Assembly: GCA_032718475.1 (NCBI GenBank) | Contig: JAUCBJ010000989.1 | Location: 49,339 to 113,338 of the forward strand | Length of the DNA: 64,000 nucleotides | Direction of reading: 5' to 3' | Origin: Nemertoderma westbladi | Lineage: Eukaryota; Animalia; Xenacoelomorpha | Part shown: piece after piece, positions 1 to 64,000 of the stretch | Numbering within the stretch: the first letter of the stretch is position 1 | Layout of the letters: the number at the start of each line of letters is the position of its first letter | Position numbers and translations under genes: made by a program | Notes under the pieces: model-generated | Seen by the model: only the letters and a program-made list of their open reading frames with translations | The model's database searches: none | Told to the model about the DNA's origin: nothing

Positions 1-693
1 TTGATAACTCCAATAGAAAAGAGTGGAAACAACTTCAATCTGCCTTTCGATTTCTATTCTGTTGTTTCTAAAGCGTTTTTACCCAAAGTCCCCATGGATG
101 CGGACCCAAGTAATATAAAGTCAGACGGAAGAATAAAATTAACGAAACCCGGTTTATCTTTTTACGACGCTAAGGAGATCAATCTCATGTACAGTTGCGC
201 ATTGCATTGCAATTTTGATGCGGTGGTCTGCGACCGACCAGGTTACATAGATAATAATTGCGAGTTTGTTTGTCCAGAAGGAGCTGATTGCGGAAGGACA
301 TGTCCACGATCCGAGCAAACCGGATGTCTGGAGCCGGGATTTGTAGACACCCAATGCCAATGCTACTGCCCCCCAGGTTATCCGCCATGTGAACGAGATT
401 GCGATGTGCAAAGTGTTCACTGCCGTTTCCCTGGTTACATCGGAGAAGACTGCCAATGTGTTTGTCCAGAGGATAACCCTGACTGCGGGACCTACTGCGA
501 TTACGCGAACATCCACTGAGAAGAACCATCGTATATCGATAAGAATTGAAATTGTGTCTGTCCAGAAGATAATTCAGAATGTCAAACAGCTGAACGACAG
601 GGAGGAAACCAGTGTTTACCTGGTGAGTTCCAATGTGATAATGGCCATTGTATTCCACAGGGAGATAAATGTAATAAAGAAAACAATTGTGGT
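1..693 (+). pseudogene. Astacin C-terminus/Cys-rich repeat part of an astacin-LDLa pseudogene, interrupted by BEL copy 1
   Basis: LSFYDAKEINLMYSC (astacin end) then CxxPGY/FxDxxCxCxCP repeats; in-frame TGA at 517 and 547; continues at 19149; uninterrupted paralogue at 28606-30051. Confidence 0.8.
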
Positions 694-1917
694 TGTTCGC
701 GCTTTCAGACCTTTGGCAGTTTAACCCGCCAAATTAGGATGTCTTCTAGATAATAAATCGCTTTTAGCCTCTGACAAGTATTTGATTCACTACACTAGTC
801 GAAACCAATCTGTGCGCGATCATTCACCCGCTGGATATACCCGGGAGATTGACTTCGACGGCTTAATCTTATTGCTATGTAAGCCTAATGTATTATTCGA
901 CTGACAGTATTATATAATCTCTGACAATATTATTCACCTTCGGGGAATATTAACAGTTCCTTTTGGACGTGGCGCTCTATCTATATAAACAGAGCTATGA
1001 CTTAAACTACATGCAACGATATGGCTTAGTTATAATTCACATATATGGCGCATTCTTTAGGAAATGCTTCGTTATCAGTCTCACTCATACACAATGCTGC
1101 ACAATACTGCACACTGATCTGCCGATCTTCACTGATTTTAGTCACATATAAAAGGAACACAGACCGACTCATGTAGGGTCTATCAAATAACATTAGATTC
1201 ACTTCAAACCACTTTAACATAAGTCGCAATCGTTATATGTAACCTGTCTCTCTTACCTTCGGTATATCAAGAATATTGGGTTTTCGGGGTTATTTCTCGT
1301 TATTCCAAATATAATATTTCATCAACCATATAATGAAGAACCGACAGTAAATAGCAGAATAACAATATAAAAGGATGTACGATAAGATATATGCATTGCC
1401 CAGTTGAGTATATTAAGTTAAGACAATCAGATTTGTTTTGATTTGATTTGATAACGGATATATGTCCTTATAATTAAGCCTACTAGTGTTAGGCTAAAAG
1501 CAGAAAAACACAAATATTCCAAAAGCCGTTCTTTCCTGGCTCAGGACCGAAATGTAAACACTGCCCATAATGCATTGCGTGATTTCTAGGAAATTTCTGT
1601 ACAAGAGCAATAAAAACGCTCTGATTGGTTGACTGAACTAAGAGACACCGTAGAACAAAGAAAATCGACACGTATGCAGATCAGCTGTTAACCGTCGTCA
1701 TAGTAACTACTGTTTCACGAGGATCCAGCTACTTTGCGTCATAGAATTGCCATAGAATCACCAACCATGTCTTCCAAAGTACACATACGGAAGAAATAGC
1801 CCTTAGGTCATCCAAAAAACACCGATACAGCAATAATACGGCTTCTTACGCCTACTAAACCAACTACAGAGTATTTTAAGGGAAAAATAACCGGGCAATT
1901 CCGCAAAAGCTTTTACA
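694..1917 (-). repeat. 3' LTR of BEL copy 1
   Basis: Direct repeat of 17925-19148; three substitutions noticed by eye. Confidence 0.97.
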
Positions 1918-1927
1918 CCGCTCCCAG
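1918..1927 (-). promoter_or_regulatory. Polypurine tract of BEL copy 1
   Basis: Element-sense ctGGGAGCGG immediately before the 3' LTR TGTAAAAG; same sequence in copy 2 (57700-57709). Confidence 0.7.
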
Positions 1928-1994
1928 AAAATGGGATTTTCAGTCTATAAAATATAAAAATCACAGTTTCTAAACATAAGGATACTCTAAACAG

Positions 1995-4900
1995 TTAGTC
2001 TTTCTTACGCGGACGGCGTTTACGCAGTTTCTTGAGGTTAGCAAGAGTCCTTTTCTCTTTGGGGCGAGCCACTTTACTAGGAGGGCTGTAGCTCCTAGGC
2101 GAAGGGTGCAATATAATTGCATCAGAAGGTGTAGGGTTACGATCGGTATACCCTCCGGTCGAAGTACCTGGTTGATCGATATCAACCTCAGTGGAACGAG
2201 GTCTAACGGCCTTTAGAGCACGTCTCAGGAAGGCAGCTCCCACGGGTCCCTGACGGGTCGTCTGGACACTAGCGGTGGGTGGACCGTGAGTGGTGAGGAA
2301 CTTTCTCGGTTTAATGGTTCTCTCCAGCTCGCGTTCTCGGGTTCGATATTCATATGGTCGCCGAGATACTTCCTGTAGTCCAGGATGCGAGTTCACAAAG
2401 ATGTCGCCATACTCAGGGTCCTGACGGATAAAATTGATCAGGTGATATGTGGTTATATCATTAGGGTTAACGTTTCTAAGGTATTTTCTGACAAACTTGG
2501 TGGAAATACACTCACCAACACGCTTCATCAACTCATAACTCGGTACGCGTGTTTTCTGTTCAATCGACGCGAATAGATAAGGATGGAACGCGTAAACTCC
2601 CTCGTAAGCTCGTCCAGGGTAATAGTGATGTCGGGATTCGCAATGTAAATCCGCGTTCGCTTCCCAAGCTCGGATGTATCGCAGGGTGATCATCTCGTCT
2701 ACGCTCTCTAAATCGCGATTAAAGGGACAATTGTAACTTTCATGTCCTTTAAGTTGACAGTAGTGACATTGAGTCATAAATTGTGGGCAGACGGCAAAAA
2801 TATGAGAGTTATTAAGTCTGCAATAAGCACAATATATTTCCATCATCGGTTGTTCGAGGAAATAGGAACAAGGTACGTTTGAGTCTAGAGGGGTGAAGTG
2901 GTCTCTCGATGCGCATAATCGACAACGTTTTCGAGAAACATAGTTGGCGTGTCGATAATCGTACGCTGTGAGACGTTGTGGACCTTGATACCACTCTATG
3001 ACATAATCATTATCACTGCTCCGGGAAGCTGTAGGCTGAATCGCTTCTGATTCCAAGCATACTGGCTCATCCTCCAGCTGCATAGTCGAAGTGGGTGCGT
3101 CTGTCTCAGTAAGTGGACCCACTGTCTGTATTTCCACGACAGAATAACCTGTAGGTATTCGGGGTCTTTGTATAACAGATGAATGTAAGTTCTGTATACA
3201 AACGTCTTGAAAAACGGCAAATCCAGCGCTACTCAGTTTCTCCGCAGCTGAGTCTCTCAGACTGAGTTTGGTCAGCGCGCGGTCCTTGAACTGACTATCG
3301 ACGTTACGGAACGGAGTCAGAAAGCGCCGGAAACATTCGAAACGTATAAACTTATTATGTTCGTCTAACTTGGCGAGTTTGGTTCCAAGTATTAATGGAT
3401 GAGCGCGTATGGTACGACTGCACACATCGGCTAGCCAACCGGCAAGTGCTGCGTTTTCAAAGATCGTGTATATAGCTAAGGAAGGGCGAAGTGGAACACT
3501 CATAAAGCTATATACGGCACCAGGCGCAGATAATGGTCCATCAAAATATAAACGAGAGTAATGATCTCCATATACTTGCTGGTAATTGATAGGATTTCCA
3601 ACTTTGAAATTCCATCCATATTCTTGAAAGGCAAGATGTCCGATGGATGTCCGTTGTACTTTAGTAATGCCGCTGGGTGTATTGGCATACATCGTGCGAA
3701 AGAAACCTCGGCCTTCGGCCCAAGGAGCAATCAGCTGAGTATCAACGAAAGGGTATGGAATGTTTTCCATATTCCGAAAGTCGTTTTGGAGATCTCCATA
3801 AACAGCTGAGCCGATTTTCAGGATTTTTTCGTTAAACAACATTTCGAGCACAGGTTGGGGTAACATTGATCCATCGATACCCATGGCCGGTTTGCGCTCG
3901 GTGTCGGTGACGTAACGCTGCGCGAGCTCGAATTGTCCATGTCGAAGTTTCTTTTGTGTCTCCGTAAGAGTTTCAAAAGAATAATCAATCACGTCGGAAC
4001 ACGCTCGAGTGAATACGTGGGTAGAACCAGCGAGTCCTCGTATATGTATCATTCGCGTAGTTCCTAGTTCTCCAACCGGAACGCTACCTTCGTTGTCATA
4101 AGTAACAACGCCATACATCTCGATAACGTTAAGAGTCTCGTTCCATTCCTTAGTGGCGTTTTCGAGAGTCATTCCCACTGGATGCCACAAAGTAGCGCAT
4201 TCGCTAGCATTGGGTAAGTCTCTATACTTTAAGCATTGTGTAGTATAGGTTTCCACATCTCCATATCGTTTTATTCTTTCTTCCTCGAATAACACGTCAA
4301 GATTCCAGTGCACTAATCGAGTTTTAATGAATCCATCAAGATTGTACGGAGGTAATATTTCTTTCTCTATTCTAGAAATATTATACGGTTTTCGAAATGA
4401 GTTTAGTTTAACTAGCTGATCTAGATGTTTTTGTAGTTGTTCGAGTTCGACAAGATCGAGAGGATTGATTAATGGTAGAAACCTCAGACTATGCGTAGGA
4501 TCTTCCGGTTTTACCATGTAATATTGCTTTAAATTGACGTAATAAGGGTGATCCTTAATTCCATAAAATGAGTCCGGCAAAGGTCTAGCGCATATGTTAA
4601 CATCGTGCACCATGCGACGGACAAGATCTGCTCTATTGTCCGGAGGCTCAACGAGTACACCATCGACACGAGCAGCCTCGATGGGTGGACGTTGTAGCAT
4701 GGGAGCGTCAGCAATGAGCTCTTGAGATCTGAGATCGGTATTAACCGGTTGAGGCTGTACCGTAGCAAAGAGCTTGTCTTTAAAATGAGGAACCATCGAG
4801 GGGTGGAGGATCGTTTTGGAATAGAGATCCGTCACGAGAATTTGAGCTTCTGGTTGGGCTAAAGCTGCTTCTTCCCTCTCATTCAGCTCTATATGTCTCT

Positions 4901-6248
4901 CCTCGAGCTGATTTTCCTCCGCTTGTTGTTGCAAGCGCTCGTCCAGGAATTCCTGTAAAGAGTAGGTGCGTCCACGTTCGATGTCCTCCTCTAGATTTTG
5001 TATTTCTCTATCGAACTGGGGTAAAGCTAGTTCTTTCACCGCTTGGACTTGTTGTTGCAATTTACGTTTCTCCAAGCAATCGTAAGTTCCTTTTCCGATT
5101 TTCTGCCGAATAGCGTCCAATGCATTTCGTATCACGCTCTCTTCGACTTCTGTAACAGGTTGGATCGGAGGGAGGCCAGGACGGTTGTAGGGGTTAAACG
5201 GTGATATTAGATGACCGCGTCCTAGTCCAGCGAGGTAAGGTTGGCGAATATCTAACGAACCCACTACCGGAGTGCCACCAATCAACTGTTCAGGTAACAC
5301 TAGATCTTTGAACAGTGAGTACAGCTCGGGAGGATCCGTAATACTATTAGGATCGAGAGTTTGAGGTATCACTTGGGAATGAGGAGGTCTGACCGAGTAT
5401 TCCGGAACTCTGATCATGGGTTTATTCAATGATCGCTTAAGGCGCGCGACCGTAGGTGATACGTCGAAAAGGTTTCGCTCGAAACTCCCATAAGTATATC
5501 GCGTAAAACTGTGTTTAGCGCAACGTCTCCGCGGATGTTTATGCCTTTCGATTTGCTGGTTAGGTCTAGGGCATTCGTCACAGTAATACCAAAGACGCAC
5601 GTCTTGAAGGGGAAACGCGGGTGATCGCTCTCCAGTTTTACAATATTCCTCCATCTGTTCGAAGCTATCTGGAACGACAGGTAGTGGTCGATCGGCGGTA
5701 AGATACATCATCGTAAAATAGAGCCGTTTGAGTTCCATCATAGGGTCTGGATGTATACCTTGAGGATATCGAGTTTCGAGGTTTTGTTGACTGGCAACAT
5801 TGAGATAGGTCTCTCTTAGGAATTCTAGATAATCGTTGAAGTCGCTACGTTTATCAGGTTCTTCAACGTCTTCCCTTTCGAGTCTGTTTCGAATAGAGTT
5901 CTCGTGTTCTATTCTCGATTTATCGTTTCGACTCCGCTGGGTATGATATTTAAATAAAACCATTTCCCTTTCGGTGTCTACATCGTCGGTGTCGTGTAAA
6001 TCAATAGGATGACCAGTAGTCAAGAAGTCCATATACGTACCATTACGATGCGTATAGCGAGCGGTGAATTTTCTATAGTCCAATTCACGCGTAAGTTGCT
6101 CCTGGGACATTGGCGGTTCGATATAACGACCATCGTCCTCCGTAGTAGTTGGATCAGCGTCGCCGCGTATCAAGCTATCGACAAACGCTTGTAAAGGTAG
6201 AGTATATCTCTCCCTGATACCAAGATCATCTTCTATTAATTCAGTCAT
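1995..6248 (-). CDS. BEL ORF2, 1417 aa: putative DEDDy 3'-5' exonuclease + 3 CCHC zinc knuckles + basic C-terminal NLS-like tail
   Basis: ExoI-like VVTYDNEG (~aa 714-721), LPQPVLEMLFNEKILKIGSAVYGDL (ExoII-like), FVDTQLIA, SIGHLAFQEYGWNFK, ExoIII-like YTIFE (~aa 927-931); CRLCASRDH..C, CAYCRLNNSHIFAVC, CHYCQLKGHESYNC; ends KKLRKRRPRKKD; no obvious signal peptide or TM segment. Confidence 0.8.
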   Translation of the reverse strand: MTELIEDDLGIRERYTLPLQAFVDSLIRGDADPTTTEDDGRYIEPPMSQEQLTRELDYRKFTARYTHRNGTYMDFLTTGHPIDLHDTDDVDTEREMVLFKYHTQRSRNDKSRIEHENSIRNRLEREDVEEPDKRSDFNDYLEFLRETYLNVASQQNLETRYPQGIHPDPMMELKRLYFTMMYLTADRPLPVVPDSFEQMEEYCKTGERSPAFPLQDVRLWYYCDECPRPNQQIERHKHPRRRCAKHSFTRYTYGSFERNLFDVSPTVARLKRSLNKPMIRVPEYSVRPPHSQVIPQTLDPNSITDPPELYSLFKDLVLPEQLIGGTPVVGSLDIRQPYLAGLGRGHLISPFNPYNRPGLPPIQPVTEVEESVIRNALDAIRQKIGKGTYDCLEKRKLQQQVQAVKELALPQFDREIQNLEEDIERGRTYSLQEFLDERLQQQAEENQLEERHIELNEREEAALAQPEAQILVTDLYSKTILHPSMVPHFKDKLFATVQPQPVNTDLRSQELIADAPMLQRPPIEAARVDGVLVEPPDNRADLVRRMVHDVNICARPLPDSFYGIKDHPYYVNLKQYYMVKPEDPTHSLRFLPLINPLDLVELEQLQKHLDQLVKLNSFRKPYNISRIEKEILPPYNLDGFIKTRLVHWNLDVLFEEERIKRYGDVETYTTQCLKYRDLPNASECATLWHPVGMTLENATKEWNETLNVIEMYGVVTYDNEGSVPVGELGTTRMIHIRGLAGSTHVFTRACSDVIDYSFETLTETQKKLRHGQFELAQRYVTDTERKPAMGIDGSMLPQPVLEMLFNEKILKIGSAVYGDLQNDFRNMENIPYPFVDTQLIAPWAEGRGFFRTMYANTPSGITKVQRTSIGHLAFQEYGWNFKVGNPINYQQVYGDHYSRLYFDGPLSAPGAVYSFMSVPLRPSLAIYTIFENAALAGWLADVCSRTIRAHPLILGTKLAKLDEHNKFIRFECFRRFLTPFRNVDSQFKDRALTKLSLRDSAAEKLSSAGFAVFQDVCIQNLHSSVIQRPRIPTGYSVVEIQTVGPLTETDAPTSTMQLEDEPVCLESEAIQPTASRSSDNDYVIEWYQGPQRLTAYDYRHANYVSRKRCRLCASRDHFTPLDSNVPCSYFLEQPMMEIYCAYCRLNNSHIFAVCPQFMTQCHYCQLKGHESYNCPFNRDLESVDEMITLRYIRAWEANADLHCESRHHYYPGRAYEGVYAFHPYLFASIEQKTRVPSYELMKRVGECISTKFVRKYLRNVNPNDITTYHLINFIRQDPEYGDIFVNSHPGLQEVSRRPYEYRTRERELERTIKPRKFLTTHGPPTASVQTTRQGPVGAAFLRRALKAVRPRSTEVDIDQPGTSTGGYTDRNPTPSDAIILHPSPRSYSPPSKVARPKEKRTLANLKKLRKRRPRKKD

Positions 6249-6295
6249 ATCTGCTATACGAGTTCACCAATATTATAATGAGTTTATATATTTGT

Positions 6296-6451
6296 TAGGC
6301 GAGCGGGCGTCGCTGCCTACTTCTCCTTTGCCCCCGGACAGTGTGAGATTCTCAGCGCCGATGTACCGCTGTCGCTGTACTTTCGCCAACGACGTAGCCG
6401 TACAACGACAACGATAACCGGCACAAGTCACTCCACTGTCCGTCCCAAAGG
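6296..6451 (-). other. Structured RNA cassette upstream of ORF2 (copy 1)
   Basis: Element-sense nested stems: CCTTTG/CAAAGG, CGGACAGTG/CACTGTCCG, 17-bp TATCGTTGTCGTTGTAC/GTACAGCGACAGCGGTA with G:U pairs, hairpin TAGGCAGCG/CGCTCGCCTA. Confidence 0.6.
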
Positions 6452-7080
6452 CTTAGATGTACTTCAGGTTTTCCTTGGAGAGTTAGGGCTACTTTCACGA
6501 TTGCGACTAGCTACTGTAAACACACTTTAGCAGTAACATTCACCTATAAACTCACAAATACCACACAACTTGTCACAAACTACGCACATTCGGGCCATTT
6601 GTCCGTTAGTCAATGCCTTCCAGAATGTCACTGTATTATTATGTATCCTTGGATACTAGCAGTGCGCTATTTATTCCCTATGCTATTCAATGGGACAAGC
6701 TTTCTATTGTTCTTTTAACTCAATTCTAATTCTAGCGTGGTTGTTGCTATGGTGACATTATGCAAAGCTAGCGGTAGAATTAGGGTAATTCCAATGCATA
6801 CAGATCTGGGATGTTATTTAATAGTAATTCTTTAATGGTCAATGTCCTGTTTTATACATGGCTTTATGAATTTTATCGGCTATTGACTATGTTTGGGAGA
6901 CTTTCGCACACTCATACGCATAATAAGATAAATCTCCGCTCCCTTGATCTATTAATTAATGGAATTTTGGGAATGTTATAAATTGCGTAAAAATGGCAAT
7001 TTATTAAATTCATTAAAAGGCATGAATTTAAATTTATTCCCTGAAATTTTATTATTTGATAATTAAATTGACATATTTTG

Positions 7081-7360
7081 ATTCTAGAACATGTCTGGGG
7101 ACACAAGATCCTTAATTCTATGAAAATTTTCTTTTTAAGAATATCGGTAAATGCTACGATATCTTAATTGACTAGAATTTTTGAAGGATCTGAATTTTAC
7201 AGATTTTGATTTATTAGATTTGCAAATATTAAATAATTAATATTTGAGATGGGCACCAATTTATTCCAGAACTTGTCTGGGGACGTTAACCACTGATTCT
7301 AGAATTTTGTCTTTCAAGTATATCGGTGGGTGACACAATATCTTAATCGACTAGAATTAC
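7081..7360. repeat. Two imperfect ~100-bp direct repeats in the pol-ORF2 spacer
   Basis: attctagaacatgtctggggac...atatcttaattgactagaatt at 7081 and attccagaacttgtctggggac...atatcttaatcgactagaatt at 7263; also in copy 2 (~52255-52535). Confidence 0.7.
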
Positions 7361-7906
7361 AGATGGTCAAAAGGTTTAACAGATTTATTTGCGTTTTACG
7401 CTACTGTTATAGGGACATCACGCTACTATATGTATTATTTAATATAAGGTAGAAGAGCAATATCGCACGAAGCAATGTCAGTGTGAAGAGGCAAGTCGTT
7501 TCCAAGGTCTACCCAGAGCTTGGTTTAGCCGAGACACGAGGATCTGAACTTTGCATTCCTAATACTCTGCCTACCAATAATACTTGAATATAGTAGTGGC
7601 TTTATTGTACTTTAATAAGTACGGACATTTCATCTTACTGTAGTCACGCATTTATAATATGATACGGACAGTAAGGAAAGAGAAAAATACTTGTTTCTCA
7701 CCGTCACACTAAATATAATATAAGTAATTACGTACGCAATAAACACGAATATATTGCACTATTCTACTAAATAATCGCTAAATAATATTCTACTAAATAA
7801 AATTAAATAAAACGATTATAATAAAATTACATAGTAATACATACATAAATATAAAAATAATAAAATAATATAAAATAATAGAGTCACACGCCCACTCCGA
7901 ACGATA

Positions 7907-10900
7907 TTAAGTTGGGGAGCCCCTAGATGTCGGTTGGATTAGGGAAGTGGTCGTGGGAAGAGTTTCTTGCCTTCCATAGTTTCCGGAGAGCTCTCTGTCT
8001 CTTTCCAGTAAACATAAACGACCCACTGGGCGGTTGAGCTGTTGAGTCTCAAAGACTATCCCTGGTTTCTTAAAGTTACGCCGCATGACGACGAGTTCTA
8101 CTGATCGCACCAAACCATCGCTCGAGATATGAGTCTCGATGATACGACCTGTTTGCCATCGCTTACGTGGGAGATCGGGGTCCACAATAAGCACCATGTC
8201 TCCAGCGCTGACGTTTTCTTGCTGCGCAAACCACTTAGTTCGAAGTTGTAGAGTGGGCAGATAATGTTTCTCGAAATGGTCAGCGAAACGACGGGATAGC
8301 AACTGCATAAGTTGCCAGGTTCGACGGCAGTACTCGTCTCCGTCTGTGATCTCCGATCGTGGGAGCATGGCTACGGGTTTCTTCAGTAGAAAGTGCGCGG
8401 GTGTTAGCGCTTCCAGGGAATCAGGACTTGAAGAGACTGGCATAAGCGGTCTTTCGTTGAGATAGGCGGCGATTTCCTCCATTAACGTCCGCAATAGTTC
8501 GTCGGTGAGATAAGCGCGACAAGGTACGATAAAGTGGAACGCAGTCTTCACGCTCCTAATCAATCTCTCCCAACTTCCTCCCCACCAAGGGGCATCGGCG
8601 GCGTTGAAGGTCCAGCTAGACGCTGTTATCTTTAGCTGATCGTCCACCTGTCTTTGGTTCCAGTCCTTTACGTAAGCTTGAATTTCGTTGTTGGCGCCAA
8701 TGAAGTTCGTTCCCTTATCCGATCTCATCGTGTTACTAGTTCCGAAGCGAGCGATCTGCCGTCGTAAACTTAACACAAAGCTGTTGGTAGATAGATCGTT
8801 CACCATATCGAGATGGATAGCTCTACAAGTCATACAAACGAAGATGACACACCATCTCTTGACTATAGTCCTGGCACGATATACTTCAATAGGGCCAAAT
8901 AAATCCACACCGGTATTATTAAAGGGTGGTTCATAGAAGCTTACTCTTTCCCTAGGTAATTCTGCCTCTCGCTGTGTTAAAGGCCTACTGAATGCTTTCC
9001 TACAGGGTATGCAGTTCCTAAGAACTTGGTTCAGAGCTCTACGAGGTTTATAAAAATAGTAGCGAGTTCGAATTTCGCTAAGCACTCGTTCTCTACCAGC
9101 ATGGTACAGTTTGCTATGGACATCTACAATCATCTTGATTTGTATGTCAAGATTTCTAATGAGTATGGGAAACTTAGTGTCAAAGGATAATGGGGCGTTG
9201 GTAAGCCTTCCTCCAACACGTATTAACCCATCTATCATTGTACTAGAGAAGCGATCCCTTAAGCGCATCTGCGGATTTCTTAACAACAGGAAATACTTAT
9301 CGGAATCCTCATAGCATTGTAGGAGTCTCAGCATCTGTTTGTTGGTTTCATCATGCTCCTGGTAACTGATCTTCTCCTTTAGAAACCTGTCGGATATCTT
9401 GTATTTGGGAAGATCTTTAACAACATGGACTCGTGCAGATGTCGATGGAGCATCATCACTATTGGTCTTTGTCCTGGAGTAACGATGATGAAAACATCGT
9501 TTTAAATATGTGACGGCTTTACAGAGCCGATTCCAGGAACTGTAGTGACGTATCGCTCTCTGCAGGAGAGGTGAGAGTCCTTGCGAGATATCTGGTATTC
9601 CAGATTTCCAATCCTTGTCACGGATTTCCAAGACTTCTTTATTCGTGGCGGTGGGTTTCTTATCCAAAGCATCATCTCCGGAAGTAAATAATACAGATAG
9701 ATCAACCGCAGGTTTAAACAATTTCGATTTACTCGCTCGAGTTTTAGGTTTAACTTTCTCCGCTCCCTTGGCCTGTCTGATCTCTGCTGTTGTGAGATGG
9801 GGAGGCCATTCTTCTTCTTCTCTGTAGAGGAAGTCGGGTCCACCTAACCATTCGGGAGTATTTACCAATTCCTTTGGAGTCGCTCCCCTGGAAGCGATGT
9901 CTGCTGGATTAATCATTCCGGGGCAATGTCTCCATTGATCCATCGTCGTGCGACTAAGTATGATGGCTACTCTGTTGGTAACGAAGACGCTGAACTGACA
10001 GACTTCATTGGTTATATACTCTAACACGAGTAAAGCATCGGTCCAATAGACAGTTTTCTCTAATGGATAGTCAATCTGTTCTGTTACATTCCGGCCGATG
10101 GCTGTAGCGTATAGAGCCGCCTTTAACTCCGCTCGATGAACTTTCAACTTGTTGTTGATTAATGCCTTAGAAGTAACCAAGGCGACTTTGATTCCATCCG
10201 TAGTTTCCACTCTTAGGTAGGCTACTATACCTATTCCCATATCGCTGGCGTCTCCAAACACATGGAGTTGATAGGAATACGTAGGGAGAACATGACCAAA
10301 ATATGAACGGGAAATTATAAAATCCTCGATAGCCGGCAGAGAATCTTCCCATTTCATCCACTTCTTTAATAATTCTCCCTTAAGTGGATCGTCCCATGAG
10401 TGGTTTGCCAGCCACATTTGTTGTACCAAACTCCGTGCAATCAATATAACTGGGCTAATAAATCCTAATGGATCGAAATAAGTGCTCAGTATACTTAAAC
10501 AAATCCGTTTGGTTCGAACTGGATTATCTCGCTGTTTTAGCTGGAAAAACAGGATATCTGTGTCCCATTTCAAGCCGAGTGTCTTGGTTTCTGGCAGATC
10601 ATCTTTGATCAAATCTAGATCTTTTGCCCCTCGATCTTCCGCAGGGATCGACTCCAGAAACTCACGGGAGTTGCTGGTGAATTTCGTTAATCGAAACCCA
10701 CCTCCTTTTAAGCACTCTACCGTTCCTTTAGCGACCTCAATGGCTTCTTCAACTGATGGAAGGGACTTCAGGTTATCGTCCATGTATATGTCCCGTTTGA
10801 TGTTGTCGATCACTTCCTTAGAGAAGGCTTCTCGGTTGTCATCTGCAGTGGTACGCACTACCGAACAGGCGTTGGAAGGGCTTGAGATTATCCCAAAGGC

Positions 10901-13900
10901 CTGGATGGTCATCCAGTACTCCACCGGTTTCTGGTTGAGGTCTCCTTCGGGCCACCACAGAAATCGTAGACTATCTCGATCCCTATCTAGCACCTTGACT
11001 TGTAAGAACATGCCTTCTATATCGGAGGCGAAAGCAATCGAATATTGTCTCAATCTTAAAAGAATTCCCAACAAAGATTGAAGTAAGTTGGGTCCGGGTA
11101 ACAATTCAGAGTTAAGGGATTGACCCATGTAAAGAGCGGAGCCATCAAACACTACTCTCACTTCATGTGGTTTACCGGGTTTAGGAACGTAATGGTGAGT
11201 TAAGTAATACGTTCTTTCAGTCACAGGTGTTTCTTCCGGTACTCTCTCCGCGTATCCCTTACTAATAAATTTCTCCAGCTGTGTTTGATACATTTCTTTA
11301 GCTGAAGAATTAGCCGTAAGGCGTCGATGGAGTTGCGCGATTCTTTTTTCCGCCAAGGGTCTGTTATTGATGAACTTCGGTTCTCTCTTGCGGAAAGGTA
11401 GACCGACTTCGTACCTACCTTGATCTTTGAGGAAACGTGTAGTTGTCTCTTGGATCTGCTTGGCCCTTTCCTCTTCCACCGATAAGGCTTTATCGTAGGA
11501 ATTGGGCTCTACCGCCTCTTGCGTTAAGAATCGTACGGCATGTTCATCTCGAGTCTGGGCATTATAACGCTCAATGACGTCATTTAACTCGTCGTTATAA
11601 GCTTCTCATTCAGATGGATAGAGAAGTTGACATAAGTTCACTTGGTTTTGCCAAGCCTCGTTTTCCTTAAGGAGATCGATGGTATTCTCCTCATCAAAAA
11701 GCTGGTGAACGTTGTCGTTATCTGAGGAGTATGGAGTTCCCTCAGTTAGATCGTCTCCCTCACTAGTATCATCTTCCCATTCACTCACCTGGCAGACGCG
11801 ATCTTGCGGTAGTCTTTCTCTGAGTGTTCTTCGGGAAGGTCCAGTAAGGTACCAACCTACTCTAGTTCTTACCGCATAGGTCTGAAGTGGTTGCGGTTGA
11901 GCAGGTCGTTTCTCTAATGTCTCCAGCGCCTCATGCGCGTTTTGACCGATTAATATTTGTACTCCAGGATAATCGGTGTCGAATCTAGGGATGTCAAGTT
12001 GGTGGACATGATCATCTTCGTCCCAATTATAAGGTTCCACTTGGGTGGTAGCGAAGTTCTTTATTGCCACCATTTTGACTGACCTGATACTGTGTTCTCC
12101 TAGTTTATCCTGTGGAGTGGACAACTCACCTATATAATAGTCGGCAGCTACAGTAGATTTCCAAACCTGCATGATTCCTGACATATTTAGCTTGGTTCGG
12201 AACTTGGGTTGTCCAGCGAAGATGTCTTCGGCTAGTTCTTTATCAATGAATGTTCCTGTGCGGCCGGAGTCCAGGAGGGCGTTCACTATATAGCTCTTCT
12301 GAGGTCCATGGACCCGTAACTGGACTACAGGAAATTCTCGGATTCCTACATCGGAAGTTGGTGCTTTCCAAGATTGTTGTTGATCCGAAGTAGTTAAGGT
12401 AAAGTCGTTGTCTGTATTTTTTTCATACATGAGCGCTCGATACACAGCGGTATTTATCATATAGCAGGATTCGTTTTCGTCGGAGAACTCGTCCGTATAG
12501 AATCCTTCCATCTCAGAACCTTGGTCGGTGTCGTTCACATCACTGAATTGGACATGTAATTCGGAATCGCTTACCTGACTCGGGTTGGTTCGCTCGAATT
12601 CAGTGTGCAACAAGAGATGATGCTTCGCACCACACTTAGCACACCTTATGTCAGAGTAACAGGTTCGCCGTTGATGTCCTTGTCTGAGACAATTGTAACA
12701 CAACCGCTTATCCCACATGACGTCCCGTCTCTCTTTTAATGATTTCTTTAAGAATTCATCGCACATATTCAAGCGGTGAGTCCCGTCACATAGTACACAT
12801 TTAGGTTTGATGTTACTGACCTTATTTTGGGTGACATTGTGCACACTCGTTCTTTCTTCTGACTTTCTCACCTGAATTCTTTTAGGAGACGTAGGAGGGG
12901 TTTTTCGTACCGGTTCCCTTCTGTCATTGGGTCGAGACTTGGATTTACTTACCTGGTCTTTAGGCATTTTATTGACATAATAAGATCTATCAGTGTCTTT
13001 TCCGCTATCCTCTCCTTGAGAAGTCTGGCTTTCGCCATTGTCGGTATAACACACTGGTGTTACTTTTCTCCTGGAAAGGGGTTTCTCACTTACCTTGTTT
13101 TCCGGTGTCTTCTCTCTGGACTGCTTGAGGAGTTGCAATTTCACTTCTCCATCCAAGAATGACATGAGATCAGCCATGGTAGGGTCTCGTCATTGTTGTT
13201 CCATCATATATAGTACTTTCTTATCCCAGCGTGTGCCTACCCCGCCTTTCGGTAAAGTAGAAGCCACAGCTCCAATGACCATAGAACTTTGGTATTCATG
13301 AGACTTACCTAACCAATCTAATTGTCTACAGATCTCTTGAATCTCATCGGAAAACTCTATTATCCCACTGCTGATGAACTTTCTGGGCGCTACTAATTTT
13401 GCATATAAATACTTAGCGATATTATTCCTATTACCATACTTGATGTTCAGTGTGTCCCAAACTTGTCTTAATCCGTCTGGATGTCCAATAAACTTTAACG
13501 CCATTGACTTGGGAGATCCTTCCAAGCACTCGATGAGGAATCTAAGTTTCTCTCCGTTGGATAGCACAGAGTCCTGTATGTTATCTTTATAATATTCATT
13601 AAAAGGTAACCATTTCATCTCATCTCCATTAAACTTGACGATCTCTCCAACCTTTACCGCTTGCCGGGCTTCGGTTCTAGCCATTTGTCGTGTAAAACTT
13701 TCTTGGGCCATCGTATTATTGAATAGAGAATTATCGGTATATAAATTTCTCGGATTATGATCAGGTCTATATGGAATATCGCTGTCAACAGGTCTATAAT
13801 TACCCTTAATAGGGTTTACTATAGGAGTTTCTACTTCGCTAGCAGTATAGATGCGTGTAGGCTCCACACCTTGCGCATGGGATACTTCAGACCTAACGGG

Positions 13901-15964
13901 TTGACACATTGTTACAGAGGGTGGTGGTATACCCTTTTGTAAATTTACTAATTTATCGCGTTCTAACGCGATACTTTGCTGCACTTCTTGCAACTCTAGT
14001 TTACTTTCCCTTACTGTCCCCTTGAGTTGGTGGACAGTCTCCTGCATCTGTCCGAGCAGGAGACTCATCCCTCGCCGCCCCTCATCTACCCAATCCACCG
14101 CCGAAGCGGGATCCGCCAACGTCGTAGCGGGCAGACGAGGGACCACGGGCGATAAATCCATTCGCTCGGAGTCCATGACAGGAACCGTTTCAAGGGCTGT
14201 TCTACTAGGCAAAGATGGCACAGATAGTTTTGTGCTGTGCAAAGGGAATCTAGAGCTTGTTTCCGGGAGTACAGGTGTCTCTAGCACCGAAGGGTTGGCT
14301 TCGAGAACAGGCCTAATTATTTCAGGCTCATCTACTATAGTAGGGAGTCTGTTTACAGTAATCTGGTCTGTGGGTTCTGTACTACCTACGGCTGTGCTAG
14401 CTAATTGTCTTCTAACAGCAGGGGGCAAATGGGGCAATTTATGACGGTGAGATGTTTTCCTACGCCTGCTGAGACGAGATCTATTTCCTCCGCTTTCAGG
14501 ATCGGTGGTATCTCCCTCTTCTGATGATGTATAACCTTGGCGTTTGGAAGTAGATCGATTCATCATCTGCATTCGATTATCAGTTAACTTTTTATTTATG
14601 TGGTCTTGCGTCTCTTGCAGATTTTCCAACTCTAGTTGGGTAGCCTCTTCAGACGCTCTTCATTCGGCTTCTACCATTGCCTCTGCTGCTTTTCTGTCTG
14701 CTTCGGCCGCCTTTCTGTCTGCTTCGGCCGCCTTTCTGTCTGCTTCGGCCGTTGCTATTGCCGCTGCTACTGCTGCTGCCTTTCTGTTTTCTATCTGCCT
14801 TTTCTTTACTTGTTCTTCTTGGGCTCTAGCTATGCTGAGACGTTCATCAAATTTAGCTTGGTTTGCAGCTAACATTTCAGTATCGATTGCGTCCAACACA
14901 TGCTTGGCTCCCTCACTATTAGGGGAAAGTCCAGCCAGCCGCCTCCTCAACTCATCGTCTCCTAGAAATCGCTGATAGTCGGACAAATAAATGTCAATAG
15001 CGTCTCTAGTTCGCGGCTTCTCTGCTGCTATTACTTCGCTTTCCACTTGAGAAAAGGTGGCATCGGTTAATTCTTCATAGTGGTAGGGGCGCTCAGCCAA
15101 CTGAGCCTTCCACCTGTCGGTTTCTTGAACCTTGAGGCTCACCCGCTGGAACCAAGTCTTGACAGGAACTTGCAACGACGTGTCCTGCTTTCTTTTGGAT
15201 GTTTCTTCAAAAGCTGATAGGATGAGTCTAATGCGTAGAGTTCTTTCGCGTACTTGATAAAGCAGCTTTTCCTGCTCTTGAGGTCCTCGTTGTTGTTGAA
15301 ACAGTTGTTCTTCTAATCACTCCAAAGAACCGAAGAACCCTTGTACATATCCAGCTGCCGACCTCTTCCAAACAGCTGGATCAACGGTGTCCTCAGCCAC
15401 TCCCATCCGGTGTATATCATCCCAGGTGGCTTCTGACAGGTTAAACGGGAGTCCGAGTCCCGGGAAGTTCCATTGTGATTCGACAATGGACATCAGTTCT
15501 TCCTTCGAATATCCCGCATAATCATCTTTAGTCGACTGCCCACTTCTAACCCAATCATGTTGGTGTTCTTCTACCGCAACTAACACCGTAGTGAGTACTG
15601 CTGCCGGAAGAACTAGAAGGGGGTCCTCGTAAACCGTATCCGCCATCTTCGCTCCGCGTTCGGGCATTAACTCAACAGTATCCGAACTACTGGAGCTATC
15701 GGGCCGCTGAGAACTAGGTTCTTGGCTAGGAGGTTGCTGCTGATTGGCAGCTGCTTCTTGATCCCGCTTGACTTGGGCCCGCGTGCCGATGATAGACCTA
15801 TGGTGTTGGATTAGCTTAGGGTCTGATATCACTACAGGAGGGATAACCTTCCTTACAGTAGGAGGTGAGCTGAACTTAGGTCTCGTCGGTTCCACACCCC
15901 TATCTGAGTCACAGATGGTGGTATCTAGAGGACTGTCTGATAGGTTCTGCTTTGTGTCAGACAT
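7907..15964 (-). pseudogene. BEL/Pao gag-pol (2686 codons, one frame) with four in-frame TGA stops
   Basis: ORF pieces 15964-15317, 15175-14660, 14629-13190, 13177-11606 and 11479-7907 share one frame and are colinear with the intact 2731-aa copy; motifs LLDSG, YMDD, FGDAS, GVDLFGP/SDKGTNF/WERLIRSVK. Confidence 0.93.
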
Positions 15965-16103
15965 TTCGGTTTATACAGTTGAGTGCCTACTGCTATAAAT
16001 ACAGCTAAAGCAAGTCTAGTAATTCAGTATCACTGATAGCCTAGTAATCAATTACTTATACTGCTACTCAGTGTAGCTGTATATGTACACACAATATATT
16101 AGA

Positions 16104-16347
16104 ATACCGGTATACACTTAGAGTATATAAGTATTATTACAGGCTAGGTTTGTTTCAGAATACCGGTATGTGATTTCGGCACAAATATATATAAGTATAT
16201 AATAGGCCTATCTGGAATACCGGTATACAGCTTACACTTATCGTATATAAGTATAATTATGGATTAGAATTAATTACAGAATACCGGTATGATTTCAGCC
16301 TAAATTTATAGAAATAAATATAATAAGCCTATTGCAAATACCGGTAT
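16104..16347. repeat. Five phased ATACCGGTAT palindromes in the BEL 5' leader
   Basis: Starts at 16104, 16160, 16217, 16281, 16338. Confidence 0.8.
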
Positions 16348-17913
16348 GTCAATTATTTTAAATAATTGAATTTCTGAATTTTAGGAGTTACTTAGGTTAC
16401 TTAGTTACTTTTCTTACTCTATTACCGTTACTTGAGCAATAGTCCAACTGATATTGAGACCTAATTGTTGTATGGCAGGCCTACTATTTATAAATCGTTT
16501 GAGTTGATTTATAATATATATATACCCGTTTAAATGGGTTTTTGTCAATGTTTGAAATAAATGTTATTATTTCTGGGGAAGTCACTACACAGAAGCTGTG
16601 CGCTCTCAGTGAAGTGCTACTTGTTGGACACTAAAACAAATAATTCTAATTTGCTTAAGTTACTTATTACTACAAATTACATACAAAATCGAGGTGAGAT
16701 TACAATCTCTAAATAAACACAAAAATTACAAATACACAAATACGAATTTTTAGGGTAATTTTACAAGAAGTCTACTAACCAGCCTAACAAAGGGTTAGAA
16801 TATCTGGTTATTACAACGGACAGGATACTACGGTATTTGAAAATAATAAGTAGTAGTAAATATACTGCGTTGTCCAGATAGGAAAAATACCACCGTCTGA
16901 TGACCTATAGCCGTATCGCTATAGGTACTACGTTATGTATCACGGAGTGTCCCTACCTAGAAGTTAATTACCGCGGTCTACCAGAACCAACGTGCCTATT
17001 AACCACCTTACAACACAGATATACTGCCTACACACTAATTGCTTTCGGAAAGCACTGTACACGAAACCCTAAATTAGGTACAAGTACTTATAAAACAGAT
17101 AACCAGCAGTTAGAAATACTTGAACAGCTAAAAGAACCAAGGTATCTGCTGGAGTGACCAAAGCACAAAATCTCCAGTCTTTACCTACGCCGAGCAGCCC
17201 TGATGTAGTACCGGGGTTAATTTAACTATAGCGGTATGTATAACAAGCACAATTACTGTAGGAATAAACTTGGGGACATGAATGTTGCGAATAATCGCAT
17301 AAACTCTGAATAAAAAATATTACGCAACGCGTACAAACTACTCAAACAAAATGCAGACTAAATGCTGACAGACTACTATCAAGCCTAAACAAACTACGGT
17401 ATGTGCAGACTCCGAAACGGTTAGTTAGTATGCGCGCTAACCGAGTAGTACGACTTATTCTTTAAGAGGGGGTTTACCTCACAGCACTGGAAGCCCCTAC
17501 TTACTAACTGGCACTTTATCGGACATGCACTCTACACACACTACAGTCCTTCAGACTTAACAACAGTCAGACAACAGCTCAGCCTACAAATTCTCTGTAC
17601 AATCTGAACAGGCTTACACGCCTTCTGCTCAATATTGGCCTACAAATAAATAAAACTGACAGAAATAAGTAAAATCTCAATAAAAAACCAGGGCGGCCGT
17701 TCCCTGATTAAGTACTAAGACCTACCGGTATAATAATCAAATCGAATAATACTAATGTACTTATACTGGAAGTACCGGTTAGGACAGTTGAGCCTACGGG
17801 CCTACAGCAGTACCGGTTCAGGCAGTTGGGCCTACAGACCTACAGCAGTACCGGTTCAGGTTTACCGGTCGACCGGTACTTTCAACTTTATTGCTTACTG
17901 CAATAAAGAAGCA

Positions 17914-17924
17914 ATATCCGTTAT
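17914..17924 (-). promoter_or_regulatory. Non-tRNA primer-binding-site equivalent (ATAACGGATAT)
   Basis: Abuts the 5' LTR end; no TGG; complementary to LTR-internal element-sense ATATCCGTTAT (plus-strand 1451-1461; 18682-18692 with one G:U); followed by a 9-bp hairpin at 17886-17908. Confidence 0.6.
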
Positions 17925-19148
17925 TGTTCGCGCTTTCAGACCTTTGGCAGTTTAACCCGCCAAATTAGGATGTCTTCTAGATAATAAATCGCTTTTAGCC
18001 TCTGACAAGTATTTGATTCACTACACTAGTCGAAACCAATCTGTGCGCGATCATTCACCCGCTGGATATACCCGGGAGATTGACTTCGACGGCTTAATCT
18101 TATTGCTATGTAAGCCTAATGTATTATTCGACTGACAGTATTATATAATCTCTGACAATATTATTCACCTTCGGGGAATATTAACAGTTCCTTTTGGACG
18201 TGGCGCTCTATCTATATAAACAGAGCTATGACTTAAACTACATGCAACGATATGGCTTAGTTATAATTCACATATATGGCGCATTCTTTAGGAAATGCTT
18301 CGTTATCAGTCTCACTCATACACAATGCTGCACAATACTGCACACTGATCTGCCGATCTTCACTGATTTTAGTCACATATAAAAGGAACACAGACCGACT
18401 CATGTAGGGTCTATCAAATAACATTAGATTCACTTCAAACCACTTTAACATAAGTCGCAATCGTTATATGTAACCTGTCTCTCTTACCTTCGGTATATCA
18501 AGAATATTGGGTTTTCGGGGTTATTTCTCGTTATTCCAAATATAATATTTCATCAACCATATAATGAAGAACCGACAGTAAATAGCAGAATAACAATATA
18601 AAAGGATGTACGATAAGATATATGCATTGCCCAGTTGAGTTTATTAAGTTAAGACAATCAGATTTGTTTTGATTTGATTTGATAACAGATATATGTCCTT
18701 ATAATTAAGCCTACTAGTGTTAGGCTAAAAGCAGAAAAACACAAATATTCCAAAAGCCGTTCTTTCCTGGCTCAGGACCGAAATGTAAACACTGCCAATA
18801 ATGCATTGCGTGATTTCTAGGAAATTTCTGTACAAGAGCAATAAAAACGCTCTGATTGGTTGACTGAACTAAGAGACACCGTAGAACAAAGAAAATCGAC
18901 ACGTATGCAGATCAGCTGTTAACCGTCGTCATAGTAACTACTGTTTCACGAGGATCCAGCTACTTTGCGTCATAGAATTGCCATAGAATCACCAACCATG
19001 TCTTCCAAAGTACACATACGGAAGAAATAGCCCTTAGGTCATCCAAAAAACACCGATACAGCAATAATACGGCTTCTTACGCCTACTAAACCAACTACAG
19101 AGTATTTTAAGGGAAAAATAACCGGGCAATTCCGCAAAAGCTTTTACA
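17925..19148 (-). repeat. 5' LTR of BEL copy 1
   Basis: 1224-bp direct repeat of 694-1917, flanked by TSD. Confidence 0.97.
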
Positions 19149-19630
19149 GTGGTGACAATTCCGATGAAGGTGATGTTTGCCCGTGTGTATCTCCTTATGG
19201 GCATCAATGTGCCGACGGTATTCAATGTGTGTTGACGAATCAACGTTGCGACGGTGTCAGCGATTGCAGTGATGGCAGCGACGAGAAGTGGTGCCCTTGT
19301 AAGGCAATTTACAATTGGCGTTGCGGATCCGGAGAATGTATTTATTATAACAAGTTGTGTAACGGAATCAACGACTGCGACGACGGGAGTGATGAATCAT
19401 CTTGTTGCGATACCACCGGCAAATTTCGTTGTCCAAACGGGAACTGTTTCAAAAACTACAAAATGTGTAAAGGGCCAGATCGTTGCGGGGATATGACGCT
19501 GGATGGCGCATGTTGTGACGTCGAAGATCCTTCAACCGTGTTTCAATGTCCGGATACCTTGGTTTGCATTAAAGCTAATAAAGTTGGGGATGGTATAAAA
19601 AACTGTCCAGGTGGAAGTGATGAACTGTAA
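19149..19630 (+). pseudogene. LDLa-repeat 3' part of the astacin-LDLa pseudogene (unit 1)
   Basis: CDGVSDCSDGSDE, CNGINDCDDGSDE, GDGIKNCPGGSDE LDL-receptor class A motifs. Confidence 0.85.
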
Positions 19631-19836
19631 ACCTCAAAACTGGTATACTGCACTTTCTTCTTAACGCTAAGACTCTTTATGTTGTGTTAAGATGCATGTA
19701 ATTTAAAATTATCATTGCACTAGACTCTTTGTTGGTTGACTGCACCGTTATCAACAAACTACAAAAAAAAAAAAATCCTATAAATTTAAGAATGAGTGAA
19801 AAAGAAAATTATGGTACATATATTTAATGTAGTACA

Positions 19837-20361
19837 TGTGGGGCGAGCCACGAAGTTGGCGGAGCCTTAGCGAATTGACACTGTTAGGGGGTGGGTTAAT
19901 TTATGCAAATAGTTGTCGTCGTCGTCGTCGTCGTCGTTGTCGTCGTCGTCGTCGTTGTCGTCGTCGTCGTCATTGTCGTCGTCGTTACGATTTTGACATG
20001 CTAATAACTTTGTCGGATTTAAAGCTGCCGAGTTGAAAATTTGTAGGTATCAATATGAGCAAAAGTTGAGATTTTTGAGAGACTTTCAGACACCATCAGT
20101 GCAATGGTCTCCCGCTAGAGGGCCACATGTCTAAACATTAAATGCCCTCCCATTTCTTTGCTTTTAATCCGTTTAAGCTGAAACTTGGCAGATATGTATT
20201 AGACCATTAGCTGTGACTTTCAAAGGAGGCGAATCCATCTGCAGTTCTCCAGTCTGCCGCTAGAGGGCCAACGTGACTATTTGCATAAATTGACCTACCC
20301 CCTAACAGTGTCAATTCGCTAAGGCTCTGCCAACTTCGTGCTGCGCGAAGTCCCCACTTCG
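19837..20361 (+). mobile_element. 525-bp non-autonomous element (Helentron/DINE-1-like or MITE)
   Basis: Absent from unit 2 (gtacatgtata at ~30250); ~65-bp subterminal inverted repeats (19849-19913 / 20276-20340), (GTC)n microsatellite, terminal hairpin CGAAGT-cccc-ACTTCG; no clear TSD. Confidence 0.75.
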
Positions 20362-20734
20362 TGTATAATATTAATGTAAAATTCTTAATTGTAATAGGCC
20401 TAATTTGTGATTTTAAGGTGGATGGGGTTCATTTCTAATGATAAGGCAAAATATCAATTATCTCTAAAATGAAAAAAAAACAATTACAATTTTTAAACAC
20501 GTCTCAAATACAAAAGAATTTTAAGCCGAGTTGAAGTGTGGCGATTCAGTAATTCTGAATGAGGTGTGCTGAGAAAGTACGATATCTTGCGAGGTGGCTG
20601 GGAGTTCATTCGCTCCCTATAGCAACTATGTGGGATTAGTGGTGTCGTGGAGTTAGGATACTTTAGAATCCAACTGCATCCTTATTTATTTAATATTATT
20701 TAATTATATTATATTTTATTGCAATGTAATTAAT

Positions 20735-21010
20735 TTAATTAATAATGTCAGCGTTAAACGCCGTAGTGAAATGATTGCCGAAGGTAGTTAGAATAGCGTT
20801 GCTATTGGCACCGCTGTTGGTGATTAAGTGGACGATGTTACGGAGGTTGGAAGGAAGAATAGGACCGGCGACCTCTAGATGGTAGACGAACTTGGAGTCG
20901 GCGGGATGGAATGCGTTCCTGGAGACCGCCTTCAGTCTAGCAACAGTCCCTCCCTGGAAGGGGGCGTTACTGAGCAACGTAGGGGACACCCCTTGCCCCG
21001 TCCAACGGCC
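20735..21010 (-). pseudogene. DONSON/humpty-dumpty-like C-terminal fragment (unit 1)
   Basis: GVSPTLLSNAPFQGGTVARLKA...YHLEVAGPILPSNLRNIVHLI...HFTTAFN resembles the recalled DONSON motif [20 protein letters not shown]...SLEITGPIMPHSL...TAVFN. Confidence 0.65.
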
Positions 21011-21868
21011 CCATCGTGTCCCCTGTATAGACCTTATCAATGCAAACCTTTGGGTTACCTTTGGGTTATCTGTTTTACCATATGCAAAGTACTCCATTTT
21101 CTCCCGATTTCCTGATATTCGAGAAAAAAAAGTAACAATTTAAGAAGACAATATTTTAATATAAATTTTGAGTATTTCTCACGACAATGTAATTCGTATA
21201 ATTCAACAAATTTATTTTGCAGGGATTGCGAATTGCTGCTTGGTCGATCCCTTTTATATTTACTTAACAGACTAAAAGTGAGAATATAAATCGAGGGTCA
21301 AGTTCAATAGCGTAGGAAAAATAATGTATGTAGGTGATCTGTAGGACTGCTGGGCCTGGGAGGTGCTGTACATAGCATAATGACGTGTATTGAGGACATA
21401 CAACACATTCATGAACGGTGTTATTCCCAGGTCTACCTACCGTTTGCCTTTACTGCGATGGAGAACGTTAGAAACTTAGACTGCAAGAATTCAAATGTTC
21501 CGATTTTACTAAACTGCATACTGTAGCGGAAAATAATAATGATAGCCCTGTAGAAATCAGACGTTCTACATGCCTTACTAAAAATATACCTACAGTAGAT
21601 ATATACATAAATACCAGTTATTTATTGCTATAGAACTGTGTTTCCAATGTAATTGTGTCTATTCTAGAAACTAATTTGTCCGTTCATCATTACTTGCTCA
21701 CAAATAATATACTAGTATCATGTAATTAGAAGCTAATTAATAAACAATTATTTAAAAGTAACAATTAAAACTGAATCTCACTTAAAAACAATTACCTCTT
21801 TCTACAGTAGCATAACTTATCATCCCAGTAGTTTATTTAAACATATTTAAGTACCGGAAGTTATTCTC

Positions 21869-23323
21869 ATGATGGGAGATCAGCATGGCCCTTCCAGAAA
21901 ACAGTCTTCACTGAAGCGACATCTCCCTTGTGCATCAGATAGTGAGAGCGACAACGGCTTAGGACATAAACGTTATATCCCCGGTGGTGATAGCGAAGAT
22001 GAAGTCATTGAGATCTCCAAAGAACTGCCAGATAACGAAGGTTCAACATCAACCCGATACCCTGATTGGGCAGCACTTCCACACGAACTTATTTCTAATT
22101 TGTTCAGCTATTTACCAGAATGCGATCGGTTGTCAGCCGGCGGAACTTGTCTCAAATGGAATGAGGCCCAGAAAGATGCGGGGCTTTGGAGAACGGGAGA
22201 TATTGCCATCAGTGGAGAACGGCATCACGATAAGAAAGAGATTGAAGTATTTAGACAATACGGAGTTCATATGGAAAAAGTTGCAATCCGTTGCTATGGG
22301 AGGCTAAGCAATAGACAACAGATGTTATGGCACCTCAGCCAATCAGTGGATCATCTTAAGGTATCCCAGCTAAAACAATTCCGTCTATGGATGGCTTCCC
22401 TCGGTATCTATGACACAAAAATATCGCAGCATTTAAATGAATTCTTCCGGTCACAGAAAGAGTTAGAAGACGTGACACTAAGAGATTTGCAAGTAAAGCC
22501 TTTAATTGACGGTGTTCGATTAATAGAAAGTTTGGTGAGACACAACCGCGGCTCTTTAAGGAAGATCATAATCGATGAATTAATTCATCCATCTGCCGCA
22601 TCTACTGCGAGGCCCATATCATCTGCTATGGGACCGCTCACTTCATTGAAGGCGTTGACGAACCTGAATATCAATTATAACTACTTGAATCCAGATATAT
22701 TAGAAAGAATTCTGACTAACAGTCCCCATCTAATATTATTGGTACTCCGCCTAGATCTGACTAGATCTGATAATGTTTTACCTGTTGCTGATAATAACAA
22801 CAGCCCGTGGAGAAAAGCCAACCCCGAGCTCTCGGTTCATATGCTGTTCTACTTCGAGACAGTTGACGTTCATTCGCTGATTCGCTTGATAAAAGGACGA
22901 CCTCCTCTGACGAAGTTCGAATTAGTTTCAGCTTGGATGGAAACAGGCGACGGCTTATCTATCCTATTCCGCTATCTAGGTGATCACATGGACCAATGTC
23001 TGAAAGAGTTGGTAATGGAGTGCGGGCAGGATGAAGAAATACGTGTTGACTTCGTTTCGATGGTAAGAGATTGTAAGAAGCTAGAGAGCATCACAATTAC
23101 GATGACTCTCAAAATTGAAGTTGTAACTGATATCTGTGAGCTGAAGTTCCAGCAAGAAATTATTCCAGAATTCAAGAAGTGTCACATCGCCTTCGCGGGT
23201 GTGGATAATGGGGTTGAATTGAGTATCCTGAACCGTCAATGGAATGATAAGATAAAAGCTAGCGGAGTTGATTTCCGTTTCAATAAGTTCGGAGATCCTA
23301 TGGAGATGGTGACTGTCGGTTAA
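21869..23323 (+). CDS. F-box/LRR-like protein, 484 aa, single-exon CDS (unit 1)
   Basis: F-box PDWAALPHELISNLFSYLPECDRLSAGGTCLKWN..LWR followed by LxxLxL repeats; possible splice acceptor ctctttctacag at ~21796-21807. Confidence 0.88.
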   Translation: MMGDQHGPSRKQSSLKRHLPCASDSESDNGLGHKRYIPGGDSEDEVIEISKELPDNEGSTSTRYPDWAALPHELISNLFSYLPECDRLSAGGTCLKWNEAQKDAGLWRTGDIAISGERHHDKKEIEVFRQYGVHMEKVAIRCYGRLSNRQQMLWHLSQSVDHLKVSQLKQFRLWMASLGIYDTKISQHLNEFFRSQKELEDVTLRDLQVKPLIDGVRLIESLVRHNRGSLRKIIIDELIHPSAASTARPISSAMGPLTSLKALTNLNINYNYLNPDILERILTNSPHLILLVLRLDLTRSDNVLPVADNNNSPWRKANPELSVHMLFYFETVDVHSLIRLIKGRPPLTKFELVSAWMETGDGLSILFRYLGDHMDQCLKELVMECGQDEEIRVDFVSMVRDCKKLESITITMTLKIEVVTDICELKFQQEIIPEFKKCHIAFAGVDNGVELSILNRQWNDKIKASGVDFRFNKFGDPMEMVTVG

Positions 23324-24476
23324 TTAGAAGATACTGGAGCTGAATGTCTTGGATGGTTAAATACAAGACGCTCACTAATTCACGCTCGCCGATTAGCTAA
23401 TAATTATTAATCGTGTTTATATATTGTATATTCTTACATTATTGGTAACAAGTAACTAAAAATAGAGTCCTGCAATATTTTATATATTTATATATATTTG
23501 ATACAGCACAACCCCCCCCCCCCCCCCCCCCCCTCCCCACACATCACACTGTTATTTTCTTCTGATTGTGCTTGGCAATTATATTAAGATGACCTTGATG
23601 AAAGTTACTCGTTTACAAAACATTGGGGTTCTAAAAACTGCTTAAATTAATAAGGTAACTATTTCATAGCATGAATCATTTTTTTTAATGTTTGTATTAA
23701 TTATGTACACTTGTACTGTACAGTCGGTCTATATTATTAGCATCAACTTTATAATGGAGAGCTTGACCTTCCTACTTGAATAATTCATAAGAAAATTTGT
23801 TGATTCTTTAATCCTAAGGCATCTCAAATTGGGATGTACCACTAAAGTTAGAGGCGGAGTAGCTAAATATGCAAAGCCAGGTGGTTTATAGGAATATAAT
23901 AAACGCAGTACTCGTTTTCATCATAAGCCTCTTTGCGTTCGTCCTGTTTTGTATTTAAATATATTTCTTAAACGCAGGCTAGGACGATCTTTATAATAAT
24001 AATAACTAGGGATGCGATCAATATGTGAAGCCAGGTGGTTTATATAATAATTTAGTCAACGCAGTACTCGTCTTCATTATATGCCTCGTCGCTTGTCCTG
24101 TTTTGTCATAAAATATTTTTCCTAAATGCAGACTGACGATCTTTATACAGTTATAACTATGCGAAGTTTCGAAACTGTGCGAGTAACTGTTGATACATCT
24201 ATGTGGAGATGTGTGATATGTGGAGATGTGTGATACAACGCCAACGCATCTTATGCCGATGTAGTAATATGGGTATTGAAATAATATTAAATGAATGTAC
24301 ACTCTTAAAGCTGCAGCGAAAAAATGTAGCTAATTTCCTAGGTTACATATAAAATAATAATATTATTTTTAAGAACATTAATTTTACTACTTTGCAAAAA
24401 TTCAATTAAAAAATAACCAGACATATACATTGTGGAATAAACTATTTCAGAAGCCTACAACAGCCATGCCATGGAT

Positions 24477-24700
24477 TGTGGGGCGAGCCACGAAGTGAGT
24501 GAGCCTTAGCGTAGTGGTACCATTAATCAACCTGTCGTTCTGTCGTTCTGTCGTTCTGTCGCGTTTTTTTTCAGTATTTTATTTTAAACATTAATAACTC
24601 GGCCAATCCTTGATGAAATCTATCCAAACTTGGTACACATGTTGTTTGGCAAAACTTTGAAAATTTTCCAAGTAGAATTTGCGTGGGGCCTTCGTGCAGC
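24477..24700 (+). mobile_element. Helentron/DINE-like non-autonomous repeat, 5' part
   Basis: Starts TGTGGGGCGAGCCACGAAGT like 19837; (CTGTCGTT)n; core ccaaacttggtacacatg; its paralogue in unit 2 is the target of BEL copy 2. Confidence 0.6.
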
Positions 24701-25302
24701 ATCAGTGTAACTGTTATTGCAGTTATAATAAATTTATTTATCCAAATTTAAAATGCGTTAAATTATTATTACTGTAGGATAAATTAGCTGTGTTTCTAAC
24801 AAATTTTGCAATTCTGCATATACCATGTGTACCGGTACTGACAGTCTGTACTCAATCCCTGAATCGAGAATCCTGCAATCACAAAATCAGTCAATACTGC
24901 AATACTGGTCAACCGGTACCATACACTGCAGACATGCCATATCATGCAACCCTTGCGGTGATTATAGTTTAGGCCTAATTCAGTAATTAGCCCAGTACCG
25001 GCACCGGTAATAATAATACTGTAATATAGGCCTAATCATTCAGTCATTGGCACGGTACACCGTATTGCTGTACTGCCGTTGTAGTGCGCACCGTAGGTAC
25101 CACCCATGGCCTACTACACACAGGCCATGACAAGGACTTTGCTGTGAAATTAGTGTAGGCTGACTGTGCTGATTATGGTACTGTCAGACTGTGGTACCTA
25201 AGCTATATACTGTTAGGTATATTGCTGTATTGGGGTGGGGTTAGGAATAATCCATTTGTTTTAGCATTGAACTGTTGAATCCCCTTATTTATTATAAAAC
25301 CA

Positions 25303-25939
25303 TTGGAAATATTCGCAAATGCCGCTCCATTACTGTCTGAAACGATCCCGACAGTCCGATGCTGCGATGTATCTGGACCCGAGCAGCCGAGTTGCTTCAA
25401 GAGGTGATTAACGGGGGAATACTACGGAATTGCTTGTTTGTCAGTACGATTCTATTTGGGTATTTACTACACTCAGACACTGGGAATACGGCGGTCGGTC
25501 AGATCGTAATGCGGGCCACTGCCAAGTTCCTCATGCCTCACTCCGGTCACCCACCTTGGAGTGCGGTGGGAAGAGTCCCACTTACTGACTTACGTCGACG
25601 ACTGGACGAATCGACGAGGATTGCGATCTGGGTTTAGCGGCGGCCCGGATCCTGGGATCGCTGGGGGAAATGGTTGAACGTTGGGCAGACGTTATCGCAC
25701 TGGATTACGTTCTCTGTGACGCGAAAGTGTGAAGCGAATTCGTTGTCGAATTGGGTCGGAAGCTGCGGGAATTCTACTGTTCTACGGGAGTAAACCGCAG
25801 CGGTCCGGTGACTACGGACGGATACTACTGGGATAAGCAGGTATTTCGATCGAGTTTCTCGTATTCTCGATGCTCGAGGCGGATAGAGAGTTGGTTGTGT
25901 TGGACGGTGTTGTTCAATTCTATCAAACATATTAAATAA
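25303..25939 (+). pseudogene. Decayed CpG-rich reading frame of unknown protein (frameshifted copy)
   Basis: Paralogue of the single-frame relic at 59534-60163, with small indels. Confidence 0.35.
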
Positions 25940-26061
25940 TTGGTAAAATAATAAAAACACACCAGATAAAGATACTGAGCTTATGGTAAAGAGATAGGCC
26001 GAACTTACAATTTCCAAATAGATTGTTCATATAATAAATATATTTTTGGTATTTGATTTCA

Positions 26062-26321
26062 AGATAGGGGGGGTGGGGGGGGGGGGGGCTGGACGCAATA
26101 AAAATTCATCCCTCTCCAGGGGAAATTGGACGCAAATAACAACAGCTGATTTCTCTCAAAAATAAAACTGTAACCTGTTCTATTGTGTTTACTTTATTGT
26201 TTTGGTTAAAATAACGTGCCACTGTAACCTGCTCCTTTCCCAAAATTGAGAAATTAATATTGAGGCGGGATATTAATTCGCCAAGATGGGATTTGCGTCC
26301 AGTCCCACCCCCTCCTATCTC
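26062..26321. mobile_element. MULE-like MITE, 260 bp
   Basis: TIR AGATAGG-G-run-CTGGACGCAA / TTGCGTCCAG..CCTATCTC with 9-bp TSD TTGATTTCA (26053-26061, 26322-26330). Confidence 0.75.
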
Positions 26322-27197
26322 TTGATTTCACTAAAAAATAGAATACATTGCATTTTACTGTTATAATTACTGTATTGAATAATAATATATCTAATTGATT
26401 GTTTATTAAACCGTGCTAAGCACGTTGAACTGGAGCTCTAACAATTCCCCACTAGCGGCAGACAGGAACTGTAAAAGTCTCTGTGGAATTTCTAATTAAG
26501 CAATGCTCTGAGGTAACTACTACTAAATTTCAGATGAATCTGATCGTTGGTTCTATAATTACAGCTATTTTTACGTTTCTGTTAATTCGCCCCCTAGCAG
26601 CAGACCGGGGAACTGTAGAAGTCTGTCTGTGTGTAGAATTTCTAAATTTTTTATAGACTACATGTGTACCAAGTTTGGTTCCATTTCATCCATGATTGAC
26701 CGACTTATTAGCGTTCAAACATTCCTGCCACAAACATAGCCAGAGGCAGCCACAAACGAATAAAAGCTGCAGGAACTCGAGCGATAATTAATTTATTAAT
26801 TATTAAATACTGTTTCAATTAAATTCTTTACGAAAATCTAGTCATCTTCTTTTAAATATGGACCCTGCATTCATGGAAAATATAATATTTGATAATTCAT
26901 CAGTCAGCCTACGCTAATTTCACAGCAAAGTCTTTGTCATGGCCTGTGTGTAGTAGGCCATGGTACCACCCTACTACCGGCTGACCGCGTGACCGGTGGC
27001 AACTAGCACTTCAGCACTTGCACAGCAACAGCACTACCGGCGATACACAGGTTGAAATTTATGTAGAGTTTGCTCAACAGTACAGATATAAAATAGTTAT
27101 CTAAATTATATATATTACTATTGACAAGTATTGAAATATATACCGTTATTCGTGTTATCAGTATTTGCAACATCTGACATTGAAGAGGTGAGAGAAG

Positions 27198-27540
27198 ATG
27201 AATACCGGCACTCAACAAAACCAACGCTTATCACAGGTCGGTATGGTTACCTCGAAACCGGCGCGACTGTCCACTCGAATACAACTTCAAAACACAAACG
27301 CCAACAATAAATTGAAAGCGAATCGAACGTCTTCAGAAGAATCTGTCATTAGGACGAAGAAAAGGAAGCCGAAACCACGGGAATGGACCACAGCTAAGAT
27401 TGAATGCTCCCATTGTCAGAGTTCCTGGACCGAAATTGAAACACCAATTGCCGATGGGCTTGATCTCTCAAACCAAAACTTCCTCTGCGGGGTTTGCGCG
27501 GCAGTAAAGATTGAAAGTCTGGAAGCTGGCATCCCTAGGT
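27198..27540 (+). pseudogene. Zinc-finger (PHD-like)/coiled-coil fragment, possibly a CR1/L2 LINE ORF1 relic
   Basis: ECSHCQSSW...FLCGVC-AAVKIESLEA; repeated at 63039-63380. Confidence 0.35.
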
Positions 27541-27639
27541 ATTATTATTATAAAGAGCGTCAGCCTGCGTTTAATAAATATATTTTAATACAAAACAGGT
27601 CGAACGCAAAGAGGCTTATAATGAAGACGAGTACTGCAT

Positions 27640-27928
27640 TGATTATATTCCTATAAACCACCTGGCTTTGCATATTGAACGTGTGTTTGGAAATAAGTTC
27701 GTGCTACTCTTCCGTGGGTGGTAGATGTCGCGGTTATGTATTGGTGGGTGGGGGAGGGGGGGGGGGGGGGGTGCAGATTAAAGGGGGTGAACACGTGCTG
27801 TCCCCCTTTCTTTGATTAATTGGTGGTGTGGGTTAATCTCTCATAACCTGATTTTGTGATACAGTCGCTCAATTTTAATTTGTATCTAATAACTGGGCCT
27901 CGTGTTGCGCGAAGGCCCCATGAACGTG
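27640..27928 (+). mobile_element. Helentron/DINE-like repeat 3' end
   Basis: Ends GGGCCTCGTG(T/C)TGCGCGAAGGCCCCA hairpin; related copies at 38980-39250 (inverted) and 61381-61580. Confidence 0.55.
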
Positions 27929-28404
27929 TATTTATGTTATTATTATCTGTCATTTAACTGAGATAGCAATAGTAGTAGTAGTCGAACGGTTATGCGGCCC
28001 GTCCAGCCTATAATAAACACAATTCAGTGATTGGGCTGGAATAGCAATACTGGTTGCCTATTACAATTCCTCTCTGGTTAGTCTACAGCCACAACTCCCA
28101 GCAGCTAGCTCCACACCAGCAGAGACTTGACCAATAATGGGAAGGATTAAATTTGTACTCAATAATTGTGCGGTTTAATTACGTTTAGATCAATTAAAGA
28201 CACATTTATTAAAGCAAATCACTTGAACTAATTAAAAACTATAATAGAATGGCGTATGAGGATTATATCTGTATAATTTTTAAGTATAATTATTTAAATC
28301 TTATACTGTAAAACAATTAATTTCCTTTAAAAGGCAGGTTGAAAATGGTGTTTTCACCGCAATCAACTTAATTAACTAATTAACTGCTATTATCTTAGCT
28401 TCTC

Positions 28405-28600
28405 GAAGGCCACACGGAAATTCTACTTGGAAAATTTCTAAACTTTTGCCAAACAACATGTGTACCCACTTTGGATAGATTTCATCAAAGATTGGCTGAG
28501 TTATTAACGTTTAAAATTGAACACGACAGAACGACAGAACGACAGGTTGATTAATGGTACCACTACGCTAAGGCTCACTCACTTCGTGGCTCGCCCCACA
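28405..28600 (-). mobile_element. Inverted copy of the 24477-type repeat
   Basis: Reverse complement of TGTGGGGCGAGCCACGAAGTGAGTGAGCC...; abuts the 5'-truncated astacin frame. Confidence 0.65.
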
Positions 28601-28605
28601 ATAAT

Positions 28606-30051
28606 GAATAAACGTGCGTAGAAGTTATTCCAAAAACGGATGCGGTATTAGCGCAAATTAGTTACACAGGTGAAATGATGTTTGTAGATCAGAATGGTTG
28701 TTGGTCGGTTGGAGGATATAGCGAAGGAACCAACAAGGTATCCATGTCTGTAGGATGTTACAGCAAGAATAACGTTCTCCATGAGTTTTCCCATTTACTA
28801 GGGATGGCACACGAATATCAATGAATGGATCGCAAACGATTTATGTACATGGAACACAACGGGGTGGTATTCAGCTACGGTTTGATAACTCCAATAGAAA
28901 AGAGTGGAAACAACTTCAATCTGCCTTTCGATTTCTATTCTGTTGTTTCTAAAGCGTTTTTACCCAAAGTCCCCATGGATGCGGACCCAAGTAATATAAA
29001 GTCAGACGGAAGAATAAAATTAACGAAACCCGGTTTATCTTTTTACGACGCTAAGGAGATCAATCTCATGTACAGTTGCGCATCGCATTGCAATTTTGAT
29101 GCGGTTGTCTGCGACCGACCAGGTTACATAGATAAGAATTGCGAGTTTGTTTGTCCAGAAGGAGCTGATTGCGGAAGGACATGTCCACGATCCGAGCAAA
29201 CCGGATGTCTGGAGCCGGGATTTGTAGACACCCAATGCCAATGCTACTGCCCCCCAGGTTATCCGCCATGTGAACGAGATTGCGATGTGCAAAGTGTTCA
29301 CTGCCGTTTCCCTGGTTACATCGGAGAAGACTGCCAATGTGTTTGTCCAGAGGATAACCCAGACTGCGGGACCTACTGCGATTACGCGAACATCCACTGC
29401 AAAGAACCATCGTATATCGATAAGAATTGAAATTGTGTCTGTCCAGAAGATAATTCAGAATGTCAAACAGCTGAACGACAGGGAGGAAACCACTGTTTAC
29501 CTGGTGAGTTCCAATGTGATAATGGCCATTGTATTCCAAAGGGAGATAAATGTAATAAAGAAAACAATTGTGGTGACAATTCCGATGAAGGTGATGTTTG
29601 CCCGTGTGTATCTCCTTATGGGCATTAATGTGCCGACGGTATTCAATGTGTGTTGACGAATCAACGTTGCGACGGTGTCAGCGATTGCAGTGATGGCAGC
29701 GACGAGAAGTGGTGCCCTTGTAAGGCAATTTACAATTGGCGTTGTGGATCCGGAGAATGTATTTATTATAACAAGTTGTGTAACGGAATCAACAACTGCG
29801 ACGACGGGAGTGATGAATCATCTTGTTGCGATACCACCGGCAAATTTCGTTGTCCAAACGGGAACTGTTTCAAAAACTACAAAATGTGTAAAGGGCCAGA
29901 TCGTTGCGGGGATATGACGCTGGATGGCGCATGTTGTGACGTCGAAGATCCTTCAACCGTGTTTCAATGTCCGGATACCTTGGTTTGCATTAAAGCTAAT
30001 AAAGTTGGGGATGGTATAAAAAACTGTCCAGGTGGAAGTGATGAACTGTAA
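28606..30051 (+). pseudogene. Intronless astacin metalloprotease + Cys-rich repeats + LDLa repeats pseudogene
   Basis: One frame: TCVEV..GCWSVGG..VSMSVGC..HEFSHLLGMAHEYQ*MDR (HExxHxxGxxH zinc motif at ~28780), FDFYS, INLMYSC, Cys repeats, LDLa; stops at 28609, 28822, 29428 and ~29626. Confidence 0.88.
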
Positions 30052-30626
30052 ACCTCAAAACTGGTATACTGCACTTTCTTCTTAACGCTAAGACTCTTTA
30101 TGTTGTGTTAAGATGCATGTAATTTAAAATTATCATTGCACTAGACTCTTTGTTGGTTGACTGCACCGTTATCAACAAACTACAAAAAAAAAATCCTATA
30201 AATTTAAGAATGAGTGAAAAAGAAAATTATGGTACATATATTTAATGTAGTACATGTATAATATTAATGTAAAATTCTTAATTGTAATAGGCCTAATTTG
30301 TGATTTTAAGGTGGATGGGGTTCATTTCTAATGATAAGGCAAAATATCAATTATCTCTAAAATGAAAAAAAACAATTACAATTTTTAAACACGTCTCAAA
30401 TACAAAAGAATTTTAAGCCGAGTTGAAGTGTGGCGATTCAGTAATTCTGAATGAGGTGTGCTGAGAAAGTACGATATCTTGCGAGGTGGCTGGGAGTTCA
30501 TTCGCTCCCTATAGCAACTATGTGGGATTAGTGGTGTCGTGGAGTTAGGATACTTTAGAATCCAACTGCATCCTTATTTATTTAATATTATTTAATTATA
30601 TTATATTTTATTGCAATGTAATTAAT

Positions 30627-30910
30627 TTAATTAATAATGTCAGCGTTAAAAGCCGTAGTGAAATGATTGCCGAAGGTAGTTAGAATAGCGTTGCTATTGG
30701 CACCGCTGTTGGTGATTGAGTGGACGATGTTACGGAGGTTGGAAGGAAGAATAGGACCGGCGACCTCTAGATGGTAGACGAACTTGGAGTCGGCGGGATG
30801 GAATGCGTTCCTGGAGTGCTGGAGACCGCCTTCAGTCTAGCAACAGTCCCTCCCTGGAAGGGGGCGTTACTGAGCAACGTAGGGGACACCCCTTGCCCCG
30901 TCCAACGGCC
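30627..30910 (-). pseudogene. DONSON-like fragment (unit 2), frameshifted
   Basis: Paralogue of 20735-21010 with 8 extra nt near 30812-30820. Confidence 0.6.
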
Positions 30911-30976
30911 CCATCGTGTCCCCTGTATAGACCTTATCAATGCAAACCTTTGGGTTACCTTTGGGTTATCTGTTTT

Positions 30977-31262
30977 TGTGGAGATCCCTTGAGACTGACC
31001 CAATGCATGGCTTACTACGTTTAGATACTGTATGATATATTCTGGTAGTCTGTACCTTTTACCGGTACTGTTATATATATATTAGCCTGACCAATCCTGC
31101 AGTCCTGTAGTCTAATCATGACTACAGGACTACTGCTGTACTGCATGCTGGATTACAGCAATACTGCTATTTTACCTGCTTACATGTATTATATTAATAT
31201 AAACAATATTGCTTTGCTTATATCAACTTATCTTGTTTATGATCCTACATCGGATCATCACA
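30977..31262 (+). repeat. Gypsy 5' LTR (286 bp)
   Basis: TGTGGAGATCC...ATCATCACA; repeat of 35835-36116. Confidence 0.95.
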
Positions 31263-31273
31263 TGGCGCTGCGA
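31263..31273 (+). promoter_or_regulatory. tRNA primer-binding site (TGGCGCTGCGA, probably tRNA-Ser type)
   Basis: Canonical TGG directly after the LTR; the tRNA identity is inference. Confidence 0.75.
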
Positions 31274-31297
31274 TTATTATAAACTTACGTGACTCTC

Positions 31298-34200
31298 ATG
31301 GCTTACTCCCATGACTCCACACTTCCAGCCACCGATGACCGGGATGGCACGCTGTCGGAGTCCGACGTGTCTGCTACTGTGTCGCCCAAGACGCACCACA
31401 CACGCAAACTGTCATACGACGAACTGTTCCGTGCGCTTACCGATCACCAACGGGTTGCCGATGATCAGCATCGACGCGAGACAGAGGAATACCGCCGAGT
31501 TGTCGAAGAACAACGCCGAGAGGATGCACGCCGTGCAGATGAGCGCCTTGCAGCCCTAATCGAGGCGTTGCTTCCCCGTGCAGCTATCCCTCTGGCACCA
31601 CCCACCATGCCTACAGCCGGTGATCACGGCCCCAACCCCCGGCATCCCCCACGTGTCATTGATACACGCGCACTTGAGCGACTGGACGCCGATATCCGAC
31701 TGCCAGAGTTCCGCACCTGGCGGCGTCAGTGGGAATTCTTCGTCCGCCAGCACAGACTGACTTCCTACCCTGTGGACGAGCAAACGGCAGCTCTTTTAGG
31801 AACTTTTACAACCCGCCTCGCTCGGTCAGTCGAAGTAAACTGTGCCCTGGACCTCAGCGACCCCACACTCGCCCCAAGTACTGTCCTCGATGCCCTTCAG
31901 GTTTATCTTCGGGGTCAATCCAACCTTGCCCTCGACTATGTCAACTTCATTAACCGATCCCAACGGCCAGGGGAAACTGTCGATGAATACCGGATCGCCT
32001 TGGAGGATTTGGGGGCAGAACTTTGCACCCACTGCCGCAGCCACCAAATCGCTGTTCGCTTTGTTGCTGGCCTGCTCTGTGCAGAGACGAAGCAGAAACT
32101 ACTCGCTCGCACTCCGTTCCCAGATCTCCCGGAAGTTATCGACATATCTCGGGCTGAGGAGGCAGCTTCGAGGGAACATGCAAACGTTCGCATTGGTGGC
32201 CCCACTAGCTCCGTGTACCGTGCAACTTCCCGGGAACTGCCCCGAGACAATGGCCGCCGCCGGGGCAGTCACCGCTCTGTGGATCGGCAATGTGGAAATT
32301 GTGGGGGCACCCCTCACACAACCCGGTCCGACTGTCCTGCTTATGAGGTTATCTGTCTTAACTGTCAGCGTCGCGGCCACCTGCAGCGGATGTGTCGCAG
32401 CTCTGCCCCTGCTGCTACTCATGGGAAAGTTGGCCTTCTTCGAACCCATCAGATCACTGACTCCACATCACATGGCACACGCCCCGAACGACCAGTACCG
32501 GCCCCATTAGTCTCTGTCACAATTTCTGGAGCGCGTGGCAGCTGTACACTACCGGTTCTCCCAGACACTGGTTCCGATGTGAATATTATGGGTTTAACAT
32601 TAGTTGGTCGGTTTGGGGAACAGCCAGACAGACTACATGAGTCGGCTCAGCAGGTAGAAGCAGCCAATGGTCTCTCACTACATATTGGTGGCTCCCTGCC
32701 CCTCACTATTTCCTTCCAGAACCGCTCTCTCTCCACATCCTTCCTTATCAGCCGGGAGTATGATGGCATCCTTCTCTCCTGGAGAACGTGCACTGAACTG
32801 GGGATACTTAGGTACCATGACGCAGTCCCTCAGCCACTCATGGCAACTGCTATGGCCATTCAGCACCCTCAGACACCTGTGCAGTCAATGAGGCCACTGC
32901 CCCCACCCCTGGTGCTAAATGAGCCCCCCTTGGCTGAACAGGAGACAAAACGCACTGACATTCACCCGACTTGTCTTCCTACACCACCAGCCACAGTCGA
33001 GGGCCTCCGCAAACAAATCCTCAGTGAGTTCGCTGACGTCTTTGACCTGGAGGGCCCACTCCGACCCCAGGTTGGGCCCCCAATGTCTATTGACTTGGTC
33101 GAGGGTGCCATACCCTTCGCAGTCCGAGGGGCCCGGATCATTCCCCTTGCCTACCGTGAAGCTGCAAAAGAAAAACTTGACAAGATGCTGGCCGATGGTG
33201 TTATTGTACCAGTGACAAAACCTACCGAATGGTGCCACCCTCTTGTCGTAGTGCCAAAGAAACGTGGAGGTGTACGGATAACTGTAGACCTAACTAAACT
33301 CAATAAGTTTGTCCGCCGGCCAATTTACCCCCTTCGTACACCACGAGATGCTGTCTCTGACATCCCAGGTGGGATGCAGTTTTTCTCCACTCTTGATGCA
33401 GTGGATGGTTACTGGCAGCTCCCACTGGAGGAGGCCTCCCAAGACTTGACCACATTCGCCACCCCCTGGGGCCGTTTTAAACATGTACGTGCTCCGATGG
33501 GACTCTGCTCCACAGGCGATGTATACTGCCTACAGGGCGACCTTGCTCTCGGCTCTGTCCCACACACCCGGAAGATTGTCGATGATATCCTTGCTTTCTC
33601 ACCCAATCTATCCGCCCATGTGGACCTGATCCGGCGAATCCTCCTCCGCTGCCGGGAGTCAGGGATCACGCTGCATCCAGGGAAGTTTGCCTTTGCACAG
33701 GAGCGTGTGGAGTTTGCTGGTTTTTACATTTCTGCCACCGGTATCGAGGCAGACCCTGCTAAACTCGCGGCAATCGCCTCCTTCCCACGGCCAAACAATA
33801 TTACCCAGCTGCGCTCATTCCTCGGCATGGTTGAGCAACTGGGTACATTCACGCGTTGTATCGCTCCGACAGCTGCACCACTCCGGCCCCTCCTGCAGAA
33901 GAAAAACGCATTTGTCTGGGAGGAAATACATGATGAGGCATTCGCAGCTGTAAAAGCTGCCCTAACATCCATCCCTATTCTGGCAAACTTTAAACCCTGC
34001 CTCCCTACCATCCTCCAGACTGATGCCTCACGTGTTAATGGCCTCGGTTACGTATTGCTGCAGGACCACGGTGAGTCCCGGCACCTAGTTCAGTGTGGTT
34101 CCCGCTTTATTTCAGAGACAGAGGGGCGGTATGCCATGGTTGAGCTGGAGCTGCTTGCAGTCACCTGGGCACTCCGCAAGTGCCGTATATTCCTCTCTGG

Positions 34201-35791
34201 CCTGGCAGACTTTGAAATAGTCACCGATCATCGGCCCCTCGTTTCCATCCTCGATCACCACACACTGGATGAGGTGGAGAACCCTCGCCTCCAACGCCTT
34301 AAGGAGCGCACCATGGCCTACTCCTTCCATACCATATGGGCTGCTGGGAAATCCCATTGTATCCCGGATGCCTTGTCCCGCGCCCCAGTTGCAGACCCTA
34401 CTGCAGAGGACTTGGCAGATGAACTGGACCTAGTCTACTCCCCTGCCACTGTCTCAGCCCTCGCCACATCCCTATCATCATCCACACACCTGGTGGACTC
34501 CCTCATTATATCTCTCAAGGATGCTGCGAGTTTGGACCCAACATACCAGGAACTCCTCCATGCAGTTCAGAGTGGTTTCCCCATTAAACCTATGGGCGCG
34601 CTCCTCCCATACTGGAAACTGCGGGATAAACTTTCCTGGGACACTGGCCTTGTCCTCTATGATAATAGACTAGTAGTCCCCATGGGAATGCGCCCCGGTG
34701 TGCTCCAGCGACTTCATGCCTCCCACCAGGGAGTTGAACGTACAAAGCGTCGTGCGCGCCTCGCCGTTTTCTGGCCTAATATTGGTGAAGACATCCGTCA
34801 CATGGTGGACTCATGTGGCCTCTGCCAGGAATCACGCCCGAGCCAGCCCCGTGAACCACTACTCCAGGAGGACCAACCAAGCAGACCATTCGTGGACACC
34901 TCTGCAGACCTATTTGATGTTAGTGGACGTAGCTACCTCGTCTACACCTGCCAGTTCTCTGGATGGCCCTGTGTCACGGAGTGGAGGTCCCCTCCCACAG
35001 CGTCTGCAGTCACCAGGGCCCTCTCACGTGAATTCTCTGCAACTGGAGTACCTATACGACTCCGCACTGATGGTGGACGCCAATTTGACGCCCATGACTT
35101 CCGTGCCTTTGCCCAATGTTGGGGTGTCTCCCTCTCACCTTCCTCACCCTACAACCCATCCTCCAATGGCCACGCTGAGGCGACAGTCAAAGCGATGAAG
35201 AACCTGGTTAAGAAGTCTGGATTCCTAACAGATGCATTCAACCAGGGCCTCTTGGAATGGCGTAACACTCCGAACTCCACAGGACTGTCCCCTGCACAGA
35301 TTGTATTCGGTGCCCCCTTACGCTCCCTCGTACCGGCACATCACACAACTTACGCCCCCCAGTGGTGTACTATCGCCGAGGCGGCTGACCGTCGCTCAGA
35401 TGTTAAGGCAACTGAACAGGCAGCCCATGACCAGCACACCCGCGGCCTTCCCCGTCTCCACCTGGGAACCACAGTTCTACTACAAGACCCCAACACTAAG
35501 CGTTGGGATCGTACTGGCACCATCGTACAGGTTGGGCCCCACAGAGATTATAAGATTAAACTAGCGAGTGGGCATGTGTATCGCCGTAACCGCCGCTTTC
35601 TATGCCCAGCTACACCTCCCCACCCCACCCCAACTCTGAAACCCACTCAACCACCGCAAACCCAGGTTTCAATTGACCCCACCACCACCACTGCGCCACA
35701 GCCAGAGCGGCGTGTACAATTCGCACCTGAGCCTTTGCCTTTACCACAACGGCGCAGCCAGCGAAAAGTCCGCCCCCCAGACTATCTTTAG
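31298..35791 (+). CDS. Gypsy gag-pol polyprotein (~1497 aa), intact
   Basis: Two CCHC knuckles, protease LPDTGS, RT KIVDDIL, RNase H LQTDAS, integrase HASHQG..CGLC and D-D-E (ADLF, TDGG, AEATVK); order PR-RT-RH-IN. Confidence 0.95.
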
Positions 35792-35824
35792 TTTAGCTGC
35801 GCCATAGGTCACCTACGCTCAGCT

Positions 35825-35834
35825 AGAAGGGGGG
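35825..35834 (+). promoter_or_regulatory. Gypsy polypurine tract
   Basis: AGAAGGGGGG directly before the 3' LTR. Confidence 0.85.
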
Positions 35835-36116
35835 TGTGGAGATCCCTTGAGACTGACCCAATGCATGGCTTACTACGTTGAGATACTGTATGACATATTC
35901 TGGTAGTCTGTACCTTTTACCGGTACTGCTATATATATATGTATTAGCCTGACCAATCCTGCAGTCCTGTAGTCTAATCATGACTACAGGACTACTGCTG
36001 TACTGCATGCTGGATTACAGCAATACTGCTATTTTACCTTTTACCGATTAATATAAACAATATTGCTTTGCTTATATCGACTTATCTTGTTTACGATCCT
36101 ACATTGGATCATCACA
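35835..36116 (+). repeat. Gypsy 3' LTR (282 bp)
   Basis: Repeat of 30977-31262 with several substitutions and indels. Confidence 0.95.
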
Positions 36117-36918
36117 GTTTTACCATATGCAAAGTACTCCATTTTCTCCCGATTTCCTGATATTCGAGAAAAAAAAGTAACAATTTAAGAAGACAGTATT
36201 TTAATATAAATTTTGAGTATTTCTCACGACAATGTAATTCGTATAATTCAACAAATTTATTTTGCAGGGATTGCGAATTGCTGCTTGGTCAATCCCTTTT
36301 ATATTTACTTAACAGACTAAAAGTGAGAATATAAATCGAGGGTCAAGTTCAATAGCGTAGGAAAAATAATGTATGTAGGTGATCTGTAGGACTGCTGGGC
36401 CTGGGAGGTGCTGTACATAGCATAATGACGTGTATTGAGGACATACAACACATTCATGAACGGTGTTATTCCCAGGTCTACCTACCGTTTGCCTGTACTG
36501 CGATGGAGAACGTTAGAAACTTAGACTGCAAGAATTCAAATGTTCCGATTTTACTAAACTGCATACTGTAGCGGAAAATAATAATGATAGCCCTGTAGAA
36601 ATCAGACGTTCTACATGCCTTACTAAAAATATACCTACAGTAGATATACAGTATACATAAATACCAGTTATTTATTGCTATAGAACTGTGTTTCCAATGT
36701 AATTGTGTCTATTCTAGAAACTAATTTGTCCGTTCATCATTACTTGCTCACAAATAATATACTAGTATCATGTAATTAGAAGCTAATTAATAAACAATTA
36801 TTTAAAAGTAACAATTAAAACTGAATCTCACTTAAAAACAATTACCTCTTTCTACAGTAGCATAACTTATCATCCCAGTAGTTTATTTAAACATATTTAA
36901 GTACCGGAAGTTATTCTC

Positions 36919-38373
36919 ATGATGGGAGATCAACATGGCCCTTCCAGAAAACAGTCTTCACTGAAGCGACATCTCCCGTGTGGATCAGATAGTGAGAGCG
37001 ACAACGACTTAGGACATAAACGTTATATCCCCGGTGGTGATAGCGAAGATGAAGTCATTGAGATCTCCAAAGAACTGCCAGATAACGAAGGTTCAACATC
37101 AACCCGATACCCTGATTGGGCAGCACTTCCACACGAACTTATTTCTAATTTGTTCAGCTATTTACCAGAATGCGATCGGTTGTCAGCCGGCGGAACTTGT
37201 CTCAAATGGAATGAGGCCCAGAAAGATGCGGGGCTTTGGAGAACGGGAGATATTGCCATCAGTGGAGAACGGCATCACGATAAGAAAGAGATTGAAGTAT
37301 TTAGACAATACGGAGTTCATATGGAAAAAGTTGCAATCCGTTGCTATGGGAGGCTAAGCAATAGACAACAGATGTTATGGCACCTCAGCCAATCAGTGGA
37401 TCATCTTAAGGTATCCCAGCTAAAACAATTCCGTCTATGGATGGCTTCCCTCGGTATCTATGACACAAAAATATCGCAGCATTTAAATGAATTCTTCCGG
37501 TCACAGAAAGAGTTAGAAGACGTGACACTAAGAGATTTGCAAGTAAAGCCTTTAATTGACGGTGTTCGATTAATAGAAAGTTTGGTGAGACACAACCGCG
37601 GATCTTTAAAGAAGATCATAATCGATGAATTAATTCATCCATCTGCCGCATCTACTACGAGGCCCCTATCATCTGCTATGGGACCGCTCACTTCATTGAA
37701 GGCGTTGACGAACCTGAATATCAATTATAACTACTTGAATCCAGATATATTAGAAAGAATTCTGACTAACAGTCCCCATCTAATATTATTGGTACTCCGC
37801 CTAGATCTGACTAGATCTGATAATGTTTTACCTGTTGCTGATAATAACAACAGCCCGTGGAGAAAAGCCAACCCCGAGCTCTCGGTTCATATGCTGTTCT
37901 ACTTCGAGACAGTTGACGTTCATTCGCTGATTCGCTTGATAAAAGGACGACCTCCTCTGACGAAGTTCGAATTAGTTTCAGCTTGGATGGAAACAGGCGA
38001 CGGCTTATCTATCCTATTCCGCTATCTAGGTGATCACATGGACCAATGTCTGAAAGAGTTGGTAATGGAGTGCGGGCAGGATGAAGAAATACGTGTTGAC
38101 TTCGTTTCGATGGTAAGAGATTGTAAGAAGCTAGAGAGCATCACAATTACGATGACTCTCAAAATTGAAGTTGTAACTGATATCTGTGAGCTGAAGTTCC
38201 AGCAAGAAATTATTCCAGAATTAAAGAAGTGTCACATCGCCTTCGCGGGTGTGGATAATGGGGTTGAATTGAGTATCCTGAACCGTCAATGGAATGATAA
38301 GATAAAAGCTAGCGGAGTTGATTTCCGTTTCAATAAGTTCGGAGATCCTATGGAGATGGTCACTGTCGGTTAA
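36919..38373 (+). CDS. F-box/LRR-like protein, 484 aa (unit 2)
   Basis: Paralogue of 21869-23323; six amino-acid differences seen. Confidence 0.88.
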   Translation: MMGDQHGPSRKQSSLKRHLPCGSDSESDNDLGHKRYIPGGDSEDEVIEISKELPDNEGSTSTRYPDWAALPHELISNLFSYLPECDRLSAGGTCLKWNEAQKDAGLWRTGDIAISGERHHDKKEIEVFRQYGVHMEKVAIRCYGRLSNRQQMLWHLSQSVDHLKVSQLKQFRLWMASLGIYDTKISQHLNEFFRSQKELEDVTLRDLQVKPLIDGVRLIESLVRHNRGSLKKIIIDELIHPSAASTTRPLSSAMGPLTSLKALTNLNINYNYLNPDILERILTNSPHLILLVLRLDLTRSDNVLPVADNNNSPWRKANPELSVHMLFYFETVDVHSLIRLIKGRPPLTKFELVSAWMETGDGLSILFRYLGDHMDQCLKELVMECGQDEEIRVDFVSMVRDCKKLESITITMTLKIEVVTDICELKFQQEIIPELKKCHIAFAGVDNGVELSILNRQWNDKIKASGVDFRFNKFGDPMEMVTVG

Positions 38374-40045
38374 TTAGAAGATACTGGAGCTGAATGTCTT
38401 GGATGGTTAAATACAAGACGCTCACTAATTCACGCTCGCCGATTAGCTAATAATTATTAATCGTGTTTATATATTGTATATTCTTACATTATTGGTAACA
38501 AGTAACTAAAAATAGAGTCCTGCAATATTTTATATATTTATATATACAGTATATTTGATACAGCACAACCCCCCCCCCCCCCCCCCCCCCTCCCCACACG
38601 TCACACTGTTATTTTCTTCTGATTGTGCTTGGCAATTATATTAAGATGACCTTGATGAAAGTTACTCGTTTACAAAACATTGGGGTTCTAAAAACTGCTT
38701 AAATTAATAAGGTAACTATTTCATAGCATGAATCATTTTTTTTAATGTTTGTATTAATTATGTACACTTGTACTGTACAGTCGGTCTATATTATTAGCAT
38801 CAACTTTATAATGGAGAGCTTCACCTTCCTACTTGAATAATTCATAAGAAAATTTGTTGATTCTTTAATCCTAAGGCATCTCAAATTGGGATGTACCACT
38901 AAAGTTAGAGGCGGAGTAGCGTTACTATTAACTTCTAGTGCGACTTGGTGTTGTTTCAATACTCGCAGGGCAAGGGAACACGTTCGTGGGGCCTTCGCGC
39001 AGCACGAGGCCCAGTTATTAGATACAAATTAAAATTGAGCGACTGTATCACAAAATCAGGTTTTGAGAAATTTACCCACACCACCAATCAATCAAAGAAA
39101 GAGGGACAGTACGTGTTCACCCCTTTTAATCTGCACCCCCCCCACCCACCCTTCTCAACCACCAATACATAACCGCGACTTCTACCACCCACGGAAGGGT
39201 AGCACGAACTTATTTCCAATCGCACGTTAAATATGCAAAGCCAGGTGGTTTATAGGAATATAATAAACGCAGTACTCGTTTTCATCATAAGCCTCTTTGC
39301 GTTCGTCCTGTTTTGTATTTAAATATATTTCTTAAACGCAGGCTAGGACGATCTTTATAATAATAATAACTAGGGATGCGATCAATATGTGAAGCCAGGT
39401 GGTTTATATAATAATTTAGTCAACGCAGTACTCGTCTTCTTTATATGCCTCGTCGCTTGTCCTGTTTTGTCAAAAAATATTTTTCCTAAACGCAGACTGA
39501 CGATCTTTATACAGTTATAACTATGCGAAGTTTCGAAACTGTGCGAGTAACTGTTGATACATCTATGTGGAGATGTGTGATATGTGGAGATGTGTGATAC
39601 AACGCCAACGCATCTTATGCCGATGTAGTAATATGGGTATTGAAATAATATTAAATGAATGTACACTCTTAAAGCTGCAGCGAAAAAATGTAGCTAATTT
39701 CCTAGGTTACATATAAAATAATAATATTATTTTTAAGAACATTAATTTTACTACTTTGCAAAAATTCATTTAAAAAATAACCAGACATATACATTGTGGA
39801 ATAAACTATTTCAGAAGCCTACAACAGCCATGCCATGGATTGTGGGGCGAGCCACGAAGTGAGTGAGCCTTAGCGTAGTGGTACCATTAATCAACCTGTG
39901 GGGCGAGCCACGAAGTGAGTGAGCCTTAGCGTAGTGGTACCATTAATCAACCTGTCGTTCTGTCGTTCTGTCGCGTTTTTTTCAGTATTTTATTTTAAAC
40001 GTTAATAACTCGGCCAATCCTTGATGAAATCTATCCAAACTTGGT

Positions 40046-41207
40046 TGTAAAAGCTTTTGTGGGATAACTGATTCGTTTGCCTTGCTAACCAGTTCCCCCC
40101 AGGCGCTAGAATACTCTAAAAAGGGATCTATAACTCGAATAGCGCAAGCTACCGGCTGATTGGCTGATTCGCTGTGCGAAGGGATCTGAGCTACGTTTGA
40201 TTGTCCAACCAGCTTGGGAAAGTTGCCCCACAGCCCTGCTTTCTGTATCTGCCAATAGGATTTGAGTTGATTTTGATTTCGACCTATCACAGATCTACTG
40301 AACTGAATTTTCCTATCTGTATGCTCTTTCTCTGTGTTGGGTGGAAGCCTTTGTAAATAAGGTTATTCTTATCAGTTTTCAGTGTTGTTGGTCTTTCTTC
40401 CTGAGCCAAGGAAGAACGGCCTTGGAAATATTTTGTGCCTTTTCTGTTTTAGTCTAACACTAGTAGGCTTAATTATAAGGACATATATCCGTTATCAAAC
40501 TAATGAACACACTGAATCACTGTGCATACGTTTATATTGTTATACTGCTATTTACTGTCAGTTCTTCATAATATGGTTGATGAATTATTATATTTGGAAT
40601 AACGATAAATAACCCCGAAACCCAATATTCTTGATATACCGAAGGTAAGAGAGAAAGGTTACATATAACGATTGTGACTTATGTTAAAGTGGTTTGAAGT
40701 GAATCTAATGTTATTTGATAGACCCTACATGAGTCGGTCCGTGTTCCTTTTATATATAACTAAAATCAGTGAAGATCGGCAGATCAGTGTGCAGTATTGT
40801 GCAGCATTGTGTATGAGTGAGCCTGATAACGAAGCATTTCCTAAAGAATGCGCCATATATGTGAATTATAACTAAGCCATATCGTTGTGAGTAGTTTAAG
40901 TCATAACTCTGTTTGTATAGATAGAGCGCCACGTCCTAAAGGAACTGTTAATATTTCCCGAAGGTGAATAATATTGTCAGAGATTATATAATACTGTCAG
41001 TCGAATAATACATTAAGCTTACATAGCAATAAGATTAAGCCGTCGAACCCAATCTCCCGGGTATATCCAGCGGGTGAATGATCGCGCACAGATTGGTTTC
41101 GACTAGTGTAGTGAATTAAATACTTGTCATAGGCTAAAAGTGATTTATTATCTAGAAGACATCCTAATTTGGCGGGTTAAACTGCCAAAGGTCTAAAAGC
41201 GCGAACA
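40046..41207 (+). repeat. 5' LTR of BEL copy 2
   Basis: TGTAAAAG...GCGAACA; repeat of 57710-58871. Confidence 0.97.
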
Positions 41208-41315
41208 ATAACGGATATATATTCTGTATTGCAGTGTAGGCATTAAATACAGTTTAATATTGTTCTGGTAAGAACAATAACGGATATCGCTTCTTTATTG
41301 CAGTAAGCAATAAAG
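41208..41315 (+). promoter_or_regulatory. Duplicated non-tRNA PBS-equivalent plus hairpin module
   Basis: ATAACGGATATAT (41208-41220) is complementary to LTR 40483-40495; second ATAACGGATAT at 41277-41287; each is followed by a hairpin. Confidence 0.6.
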
Positions 41316-41635
41316 TTGAAAGTACCGGTCAACCGGTAAACCTGAACGGTACTTCAGTAGGTCAGTAGGCCCAACCGCCAGAACCGGTACTGCCGTAGGT
41401 CCAACTGCCAGAACCGGTACTTCTGTAGGTCCGTAGGCCTAACTGTCCTAACCGGTACTTCCCGTATAAGTACATTAGTATTATTCGATTTGATTGTTGT
41501 ATACCGGTAGGCTGTTTAAGAGATTAGGGACTGTACACCCCTTGTTTCTTTTGGAGCTTACTTATTTCTGTCAGTTTTATTTGTTTGTAGGCCAGTATTG
41601 AACAGAAGGCGTGTAAGCCTGATCAGATTGTACGG

Positions 41636-42210
41636 ACAATTTGTAGGCTGAGCTGTTGTCTGATTGCTGTTAAGTCTGAATGGATTGCAGTGTGTAGATC
41701 ACCTGTCCGATAAAGAACGGTTAGGAAGTAGGGGCAGCAAATGCTGTAAGGTAAACCCCCAACTAAAGAATAAGTCGTACTACTGGGTTAGAACGCATAC
41801 TACCTAATCATTTCGGAGTCTGCATGTCCTGTAGTTTATTTAGGCTTGAGAGTAGTCTGCCATCGTTGAGTCTGTACTTTGTTTGTGTAAGTCTGTACGG
41901 GTAGCGTATAATATTTATTCAGATAATTTGTAGGCTGGATAGTTGTCTGGCTGTTATTAGGTCTGAACGGATTGTAGTGTGTGTAGAGCCCTTGTCCGAT
42001 AAAGAACGGTTAGGAAGTAGGGGCAGCCAATGCTGTAAGGTAAACCCCCAATTAAAGAATAAGTCGTACTACTGGGTTAGAACGCATACTACCTAATCAT
42101 TTCGGAGTCTGCATATACCGTAGTTTGTTTAGGCTTGATAGTAGTCTGTCAGTGTTCGGTCTGCATTTTGTTTGAGTGGTTTGTACGCGTAGCGTAATAT
42201 TTATTATTCA
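41636..42210 (+). repeat. ~290-bp tandem duplication in the BEL copy 2 leader
   Basis: aatttgtaggctg...gtccgataaagaacggttaggaagtaggggcagc...tttcggagtctgcat occurs twice; single in copy 1 (~17320-17600). Confidence 0.8.
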
Positions 42211-43143
42211 GAGTTTATGCGATTATTCACAACATTCATTCCCCAAGTTTGTTCCTACAGTAATTGTGTTTGTTATACATACCGCTATAGTTAAATTAAC
42301 CCCGGTACTACACGGGCTGCTTGGCGTAGGTAAAGACTGGTGATTTTGTGCACCGGTCACTCCAGCAGATGCCGTGGTTCTTTTAGCTGTTCAAGTATAT
42401 TTAACTACTGATTATCTGTTGTACAAGTACTCGTACCTAATTTAGGGTTTAGTGTACAGTGCTTTCCGAGAGTAATTAGTGTAGGCATTATATTTGTGTT
42501 GTAAAGTGGTTGATAGGCACGTTCGATTAGCTCTATTAACTTCTAGGTAGGAACACTCCGTGATACATAACGTAGTACCTATAGCGATACGGCTATAGGT
42601 CGTCAGGCGGTGGTATTTTCCTATCTGGACAACGCAGTGTATTTACTACTACTTATTATTTTCAAATACCGTAGTACCCTGTCCGTTGTAATAACCAGAA
42701 TTCTAACCCTTTGTTAGGCTGGTTTGTAGACTTCTTGTAAAATTACCCTAAAAATTCGTATTTTGTGTTTTTGTAAATTTTTGTGTTTATTTAGAGATTG
42801 TAATCTCACCCGAATTGTACGTAATTTGTAGTATTAAGTAACTTAGGTAAATTAGCATTATTTGTTTTAGTGTCCTATAAGTAACACTTCACTGAAAGCG
42901 CACCGCTTTGTGTAGTGATTACTCCCCAGAAATAATAGCATTTATTTCAAACATTGACAAAACCCATTAAAACGGGTATATATATATTATAAATCAAATC
43001 TAACGATTTATAAATAGTAGGCCTACCATACAACCATTAGGTCTCAATATCAGTTGGACTACTGCTCAAATAACGGTAATAAAGTAAGTAAAGTAACAAA
43101 GTAACCCTAAAATTCAGAAATTCAATTATTTAAAATAATTGAT

Positions 43144-43384
43144 ATACCGGTATTTACGATAGGCCTATTATCTTTATTTCTATAAATCTAGGCTGAAATT
43201 ATACCGGTACTTGTAATTAATTCTATTCCAGAATTATAATTATACTACAAAACTGTAAGCTGTATACCGGTATTCCCGATAGGCCTATTATATATTTATA
43301 TATATTTGTGCTAAAATTATACCGGTATTCTGTGATAAACCTAGTCTGTAATAATAGTTATATATACTATAAGCATACCGGTAT
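43144..43384. repeat. Five phased ATACCGGTA(T/C) palindromes upstream of gag
   Basis: Starts at 43144, 43201, 43264, 43319, 43375. Confidence 0.8.
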
Positions 43385-43517
43385 TCTAATATATTATATA
43401 TCACGCTATACTGAGTAGCAGTACCGGTAATTAATTACTAGGCTATCAGTTAATACTGAATTACTAGACTTGCTTAGACTGTAATATAGCAGTAGGCATT
43501 CAACTGTATCCATAAAC

Positions 43518-46500
43518 ATGTCTGATACTAAGCAGAACCTGTCAGACAGTTTATTAGATGTAACTATCTGCGACTCAGATAGAGGCGTAGAACCGTCTAG
43601 TCGTAAGTTCAGTTCACCTCCCACTGTGAGGAAGGTCATCCCTCCAGTAGTAATAAAAGAACCTAGGCTGGTCCAACATCGTAGGTCTATCATAGGCACT
43701 CGAGCTCAGGTCAAGCGGGACAAAGAAGCAGCGGAACAGCAACAACCCGCGAGCCAAGAACTTACTTCTCAACGGCCCAACAGCTCCAGTAGTGAGGATA
43801 CTGTAGAACTGACACCAGAACGCGGAGCAAAGATGATGGATGCGGTTTATTCGGATCCCCTTCTCATCCTTCCTGCAGCCGTACTCACTAGGTTATTGAT
43901 CGCTGTGGAAGAACACCAGATCGATTGGGCGAGAAGCCAGCGTTCAACTAGAGATAGTTATGCTGGATACACAAGGGAAGAACTGAAGTCCATGGTCGAG
44001 TCGCAATGGAACTTCCCCGGACCCGGACTCCCGTTTGATTTATCAGAAGCTGCCTGGGAAGACATACACCTGATGGGAGTAGCCAAAGAAACCATAGATC
44101 CCGCTGTGTGGAAGAGGTCCGCAGCCGGATACGCACAGGGATTCTTCAGCTCTATGGAGCGAGTAAAAGGAAAACTGTTTCAACAACCACAAGGACCTCA
44201 AGAGCAGGGACAACTGCTTTATCAAGTTAGAGAAAGAATTCTACAAATCAGGCTAATATTATCGGCCTTTGAGGAGGCTTCTAAACGAAGACAAGACACG
44301 TCGTTGCAAGTTGCCGTAAAGACTTGGTTTCAAAGGGTGAGTCTCCAGGTTCAAGGAACAGCTCAGTGGAAAGCTCAGCTGGAGGAGCGCTCAACCCATG
44401 GAGAATCAACAGACGCTACTTTTTCCCAAGTGGAAAGTGAAGCGACAGCAGAGAAACCGCATAAGAGGGATGCCATTGACATCTATCTGTCAGACTATCA
44501 ACGTTTTTTAGGTGATGACGAGTTGAGGAGAAGGTTAGATGGACTTAGCCCTAATAGCGAAGGAACTCAGCGTGTGTTGGATGCCATCGATGTGGAAATG
44601 AGGGCTGCGAATCAGGCTAAATTTGATGAACAACTCCGCCTGACACGAGTCCAAGAAGAACAAGTAAAGAAAAAACGTATAGAAGACAGAAAGAAAGCAG
44701 CAGTGGTAGCTGCAGAAGCAAAAAGAAAAGCGGTAGCGGCAGAGGCAGCGGCAGAGGCAAAAGCGGCCGAAGCTGAAAGAAAAGCGGCAGCGGCAGCGGC
44801 AGAAGCAAAAGCGGCCGAAGCTGAAAGAAAGGCGGCCGAGGCTGAAAGAAAGGCCGCAGAGGCAGCGGCAGCGGCAGAAGCAAAGGCGGCCGAAGCTGAA
44901 AGAAAGGCGGCCGAGGCTGAAAGAAAGGCCGCAGAGGCAGTGGCAGATGCCGAACGGAGAGCGACTGAAGAAACCACCCAATTAGAATTGGAAAACATTC
45001 AGGAGAATCAAGACTGCATAAATAAACAGTTAACAGCTAGTAATATGCAGATGATGAATCGATCTACTCCCAAAAGACAGGGATATACATCATCTGAGGA
45101 AGGCGATACCACCGATACTGAAGGCAAAGGAAATAGATCTCGTTTAAGCAGACGTAAAAGAACATTCCACCGTCAGAAATTGCCTGATTTGCCTCCAGCT
45201 GTTAGAAGGCAACTAAATAACACCAACTTAGGTAGTACAGAGCCCACAGACCAAACAATTAAAATAGAAAGACTCCCTACGATAGTAGATGAGCCTGAAA
45301 TAATTAGGCCTGTTCTTGAAATCACCCCTTCGGTGATAGACACACCTGTGCTCCCTGAGACTACCTCTAAATTCCCTCTGCATAGCACTAAGCTACCTGT
45401 GCCCCGTAGAACTGCCCAGGAGACAGTTCAGGTCCTGGACCCCGAGCGAAATATTCATAATTTGTCGCCCGTTGTCCCTCGTCCGCCCGCTACAACGTTG
45501 GCGACTCCCGCTTCGGCGGTCGAATGGGTGGATGAGAGACGGCGGGGGATGGATCTCCTGCTCGGGCAGATGCAGGAGACTGTCCAGCAATTCAAGGGCA
45601 CAGTAAGGGAAAGTAGGCTAGAGTTGCAAGAAGTGCAGCAAAGTATCGCGCTAGAACGCGATAAATTAGTAAATACTCAAAGGGGTATACCACCACCCTC
45701 TGTAACAATGTGTCAACCTGTTAGGTCTGAAGTATCGCATGCGCAAGGTGTGGAGCCTACACGCATCTATACTGCTAGCGAAGTAGAAACTCCTATAGTG
45801 AACCCTATTAAGGGTAATTATAGACCTGTTGATAATGATATTCCATATAGAACTGATCATAATCCGAGAAATTTATATACCGATAACTCGATATTAAATA
45901 ACACGATGGCCCAAGAAAGTTTTACGCGTCAAATGGCTAGAACCGAAGCCCGGCAAGCGGTGAAGGTGGGAGAGATCGTCAAGTTCAATGGAGATGAGAT
46001 GAAATGGTTACCTTTTAATGAATATTACAAAGATAACATACAGAACTCTGTACTATCTAATGGAGAAAAACTTAGATACCTCATCGAGTGCTTGGAAGGA
46101 TCTCCCAAGTTAATGGCGTTAAAATTTATTGGACATCCAGACGGATTAAGACAAGTTTGGGATACACTAAACATCAGGTATGGTAATAGGAATAACATCG
46201 CTGGGTATTTGTATGCAAAGTTGGTAGCGCCCCGAAAGTTTATTAGCAGCGGAATTATCGAGTTTTCCGATGAGATTCAGGAGATCTGTAGACAATTAGA
46301 TTGGCTAGGTAAGTCTCAGGAGTATCAGAATGCTATGGTTATTAGAGCAGTGGCTTCTACTTTACCGAAGGGTGGAGTAGGTACACGCTGGGATAAGAAA
46401 GTGTTATATATGATGGAACAACAACGACGAGACCCTACCATGGCTGATCTCATGTCATTCCTAGATGGAGAAGTGAAATTACAGCTCCTGAAACTGTCCA

Positions 46501-49500
46501 GAGAGAAGACACCGGAAAACAAGGTAAGTGAAAAACCCGTCTCTAGGAGAAAGGTAACACCAGTGTGTTATACAGACGACGGCGAAAGCCAGACTTCTCA
46601 AGGAGAAGATAGCGGGAAAGACACTGATAGATCTTATTATGTCAATAAAATGCCTAAAGATCAGGTAAGTAAATTCAAGTCTCGAGCAAATGACAGGAGA
46701 GAACAGGTAAGAAAAACTCCTCCCACGTCTCCCAAGAGAATTCCGGTGAGAAAGCCCGAAGAAAAGGCAAGTGTACACAATGTGACTCAGATTAAGGTGA
46801 GTAACATCAAACCAAAATGTGCGCTATGTGATGGGACCCATCGCTTGAATATGTGTGATGAATTTCTAAAGAAATCATTAACTGAGAGACGTGAAGTCAT
46901 GTGGGACAAGCGGTTGTGTTATAATTGCCTCAGACAAGGACATCAACGGCGAACCTGTTACTCAGACATAAGGTGTGCAAAGTGTGGTGCGAAACATCAT
47001 ATCTTGTTGCACGCTGAATTCGATCGAAATAGTCCTAATCAGGTAAGTGATTCCGAACTACATGTCCAATTCAGTGATGTGAACGACACTGATCAATCTG
47101 AGATGGAAGGATTCTATACGGACGAGTTCTCCGACGAAAACGAATCCTGTTATATGATAAATACCGCAGTGTATCGAGCACTCACATATGAAAAGGATAC
47201 AGACAGCGACTTCACTCTAACTACTTCTGAACGACAACCATCTTGGAAAGAGCCATCTTCCAATGTAGGGATCCGAGAGTTTCCTGTGGTGCAAGTAAGG
47301 GTTCACGGACCTAAGAGGAGTTATGTAGTGAACGCCCTCCTTGACTCCGGTAGTACAGGAACATTCATCGACAAAGAGCTAGCCGAAGATATATTTGCTG
47401 GACAACCCAAGTTCCAAACTAAGCTCAACATGTCCGGCATTATGCAAGTTTGGAAATCTACAATAACAGCGGATTATTATGTAGGAGCGTTGTCCACCCC
47501 CCAGGACGAACTAGGAGAACATAGCATAAGGTCAGTGAAAATGGTGGCTATAAAGAACTTCGCTACTACTCAAGCAGACCTTTATAATTGGGACGAGGAT
47601 GAGAGCATCCAACATCTTAACATACCTCGATTCCAGACTGATTATCCTGGAGTGCAAATACTCATCGGCCAAAACGCGCATGAGGCGCTGGAGACATTAG
47701 AGAAACGGCCTGCTCAACCGCAGCCACTACAGACCTATGCGGTAAGAACTAGAGTAGGTTGGTACTTTACTGGCCCTTCCCGTAGAACACTCAGAGAAAG
47801 ACTACCGCCAGAGAGCGTCTACCAGGTGAGTGAATGGGAAGATGATACTAGTGAGGGAGACGATTTAACTGAGGGAACCCCATACTCCTCAGATAACGAC
47901 GACGTTCACCAGCTTTTTGATGAGGAGAATACCATCGATCTCCTTAAGGAAAACGAGGCTTGGCAAAACCAAGTGAACTTATGTCAACTTCTTTATCCAT
48001 CTGAACGAGAAGCTTATAACGACGAGTTAAATGACGTCATTGAGCGTTGTAATGCCAAGACTCGAGATGAACATGCCGTACGATTCTTTACGCAAGAGGC
48101 GGTAGAGCCCAATTCCTACGATAAAGCCTTGTCGGTGGAAGAGGAAAGGGCCAAGCAGATCCAAGAGACAACTACACGTTTCCTCAAAGATCAAGGTAGG
48201 TATGAAGTCGGTCTACCTTTCCGCAAGAAAGAACCGAAGTTCATCAATAACAGACCCTTGGCGGAAAAAAGAATCGCGCAACTCCATCGACGCCTTACGG
48301 CTAATTCTTCAGCTAAAGCAATGTATCAAACACAGCTGGAGAAATTTATTAGTAAGGGATACGCGGAGAGAGTACCGGAAGAAACACCTGTGACTGAAAG
48401 AACGTATTACTTAACTCACCATTACGTTCCTAAACCCGGTAAGCCACATGAAGTGAGAGTAGTGTTTGATGGCTCCGCTCTTTACATGGGTCAATCCCTT
48501 AACTCTGAATTGTTACCCGGACCCAACTTGCTTCAATCTTTGTTGGGAATTCTTTTAAGATTGAGACAATATTCGATTGCTTTCGCCTCCGATATAGAAG
48601 GCATGTTCTTACAAGTCAAGGTGTTAGATAGGGATCGAGATAGTCTACGATTTCTGTGGTGGCCCGAAGGAGACCTCAACCAGAAACCGGTGGAGTACTG
48701 GATGACCATCCAGGCCTTTGGGATAATCTCAAGCCCTTCCAACGCCTGTTCGGTAGTGCGTACCACTGCAGAGGACAACCGAGAGGCCTTCTCTAAGGAA
48801 GTGATCGACAACATCAAGAGAGACATATACATGGACGACAATCTGAAGTCCCTTCCATCAGTTGAGGAAGCCATTGAGGTCGCTAAAGGAACGGTAGAGT
48901 GCTTAAAAAGAGGTGGGTTTCGATTAACAAAATTCACCAGCAACTCCCGTGAGTTTCTGGAGTCGATCCCTGCGGAAGATCGAGGGGCGAAAGATCTAGA
49001 TTTGATCAAAGATGATCTGCCAGAAACCAAGACACTCGGCTTGAAATGGGACACAGAGCGAGATATTCTGTTTTTCCAGCTAAAACAGCGAGATAATCCA
49101 GTTCGAACCAAACGGATTTGCTTAAGTATACTGAGCACTTATTTCGATCCATTGGGATTTATTAGCCCAGTTATATTGATTGCTCGTAGTTTGGTACAAC
49201 AAATGTGGCTTGAAAACCACTCATGGGACGATCCACTTAAGGGAGAATTATTGAAGAAGTGGATGAAATGGGAAGATTCTCTGCCGGCTATCGAGGATTT
49301 TATAATTTCCCGTTCATATTTTGGTCATGTTCTCCCTACGTATTCCTATCAACTCCATGTGTTTGGAGACGCCAGCGATATGGGAATAGGTATAGTAGCC
49401 TATCTAAGAGTGGAAACTCCGGATGGAATCAAAGTCGCCTTGGTTACTTCTAAGGCATTAATCAACAACAAGTTGAAAGTTCCTCGAGCGGAGTTAAAAG

Positions 49501-51713
49501 CGGCTCTATACGCTACAGCCATCGGCCGGAATGTAACAGAACAGATTGACTATCCATTAGAGAAAACTGTCTATTGGACCGACGCTTTACTCGTGTTAGA
49601 GTATATAACCAATGAAGTCTGTCAGTTCAGCGTCTTCGTTACCAACAGGGTAGCCATCATACTTAGTCGCACGACGATGGACCAATGGAGACATTGCCCC
49701 GGAACGATTAATCCAGCAGACATCGCTTCCAGGGGAGCGACTCCAAAGGAATTGGTAAATACTCCCGAATGGTTAGGAGGACCCGACTTTCTCTACAGAG
49801 AAGAAGAAGAATGGCCTCCCCATCTCACAACAGCAGAGATCAGACAGGCCAAGGGAGCGGAGAAAGTTAAACCCAAAACTCGAGCGAGTAAATCGAAGTT
49901 GTTTAAACCTGCGGTTGATCTATCTGTATTATTTACTTCCGGAGAGGATGCTTTGGATCAGAAACCCACCGCCACGACTAAAGAAGTCTTGGAAATCCGT
50001 GACAAGGATTGGAAATCTGGAATACCAGATATCGCGCAAGGACTCTCACCCCTCTTGCAGAGAGCGATACGTCACTACAGCTCCTGGAATCGGCTCTGTA
50101 AAGCCGTCACCTATTTAAAACGATGTTTTCATCATCGTTACTCCGGGACAAAGACCAATAGTGATGATGCTCCATCAACATCTGCACGAGTCCATGTTGT
50201 TAAAGATCTTCCCCAATACAAGGTATCCGACAGGTTTCTAAAGGAGAAGATCAGTTACCAGGAGCATGATGAAACCAACAAACAGATGCTGAGACTCCTA
50301 CAATGTTATGAGGATTCCGATAAGTATTTCCTGTTGTTAAGAAATCCACAGATGCGCTTAAGGGATCGCTTCTCTAGTACCATGATAGATGGGTTAATAC
50401 GTGTTGGAGGTAGGCTGACCAACGCCCCATTATCCTTTGACACCAAATTTCCCATACTCATTAGAAATCTTGACATACAAATCAAGATGATTGTAGATGT
50501 TCATAGCAAACTGTACCATGCTGGTAGAGAACGAGTTCTGAGCGAAATTCGAACTCGCTACTATTTTTATAAACCCCGTAGGGCTCTGAACCAAGTTCTT
50601 AGGAACTGCATACCCTGTAGGAAAGCATTCAGTAGGCCTTTAACACAGCGAGAGGCAGAATTACCTAGGGAAAGAGTAAGCTTCTATGAACCACCCTTTA
50701 CTAATACCGGTGTGGATTTATTTGGCCCTATTGAAGTATATCGTGCCCGGACTATAGTCAAGAGATGGTGTGTCATCTTCGTTTGTATGACTTGTAGAGC
50801 TATCCATCTCGATATGGTAAACGATCTATCCACCAACAGCTTCGTGTTGAGTTTACGACGACAGATTGCTCGCTTCGGAACCAGTAACACGATGAGATCG
50901 GATAAGGGAACGAACTTCATTGGCGCCAACAACGAAATTCAAGCTTACGTAAAGGACTGGAACAAAAGACAGGTGGACGATCAGCTAAGGATAACAGCGT
51001 CTAGCTGGACCTTCAACGCCGCCGACGCCCCTTGGTGGGGAGGAAGTTGGGAGAGATTGATTAGGAGCGTGAAGACTGCGTTCCACTTTATTGTGCCTTG
51101 TCGCGCTTATCTCACCGACGAACTATTGCGGACGTTAATGGAGGAAATCGCCGCCTATCTCAACGAAAGACCGCTTATGCCAGTCTCTTCAAGTCCTGAT
51201 TCCCTGGAAGCGCTAACACCCGCGCACTTTCTACTGAAGAAACCCGTAGCCATGCTCCCACGATCGGAGATCACAGACGGAGACGAGTACTGCCGTCGAA
51301 CCTGGCAACTTATGCAGTTGCTATCCCGTCGTTTCGCTGACCATTTCGAGAAACATTACCTGCCCACTCTACAACTTCGAACTAAGTGGTTTGCGCAGCA
51401 AGAAAACGTCAGCGCTGGAGACATGGTGCTTATTGTGGACCCCGATCTCCCACGTAAGCGATGGCAAACAGGACGTATCATCGAGACTCATATCTCGAGC
51501 GATGGTTTGGTGCGATCAGTAGAGCTCGTCGTCATGCGACGTAACTTTAAGAAACCAGGGATAGTCTTTGAGACTCAACAGCTCAATCGCCCAGTGGGTC
51601 GTTTATGTTTACTGGAAAGAGACAGAGAGCTCTCCGGAAACTATGGAAGACAAGAAACTCTTCCCACGACCACTTCCCTAATCCAACCGACATCTAGGGA
51701 CTCCCCAACTTAA
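43518..51713 (+). CDS. BEL/Pao gag-pol polyprotein, 2731 aa, intact
   Basis: Long N-terminal extension with AAEAERK repeats, BEL gag (KFNGDEMKWLPF..EKLRYL), three Cys/His knuckles, protease ALLDSGS, RT YMDD, Pao RNase H FGDAS..RAELKAA..WTDA..NPADIASRG, integrase HHCC + DDE. Confidence 0.96.
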   Translation: MSDTKQNLSDSLLDVTICDSDRGVEPSSRKFSSPPTVRKVIPPVVIKEPRLVQHRRSIIGTRAQVKRDKEAAEQQQPASQELTSQRPNSSSSEDTVELTPERGAKMMDAVYSDPLLILPAAVLTRLLIAVEEHQIDWARSQRSTRDSYAGYTREELKSMVESQWNFPGPGLPFDLSEAAWEDIHLMGVAKETIDPAVWKRSAAGYAQGFFSSMERVKGKLFQQPQGPQEQGQLLYQVRERILQIRLILSAFEEASKRRQDTSLQVAVKTWFQRVSLQVQGTAQWKAQLEERSTHGESTDATFSQVESEATAEKPHKRDAIDIYLSDYQRFLGDDELRRRLDGLSPNSEGTQRVLDAIDVEMRAANQAKFDEQLRLTRVQEEQVKKKRIEDRKKAAVVAAEAKRKAVAAEAAAEAKAAEAERKAAAAAAEAKAAEAERKAAEAERKAAEAAAAAEAKAAEAERKAAEAERKAAEAVADAERRATEETTQLELENIQENQDCINKQLTASNMQMMNRSTPKRQGYTSSEEGDTTDTEGKGNRSRLSRRKRTFHRQKLPDLPPAVRRQLNNTNLGSTEPTDQTIKIERLPTIVDEPEIIRPVLEITPSVIDTPVLPETTSKFPLHSTKLPVPRRTAQETVQVLDPERNIHNLSPVVPRPPATTLATPASAVEWVDERRRGMDLLLGQMQETVQQFKGTVRESRLELQEVQQSIALERDKLVNTQRGIPPPSVTMCQPVRSEVSHAQGVEPTRIYTASEVETPIVNPIKGNYRPVDNDIPYRTDHNPRNLYTDNSILNNTMAQESFTRQMARTEARQAVKVGEIVKFNGDEMKWLPFNEYYKDNIQNSVLSNGEKLRYLIECLEGSPKLMALKFIGHPDGLRQVWDTLNIRYGNRNNIAGYLYAKLVAPRKFISSGIIEFSDEIQEICRQLDWLGKSQEYQNAMVIRAVASTLPKGGVGTRWDKKVLYMMEQQRRDPTMADLMSFLDGEVKLQLLKLSREKTPENKVSEKPVSRRKVTPVCYTDDGESQTSQGEDSGKDTDRSYYVNKMPKDQVSKFKSRANDRREQVRKTPPTSPKRIPVRKPEEKASVHNVTQIKVSNIKPKCALCDGTHRLNMCDEFLKKSLTERREVMWDKRLCYNCLRQGHQRRTCYSDIRCAKCGAKHHILLHAEFDRNSPNQVSDSELHVQFSDVNDTDQSEMEGFYTDEFSDENESCYMINTAVYRALTYEKDTDSDFTLTTSERQPSWKEPSSNVGIREFPVVQVRVHGPKRSYVVNALLDSGSTGTFIDKELAEDIFAGQPKFQTKLNMSGIMQVWKSTITADYYVGALSTPQDELGEHSIRSVKMVAIKNFATTQADLYNWDEDESIQHLNIPRFQTDYPGVQILIGQNAHEALETLEKRPAQPQPLQTYAVRTRVGWYFTGPSRRTLRERLPPESVYQVSEWEDDTSEGDDLTEGTPYSSDNDDVHQLFDEENTIDLLKENEAWQNQVNLCQLLYPSEREAYNDELNDVIERCNAKTRDEHAVRFFTQEAVEPNSYDKALSVEEERAKQIQETTTRFLKDQGRYEVGLPFRKKEPKFINNRPLAEKRIAQLHRRLTANSSAKAMYQTQLEKFISKGYAERVPEETPVTERTYYLTHHYVPKPGKPHEVRVVFDGSALYMGQSLNSELLPGPNLLQSLLGILLRLRQYSIAFASDIEGMFLQVKVLDRDRDSLRFLWWPEGDLNQKPVEYWMTIQAFGIISSPSNACSVVRTTAEDNREAFSKEVIDNIKRDIYMDDNLKSLPSVEEAIEVAKGTVECLKRGGFRLTKFTSNSREFLESIPAEDRGAKDLDLIKDDLPETKTLGLKWDTERDILFFQLKQRDNPVRTKRICLSILSTYFDPLGFISPVILIARSLVQQMWLENHSWDDPLKGELLKKWMKWEDSLPAIEDFIISRSYFGHVLPTYSYQLHVFGDASDMGIGIVAYLRVETPDGIKVALVTSKALINNKLKVPRAELKAALYATAIGRNVTEQIDYPLEKTVYWTDALLVLEYITNEVCQFSVFVTNRVAIILSRTTMDQWRHCPGTINPADIASRGATPKELVNTPEWLGGPDFLYREEEEWPPHLTTAEIRQAKGAEKVKPKTRASKSKLFKPAVDLSVLFTSGEDALDQKPTATTKEVLEIRDKDWKSGIPDIAQGLSPLLQRAIRHYSSWNRLCKAVTYLKRCFHHRYSGTKTNSDDAPSTSARVHVVKDLPQYKVSDRFLKEKISYQEHDETNKQMLRLLQCYEDSDKYFLLLRNPQMRLRDRFSSTMIDGLIRVGGRLTNAPLSFDTKFPILIRNLDIQIKMIVDVHSKLYHAGRERVLSEIRTRYYFYKPRRALNQVLRNCIPCRKAFSRPLTQREAELPRERVSFYEPPFTNTGVDLFGPIEVYRARTIVKRWCVIFVCMTCRAIHLDMVNDLSTNSFVLSLRRQIARFGTSNTMRSDKGTNFIGANNEIQAYVKDWNKRQVDDQLRITASSWTFNAADAPWWGGSWERLIRSVKTAFHFIVPCRAYLTDELLRTLMEEIAAYLNERPLMPVSSSPDSLEALTPAHFLLKKPVAMLPRSEITDGDEYCRRTWQLMQLLSRRFADHFEKHYLPTLQLRTKWFAQQENVSAGDMVLIVDPDLPRKRWQTGRIIETHISSDGLVRSVELVVMRRNFKKPGIVFETQQLNRPVGRLCLLERDRELSGNYGRQETLPTTTSLIQPTSRDSPT

Positions 51714-53160
51714 TATCGTTCGGAGTGGGCGTGTGACTCTATTATTTTATATTATTTTATTATTTTTATATTTATGTATGTATTACTATGTAATTTTATT
51801 ATAATCGTTTTATTTAATTTAGTAGAATATTATTTAGCGATTATTTTGTAGAATAGTGCAATATATTCGTGTTTATTACGTACGTAATTACTTATATTAT
51901 ATTTAGTGCGACGGCGAGAAATAATTCTTTTTCTCTTTCCTTACTGTCCGTATTATATTATAAATACGTAACTACAGTAAGATGACATGTCCGTACTTAT
52001 TAAAGTACAATAAAGCCACTACTATATTTAAGTATTATTGGTAGGCAGAGTATTAGGAATGCAAAGTTCAGATCCTCGTGTCTCGGCTAAACCAAGCTCT
52101 GGGTAGACCTTGGAAACGACTTGCCTCTTCACACTGACATTGCTTCGTGCGATATTGCTCTCATACCGTATATTAAATAATACATATAGTAGCGTGATGT
52201 CCCTTTAACAGTAGCGTATAACGCAAAATAAATCTGTTAAACCCTTTGACCATCTGTAATTCTAGTCGATTAAGATATCGCGGCACCCACCGATACACTT
52301 TAAAGACAAATTCTAGAATCAGTGGTTAACGTCCCCAGACAAGTTCTGGAATAAATCGGTGCCCATCTCAAATATTAATTATTTAATATTTGCAAATCTA
52401 ATAAATCAAAATCTGTAAAATTCAGATCCTTCAACAATTCTAGTCAATTAAGATATCGTAGCATTTACCGATATTCTTAAAAAGACAATTGTCATAGAAT
52501 TAAGGATCTTGTGTCCCCAGACATGTTCTAGAATCAAAATATGTCCATTTAATTATCAAATAATAAGATTTCAGGGAATAAATTTAAATTCATGCCTTTT
52601 AATGAATTTAATAAATTGCCATTTTTACGCAATTTATAACATTCCCAAAATTCCATTAATTAATAGATCAAGGGAGCGGAGATTTATTTTATTATGCATA
52701 TGAGTGTGCGAAAGTCTCCCAAACATAGTCAATAGCCGATAAAATTCATAAAGTCATGTATAAAACAGAACATTGACTATTAAAGAATACTATTAAATAA
52801 CATCCCAGATCTGTATGCATTGGAATTACCCTAATTCTACCGCTAGCTTTGCATAATGTCACCATAGCAACAACCACGCTAGAATTAGAATTGAGTTAAA
52901 AGAACAATAGAAAGCTTGTCCCATTGAATAGCATAGGGAATAAATAGCGCACTACTAGTATCCAAGGATACATAATAATACAGTGACATTCTGGAAGGCA
53001 TTGACTAACGGACAAATGGCCCGAATGTGCGTAGTTGTGACCAGTTGTGTGGTATTTGTGAGTTTATAGGTGAATGTTACTGCTAAAGTGTGTTTACAGT
53101 AGCTAGTCGCAATCGTAAAAGTAACCTAACTCTCCAAGGAAAACCTGAAGTACATCTAAG

Positions 53161-53316
53161 CCTTTGGGACGGACAGTTGAGTGACTTGTGCCGGTTATCG
53201 TTGTCGTTGTACGGCTACGTCGTTGGCGAAAGTATAGCGACAGCGGTACATCGGCGCTGAGAATCTCATACTGTCCGGGGGCAAGGGAGAAGTAGGCAGC
53301 GACGCCCGCTCGCCTA
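53161..53316 (+). other. Structured RNA cassette upstream of ORF2 (copy 2)
   Basis: 17-bp stem 53196-53212/53232-53248 with G:U pairs, outer stems, hairpin 53293-53316; ATG 48 nt downstream. Confidence 0.6.
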
Positions 53317-53363
53317 ATAAATATATAAACTCATTATAATATTGGTGAACTCGTATAGCAGAT

Positions 53364-56300
53364 ATGACTGAATTAATAGAAGATGATCTTGGTATCAGGG
53401 AGAGATATATTCTACCTTTACAAGCGTTTGTCGATAGCTTGATACGCGGCGACGCTGATCCAACTACTACGGAGGACGATGGTCGTTATATCGAACCGCC
53501 AATGTCCCAGGAGCAACTTACGCGTGAATTGGACTATAGAAAATTCACATCGTAATGGTACATATATGGACTTCTTGACCACTGGTCATCCTATTGATTT
53601 ACACGACACCGACGATGTCGATACCGAAAGGGAAATGGTTTTATTTAAATATCATACCCAGCGGAGTCGAAACGATAAATCGAGAATAGAACACGAGAAC
53701 TCTATTCGAAATAAGCTCGAAAGAGAAGACGTTGAAGAACCTGATAAACGTAGCGGCTTCAACGAATATCTAGAATTTCTAAGAGAGACCTATCTCAATG
53801 TTGCCAGTCAACAAAACCTCGAAACTCGATATCCCCAAGGTATACATCCAGATCCTATAATGGAACTCAAACGGCTCTATTTTACGATGATGTATCTTAC
53901 CGCCGATCGACCCCTACCTGTCGTTCCAGATAGCTTCGAACAGATGGAGGAATATTGTAAAACTGGAGAGCGATCACCCGCGTTTCCCCTTCAAGACATG
54001 CGTCTTTGGTATTACTGTGACGAATGCCCTAGACCTAACCAGCAGATCGAAAGGCATAAACATCCGCGGAGACGTTGCGCTAAACACAGTTTTACGCGAT
54101 ATACTTATGGGAGTTTCGAGCGAAACCTTTTCGATGTATCACCTACGGTCGCGCGCCTTAAACGATCATTGAACAAACCCATGATCAGAGTTCCGGAATA
54201 CTCGGTCAGACCTCCTCATTCCCAAGTGATACCTCAAACTCTAGATCCTAATAGTATTACGGATCCTCCCGAACTGTACTCACTGTTCAAAGATCTAGTG
54301 TTACCTGAACAGTTGATTGGGGGCACTCCGGTAGTGGGTTCGTTGGATATTCGCCAACCTTACCTTGCTGGACTAGGACGCGGTCAATAATCTAATAATC
54401 ACCGTCAATAATCATCTAATATCACCGTTTAACCCCTACAACCGTCCTGGCCTCCCCCCGATCCAACCTGTAACAGAAGTCGAAGAGAGCGTGATACGAA
54501 ATGCATTGGACGCTATTCGGCAGAAAATCGGAAAGGGAACTTACGATTGCTTGGAGAAACGTAAATTGCAACAACAAATACAAGCGGTGAAAGAACTAGC
54601 TTTACCACAGTTCGATAGAGAAATACAGAATCTAGAGGAGGACATCGAACGTGGACGAACCTACTCCTTGCAGGAATTCCTGGACGAGCGCTTGCAACAA
54701 CAAGCTGAGGAAAATCAGCTCGAGGAGAGACATATAGAGCTGACTGAGAGGGAAGAAGCTGCTTTAGCCCAACCAGAAACTCAAATTCTCGTGACGGATC
54801 TCTATTCCAAAACGATCCTCCACCCCTCGATGGTTCCTCATTTTAAAGACAAGCTCTTTGCTACGGTACAGCCTCAACCGGTTAATACTGATCTTAGATC
54901 TCACGAGCTCATTGCTGACGCTCCTATGATACAACGTCCACCCATCGCGGCTGCTCGTGTCGATGGTGTACTTGTTGAGCCTCCGGACAATAGAGCGGAT
55001 CTAGTCCGTCGCATGGTACACGATGTTAACATACGCGCTAGACCTTTGCCGGACTCATTTTATGGAATTAAGGATCATCCTTATTACGTCAATTTAAAGC
55101 AATATTACATGGTAAAACCAGAAGATCCTACGCATAGTCTGAAGTTTCTACCATTGATCAATCCTCTCGACCTCGTCGAACTCGAACAACTACAAAAACA
55201 TCTAGATCAGCTAGTTAAACTAAACTCATTTCGAAAACCATATAATATTTCCAGAATAGAGAAAGAAATATTACCTCCGTACAATCTTGATGGATTCATT
55301 AAAACTAGATTGGTACACTGGAATCTTGACGTGTTATTCGAGGAAGAAAGAATAAAACGATATGGAGATGTGGAAACCTATACTACACAATGCTTAAAGT
55401 ATAGAGATTTACCCAATGCTAGCGAATGCGCTACTTTGTGGCATCCAGTGGGAATGACTCTCGAAAACGCCACTAAAGAATGGAACGAGACTCTTAACGT
55501 TATCGAGATGTATGGCGTTGTTACTTATGACAACGAAGGTAGCGTTCCGGTGGGAGAAATAGGAACTACGCGAATGATACATATACGAGGACTCGCTGGT
55601 TCTACCCACGTATTCACTCGAGCGTGTTCTGACGTGATTGATTATTCTTTTGAAACTCTTACGGAGATACAAAAGAAACTTCGACATGGACAATTCGAAC
55701 TCGCGCAGCGTTACGTCACCGACACCGAACGCAAACCGGCCATGGGTATCGATGGATCGATGTTACCCCAACCTGTACTCGCAATGTTGTTTAACGAAAG
55801 AATTCTAAAAATCGGCTCAGCTGTTTATGGAGATCTCCAAAACGACTTCCGGAATATGGAGAACATTCCATACCCTTTCGTTGATACTCAGCTGATTGCT
55901 CCTTGGGCCGAAGGCCGAGGTTTCTTTCGCACTATGTATGCCAATACACCCAGCGGCATTACTAAAGTACAACGGACATCCATCGGACATCTTGCCTTTC
56001 AAGAATATGGTTGGAATTTCAAAGTTGGAAATCCTATAAATTACCAGCAAGTATATGGAGATCATTACTCCCGTTTATATTTTGATGGACCATTAACTGC
56101 GCCTGGTGCCGTATATAGCTTTATGAGTGTTCCACTTCGCCCTTCCTTAGCTATATACACGATCTTTGAAAACGCAGCACTTGCCGGTTGGCTAGCCGAT
56201 GTGTGCAGTCGTACCATACGCGCTCACCCGTTAATACTTGGAACTAAACTCGCCAAGTTAGACGAACACAATAAGTTCATACGTTTCGAATGTTTCCGGC

Positions 56301-57631
56301 GCTTTCTGACTCCGTTCCGTAACGTCGATAGTCAGTTCAAAGATCGCGCGCTGACCAAGCTCAGTCTTAGAGACTCAGCTGCGGAGAAACTGAGTAGCGC
56401 TGGATTTGCCGTGTTTCAAGACATTTGTATACAGAACTCACATTCATCCGTTATACAAAGACCCCGAATACCTACAGGTTATTCTGTCGTGGAAATACAG
56501 ACAGTGGGTCCACTTACGGAAACCGACGCACCAACTTCGTCTATGCAGCTGGAGGATGAACCAGTATGCTTGGAATCCGAAGCGATTCAACCTACGGCTT
56601 CTCGGAGCAGTGACAATGATTATGTCATAGAGTGGTATCAAGGTCCACAGCGTCTCACAGCGTACGATTATCGACACGCCAACTACGTTTCCCGAAAACG
56701 TTGTCGATTATGCGCATCGAGAGACCACTTCACTCCTCTAGACTCGAGCGTACCTTGTTCCTATTTCCTCGAACAACCGATGATGGAAATATATTGTGCT
56801 TATTGCCGGCTTAATAACTCTCATATATTTGCCGTCTGCCCACAATTTATGACTCAATGTCACTACTGTCAACTTAAAGGACATGAAAGTTACAATTGTC
56901 CCTTTAATCGCGATTTAGAGAGCGTAGACGAGATGATCACCCTGCGATACATCCGAGCTTGGGAAGCGAACGCCGATTTACATTGCGAATCCCGACATCG
57001 CTATTACCCTGGACGAGCTTACGAGGGAGTTTACGCGTTCCATCCTTATCTATTCGCGTCGATTGAACAGAAAACACGCGTACCAAGTTACGAGTTAATG
57101 AAGCGTGTTGGTGAGTGTATTTCCACCAAGTTTGTCAGGAAATACCTTAGAAACGTTAACCCTAATGATATAACCACATATCACCTGATCAATTTTATCC
57201 GTCAGGACCCTGAGTATGGCGACATCTTTGTGAACTCGCATCCTGAACTACAGGAAATATCTCGGCGACCATATGCATATCGAACCCAAGAACGCGAGCT
57301 GGAGAGAACCATTAAACCGAGAAAGTTCCTCACCACTCACGGTCCACCCACCGCTAGTGTCCAGACGACCCGTCAAGGACCCGTAGGAGCTGCTGTCCTG
57401 AGACGCGCTCTAAAGGCCGTTAGACCTCACTCCGCTGAGGTTGATATTAATCAACCAGGTACTTCGACCGGCGGGTATACCGATCGTAACCCTGCACCTT
57501 CTGATGCAATTATATTGCACCCTTCGCCTAGGAGCTACAGCCCTCCTCGTAAAGTGGCTCGCCCCAAAGAAAAAAGGACTCTTGCTAGCTTTAAAAAACT
57601 GCGTAAACGCCGTCCGCGCAAGAAAGACTAA
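53364..57631 (+). pseudogene. BEL ORF2 (exonuclease-Zn knuckle) disrupted copy
   Basis: 14-nt deletion at ~53548 and 28-nt insertion at ~54387 relative to copy 1; the remaining 54491-57631 frame is open and includes the exonuclease and knuckle motifs. Confidence 0.88.
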
Positions 57632-57709
57632 CTGTTTAGAGTATTTATGTATATTAGAAATTGTGATTTTGTATATTTTATAGACTTAAATCCCATTTTC
57701 TGGGAGCGG

Positions 57710-58871
57710 TGTAAAAGCTTTTGTGGGATAACTGATTCGTTTGCCTTGCTAACCAGTTCCCCCCAGGCGCTAGAATACTCTAAAAAGGGATCTATAACTC
57801 GAATAGCGCAAGCTACCGGCTGATTGGCTGATTCGCTGTGCGAAGGGATCTGAGCTACGTTTGATTGTCCAACCAGCTTGGGAAAGTTGCCCCACAGCCC
57901 TGCTTTCTGTATCTGCCAATAGGATTTGAGTTGATTTTGATTTCGACCTATCACAGATCTACTGAACTGAATTTTCCTATCTGTATGCTCTTTCTCTGTG
58001 TTGGGTGGAAGCCTTTGTAAATAAGGTTATTCTTATCAGTTTTCAGTGTTGTTGGTCTTTCTTCCTGAGCCAAGGAAGAACGGCCTTGGAAATATTTTGT
58101 GCCTTTTCTGTTTTAGTCTAACACTAGTAGGCTTAATTATAAGGACATATATCCGTTATCAAACTAATGAACACACTGAATCACTGTGCATACGTTTATA
58201 TTGTTATACTGCTATTTACTGTCAGTTCTTCATAATATGGTTGATGAATTATTATATTTGGAATAACGATAAATAACCCCGAAACCCAATATTCTTGATA
58301 TACCGAAGGTAAGAGAGAAAGGTTACATATAACGATTGTGACTTATGTTAAAGTGGTTTGAAGTGAATCTAATGTTATTTGATAGACCCTACATGAGTCG
58401 GTCCGTGTTCCTTTTATATATAACTAAAATCAGTGAAGATCGGCAGATCAGTGTGCAGTATTGTGCAGCATTGTGTATGAGTGAGCCTGATAACGAAGCA
58501 TTTCCTAAAGAATGCGCCATATATGTGAATTATAACTAAGCCATATCGTTGTGAGTAGTTTAAGTCATAACTCTGTTTGTATAGATAGAGCGCCACGTCC
58601 TAAAGGAACTGTTAATATTTCCCGAAGGTGAATAATATTGTCAGAGATTATATAATACTGTCAGTCGAATAATACATTAAGCTTACATAGCAATAAGATT
58701 AAGCCGTCGAACCCAATCTCCCGGGTATATCCAGCGGGTGAATGATCGCGCACAGATTGGTTTCGACTAGTGTAGTGAATTAAATACTTGTCATAGGCTA
58801 AAAGTGATTTATTATCTAGAAGACATCCTAATTTGGCGGGTTAAACTGCCAAAGGTCTAAAAGCGCGAACA
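57710..58871 (+). repeat. 3' LTR of BEL copy 2
   Basis: Preceded by PPT GGGAGCGG, followed by TSD TTGGT. Confidence 0.97.
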
Positions 58872-59533
58872 TTGGTACACATGTTGTTTGGCAAAAGTTT
58901 GAAAATTTTCCAAGTAGAATTTGCGTGGGGCCTTCGTGCAGCATCAGTGTAACTGTTATTGTAGTTATAATATATTTATTTATCCAAAATTAACATGCGT
59001 TAAATTATTATTACTGTAGGATAAATCAGCTGGTTTTCTGACAAATTTTGCAAAACATAGGGGCTGTCTGCCAATCTGCATGTACCATTTGTACCGGTAC
59101 TGTCAGGCTGTACTCAATTCCTGAATCGAGAATTCTGCAATCAGTCAATACTGCAATACAGGTCAGCCGGTACCATACACTGCAGACATGCCATATCATG
59201 TAATCTAAACATGGCCCCGGAAACCCTTGCGGTGATTATAGTTTAGGCCTAATTAGCCTAGTACCGGTAATAATAATATAATAGTTTAGATAGTTCAGTA
59301 GTTACCGCTAATCATTCAGTCATTGGCACGGTACACCGTATTGCTGTACTGCCGTTGTAGTGCGCACCGTAGGTACCACCCATGCGTAGGCTGACTGTGC
59401 TGATTATGGTACTGTCAGACTGTGGTACCTAAGCTATATACTGTTAGGTATATTGCTGTATTGGGGTGGGGTTAGGAATAATCCATTTGTTTTAGCATTG
59501 AACTGTTGAATCCCCTTATTTATTATAAAACCA

Positions 59534-60163
59534 TTGGAAATATTCGCAAATGCCGCTCCATTACTGTCTGAAACGCTCCCGACAGTCCGATGTATCTGGA
59601 CCCGAGCAGCCGAGTTGCTTCAAGAGGTGATTAACGGGGGAATACTACGGAATTGCTTGTTTGTCAGTACGATTCTATTTGGGTATTTACTACACTCAGA
59701 CACTGGGAATACGGCGGTCGGTCAGATCGTAATGCGGGCCACTGCCAAGTTCATCATGCCTCACTCCGGTCACCCACCTTGGAGTGCGGTGGGAAGAGTC
59801 CCACTTACTGACTTACGTCGACGACTGGACGAATCGACGAGGATTGCGATCTGGGTTTAGCGGCGGCCCGGATCCTGGGATCGCCTGGGGGAAATGGTTG
59901 AACGTTGGGCAGACGTTATCGCACTGGATTACGTTCTCTGTGACGCGAAAGTGTGAAGCGAATTCGTTGTCGAATTGGGTCGGAAGCTGCGGGAATTCTA
60001 CTGTTCTACGGGAGTAAACCGCAGCGGTCCGGTGACTACGGACGGATACTACTGGGATAAGCAGGTATTTCGATCGAGTTTCTCGTATTCTCGATGCTCG
60101 AGGCGGATAGAGAGTTGGTTGTGTTGGGCGGTGTTGTTCAATTCTATCAAACATATTAAATAA
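59534..60163 (+). pseudogene. Decayed ~210-codon frame of unknown protein
   Basis: ORFs 59534-59860 and 59975-60163 are in one frame, joined through TAG and TGA; GC/CpG-rich island in AT-rich DNA. Confidence 0.4.
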
Positions 60164-60285
60164 TTGGTAAAATAATAAAAACACACCAGATAAAGATACT
60201 GAGCTTATGGTAAAGAGATAGGCCGAACTTACAATTTCCAAATAGATTGTTCATATAATAAATATATTTTTGGTATTTGATTTCA

Positions 60286-60550
60286 AGATAGGGGGGGGGG
60301 GGGGGGGGGGGGGGAACTGGACGCAATAAAAATTCATCCCTCTCCAGGGGAAATTGGACGCAAATAACAACAGCTGATTACTCTCAAAAATAAAACTGTA
60401 ACCTGTTCTATTGTGTTTACTTTATTGTTTTGGTTAAAATAACGTGCCACTGTAACCTGCTCCTTTCCCAAAATTTAGAAATTAATATTGAGGCGGGATA
60501 TTAATTCGCCAAGATGGGATTTGCGTCCAGTCCCACCCCCCTCCTATCTC
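60286..60550. mobile_element. MULE-like MITE (paralogue of 26062-26321)
   Basis: Same TIRs and TTGATTTCA TSD. Confidence 0.75.
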
Positions 60551-61579
60551 TTGATTTCACTAAAAAATAGAATACATTGCATTTTACTGTTATAATTACT
60601 GTATTGAATAAAATAATTAATTGATTGTTTATTAAACCGTGCTAAGCACGTTGAACTGGAGCTCTAACAATTCCCCACTAGCGGCAGACAGGAACTGTAA
60701 AAGTCTCTGTAGAATTTCTAATTAAGCAATGCTCTTAGGTAACTACTACTAAATTTCAGATGAATCTGATCGTTGGTTCTATAATTACAGCTATTTTTAC
60801 GTTTCTGTTAATTCGCCCCCTAGCGGCAGACCGGGGAACTGTAGAAGTCTGTCTGTGTGTAGAATTTCTAAATTTTTTTAAAGACTACAAGTGTACCAAG
60901 TTTGGTTCCATTTCATCCATGATTGACCGACTTATTAGCGTTCAAACATTCCTGCCACGAATAAAAGCTGCAGGAACTCGAGCGATAATTAATTTATTTA
61001 TTATTAAATACTGTTTCAATTAAATTCTTTACGAAAATCTAGTCATCTTCTTTTAAATATGGACCCTGCATTCATGGAAAATATAATATTTGATAATTCA
61101 TCAGTCAGCCTACGCTAATTTCACAGCAAAGTCCTTGTCATGGCCTGTGTGTAGTAGGCCATGGTACCACCCTACTACCGGTACCGGCTGACCGGTGGCA
61201 ACTAGCACTTGCACAGCAACAGCCCTACCGGCGATACACAGGTTGGAATTTATGTAGAGTTTGCTCAACAGTACAGATATAAAATAGTTATCTAAATTAT
61301 CTATATTACTATTGACAAGTATTGAAATATATACCATTATTCGTATTTGCAACATCTGACATTGGAGAGGTGAGAGAAGATGGGTTATGTATTGGTGGGT
61401 GGGAAGGGGGGGGGGGGGGGGTGCAGATTAAAAGGGGTGAACACGTACTATCCCCCTTTCTTTGATTAATTGGTGGTGTGGGTTAATCTCTCATAACCTG
61501 ATTTTGTGATACAGTCGCACAATTTTAATTTGTATCTCATAACTGGGCCTCGTGCTGCGCGAAGGCCCCACGAACGTGT

Positions 61580-63429
61580 CGTTCTGTCGCGTTTTTTTTC
61601 AGTATTTTATTTTAAACATTAATAACTCGGCCAATCCTTGATGAAATCTATCCAAACTTGGTACACATGTTGTTTGGCAAAAGTTTGAAAATTTTCCAAG
61701 TAGAATTTGCGTGGGGCCTTCGTGCAGCATCAGTGTAACTGTTATTGCAGTTATAATAAATTTATTTATCCAAATTTAAAATGCGTTAAATTATTATTAC
61801 TGTAGGATAAATCAGCTGTGTTTCTAACAAATTTTGCAATTCTGCATGTACCATGTGTACCGGTACTGACAGTCTGTACTCAATCCCTGAATCGAGAATC
61901 CTGCAATCACAAAATCAGTCAATACTGCAATACTGGTCAACCGGTACCATACACTGCAGACATGGGAAATTGGACGCAAATAACAACAGCTGATTTCTCT
62001 CAAAAATAAAACTGTAACCTGTTCTATTGTGTTTACTTTATTGTTTTGGTTAAAATAACGTGCCACTGTAACCTGCTCCTTTCCCAAAATTGTGAAATTA
62101 ATATTGAGGCGGGATATTAATTCGCCAAGATGGGATTTGCGTCCAGTCCCACCCCCTCCTATCTCTTGATTTCACTAAAAAATAGAATACATTGCATTTT
62201 ACTGTTATAATTACTGTATTGAATAAAATATTTAATTGATTGTTTATTAAACCGTGCTAAGCACGTTGAACTGGAGCTCTAACAATTCCCCACTAGCGGC
62301 AGACAGGAACTGTAAAAGTCTCTGTGGAATTTCTAATTAAGCAATGCTCTGAGGTAACTACTACTAAATTTCAGATGAATCTGATCGTTAGTTCTATAAT
62401 TACAGCTATTTTTACGTTTCTGTTAATTCTCCCCCTAGCAGCAGACCTGGGAACTGTAGAAGTCTGTCTGTATGTAGAATTTCTAAATTTTTTATAGACT
62501 ACATGTGTACCAAGTTTGGTTCCATTTCATCCATGATTGACCGACTTATTAGCGTTCAAACATTCCTGCCACAAACATAGCCAGAGGCAGCCACAAACGA
62601 ATAAAAGCTGCAGGAACTCGAGCGATAATTAATTTATTAATTATTAAATACTGTTTCAATTAAATTCTTTACGAAAATCTAGTCATCTTCTTTTAAATAT
62701 GGACCCTGCATTCATGGAAAATATAATATTTGATAATTCATCAGTCAGCCTACGCTAATTTCACAGCAAAGTCCTTGTCATGGCCTGTGTGTAGTAGGCC
62801 ATGGTACCACCCTACTACCGGCTGACCGCGTGACCGGTGGCAACTAGCACTTCAGCACTTGCACAGCAACAGCACTACCGGCGATACACAGGTTGGAATT
62901 TATGTAGAGTTTGCTCAACAGTACAGATATAAAATAGTTATCTAAATTATATATATTACTATTGACAAGTATTGAAATATATACCGTTATTCGTGTTATC
63001 AGTATTTGCAACATCTGACATTGAAGAGGTGAGAGAAGATGAATACCGGCACTCAACAAAACCAACGCTTATCACAGGTCGGTATGGTTACCTCGAAACC
63101 GGCGCGACTGTCCACTCGAATACAACTTCAAAACACAAACGCCAACAATAAACTGAAAGCGAATCGAACGTCTTCAGAAGAATCTGTCATTGGGACGAAG
63201 AAAAGGAAGCCGAAACCACGGGAATGGACCACAGCTAAGATTGAATGCTCCCATTGTCAGAGTTCCTGGACCGAAATTGAAACACCAATTGCCGATGGGC
63301 TTGATCTCTCAAACCAAAACTTCCTCTGCGGGGTTTGCGTGGCAGTAAAGATTGAAAGTCTGGAAGCTGGCATCCCTAGGTATTATTATTATAAAGAGCG
63401 TCAGCCTGCGTTTAATAAATATATTTTAA
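61580..63429 (+). repeat. Partial third copy of the unit tail (24550-24935 joined to 26120-27588)
   Basis: Near-identical to the unit 1 segments; junction ctgcagacatg|ggaaattggacgc at ~61963. Confidence 0.8.
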
Positions 63430-64000
63430 GGATAGTTCTTTTTACAGAACACAGCAGAACACAGTAGAACACAGCAGAACACAATAGAATACAGGCGGAA
63501 CATAGGCGAACACAGCTGTAATTAAAATCTACACCAAAAAATAACACACTTGGGAAAGTACCGGACTTAATCATACAACTGTAAGATGTCAATTACATAT
63601 TTAAATTAAATGGCGGTTTTCCATATCCTCCAAAATAAATTACCTGATCAGAGTTGCGCGATCAGCTGTTCGGTTAGGCCTGTACCTGTTACTAGTCCAG
63701 CAGTCTGCCTGTCAGCCTGTTCCAGTACTGCCGTAGGCCTAGTGCTGTAGAGACATGTACAGACTGTACATTGTACAGACAGACAGATGTAGGCATTTAC
63801 CGGCAATTACCGGGCCCAGTGTAGATTATATTACTAATGTACTGATGTAGGCCTACTCAGCTACCGGTACTGTACTGCTGTAGAACTAACCAACTCTCCA
63901 TGGTTACAGGATAATGATAAGTAATTTATTTTGGAGGATATGGAAAACCGCCATTTAATTTAAATATGTAATTGACATCTTACAGTTGTATGATTAAATC
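63430..64000. mobile_element. Long-TIR non-autonomous DNA transposon, truncated by the window end
   Basis: Inverted repeat 63564-63643 / 63921-64000; similarity to unit 1 stops at TTAA|GG (63426-63431); internal agaacacag repeats. Confidence 0.65.

Follow-up and report, generated by a model that had tools for sequence, protein, structure and literature searches.

An RNase D-like, zinc-knuckle ORF in the env position of a BEL/Pao LTR retrotransposon, with a predicted role in RNA trimming

Two copies of the element and the ORF in its env position

The window, a 64-kb stretch of Nemertoderma westbladi DNA, contains two copies, A and B, of a young BEL/Pao LTR retrotransposon (Table 1). The assignment to BEL/Pao, already made in the original prediction, is supported by LTRs of the TG...CA form, 5-bp target-site duplications (ACCAC in copy A, TTGGT in copy B), the polypurine tract and a single gag-pol, which in copy B encodes DUF1759, protease, reverse transcriptase (RT) with YMDD, Peptidase_A17/RNase H (PF05380, Pao-type), integrase and DUF5641. 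The LTRs of copy A differ at 3 positions in 1224 nt, and its insertion was confirmed by an empty paralogous site. Copy B looks very recently inserted, since its LTRs are identical. In an RT tree of 44 rows (copy B, 21 proteins from the search and 22 chosen of 80 loci), the element forms a long branch without close relatives.

Table 1. Coordinates in the window of the two element copies and of the features of ORF2
Feature	Position	Strand	Basis or remark
3' LTR, copy A	694..1917	-	
Polypurine tract, copy A	1918..1925	-	adjoins 3' LTR
ORF2, copy A, 1417 aa	1995..6248	-	intact; frame call and copy comparison
Basic C-terminal tail	1998..2087	-	possible nuclear localisation signal
Three Cys/His knuckles, aa 1109-1174	2727..2924	-	one canonical CCHC; spacing altered in the other two
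RNase D/DEDDy-type exonuclease domain, about aa 700-945	3414..4151	-	putative; sequence homology
Exo III motif PL-x6-Y-x3-E (Y927, E931)	3456..3494	-	alignment
Exo II region, aa 798-842 (D819)	3723..3857	-	statistically supported core; profile matches
Exo I motif YDNE (D718, E720)	4089..4100	-	order and low-stringency alignment to P0031 and RNase D
Charged Q/E/L-rich stretch	4854..5066	-	may form a coiled coil; visual judgement
N-terminal Cys/His cluster, aa 223-246	5511..5582	-	possible zinc site; no family match
TATATAAA box	6283..6290	-	possible internal promoter; after GC-rich stretch, both copies
gag-pol, copy A (BEL/Pao)	7907..15964	-	four in-frame stops
Primer-binding site, copy A	17914..17924	-	non-tRNA; 11 nt complementary to own LTR
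5' LTR, copy A	17925..19148	-	
5' LTR, copy B	40046..41207	+	identical to its 3' LTR
LTR segment complementary to primer site, copy B	40483..40495	+	candidate self-primer
Primer-binding site, copy B	41208..41220	+	13 nt of complementarity
gag-pol, copy B, 2731 aa	43518..51713	+	intact
ORF2, copy B	53364..57631	+	two frameshifts in first third; motifs unchanged
3' LTR, copy B	57710..58871	+	

The predicted 1417-aa sense ORF between pol and the 3' LTR was found in copy A (window minus strand), sense to its element, between the end of pol (7907) and the polypurine tract. It had been described as present in both copies; the gene does occur twice, but it is intact in copy A only, and in copy B it is disrupted by two short frameshifting changes, a deletion at about codon 62 and an insertion at about codon 345. 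Comparison of the two copies over 1412 codons revealed 109 synonymous and 36 non-synonymous differences (dN/dS = 0.089, Fisher p 5e-43), indicating that ORF2 was selected as a protein and evolved under purifying selection, not neutrally. The ratio was 0.04-0.10 in six of seven segments, a level as low as in pol, and the N-terminal 660 aa are as constrained as the remainder. As predicted, no transmembrane helix was detected in ORF2 (highest 19-residue hydropathy 1.19), and its acidic N-terminus does not look like a signal peptide. The ATG of ORF2 follows the TATATAAA box at a distance of about 40 nt, and the box is retained in both copies. Coding and non-coding parts were covered alike in read run X1, which yielded no splice, start or covariation information.

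The exonuclease domain and Cys/His motifs of ORF2

Searches of Pfam and PDB with whole ORF2 and of Pfam with the exonuclease domain alone gave no match, and searches with other parts of ORF2 returned noise only. In the ESM Atlas, PF01612 was present in 25 of the 30 matches to aa 680-990 (score 0.93), the top match being an unnamed cluster. The best two of 18,950 NCBIfam models were RNase D (E 0.0063 and 0.016), although every single profile match for ORF2 falls below the curated cut-offs. When a three-row profile was run against 151 bacterial genomes, 38 weak matches were obtained, 31 of them on the exonuclease part; of these 31, the 12 that could be checked overlap PF01612 domains without exception, these being RNase D/Pol I exonuclease domains. 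hhalign against 32 bacterial PF01612 domains gave a probability of 90.7 and a score of 47.8, with none of 40 column shuffles scoring above 24.2. Two AlphaFold models had mean pLDDT values of 32.0 and 29.8. The ESM Atlas, NCBIfam, bacterial and hhalign results support the predicted DEDDy/RNase D-type domain, and we regard its presence in ORF2 as very likely. As to the proposed likeness to RNase D, WRN and EXD, the RNase D part held: the nearest signal appears to be RNase D and not specifically WRN, EXD or Mut-7, the reference domains compared being bacterial. ORF2 shares with bacterial RNase D (TIGR01388, PF01612) the Exo II core and the Exo III spacing; unlike it, ORF2 has insertions within the domain and no detected HRDC, and scores far below the family cut-offs.

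All of the quoted RNase D-like motifs were located in ORF2 (YDNE at 717, LPQPV at 796, GDLQND at 818, FVDTQ at 834, SIGHL at 868, YTIFE at 927). The acidic set reads D-E-D-E (D718, E720, D819, E931), with E at the last position in place of the D of RNase D. Alignment of Exo I and Exo III to RNase D was obtained at relaxed stringency only, and the Exo III pattern, which was picked after the alignment had been seen, also matches ORF2 at aa 213. Among the exonuclease motifs, statistical solidity is limited to motif II. DYSFE (aa 755) was rejected as Exo I, since the alignments to P0031 and RNase D place Exo I at YDNE.

P0031, which lies on a 9.4-kb contig, was the single homologue of ORF2 among 1.84 billion representatives (E 1.9e-5, 28% identity). 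It retains three knuckles at the matching place as well as D-x-E, D and Y-x3-E, its final Exo III acidic residue is also E, and its C-terminus is likewise basic, so that the order exonuclease, knuckles, basic tail is the same. Conservation of the four acidic residues and the Exo III tyrosine at 28% identity is expected of a working site, and the nuclease is probably catalytically active. The nearest ESM Atlas cluster of P0031 combines PF01612 and zf-CCHC in Euglenozoa (0.86), which is a lead only. A word-index search with aa 660-1260 found no homologue among candidates of 779-2480 aa, and one with a two-row profile returned only P0031 itself among candidates of 352-1134 aa. No relatives were found in viral and metagenome contigs, and matches in plasmids and phages were at chance level only.

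The remaining features were largely as predicted. Three knuckles are present, with canonical spacing only in the last (CX2CX4HX9C at 1109-1127, CX2CX5HX4C at 1140-1154, CX2CX4HX4C at 1161-1174). The Cys/His cluster expected near aa 220-245 was located, and 14 of the last 30 residues are K or R. The proposed coiled coil corresponds to a charged helical stretch at about aa 395-465, identified by eye, which may form such a structure.

Related systems and the proposed role of ORF2

Juno and Vesta are LTR retrotransposons of the Ty3/gypsy type. A DEDDy-exonuclease ORF3 occurs in these bdelloid rotifer elements and in Athena/Terminon elements (PMC5408684), which confirms the rotifer precedent named in the original prediction; the nematode precedent named with it is absent from the main text of that paper and was not found in our literature search, nor was a published DEDDy third ORF in BEL/Pao. 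Like ORF2, rotifer ORF3 occupies the env position, encodes an RNase D-like exonuclease without a transmembrane domain and keeps the acidic set with one D-to-E change, DEED against DEDE in ORF2 as compared by description only (PMC5408684). ORF2 differs in its length of 1417 aa, its C-terminal knuckles and its 660-aa N-terminal half without assigned family. The element lineages differ as well (Juno/Vesta versus BEL/Pao), and the rotifer ORF3 variation tested in that paper (env and GDSL types) is neutral (PMC5408684) whereas ORF2 is strongly constrained. The reason for which LTR elements retain exonuclease genes at the env position has been in question since the rotifer report. ORF2 extends this arrangement to the BEL/Pao superfamily, with strong purifying selection.

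A similar layout is described for TbRND, the mitochondrial RNase D of Trypanosoma brucei, in which an Exo domain is followed by C-terminal CCHC fingers, a combination termed very unusual there; its overexpression lowers guide-RNA levels (PMC7797062). Unlike ORF2, TbRND is a cellular enzyme; it measures about 350-380 aa and has DEDD and four fingers (PMC7797062). Since TbRND gave only a weak knuckle match to the ORF2 profile (E 2.3), the likeness is one of architecture, and kinship with ORF2 is not shown. The intact ORF2, with named candidate catalytic residues and this TbRND-like layout, makes the question of the env-slot exonucleases testable in vitro.

Copy B has identical LTRs and an intact gag-pol together with a broken ORF2, so that ORF2 would act in trans or be dispensable. 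Since relatives also lack it, ORF2 would be an accessory gene not needed in cis. We tentatively favor, at somewhat less than even probability, a conserved accessory RNase D-like/zinc-knuckle protein that is predicted to trim RNA 3'-to-5' and to act in trans against RNA-level silencing. If ORF2 does carry an active RNase D-type domain, an anti-silencing role becomes fairly probable and is the leading predicted mechanism. ORF2 would be made from a separate mRNA, either from a TATA box before the ATG or by splicing from an LTR donor. D718, E720, D819 and E931 would bind two metal ions, and the knuckles may, as in TbRND, hold RNA upstream of its 3' end, while the enzyme would chew back single-stranded 3' ends, possibly in the nucleus. 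The substrates, which are the weakest step, may be host small-RNA guides or non-templated tails marking element RNA for decay. If ORF2 attacks small RNAs, it would be a rare case of an animal element encoding a counter-defence enzyme. The stronger version, in which a BEL/Pao lineage encodes an active nuclear RNase D-zinc-knuckle enzyme of an otherwise unrecorded DEDE-type family, shared in trans and destroying or shortening small-RNA guides, is conceivable but doubtful. It counts against an anti-silencing role that the 3' ends of piRNAs are often 2'-O-methylated and resist trimming. Furthermore, rotifer DEDDy ORF3 has no unambiguous link to copy number (PMC5408684).

Alternative readings and the primer sites

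It is unlikely, though worth considering, that ORF2 serves as an adaptor, similar to Egalitarian or Maelstrom, whose nuclease fold is idle or weak and which binds element RNA and routes it to export, transport or packaging. The D-to-E change in Exo III is consistent with this, the three knuckles, the possible coiled coil and the large constrained N-terminal half suit a scaffold, and Maelstrom and EXD1 have been described as inactive DEDD derivatives that retain RNA binding (PMC5408684); the residues shared with P0031 argue for a working site instead. It is improbable that ORF2 serves reverse transcription as a DNA exonuclease that proofreads or polishes cDNA ends. The DEDDy class does include WRN and polymerase proofreading domains (PMC5408684), and two of the 12 checked bacterial matches lie in frames of about 1000 aa, the size of Pol I, but the frames of the other 10 are RNase D-sized, ORF2 is encoded apart from pol and not fused to it, and the CCHC knuckles point to single-stranded RNA. 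It is most improbable that ORF2 is an envelope protein that escaped recognition, or that it was taken from the host and is carried as a neutral passenger. It sits in the env position, and env-like genes exist in some BEL/Pao elements (PMC13524379; PMC554778). This reading is, however, largely refuted by the dN/dS within the element and the absence of a transmembrane segment and signal peptide; the exonuclease homology and the lack of a Pfam fusion-protein match likewise support the prediction that ORF2 is not an envelope.

Trimming of a self-primer by ORF2, one of the two roles offered in the original prediction, is quite unlikely. An overhang would be chewed back to the 11-13-nt primer-site duplex, starting from the RNA 3' end or once the folded-back RNA has been cut. 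The primer sites lack a tRNA-type TGG start and are complementary to the element's own LTR (13 nt in 0 of 2000 shuffles, 11 nt in 2 of 2000), in keeping with the predicted absence of a tRNA primer site, and self-priming is supported as a sequence signature. The primer site of Tf1/Tj1 likewise has about 11 nt of complementarity to the element's own LTR (PMC7175516, PMC4600332). The partner of the copy A site is intact in the 3' LTR (1451-1461) and has one change in the 5' LTR. In copy B, the 11-nt core is repeated at 41277-41287, and a fold of 40483-41300 pairs the LTR segment with this second copy, the whole fold being not unusual (z -1.76). In this element the duplex begins flush with the end of the LTR and is located about 710 nt from it; in the relatives, whose LTRs are much shorter, it begins 2-3 nt away. 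This lineage could therefore need extra processing. However, RNase H alone makes the primer in Tf1 (PMC7175516), and copy B looks very recently inserted despite its broken ORF2. Moreover, 7 of 11 related BEL elements without room for the extra ORF (pol and the 3' LTR separated by only 106-432 nt) have a primer site with 10-15 nt of LTR complementarity, so that the proposed role of the nuclease in primer maturation is weakened and ORF2 is probably not the primer-maker. A model in which the primer derives from the RNA 3' end after trimming was rejected, since it has no support over a 5' primer and the relatives, with their spliced primers, favor a near-5' one. In 6 of those 7 relatives, the complementarity spans a GTAAGT..AG intron, and unspliced comparison gave only a weak 6-10 nt. 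As a by-product, it is seen that self-priming signatures in BEL/Pao, often built by splicing, occur without an ORF2-type gene.

Selection on ORF2 and history of the two copies

ORF2, the 1417-aa ORF of BEL/Pao copy A, was found where the original prediction had placed it, in sense to the element between pol (1.66 kb upstream) and the 3' LTR (77 nt downstream). The claim that both copies carry it held for the gene itself but not for an intact frame, since in copy B the frame is shifted twice, near codon 62 and near codon 345. ORF2 is a protein under selection. Comparison of A and B, the only two copies on which the estimate is based, gave 109 synonymous and 36 non-synonymous differences over 1412 comparable codons (dN/dS 0.089, p 5e-43), and the neutral evolution that had been named as a ground for refutation was not observed. 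The ratio was 0.04-0.10 in six of seven segments and 0.35 in the last 157 codons, and pol segments gave 0.05-0.13. As had been noted before, ORF2 lacks a TM segment (hydropathy peaks at 1.19) and its N-terminus does not resemble a signal peptide; an assignment as env was therefore rejected.

The insertion of copy A is confirmed by a paralogous empty site in the window. Its gag-pol carries four stops, and the BEL/Pao domain set is present in the 2731-aa gag-pol of copy B. Since copy B has identical LTRs yet a broken ORF2, these data suggest that ORF2 acts in trans or is dispensable, unless both breaks post-date the insertion.

The first ~370 nt of the LTRs (40046-40440 vs 18750-19148) could not be aligned between A and B. 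Identity was 78-90% in gag (region 43400-47875) and 93-99% in pol, ORF2 and the remaining LTR; the two copies are mosaics, a pattern pointing to recombination between subfamilies. The 8-nt polypurine-tract core has an extra copy in the pol-ORF2 spacer, a possible internal plus-strand start, and a third copy in pol.

Features of the window and of related metagenome loci
Feature	Position	Strand	Remarks
Copy A LTRs	17925-19148 and 694-1917	(-)	3 differences, TSD ACCAC
Copy B LTRs	40046-41207 and 57710-58871	(+)	0 differences, TSD TTGGT
ORF2, copy A	1995-6248	(-)	1417 aa
ORF2 counterpart, copy B	53364-57631	(+)	
Paralogous empty site of copy A	28882-30257		
Spacer polypurine-tract core	6936-6943 (A), 52672-52679 (B)		8 nt
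Second primer-site core with flanking hairpins, copy B	41261-41312		core of 11 nt
Ty3/gypsy element	30977-36116		1497-aa ORF
F-box ORFs	21869-23323 and 36919-38373		484 aa each
Inverted repeat pair	63564-64000		80 bp, ~280 bp apart
Spliced-primer elements, metagenome	L007:682-1100, L019:972-1410, L008:3490-4150, L021:847-1240, L024:966-1555, L026:1209-1645		

Predicted exonuclease identity of ORF2

Standard database searches with ORF2, including Pfam and PDB, gave no match. Five weaker lines concur on the predicted DEDDy-type exonuclease, which is well supported at the level of sequence comparison. ESM Atlas features assigned PF01612 to 25 of 30 matches of aa 680-990 (score 0.93), with an unnamed cluster as top match and with tool error rates for protein parts not measured. 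In NCBIfam only two models matched, both for RNase D and both on aa 798-842 (domain E 0.0063 and 0.016). An exhaustive search of 1.84 billion representatives yielded a single homologue, P0031 (648 aa, 28% identical, E 1.9e-5), from a 9.4-kb contig. It shares with ORF2 the D-x-E, the Exo II D, DTQ, Y-x3-E, three knuckles and the basic end, and its own Pfam match to PF01612 is faint (E 0.2). The unnamed P0031 protein has a more compact exonuclease and three near-canonical CCHC knuckles.

A profile built from A, B and P0031 was scanned against 151 bacterial genomes (E up to 1), giving 38 matches. The exonuclease part accounted for 31 of them, and parts present only in P0031 for the other 7. PF01612 places were listed for the genomes of 12 of the 31 exonuclease matches, and each of these 12 overlapped such a place. 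Alignment by hhalign to 32 such bacterial domains gave a probability of 90.7 and a score of 47.8 (40 shuffles, <=24.2), or 47.1 with P0031 as master (60 shuffles, <=19.7). The NCBIfam, bacterial-scan and hhalign results are not independent of each other, as all three depend on one Exo II core; motifs Exo I and III came into register only under relaxed stringency. The spacing PL-x6-Y-x3-D/E, selected post hoc after inspection of the alignment, is present in P0031, in ORF2 at aa 919 with a further instance at aa 213, and in 24 of the 32 reference domains; 41,501 aa of BEL polyproteins contained no instance. D718, E720, D819 and E931 are candidates for the catalytic site. The predicted triple zinc knuckle is present, although only one knuckle is canonical and two are variant. 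Searches with the N-terminal 660 aa gave no match.

Primer site and self-priming signature

The element's own LTR contains a segment complementary to the sequence that immediately follows the 5' LTR, over 13 nt in copy B (0/2000 shuffles) and 11 nt in the copy A 3' LTR (2/2000); in the A 5' LTR this segment carries a single change. In Tf1 a self-primer of 11 bases is released by RNase H cleavage (PMC7175516), and no report of BEL self-priming was found in the accessible portions of the literature, which included PMC554778, PMC3985635, PMC3601003, PMC13524379 and PMC4600332. In copy B the 11-nt core occurs a second time. In front of this second core stands a short hairpin whose end resembles that of the LTR, and behind it the hairpin that copy A has after its only primer site.

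An incomplete metagenome scan gave 431 BEL loci, of which the best 80 served as the set of relatives. None of the 80 showed an ORF2 relative, many contigs ending too early to show absence. Eleven had a usable LTR pair and were compared with one intron allowed. Among four with a known LTR end (300 shuffles each), complementarity reached 15 nt in L019 (0/300), 12 nt in L007 (1/300), 10 nt in L018, unspliced (6/300), and 7 nt in L003 (57/300), whose LTR start is poorly delimited. For the other seven, 23-33 candidate LTR ends were scanned without shuffle control, giving 13 nt in L024, 11 nt each in L008, L021 and L026, and only 7-8 nt in L015, L023 and L035. In six BEL/Pao elements the primer site matches, over 11-15 nt, an exon-exon junction formed by removal of a GTAAGT..AG intron in the own LTR, and the GTAAGT donor was used in 6/6 spliced matches.

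Possible roles of ORF2

In the seven positive relatives, which are partly kin and all distant from the window element (RT identity <=45%), the gap from pol to the 3' LTR is 106-432 nt, so the self-priming signature does not require ORF2. The original proposal that ORF2 matures the self-primer is thereby demoted to a minor rival, and primer trimming is now improbable. We tentatively favour, at somewhat under even chances, an RNA 3'-trimming enzyme that would blunt host silencing. This reading draws on the layout of ORF2, which matches that of TbRND, the mitochondrial RNase D of Trypanosoma brucei. TbRND binds RNA through its C-terminal CCHC fingers, at a point upstream of the Exo site, and overexpression of the enzyme reduces guide RNAs (PMC7797062). 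That ORF2 is an idle RNA adaptor is unlikely, if slightly less so than primer trimming, and a role in DNA proofreading is very improbable. A TATATAAA box lies ~40 nt upstream of ORF2 in both copies and an AG|GTAAG donor is present in the LTR; through either of these, ORF2 might be expressed from a separate mRNA.

The predicted rotifer precedent was borne out by the DEDDy ORF3s of Juno, Vesta and Terminon (PMC5408684; also PMC6431247 and PMC6338049), which include a DEED variant and have no demonstrated activity. No report of a BEL/Pao DEDDy ORF was found in the portions of the literature available; Repbase and papers on nematode Cer elements could hold a precedent.

The window also contains a Ty3/gypsy element with an intact ORF, LTRs 93% identical and a TGG-type primer site, and two intron-less F-box ORFs, 99% identical within a segmental duplication, the assignment coming from a Pfam run on the first. 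The inverted repeat pair near the window end is possibly a small non-autonomous DNA transposon.

Follow-up and report, generated by a model that had tools for sequence, protein, structure and literature searches.

How does an LTR retrotransposon start reverse transcription when its 5′ LTR is not followed by a tRNA-type primer-binding site (PBS)? The question is raised by a 64,000-nucleotide stretch of the genome of the xenacoelomorph Nemertoderma westbladi (contig JAUCBJ010000989.1, positions 49,339 to 113,338; hereafter the window), in which one LTR retrotransposon family is present twice, on opposite strands, each copy being 18.5–18.8 kb long (Table 1). An initial annotation had suggested that this family, assigned to BEL/Pao, primes minus-strand synthesis from its own RNA, either with the 5′ end of R or with a trimmed 3′-terminal segment. 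The comparisons reported here support the general proposal and separate its two versions: the 5′ copy is favoured and the trimmed 3′ end is disfavoured. Some form of self-priming is, in our estimation, very likely. More specifically, we consider it probable, from sequence comparison, that a complement of the element’s own LTR replaces the tRNA PBS, and that the minus strand is primed, as in Tf1, by the motif copy in the 5′ part of the element’s own transcript.

Structure and classification of the element

A Pfam search with the gag-pol ORF of copy 2 returned Peptidase_A17 (E = 1e-35), DUF1759, DUF5641 and Integrase_H2C2, and these Pol and Gag domains identify the element as BEL/Pao. The order protease–RT–RNase H–integrase is that of the superfamily; the closest relatives, the top ones of which carry PF05380, are 30–43% identical across Pol. 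LTRs of 1162 and 1224 nt (a length of 0.2–1.2 kb being expected for BEL/Pao), a purine tract, and the 5-nt target-site duplications (TSDs) and TG..CA LTR ends found in both copies also agree with this assignment. The two LTRs of copy 1 differ from each other at three positions, and those of copy 2 at none. Two traits given by the ICTV for Belpaoviridae, a genome of 4.2–10 kb and an 18-nt PBS for tRNA-Arg or tRNA-Gly (PMC8742986), are absent: the copies measure 18,826 and 18,455 nt, and a self-complement lies in the place of the PBS. We retain the BEL/Pao call despite the PBS mismatch because it rests on Pol. Membership of the Tf1/Sushi chromoviruses, which have a Ty3/gypsy Pol, was considered and rejected on the Pfam domains.

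In length the element is roughly double what the ICTV range allows. Gag is greatly extended at its N terminus (region 43485–46000), and an Ala/Glu/Lys-rich repeat lies there at 44696–44953. The leader of copy 2 (41208–43484, ~2.3 kb) carries ACCGGT palindromes clustered near 41326–41510 as well as internal repeats of ~288 and ~120 nt, and may be a packaging or dimerisation region. Elsewhere in the window are a Gypsy-type element (30977–36116) with a 1502-aa ORF, LTRs of ~285 nt and an ordinary TGG PBS; two near-identical 490-aa ORFs (21851–23323 and 36901–38373) within a segmental duplication, the first with an F-box match; and, at the window end (63564–64000), an 80-nt, MITE-like inverted repeat. 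Three cysteine-rich coding segments (1–693, 19149–19839 and 28882–30257), which we take to resemble LDL-receptor class A repeats, are duplicated and interrupted by the insertion of copy 1; Pfam gave no match on 1–516.

Table 1. Features of the two element copies in the window (window coordinates)
Feature	Position	Strand	Details
Copy 2, whole	40046–58871	+	18,826 nt, LTR to LTR
Copy 2, 5′ LTR	40046–41207	+	1162 nt, TG..CA; TSD 40041–40045 and 58872–58876
Copy 2, island common to host LTR subtypes	40447–40496	+	ends at motif; from contig and subtype comparison
Copy 2, LTR-internal motif, predicted self-primer	40483–40495	+	13 nt, starts at a C|A step; putative role
Copy 2, PBS position	41208–41220	+	offset 0, without TGG; exact complement of 40483–40495
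Copy 2, second PBS-like copy	41277–41287	+	LTR end and PBS duplicated, in copy 2 only
Copy 2, 9-bp hairpin	41293–41315	+	directly past second PBS copy; same hairpin after copy 1 PBS
Copy 2, gag-pol ORF	43485–51713	+	2742 aa; DUF1759, zinc knuckles, protease, RT, Peptidase_A17, integrase, DUF5641
Copy 2, extra ORF	53443–57631	+	two frames; 3′-5′ exonuclease-like region, two zinc-knuckle-like motifs
Copy 2, PPT position	57702–57709	+	short purine-rich tract preceding 3′ LTR
Copy 2, 3′ LTR	57710–58871	+	identical to 5′ LTR; motif copy 58147–58159
Copy 1, whole	19148–694	-	18,455 nt, LTR to LTR
Copy 1, 5′ LTR	17925–19148	-	1224 nt; variant motif at 18692–18682, one G:U pair
Copy 1, PBS position	17914–17924	-	11-nt complement, without TGG
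Copy 1, gag-pol	7907–15970	-	four in-frame stops inside
Copy 1, extra ORF	1995–6263	-	1422 aa
Copy 1, 3′ LTR	694–1917	-	1224 nt; motif 1461–1451

The PBS position is complementary to the LTR

The first 58 nt past the 5′ LTR of copy 2 contain no TGG, and none stands directly after the 5′ LTR of copy 1, as had been observed before. Instead, the position where a PBS is expected is the reverse complement of a motif within the LTR: the pairing claimed for copy 2 (13 of 13 nucleotides, starting at offset 0) and for copy 1 (11 of 11, with the motif of its 3′ LTR) was recovered in full, and the single C>T change in the 5′ LTR motif of copy 1 does keep the pairing as G:U. Among 3000 dinucleotide-shuffled LTRs none yielded a 13-nt match, and ten of 3000 yielded one of 11 nt. 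When mock PBSs were taken from the window, 88 of 62,770 positions reached 13, most of those listed belonging to a few local inverted repeats. The Gypsy-type element serves as a control within the window: its self-complement at the TGG PBS is at most 4 nt. ARAGORN found no tRNA gene in the 64-kb window, and Rfam gave one sub-threshold match there.

The two LTR subtypes in the window differ across most of the LTR upstream of a shared stretch (~40399–40499) and diverge again just past the motif, confirming the conservation through the motif that had been described. Further subtypes in public contigs share ~40447–40496 and, among the loose ends listed, leave this island at 40494–40508; these contigs come from three DNA runs and one possibly RNA run, the contigs of which make neither start nor splicing visible. 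None of the loose ends listed in host contigs has an intron splitting the motif. The island is likely to be a core promoter plus primer.

The second PBS-like copy and the 9-bp hairpin of Table 1 are additional to the initial annotation. Within the duplicated LTR-end/PBS region of copy 2 (41208–41315), the hairpin of the first unit has diverged, but its pairing is apparently kept by change on both sides.

Relatives carry the complement in family-specific letters

If the two arms pair, their letters should be found to change together across families, and this check, proposed with the original claim, has now been run. Relatives were sought in metagenome contigs with a Pol alignment, and of at least 474 confirmed loci the best 80 were used. 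A long direct repeat was present in 37 of the 80; in 15 cases a single locus was enough to define where the 5′ LTR ends, and for two further families this took a pair of loci (L028/L018 and L027/L069), giving 17 with a repeat-fixed LTR end. We dropped L078, in which the repeat was coding DNA, and 21 others in which it gave the LTR start only or was a contig-end overlap; in L006, L022 and L075, where the BLAST match ran past the LTR end, we cut it back by eye.

All 15 in-group loci with a repeat-fixed LTR end have a complement of 10–15 nt to their own LTR at an offset of 0–5, and these complements represent 13 different cores: the letters of the PBS differ by family and the LTR of the same element matches them each time. 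The covariation argues that the two arms pair. In contrast, none of the three TGG-PBS elements (L029, L059 and the Gypsy-type element of the window) has a self-complement, and on the RT tree neither L029 nor L059 belongs to the group. Cross-pairs between families matched in 14 of 342 cases, six of them among three families sharing one PBS, under a rule that was relaxed post hoc after L027, L028 and L067 had been seen, with related families being non-independent. The stricter first rule gave 13 of 13 in-group loci and 4 of 270 cross-pairs, with control values of 1 of 17 for the opposite strand of the own LTR and 2 of 300 for leader windows. Where the repeat gave the LTR start only, matches were split in L008, L014, L041, L057 and L067 and contiguous in L033; the LTR ends of these six were inferred from the match itself, and they are left out of the counts. 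L012 and L046, whose LTR ends are not fixed by a repeat, have no credible match. Viral contigs yielded neither a relative of the element nor a match to the pattern.

A FastTree RT tree (110 rows) unites every self-complementary locus with the window element in a single clade, at a local support of 1.0, and in a quick IQ-TREE search (42 rows) the same group has an SH-aLRT of 89. Both trees were built without named BEL/Pao references (BEL, Pao, Tas, Sinbad, Suzu, Dan, Flow). The branch of the window element is long (1.37) and unstable, and its position is moderately supported. The self-complementary state requires one change on the RT tree, and may have had a single origin.

Further properties of the motif are shared. 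AATAAA or ATTAAA lies downstream of it in 11 of 13 relatives, placing the motif inside the transcript. The predicted primer ends in AC or AT in 14 of the 15 relatives and in the window element. Spacing, by contrast, is a point against the self-priming reading: the motif lies 712–757 nt from the PBS in the window element, and 62–203 nt separate motif and LTR end in relatives. In two relatives (L073:208–230 and L075:162–185) an ATG, a possible gag start, stands directly at the PBS end, so that the predicted duplex would run into it or end right beside it.

In most relatives an intron-like segment interrupts the complement

The most surprising part of the comparison concerns the relatives. The complement is contiguous in five of the 15 (L031, L064, L073, L075 and L076) and unsplit in the window family; in the other ten (L003, L006, L009, L015, L022, L027, L028, L030, L043 and L047) it is interrupted by a GT–AG intron-like segment of 76–366 nt. 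Every such segment has a GT donor (GTAAG in seven of the ten), and the acceptor is a pyrimidine tract plus YAG in all ten. In these families the full match would therefore exist in spliced RNA only, and the arms, provided that the segment is spliced, would pair at the RNA level. Sister pairs on the tree combine the two states (L043/L076 and L057/L031), the pattern that repeated intron loss or gain would be expected to leave.

One split family also bears on annotation practice. In L027 (56–75, with L069:6608–7027) a TGG stands right after the LTR, yet the element has a 14-nt split self-match, so that a TGG in this position can by itself mislabel such elements and is insufficient for calling them tRNA-primed.

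When the intron was removed in silico, the helix between the arms reached a mean probability of at least 0.5 in seven of nine loci when the best of three start points is taken, whereas the unspliced half-helix stayed at or below 0.01 in all nine; with the intron removed, the helix was not predicted in two of the nine (L041 and L071) and was predicted weakly in L075.

Transcript start and folding of the window RNA

RNA of the window element probably starts at or shortly before 40483. Three features of its sequence point to this start: the C|A step at the end of the match, a helix that is predicted only with that start, and the shortness of all the matches. In folds of 900-nt RNAs, which are unreliable at this length, copy 2 RNA started at 40483 forms the helix with a probability of ~0.48 with the first PBS and ~0.46 with the second, and copy 1 RNA started at the motif does so with 0.73; a start 30–100 nt upstream lowers these values to ~0 in copy 2 and 0–0.07 in copy 1, at a cost of 8–10 kcal/mol, because 40824–40866 competes. 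Across families, 13 of 17 rows have a match bounded on its 5′ side by a pyrimidine–purine step, compared with a background of 0.47 (P = 0.014, post hoc). If the RNA started at the motif, the first exons of the split families would be 4–9 nt long, which counts against such a start. The following also speak against it. TATA at −30 is not enriched across families (4.35 against 4.0–4.3), and none lies at −30 of 40483 in the window; a TATAAG is found at 40474, 9 nt upstream of 40483. We take the hexamers at 40449–40454 and 40479–40484 to be initiator-like and DPE-like, respectively, one base off the usual spacing; 40452 also resembles a splice acceptor.

A model for priming from the 5′ copy

We propose the following sequence of events. 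Transcription would start at or shortly before 40483, and the motif is predicted to fold back onto the PBS and pair with it. By analogy with Tf1, the RNase H of the element would then cut just 3′ of the duplex to release a free 3′-OH, from which RT would extend through U5 and the remainder of R before transfer to the 3′ R. Plus-strand copying of the primer would rewrite the PBS in every cycle, which could keep the pair matched while families diverge. In the split relatives host splicing would build the primer. The progeny LTR would be copied from the 3′ R, which must remain unspliced if the intron is to persist.

This last point separates the two forms of self-priming. Under the standard scheme of reverse transcription (PMC7175516), a primer from the 5′ R would never be copied into the new LTR, which leaves room for the intron to be kept; were the 3′ copy spliced, the intron would be lost. 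We prefer the 5′ copy over a trimmed 3′ end because the relatives keep the LTR intron and have no extra ORF.

A wider scenario seems to us evenly poised between acceptance and doubt. The lineage would have abandoned tRNA priming, and its commoner state would be one in which the host spliceosome assembles the RT primer by joining a 4–9 nt piece to the exon that follows it within the LTR, making splicing a replication switch. Intron-less families would arise when 3′-spliced RNA is reverse transcribed, and the giant window family may have gained an exonuclease for the ends of primer or cDNA. If the split primers are real, they would tie retrotransposon replication to host splicing and offer a control point to hosts and elements alike.

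Alternative explanations

The pairing might be a real RNA structure with another function, such as packaging, dimerisation or translation control, while another primer, a protein or a host RNA starts synthesis. Covariation indicates pairing rather than priming, a hairpin follows the PBS in the window element, and a fungal Copia lineage is described, in the accessible part of the source, as having a conserved hairpin of unknown use in place of the PBS (PMC5445492). We nevertheless regard this explanation as rather unlikely: the paired arm always lies 0–5 nt past the LTR end, oriented so that a 3′ end is directed into U5, the predicted primer nearly always ends in AC or AT, and no other PBS candidate was seen.

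Alternatively, the RNA 3′ end might be trimmed to the motif, possibly by an exonuclease-like product of the extra ORF downstream of pol, and then prime at the PBS. Between the copies, the extra ORF has more synonymous than non-synonymous codon differences, 86 against 41. Having no transmembrane stretch (highest 19-residue hydropathy 1.19), it is not env-like, and an env identity was rejected. In one feature search, the language-model features of residues 690–1000 resembled clusters of 3′-5′ exonucleases (0.92–0.93), PF01612 being assigned to 50–60% of the members of those clusters, and acidic residues occupy what we presume to be the positions of a DEDDy site. Such an exonuclease-like ORF keeps the trimmed-3′-end route alive for the window family, and the TATAAG could place the transcript start near 40504, with the motif in U3. 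The exonuclease identity is a lead only: Pfam, PDB sequence and protein searches do not support it, no protein relative of the extra ORF was found at E 0.01 or E 1, and a single-sequence AlphaFold model has a pLDDT of 30.7, too low for reading a fold. Moreover, relatives of 6.1–7.7 kb with the same anatomy have no tblastn match to the extra ORF, which indicates that the shared mechanism does not need it; the LTR intron, which a spliced 3′ copy would remove from progeny, is retained in 10 of 15; and trimming, if the established scheme applies, would take away the 3′ R required for strand transfer. Priming by a trimmed 3′ end thus appears distinctly unlikely.

We consider it very improbable that priming comes from half of a host tRNA, or from some other small RNA, and that the LTR match is a by-product; half-tRNA priming is known in Copia lineages, according to the available text of PMC6317226, but here ~14 different small RNAs would be required, and an own-LTR complement rebuilt in each family, often across splice sites, would be left unexplained. 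Chance, or an inverted repeat at the DNA level, is rejected: AT-rich LTRs do cross-match over at least 10 nt in 8 of 336 unrelated pairs, but own-LTR matches number 16 of 16, split matches are unable to pair as DNA, and the second arm is absent at the 3′ LTR. The same absence led us to reject a MITE-like reading in which the two arms would be terminal repeats.

Comparison with known systems

The statement that BEL/Pao elements are generally tRNA-primed agrees with the ICTV description of Belpaoviridae (PMC8742986), and Achilles, a BEL/Pao element, is given a tRNA-Tyr PBS in the accessible part of its description (PMC4580426). With Belpaoviridae/Semotivirus, of which Achilles is an example, the window element shares the domain set and order, TG..CA LTRs, a 5-nt TSD and a single gag-pol ORF; it differs in its length of 18.5–18.8 kb and in having no tRNA-type PBS. 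The initial annotation was not aware of self-priming in BEL/Pao, and among the papers listed in literature searches, outside Repbase, GyDB, supplements and most subscription journals, none reports it in its title or the opening of its abstract. The terms PBS, tRNA and priming have no match in the accessible text of two BEL/Pao surveys (PMC554778, PMC3118150), and BEL self-priming is absent from the available portions of PMC3601003, PMC5445492, PMC8220671, PMC3286476, PMC13524379, PMC9094657 and PMC5408684.

An extra ORF after pol with likeness to a 3′-5′ exonuclease recalls the DEDDy exonuclease ORF3 of the rotifer elements Juno and Vesta, as far as the accessible description goes (PMC5408684). 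That likeness is drawn from the description and one feature search, and the ORF here has 1422 aa and zinc-knuckle-like motifs.

The closest parallels in mechanism lie in other superfamilies. The available parts of PMC6317226 and PMC7175516 report self-priming in Tf1/Sushi, in Tcn1 and, within Copia, in the TAR lineage. Tf1/Tf2 of Schizosaccharomyces pombe, Tf1/Sushi and the Tcn1 chromoviruses likewise have no tRNA PBS, and ~11 nt after the 5′ LTR complement the LTR; in Tf1, it is the first 11 bases that pair with the PBS, and base 11 is separated from base 12 by RNase H cleavage (PMC7175516, same parts). The Pol of those elements is Ty3/gypsy, whereas that of the window element is BEL/Pao by Pfam. 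The RNA of Tf1 opens with its 11-nt motif, whereas for the window element a start at the motif is a prediction from sequence, and the loop here exceeds 700 nt; most relatives here have a split primer, and an intron-split primer is absent from the accessible descriptions of Tf1 (PMC7175516, PMC6317226). The plant Ty1/copia elements of the TAR lineage (Houba, Osr-1) have a complement of at least 10 nt located 0–5 nt after the 5′ LTR, on which the prediction of their self-priming is based (PMC6317226, accessible part), and the window element (13 of 13 and 11 of 11) and 15 of 15 relatives have the same; the TAR elements are Copia and from plants, and no split primers are described for them in that text. 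The comparison provides good support for the view that a known mechanism, self-priming, operates in a superfamily for which we found no report of it. If this is true, BEL/Pao would be the third LTR superfamily on this route, after Gypsy and Copia, and would bear on how modes of priming evolve.
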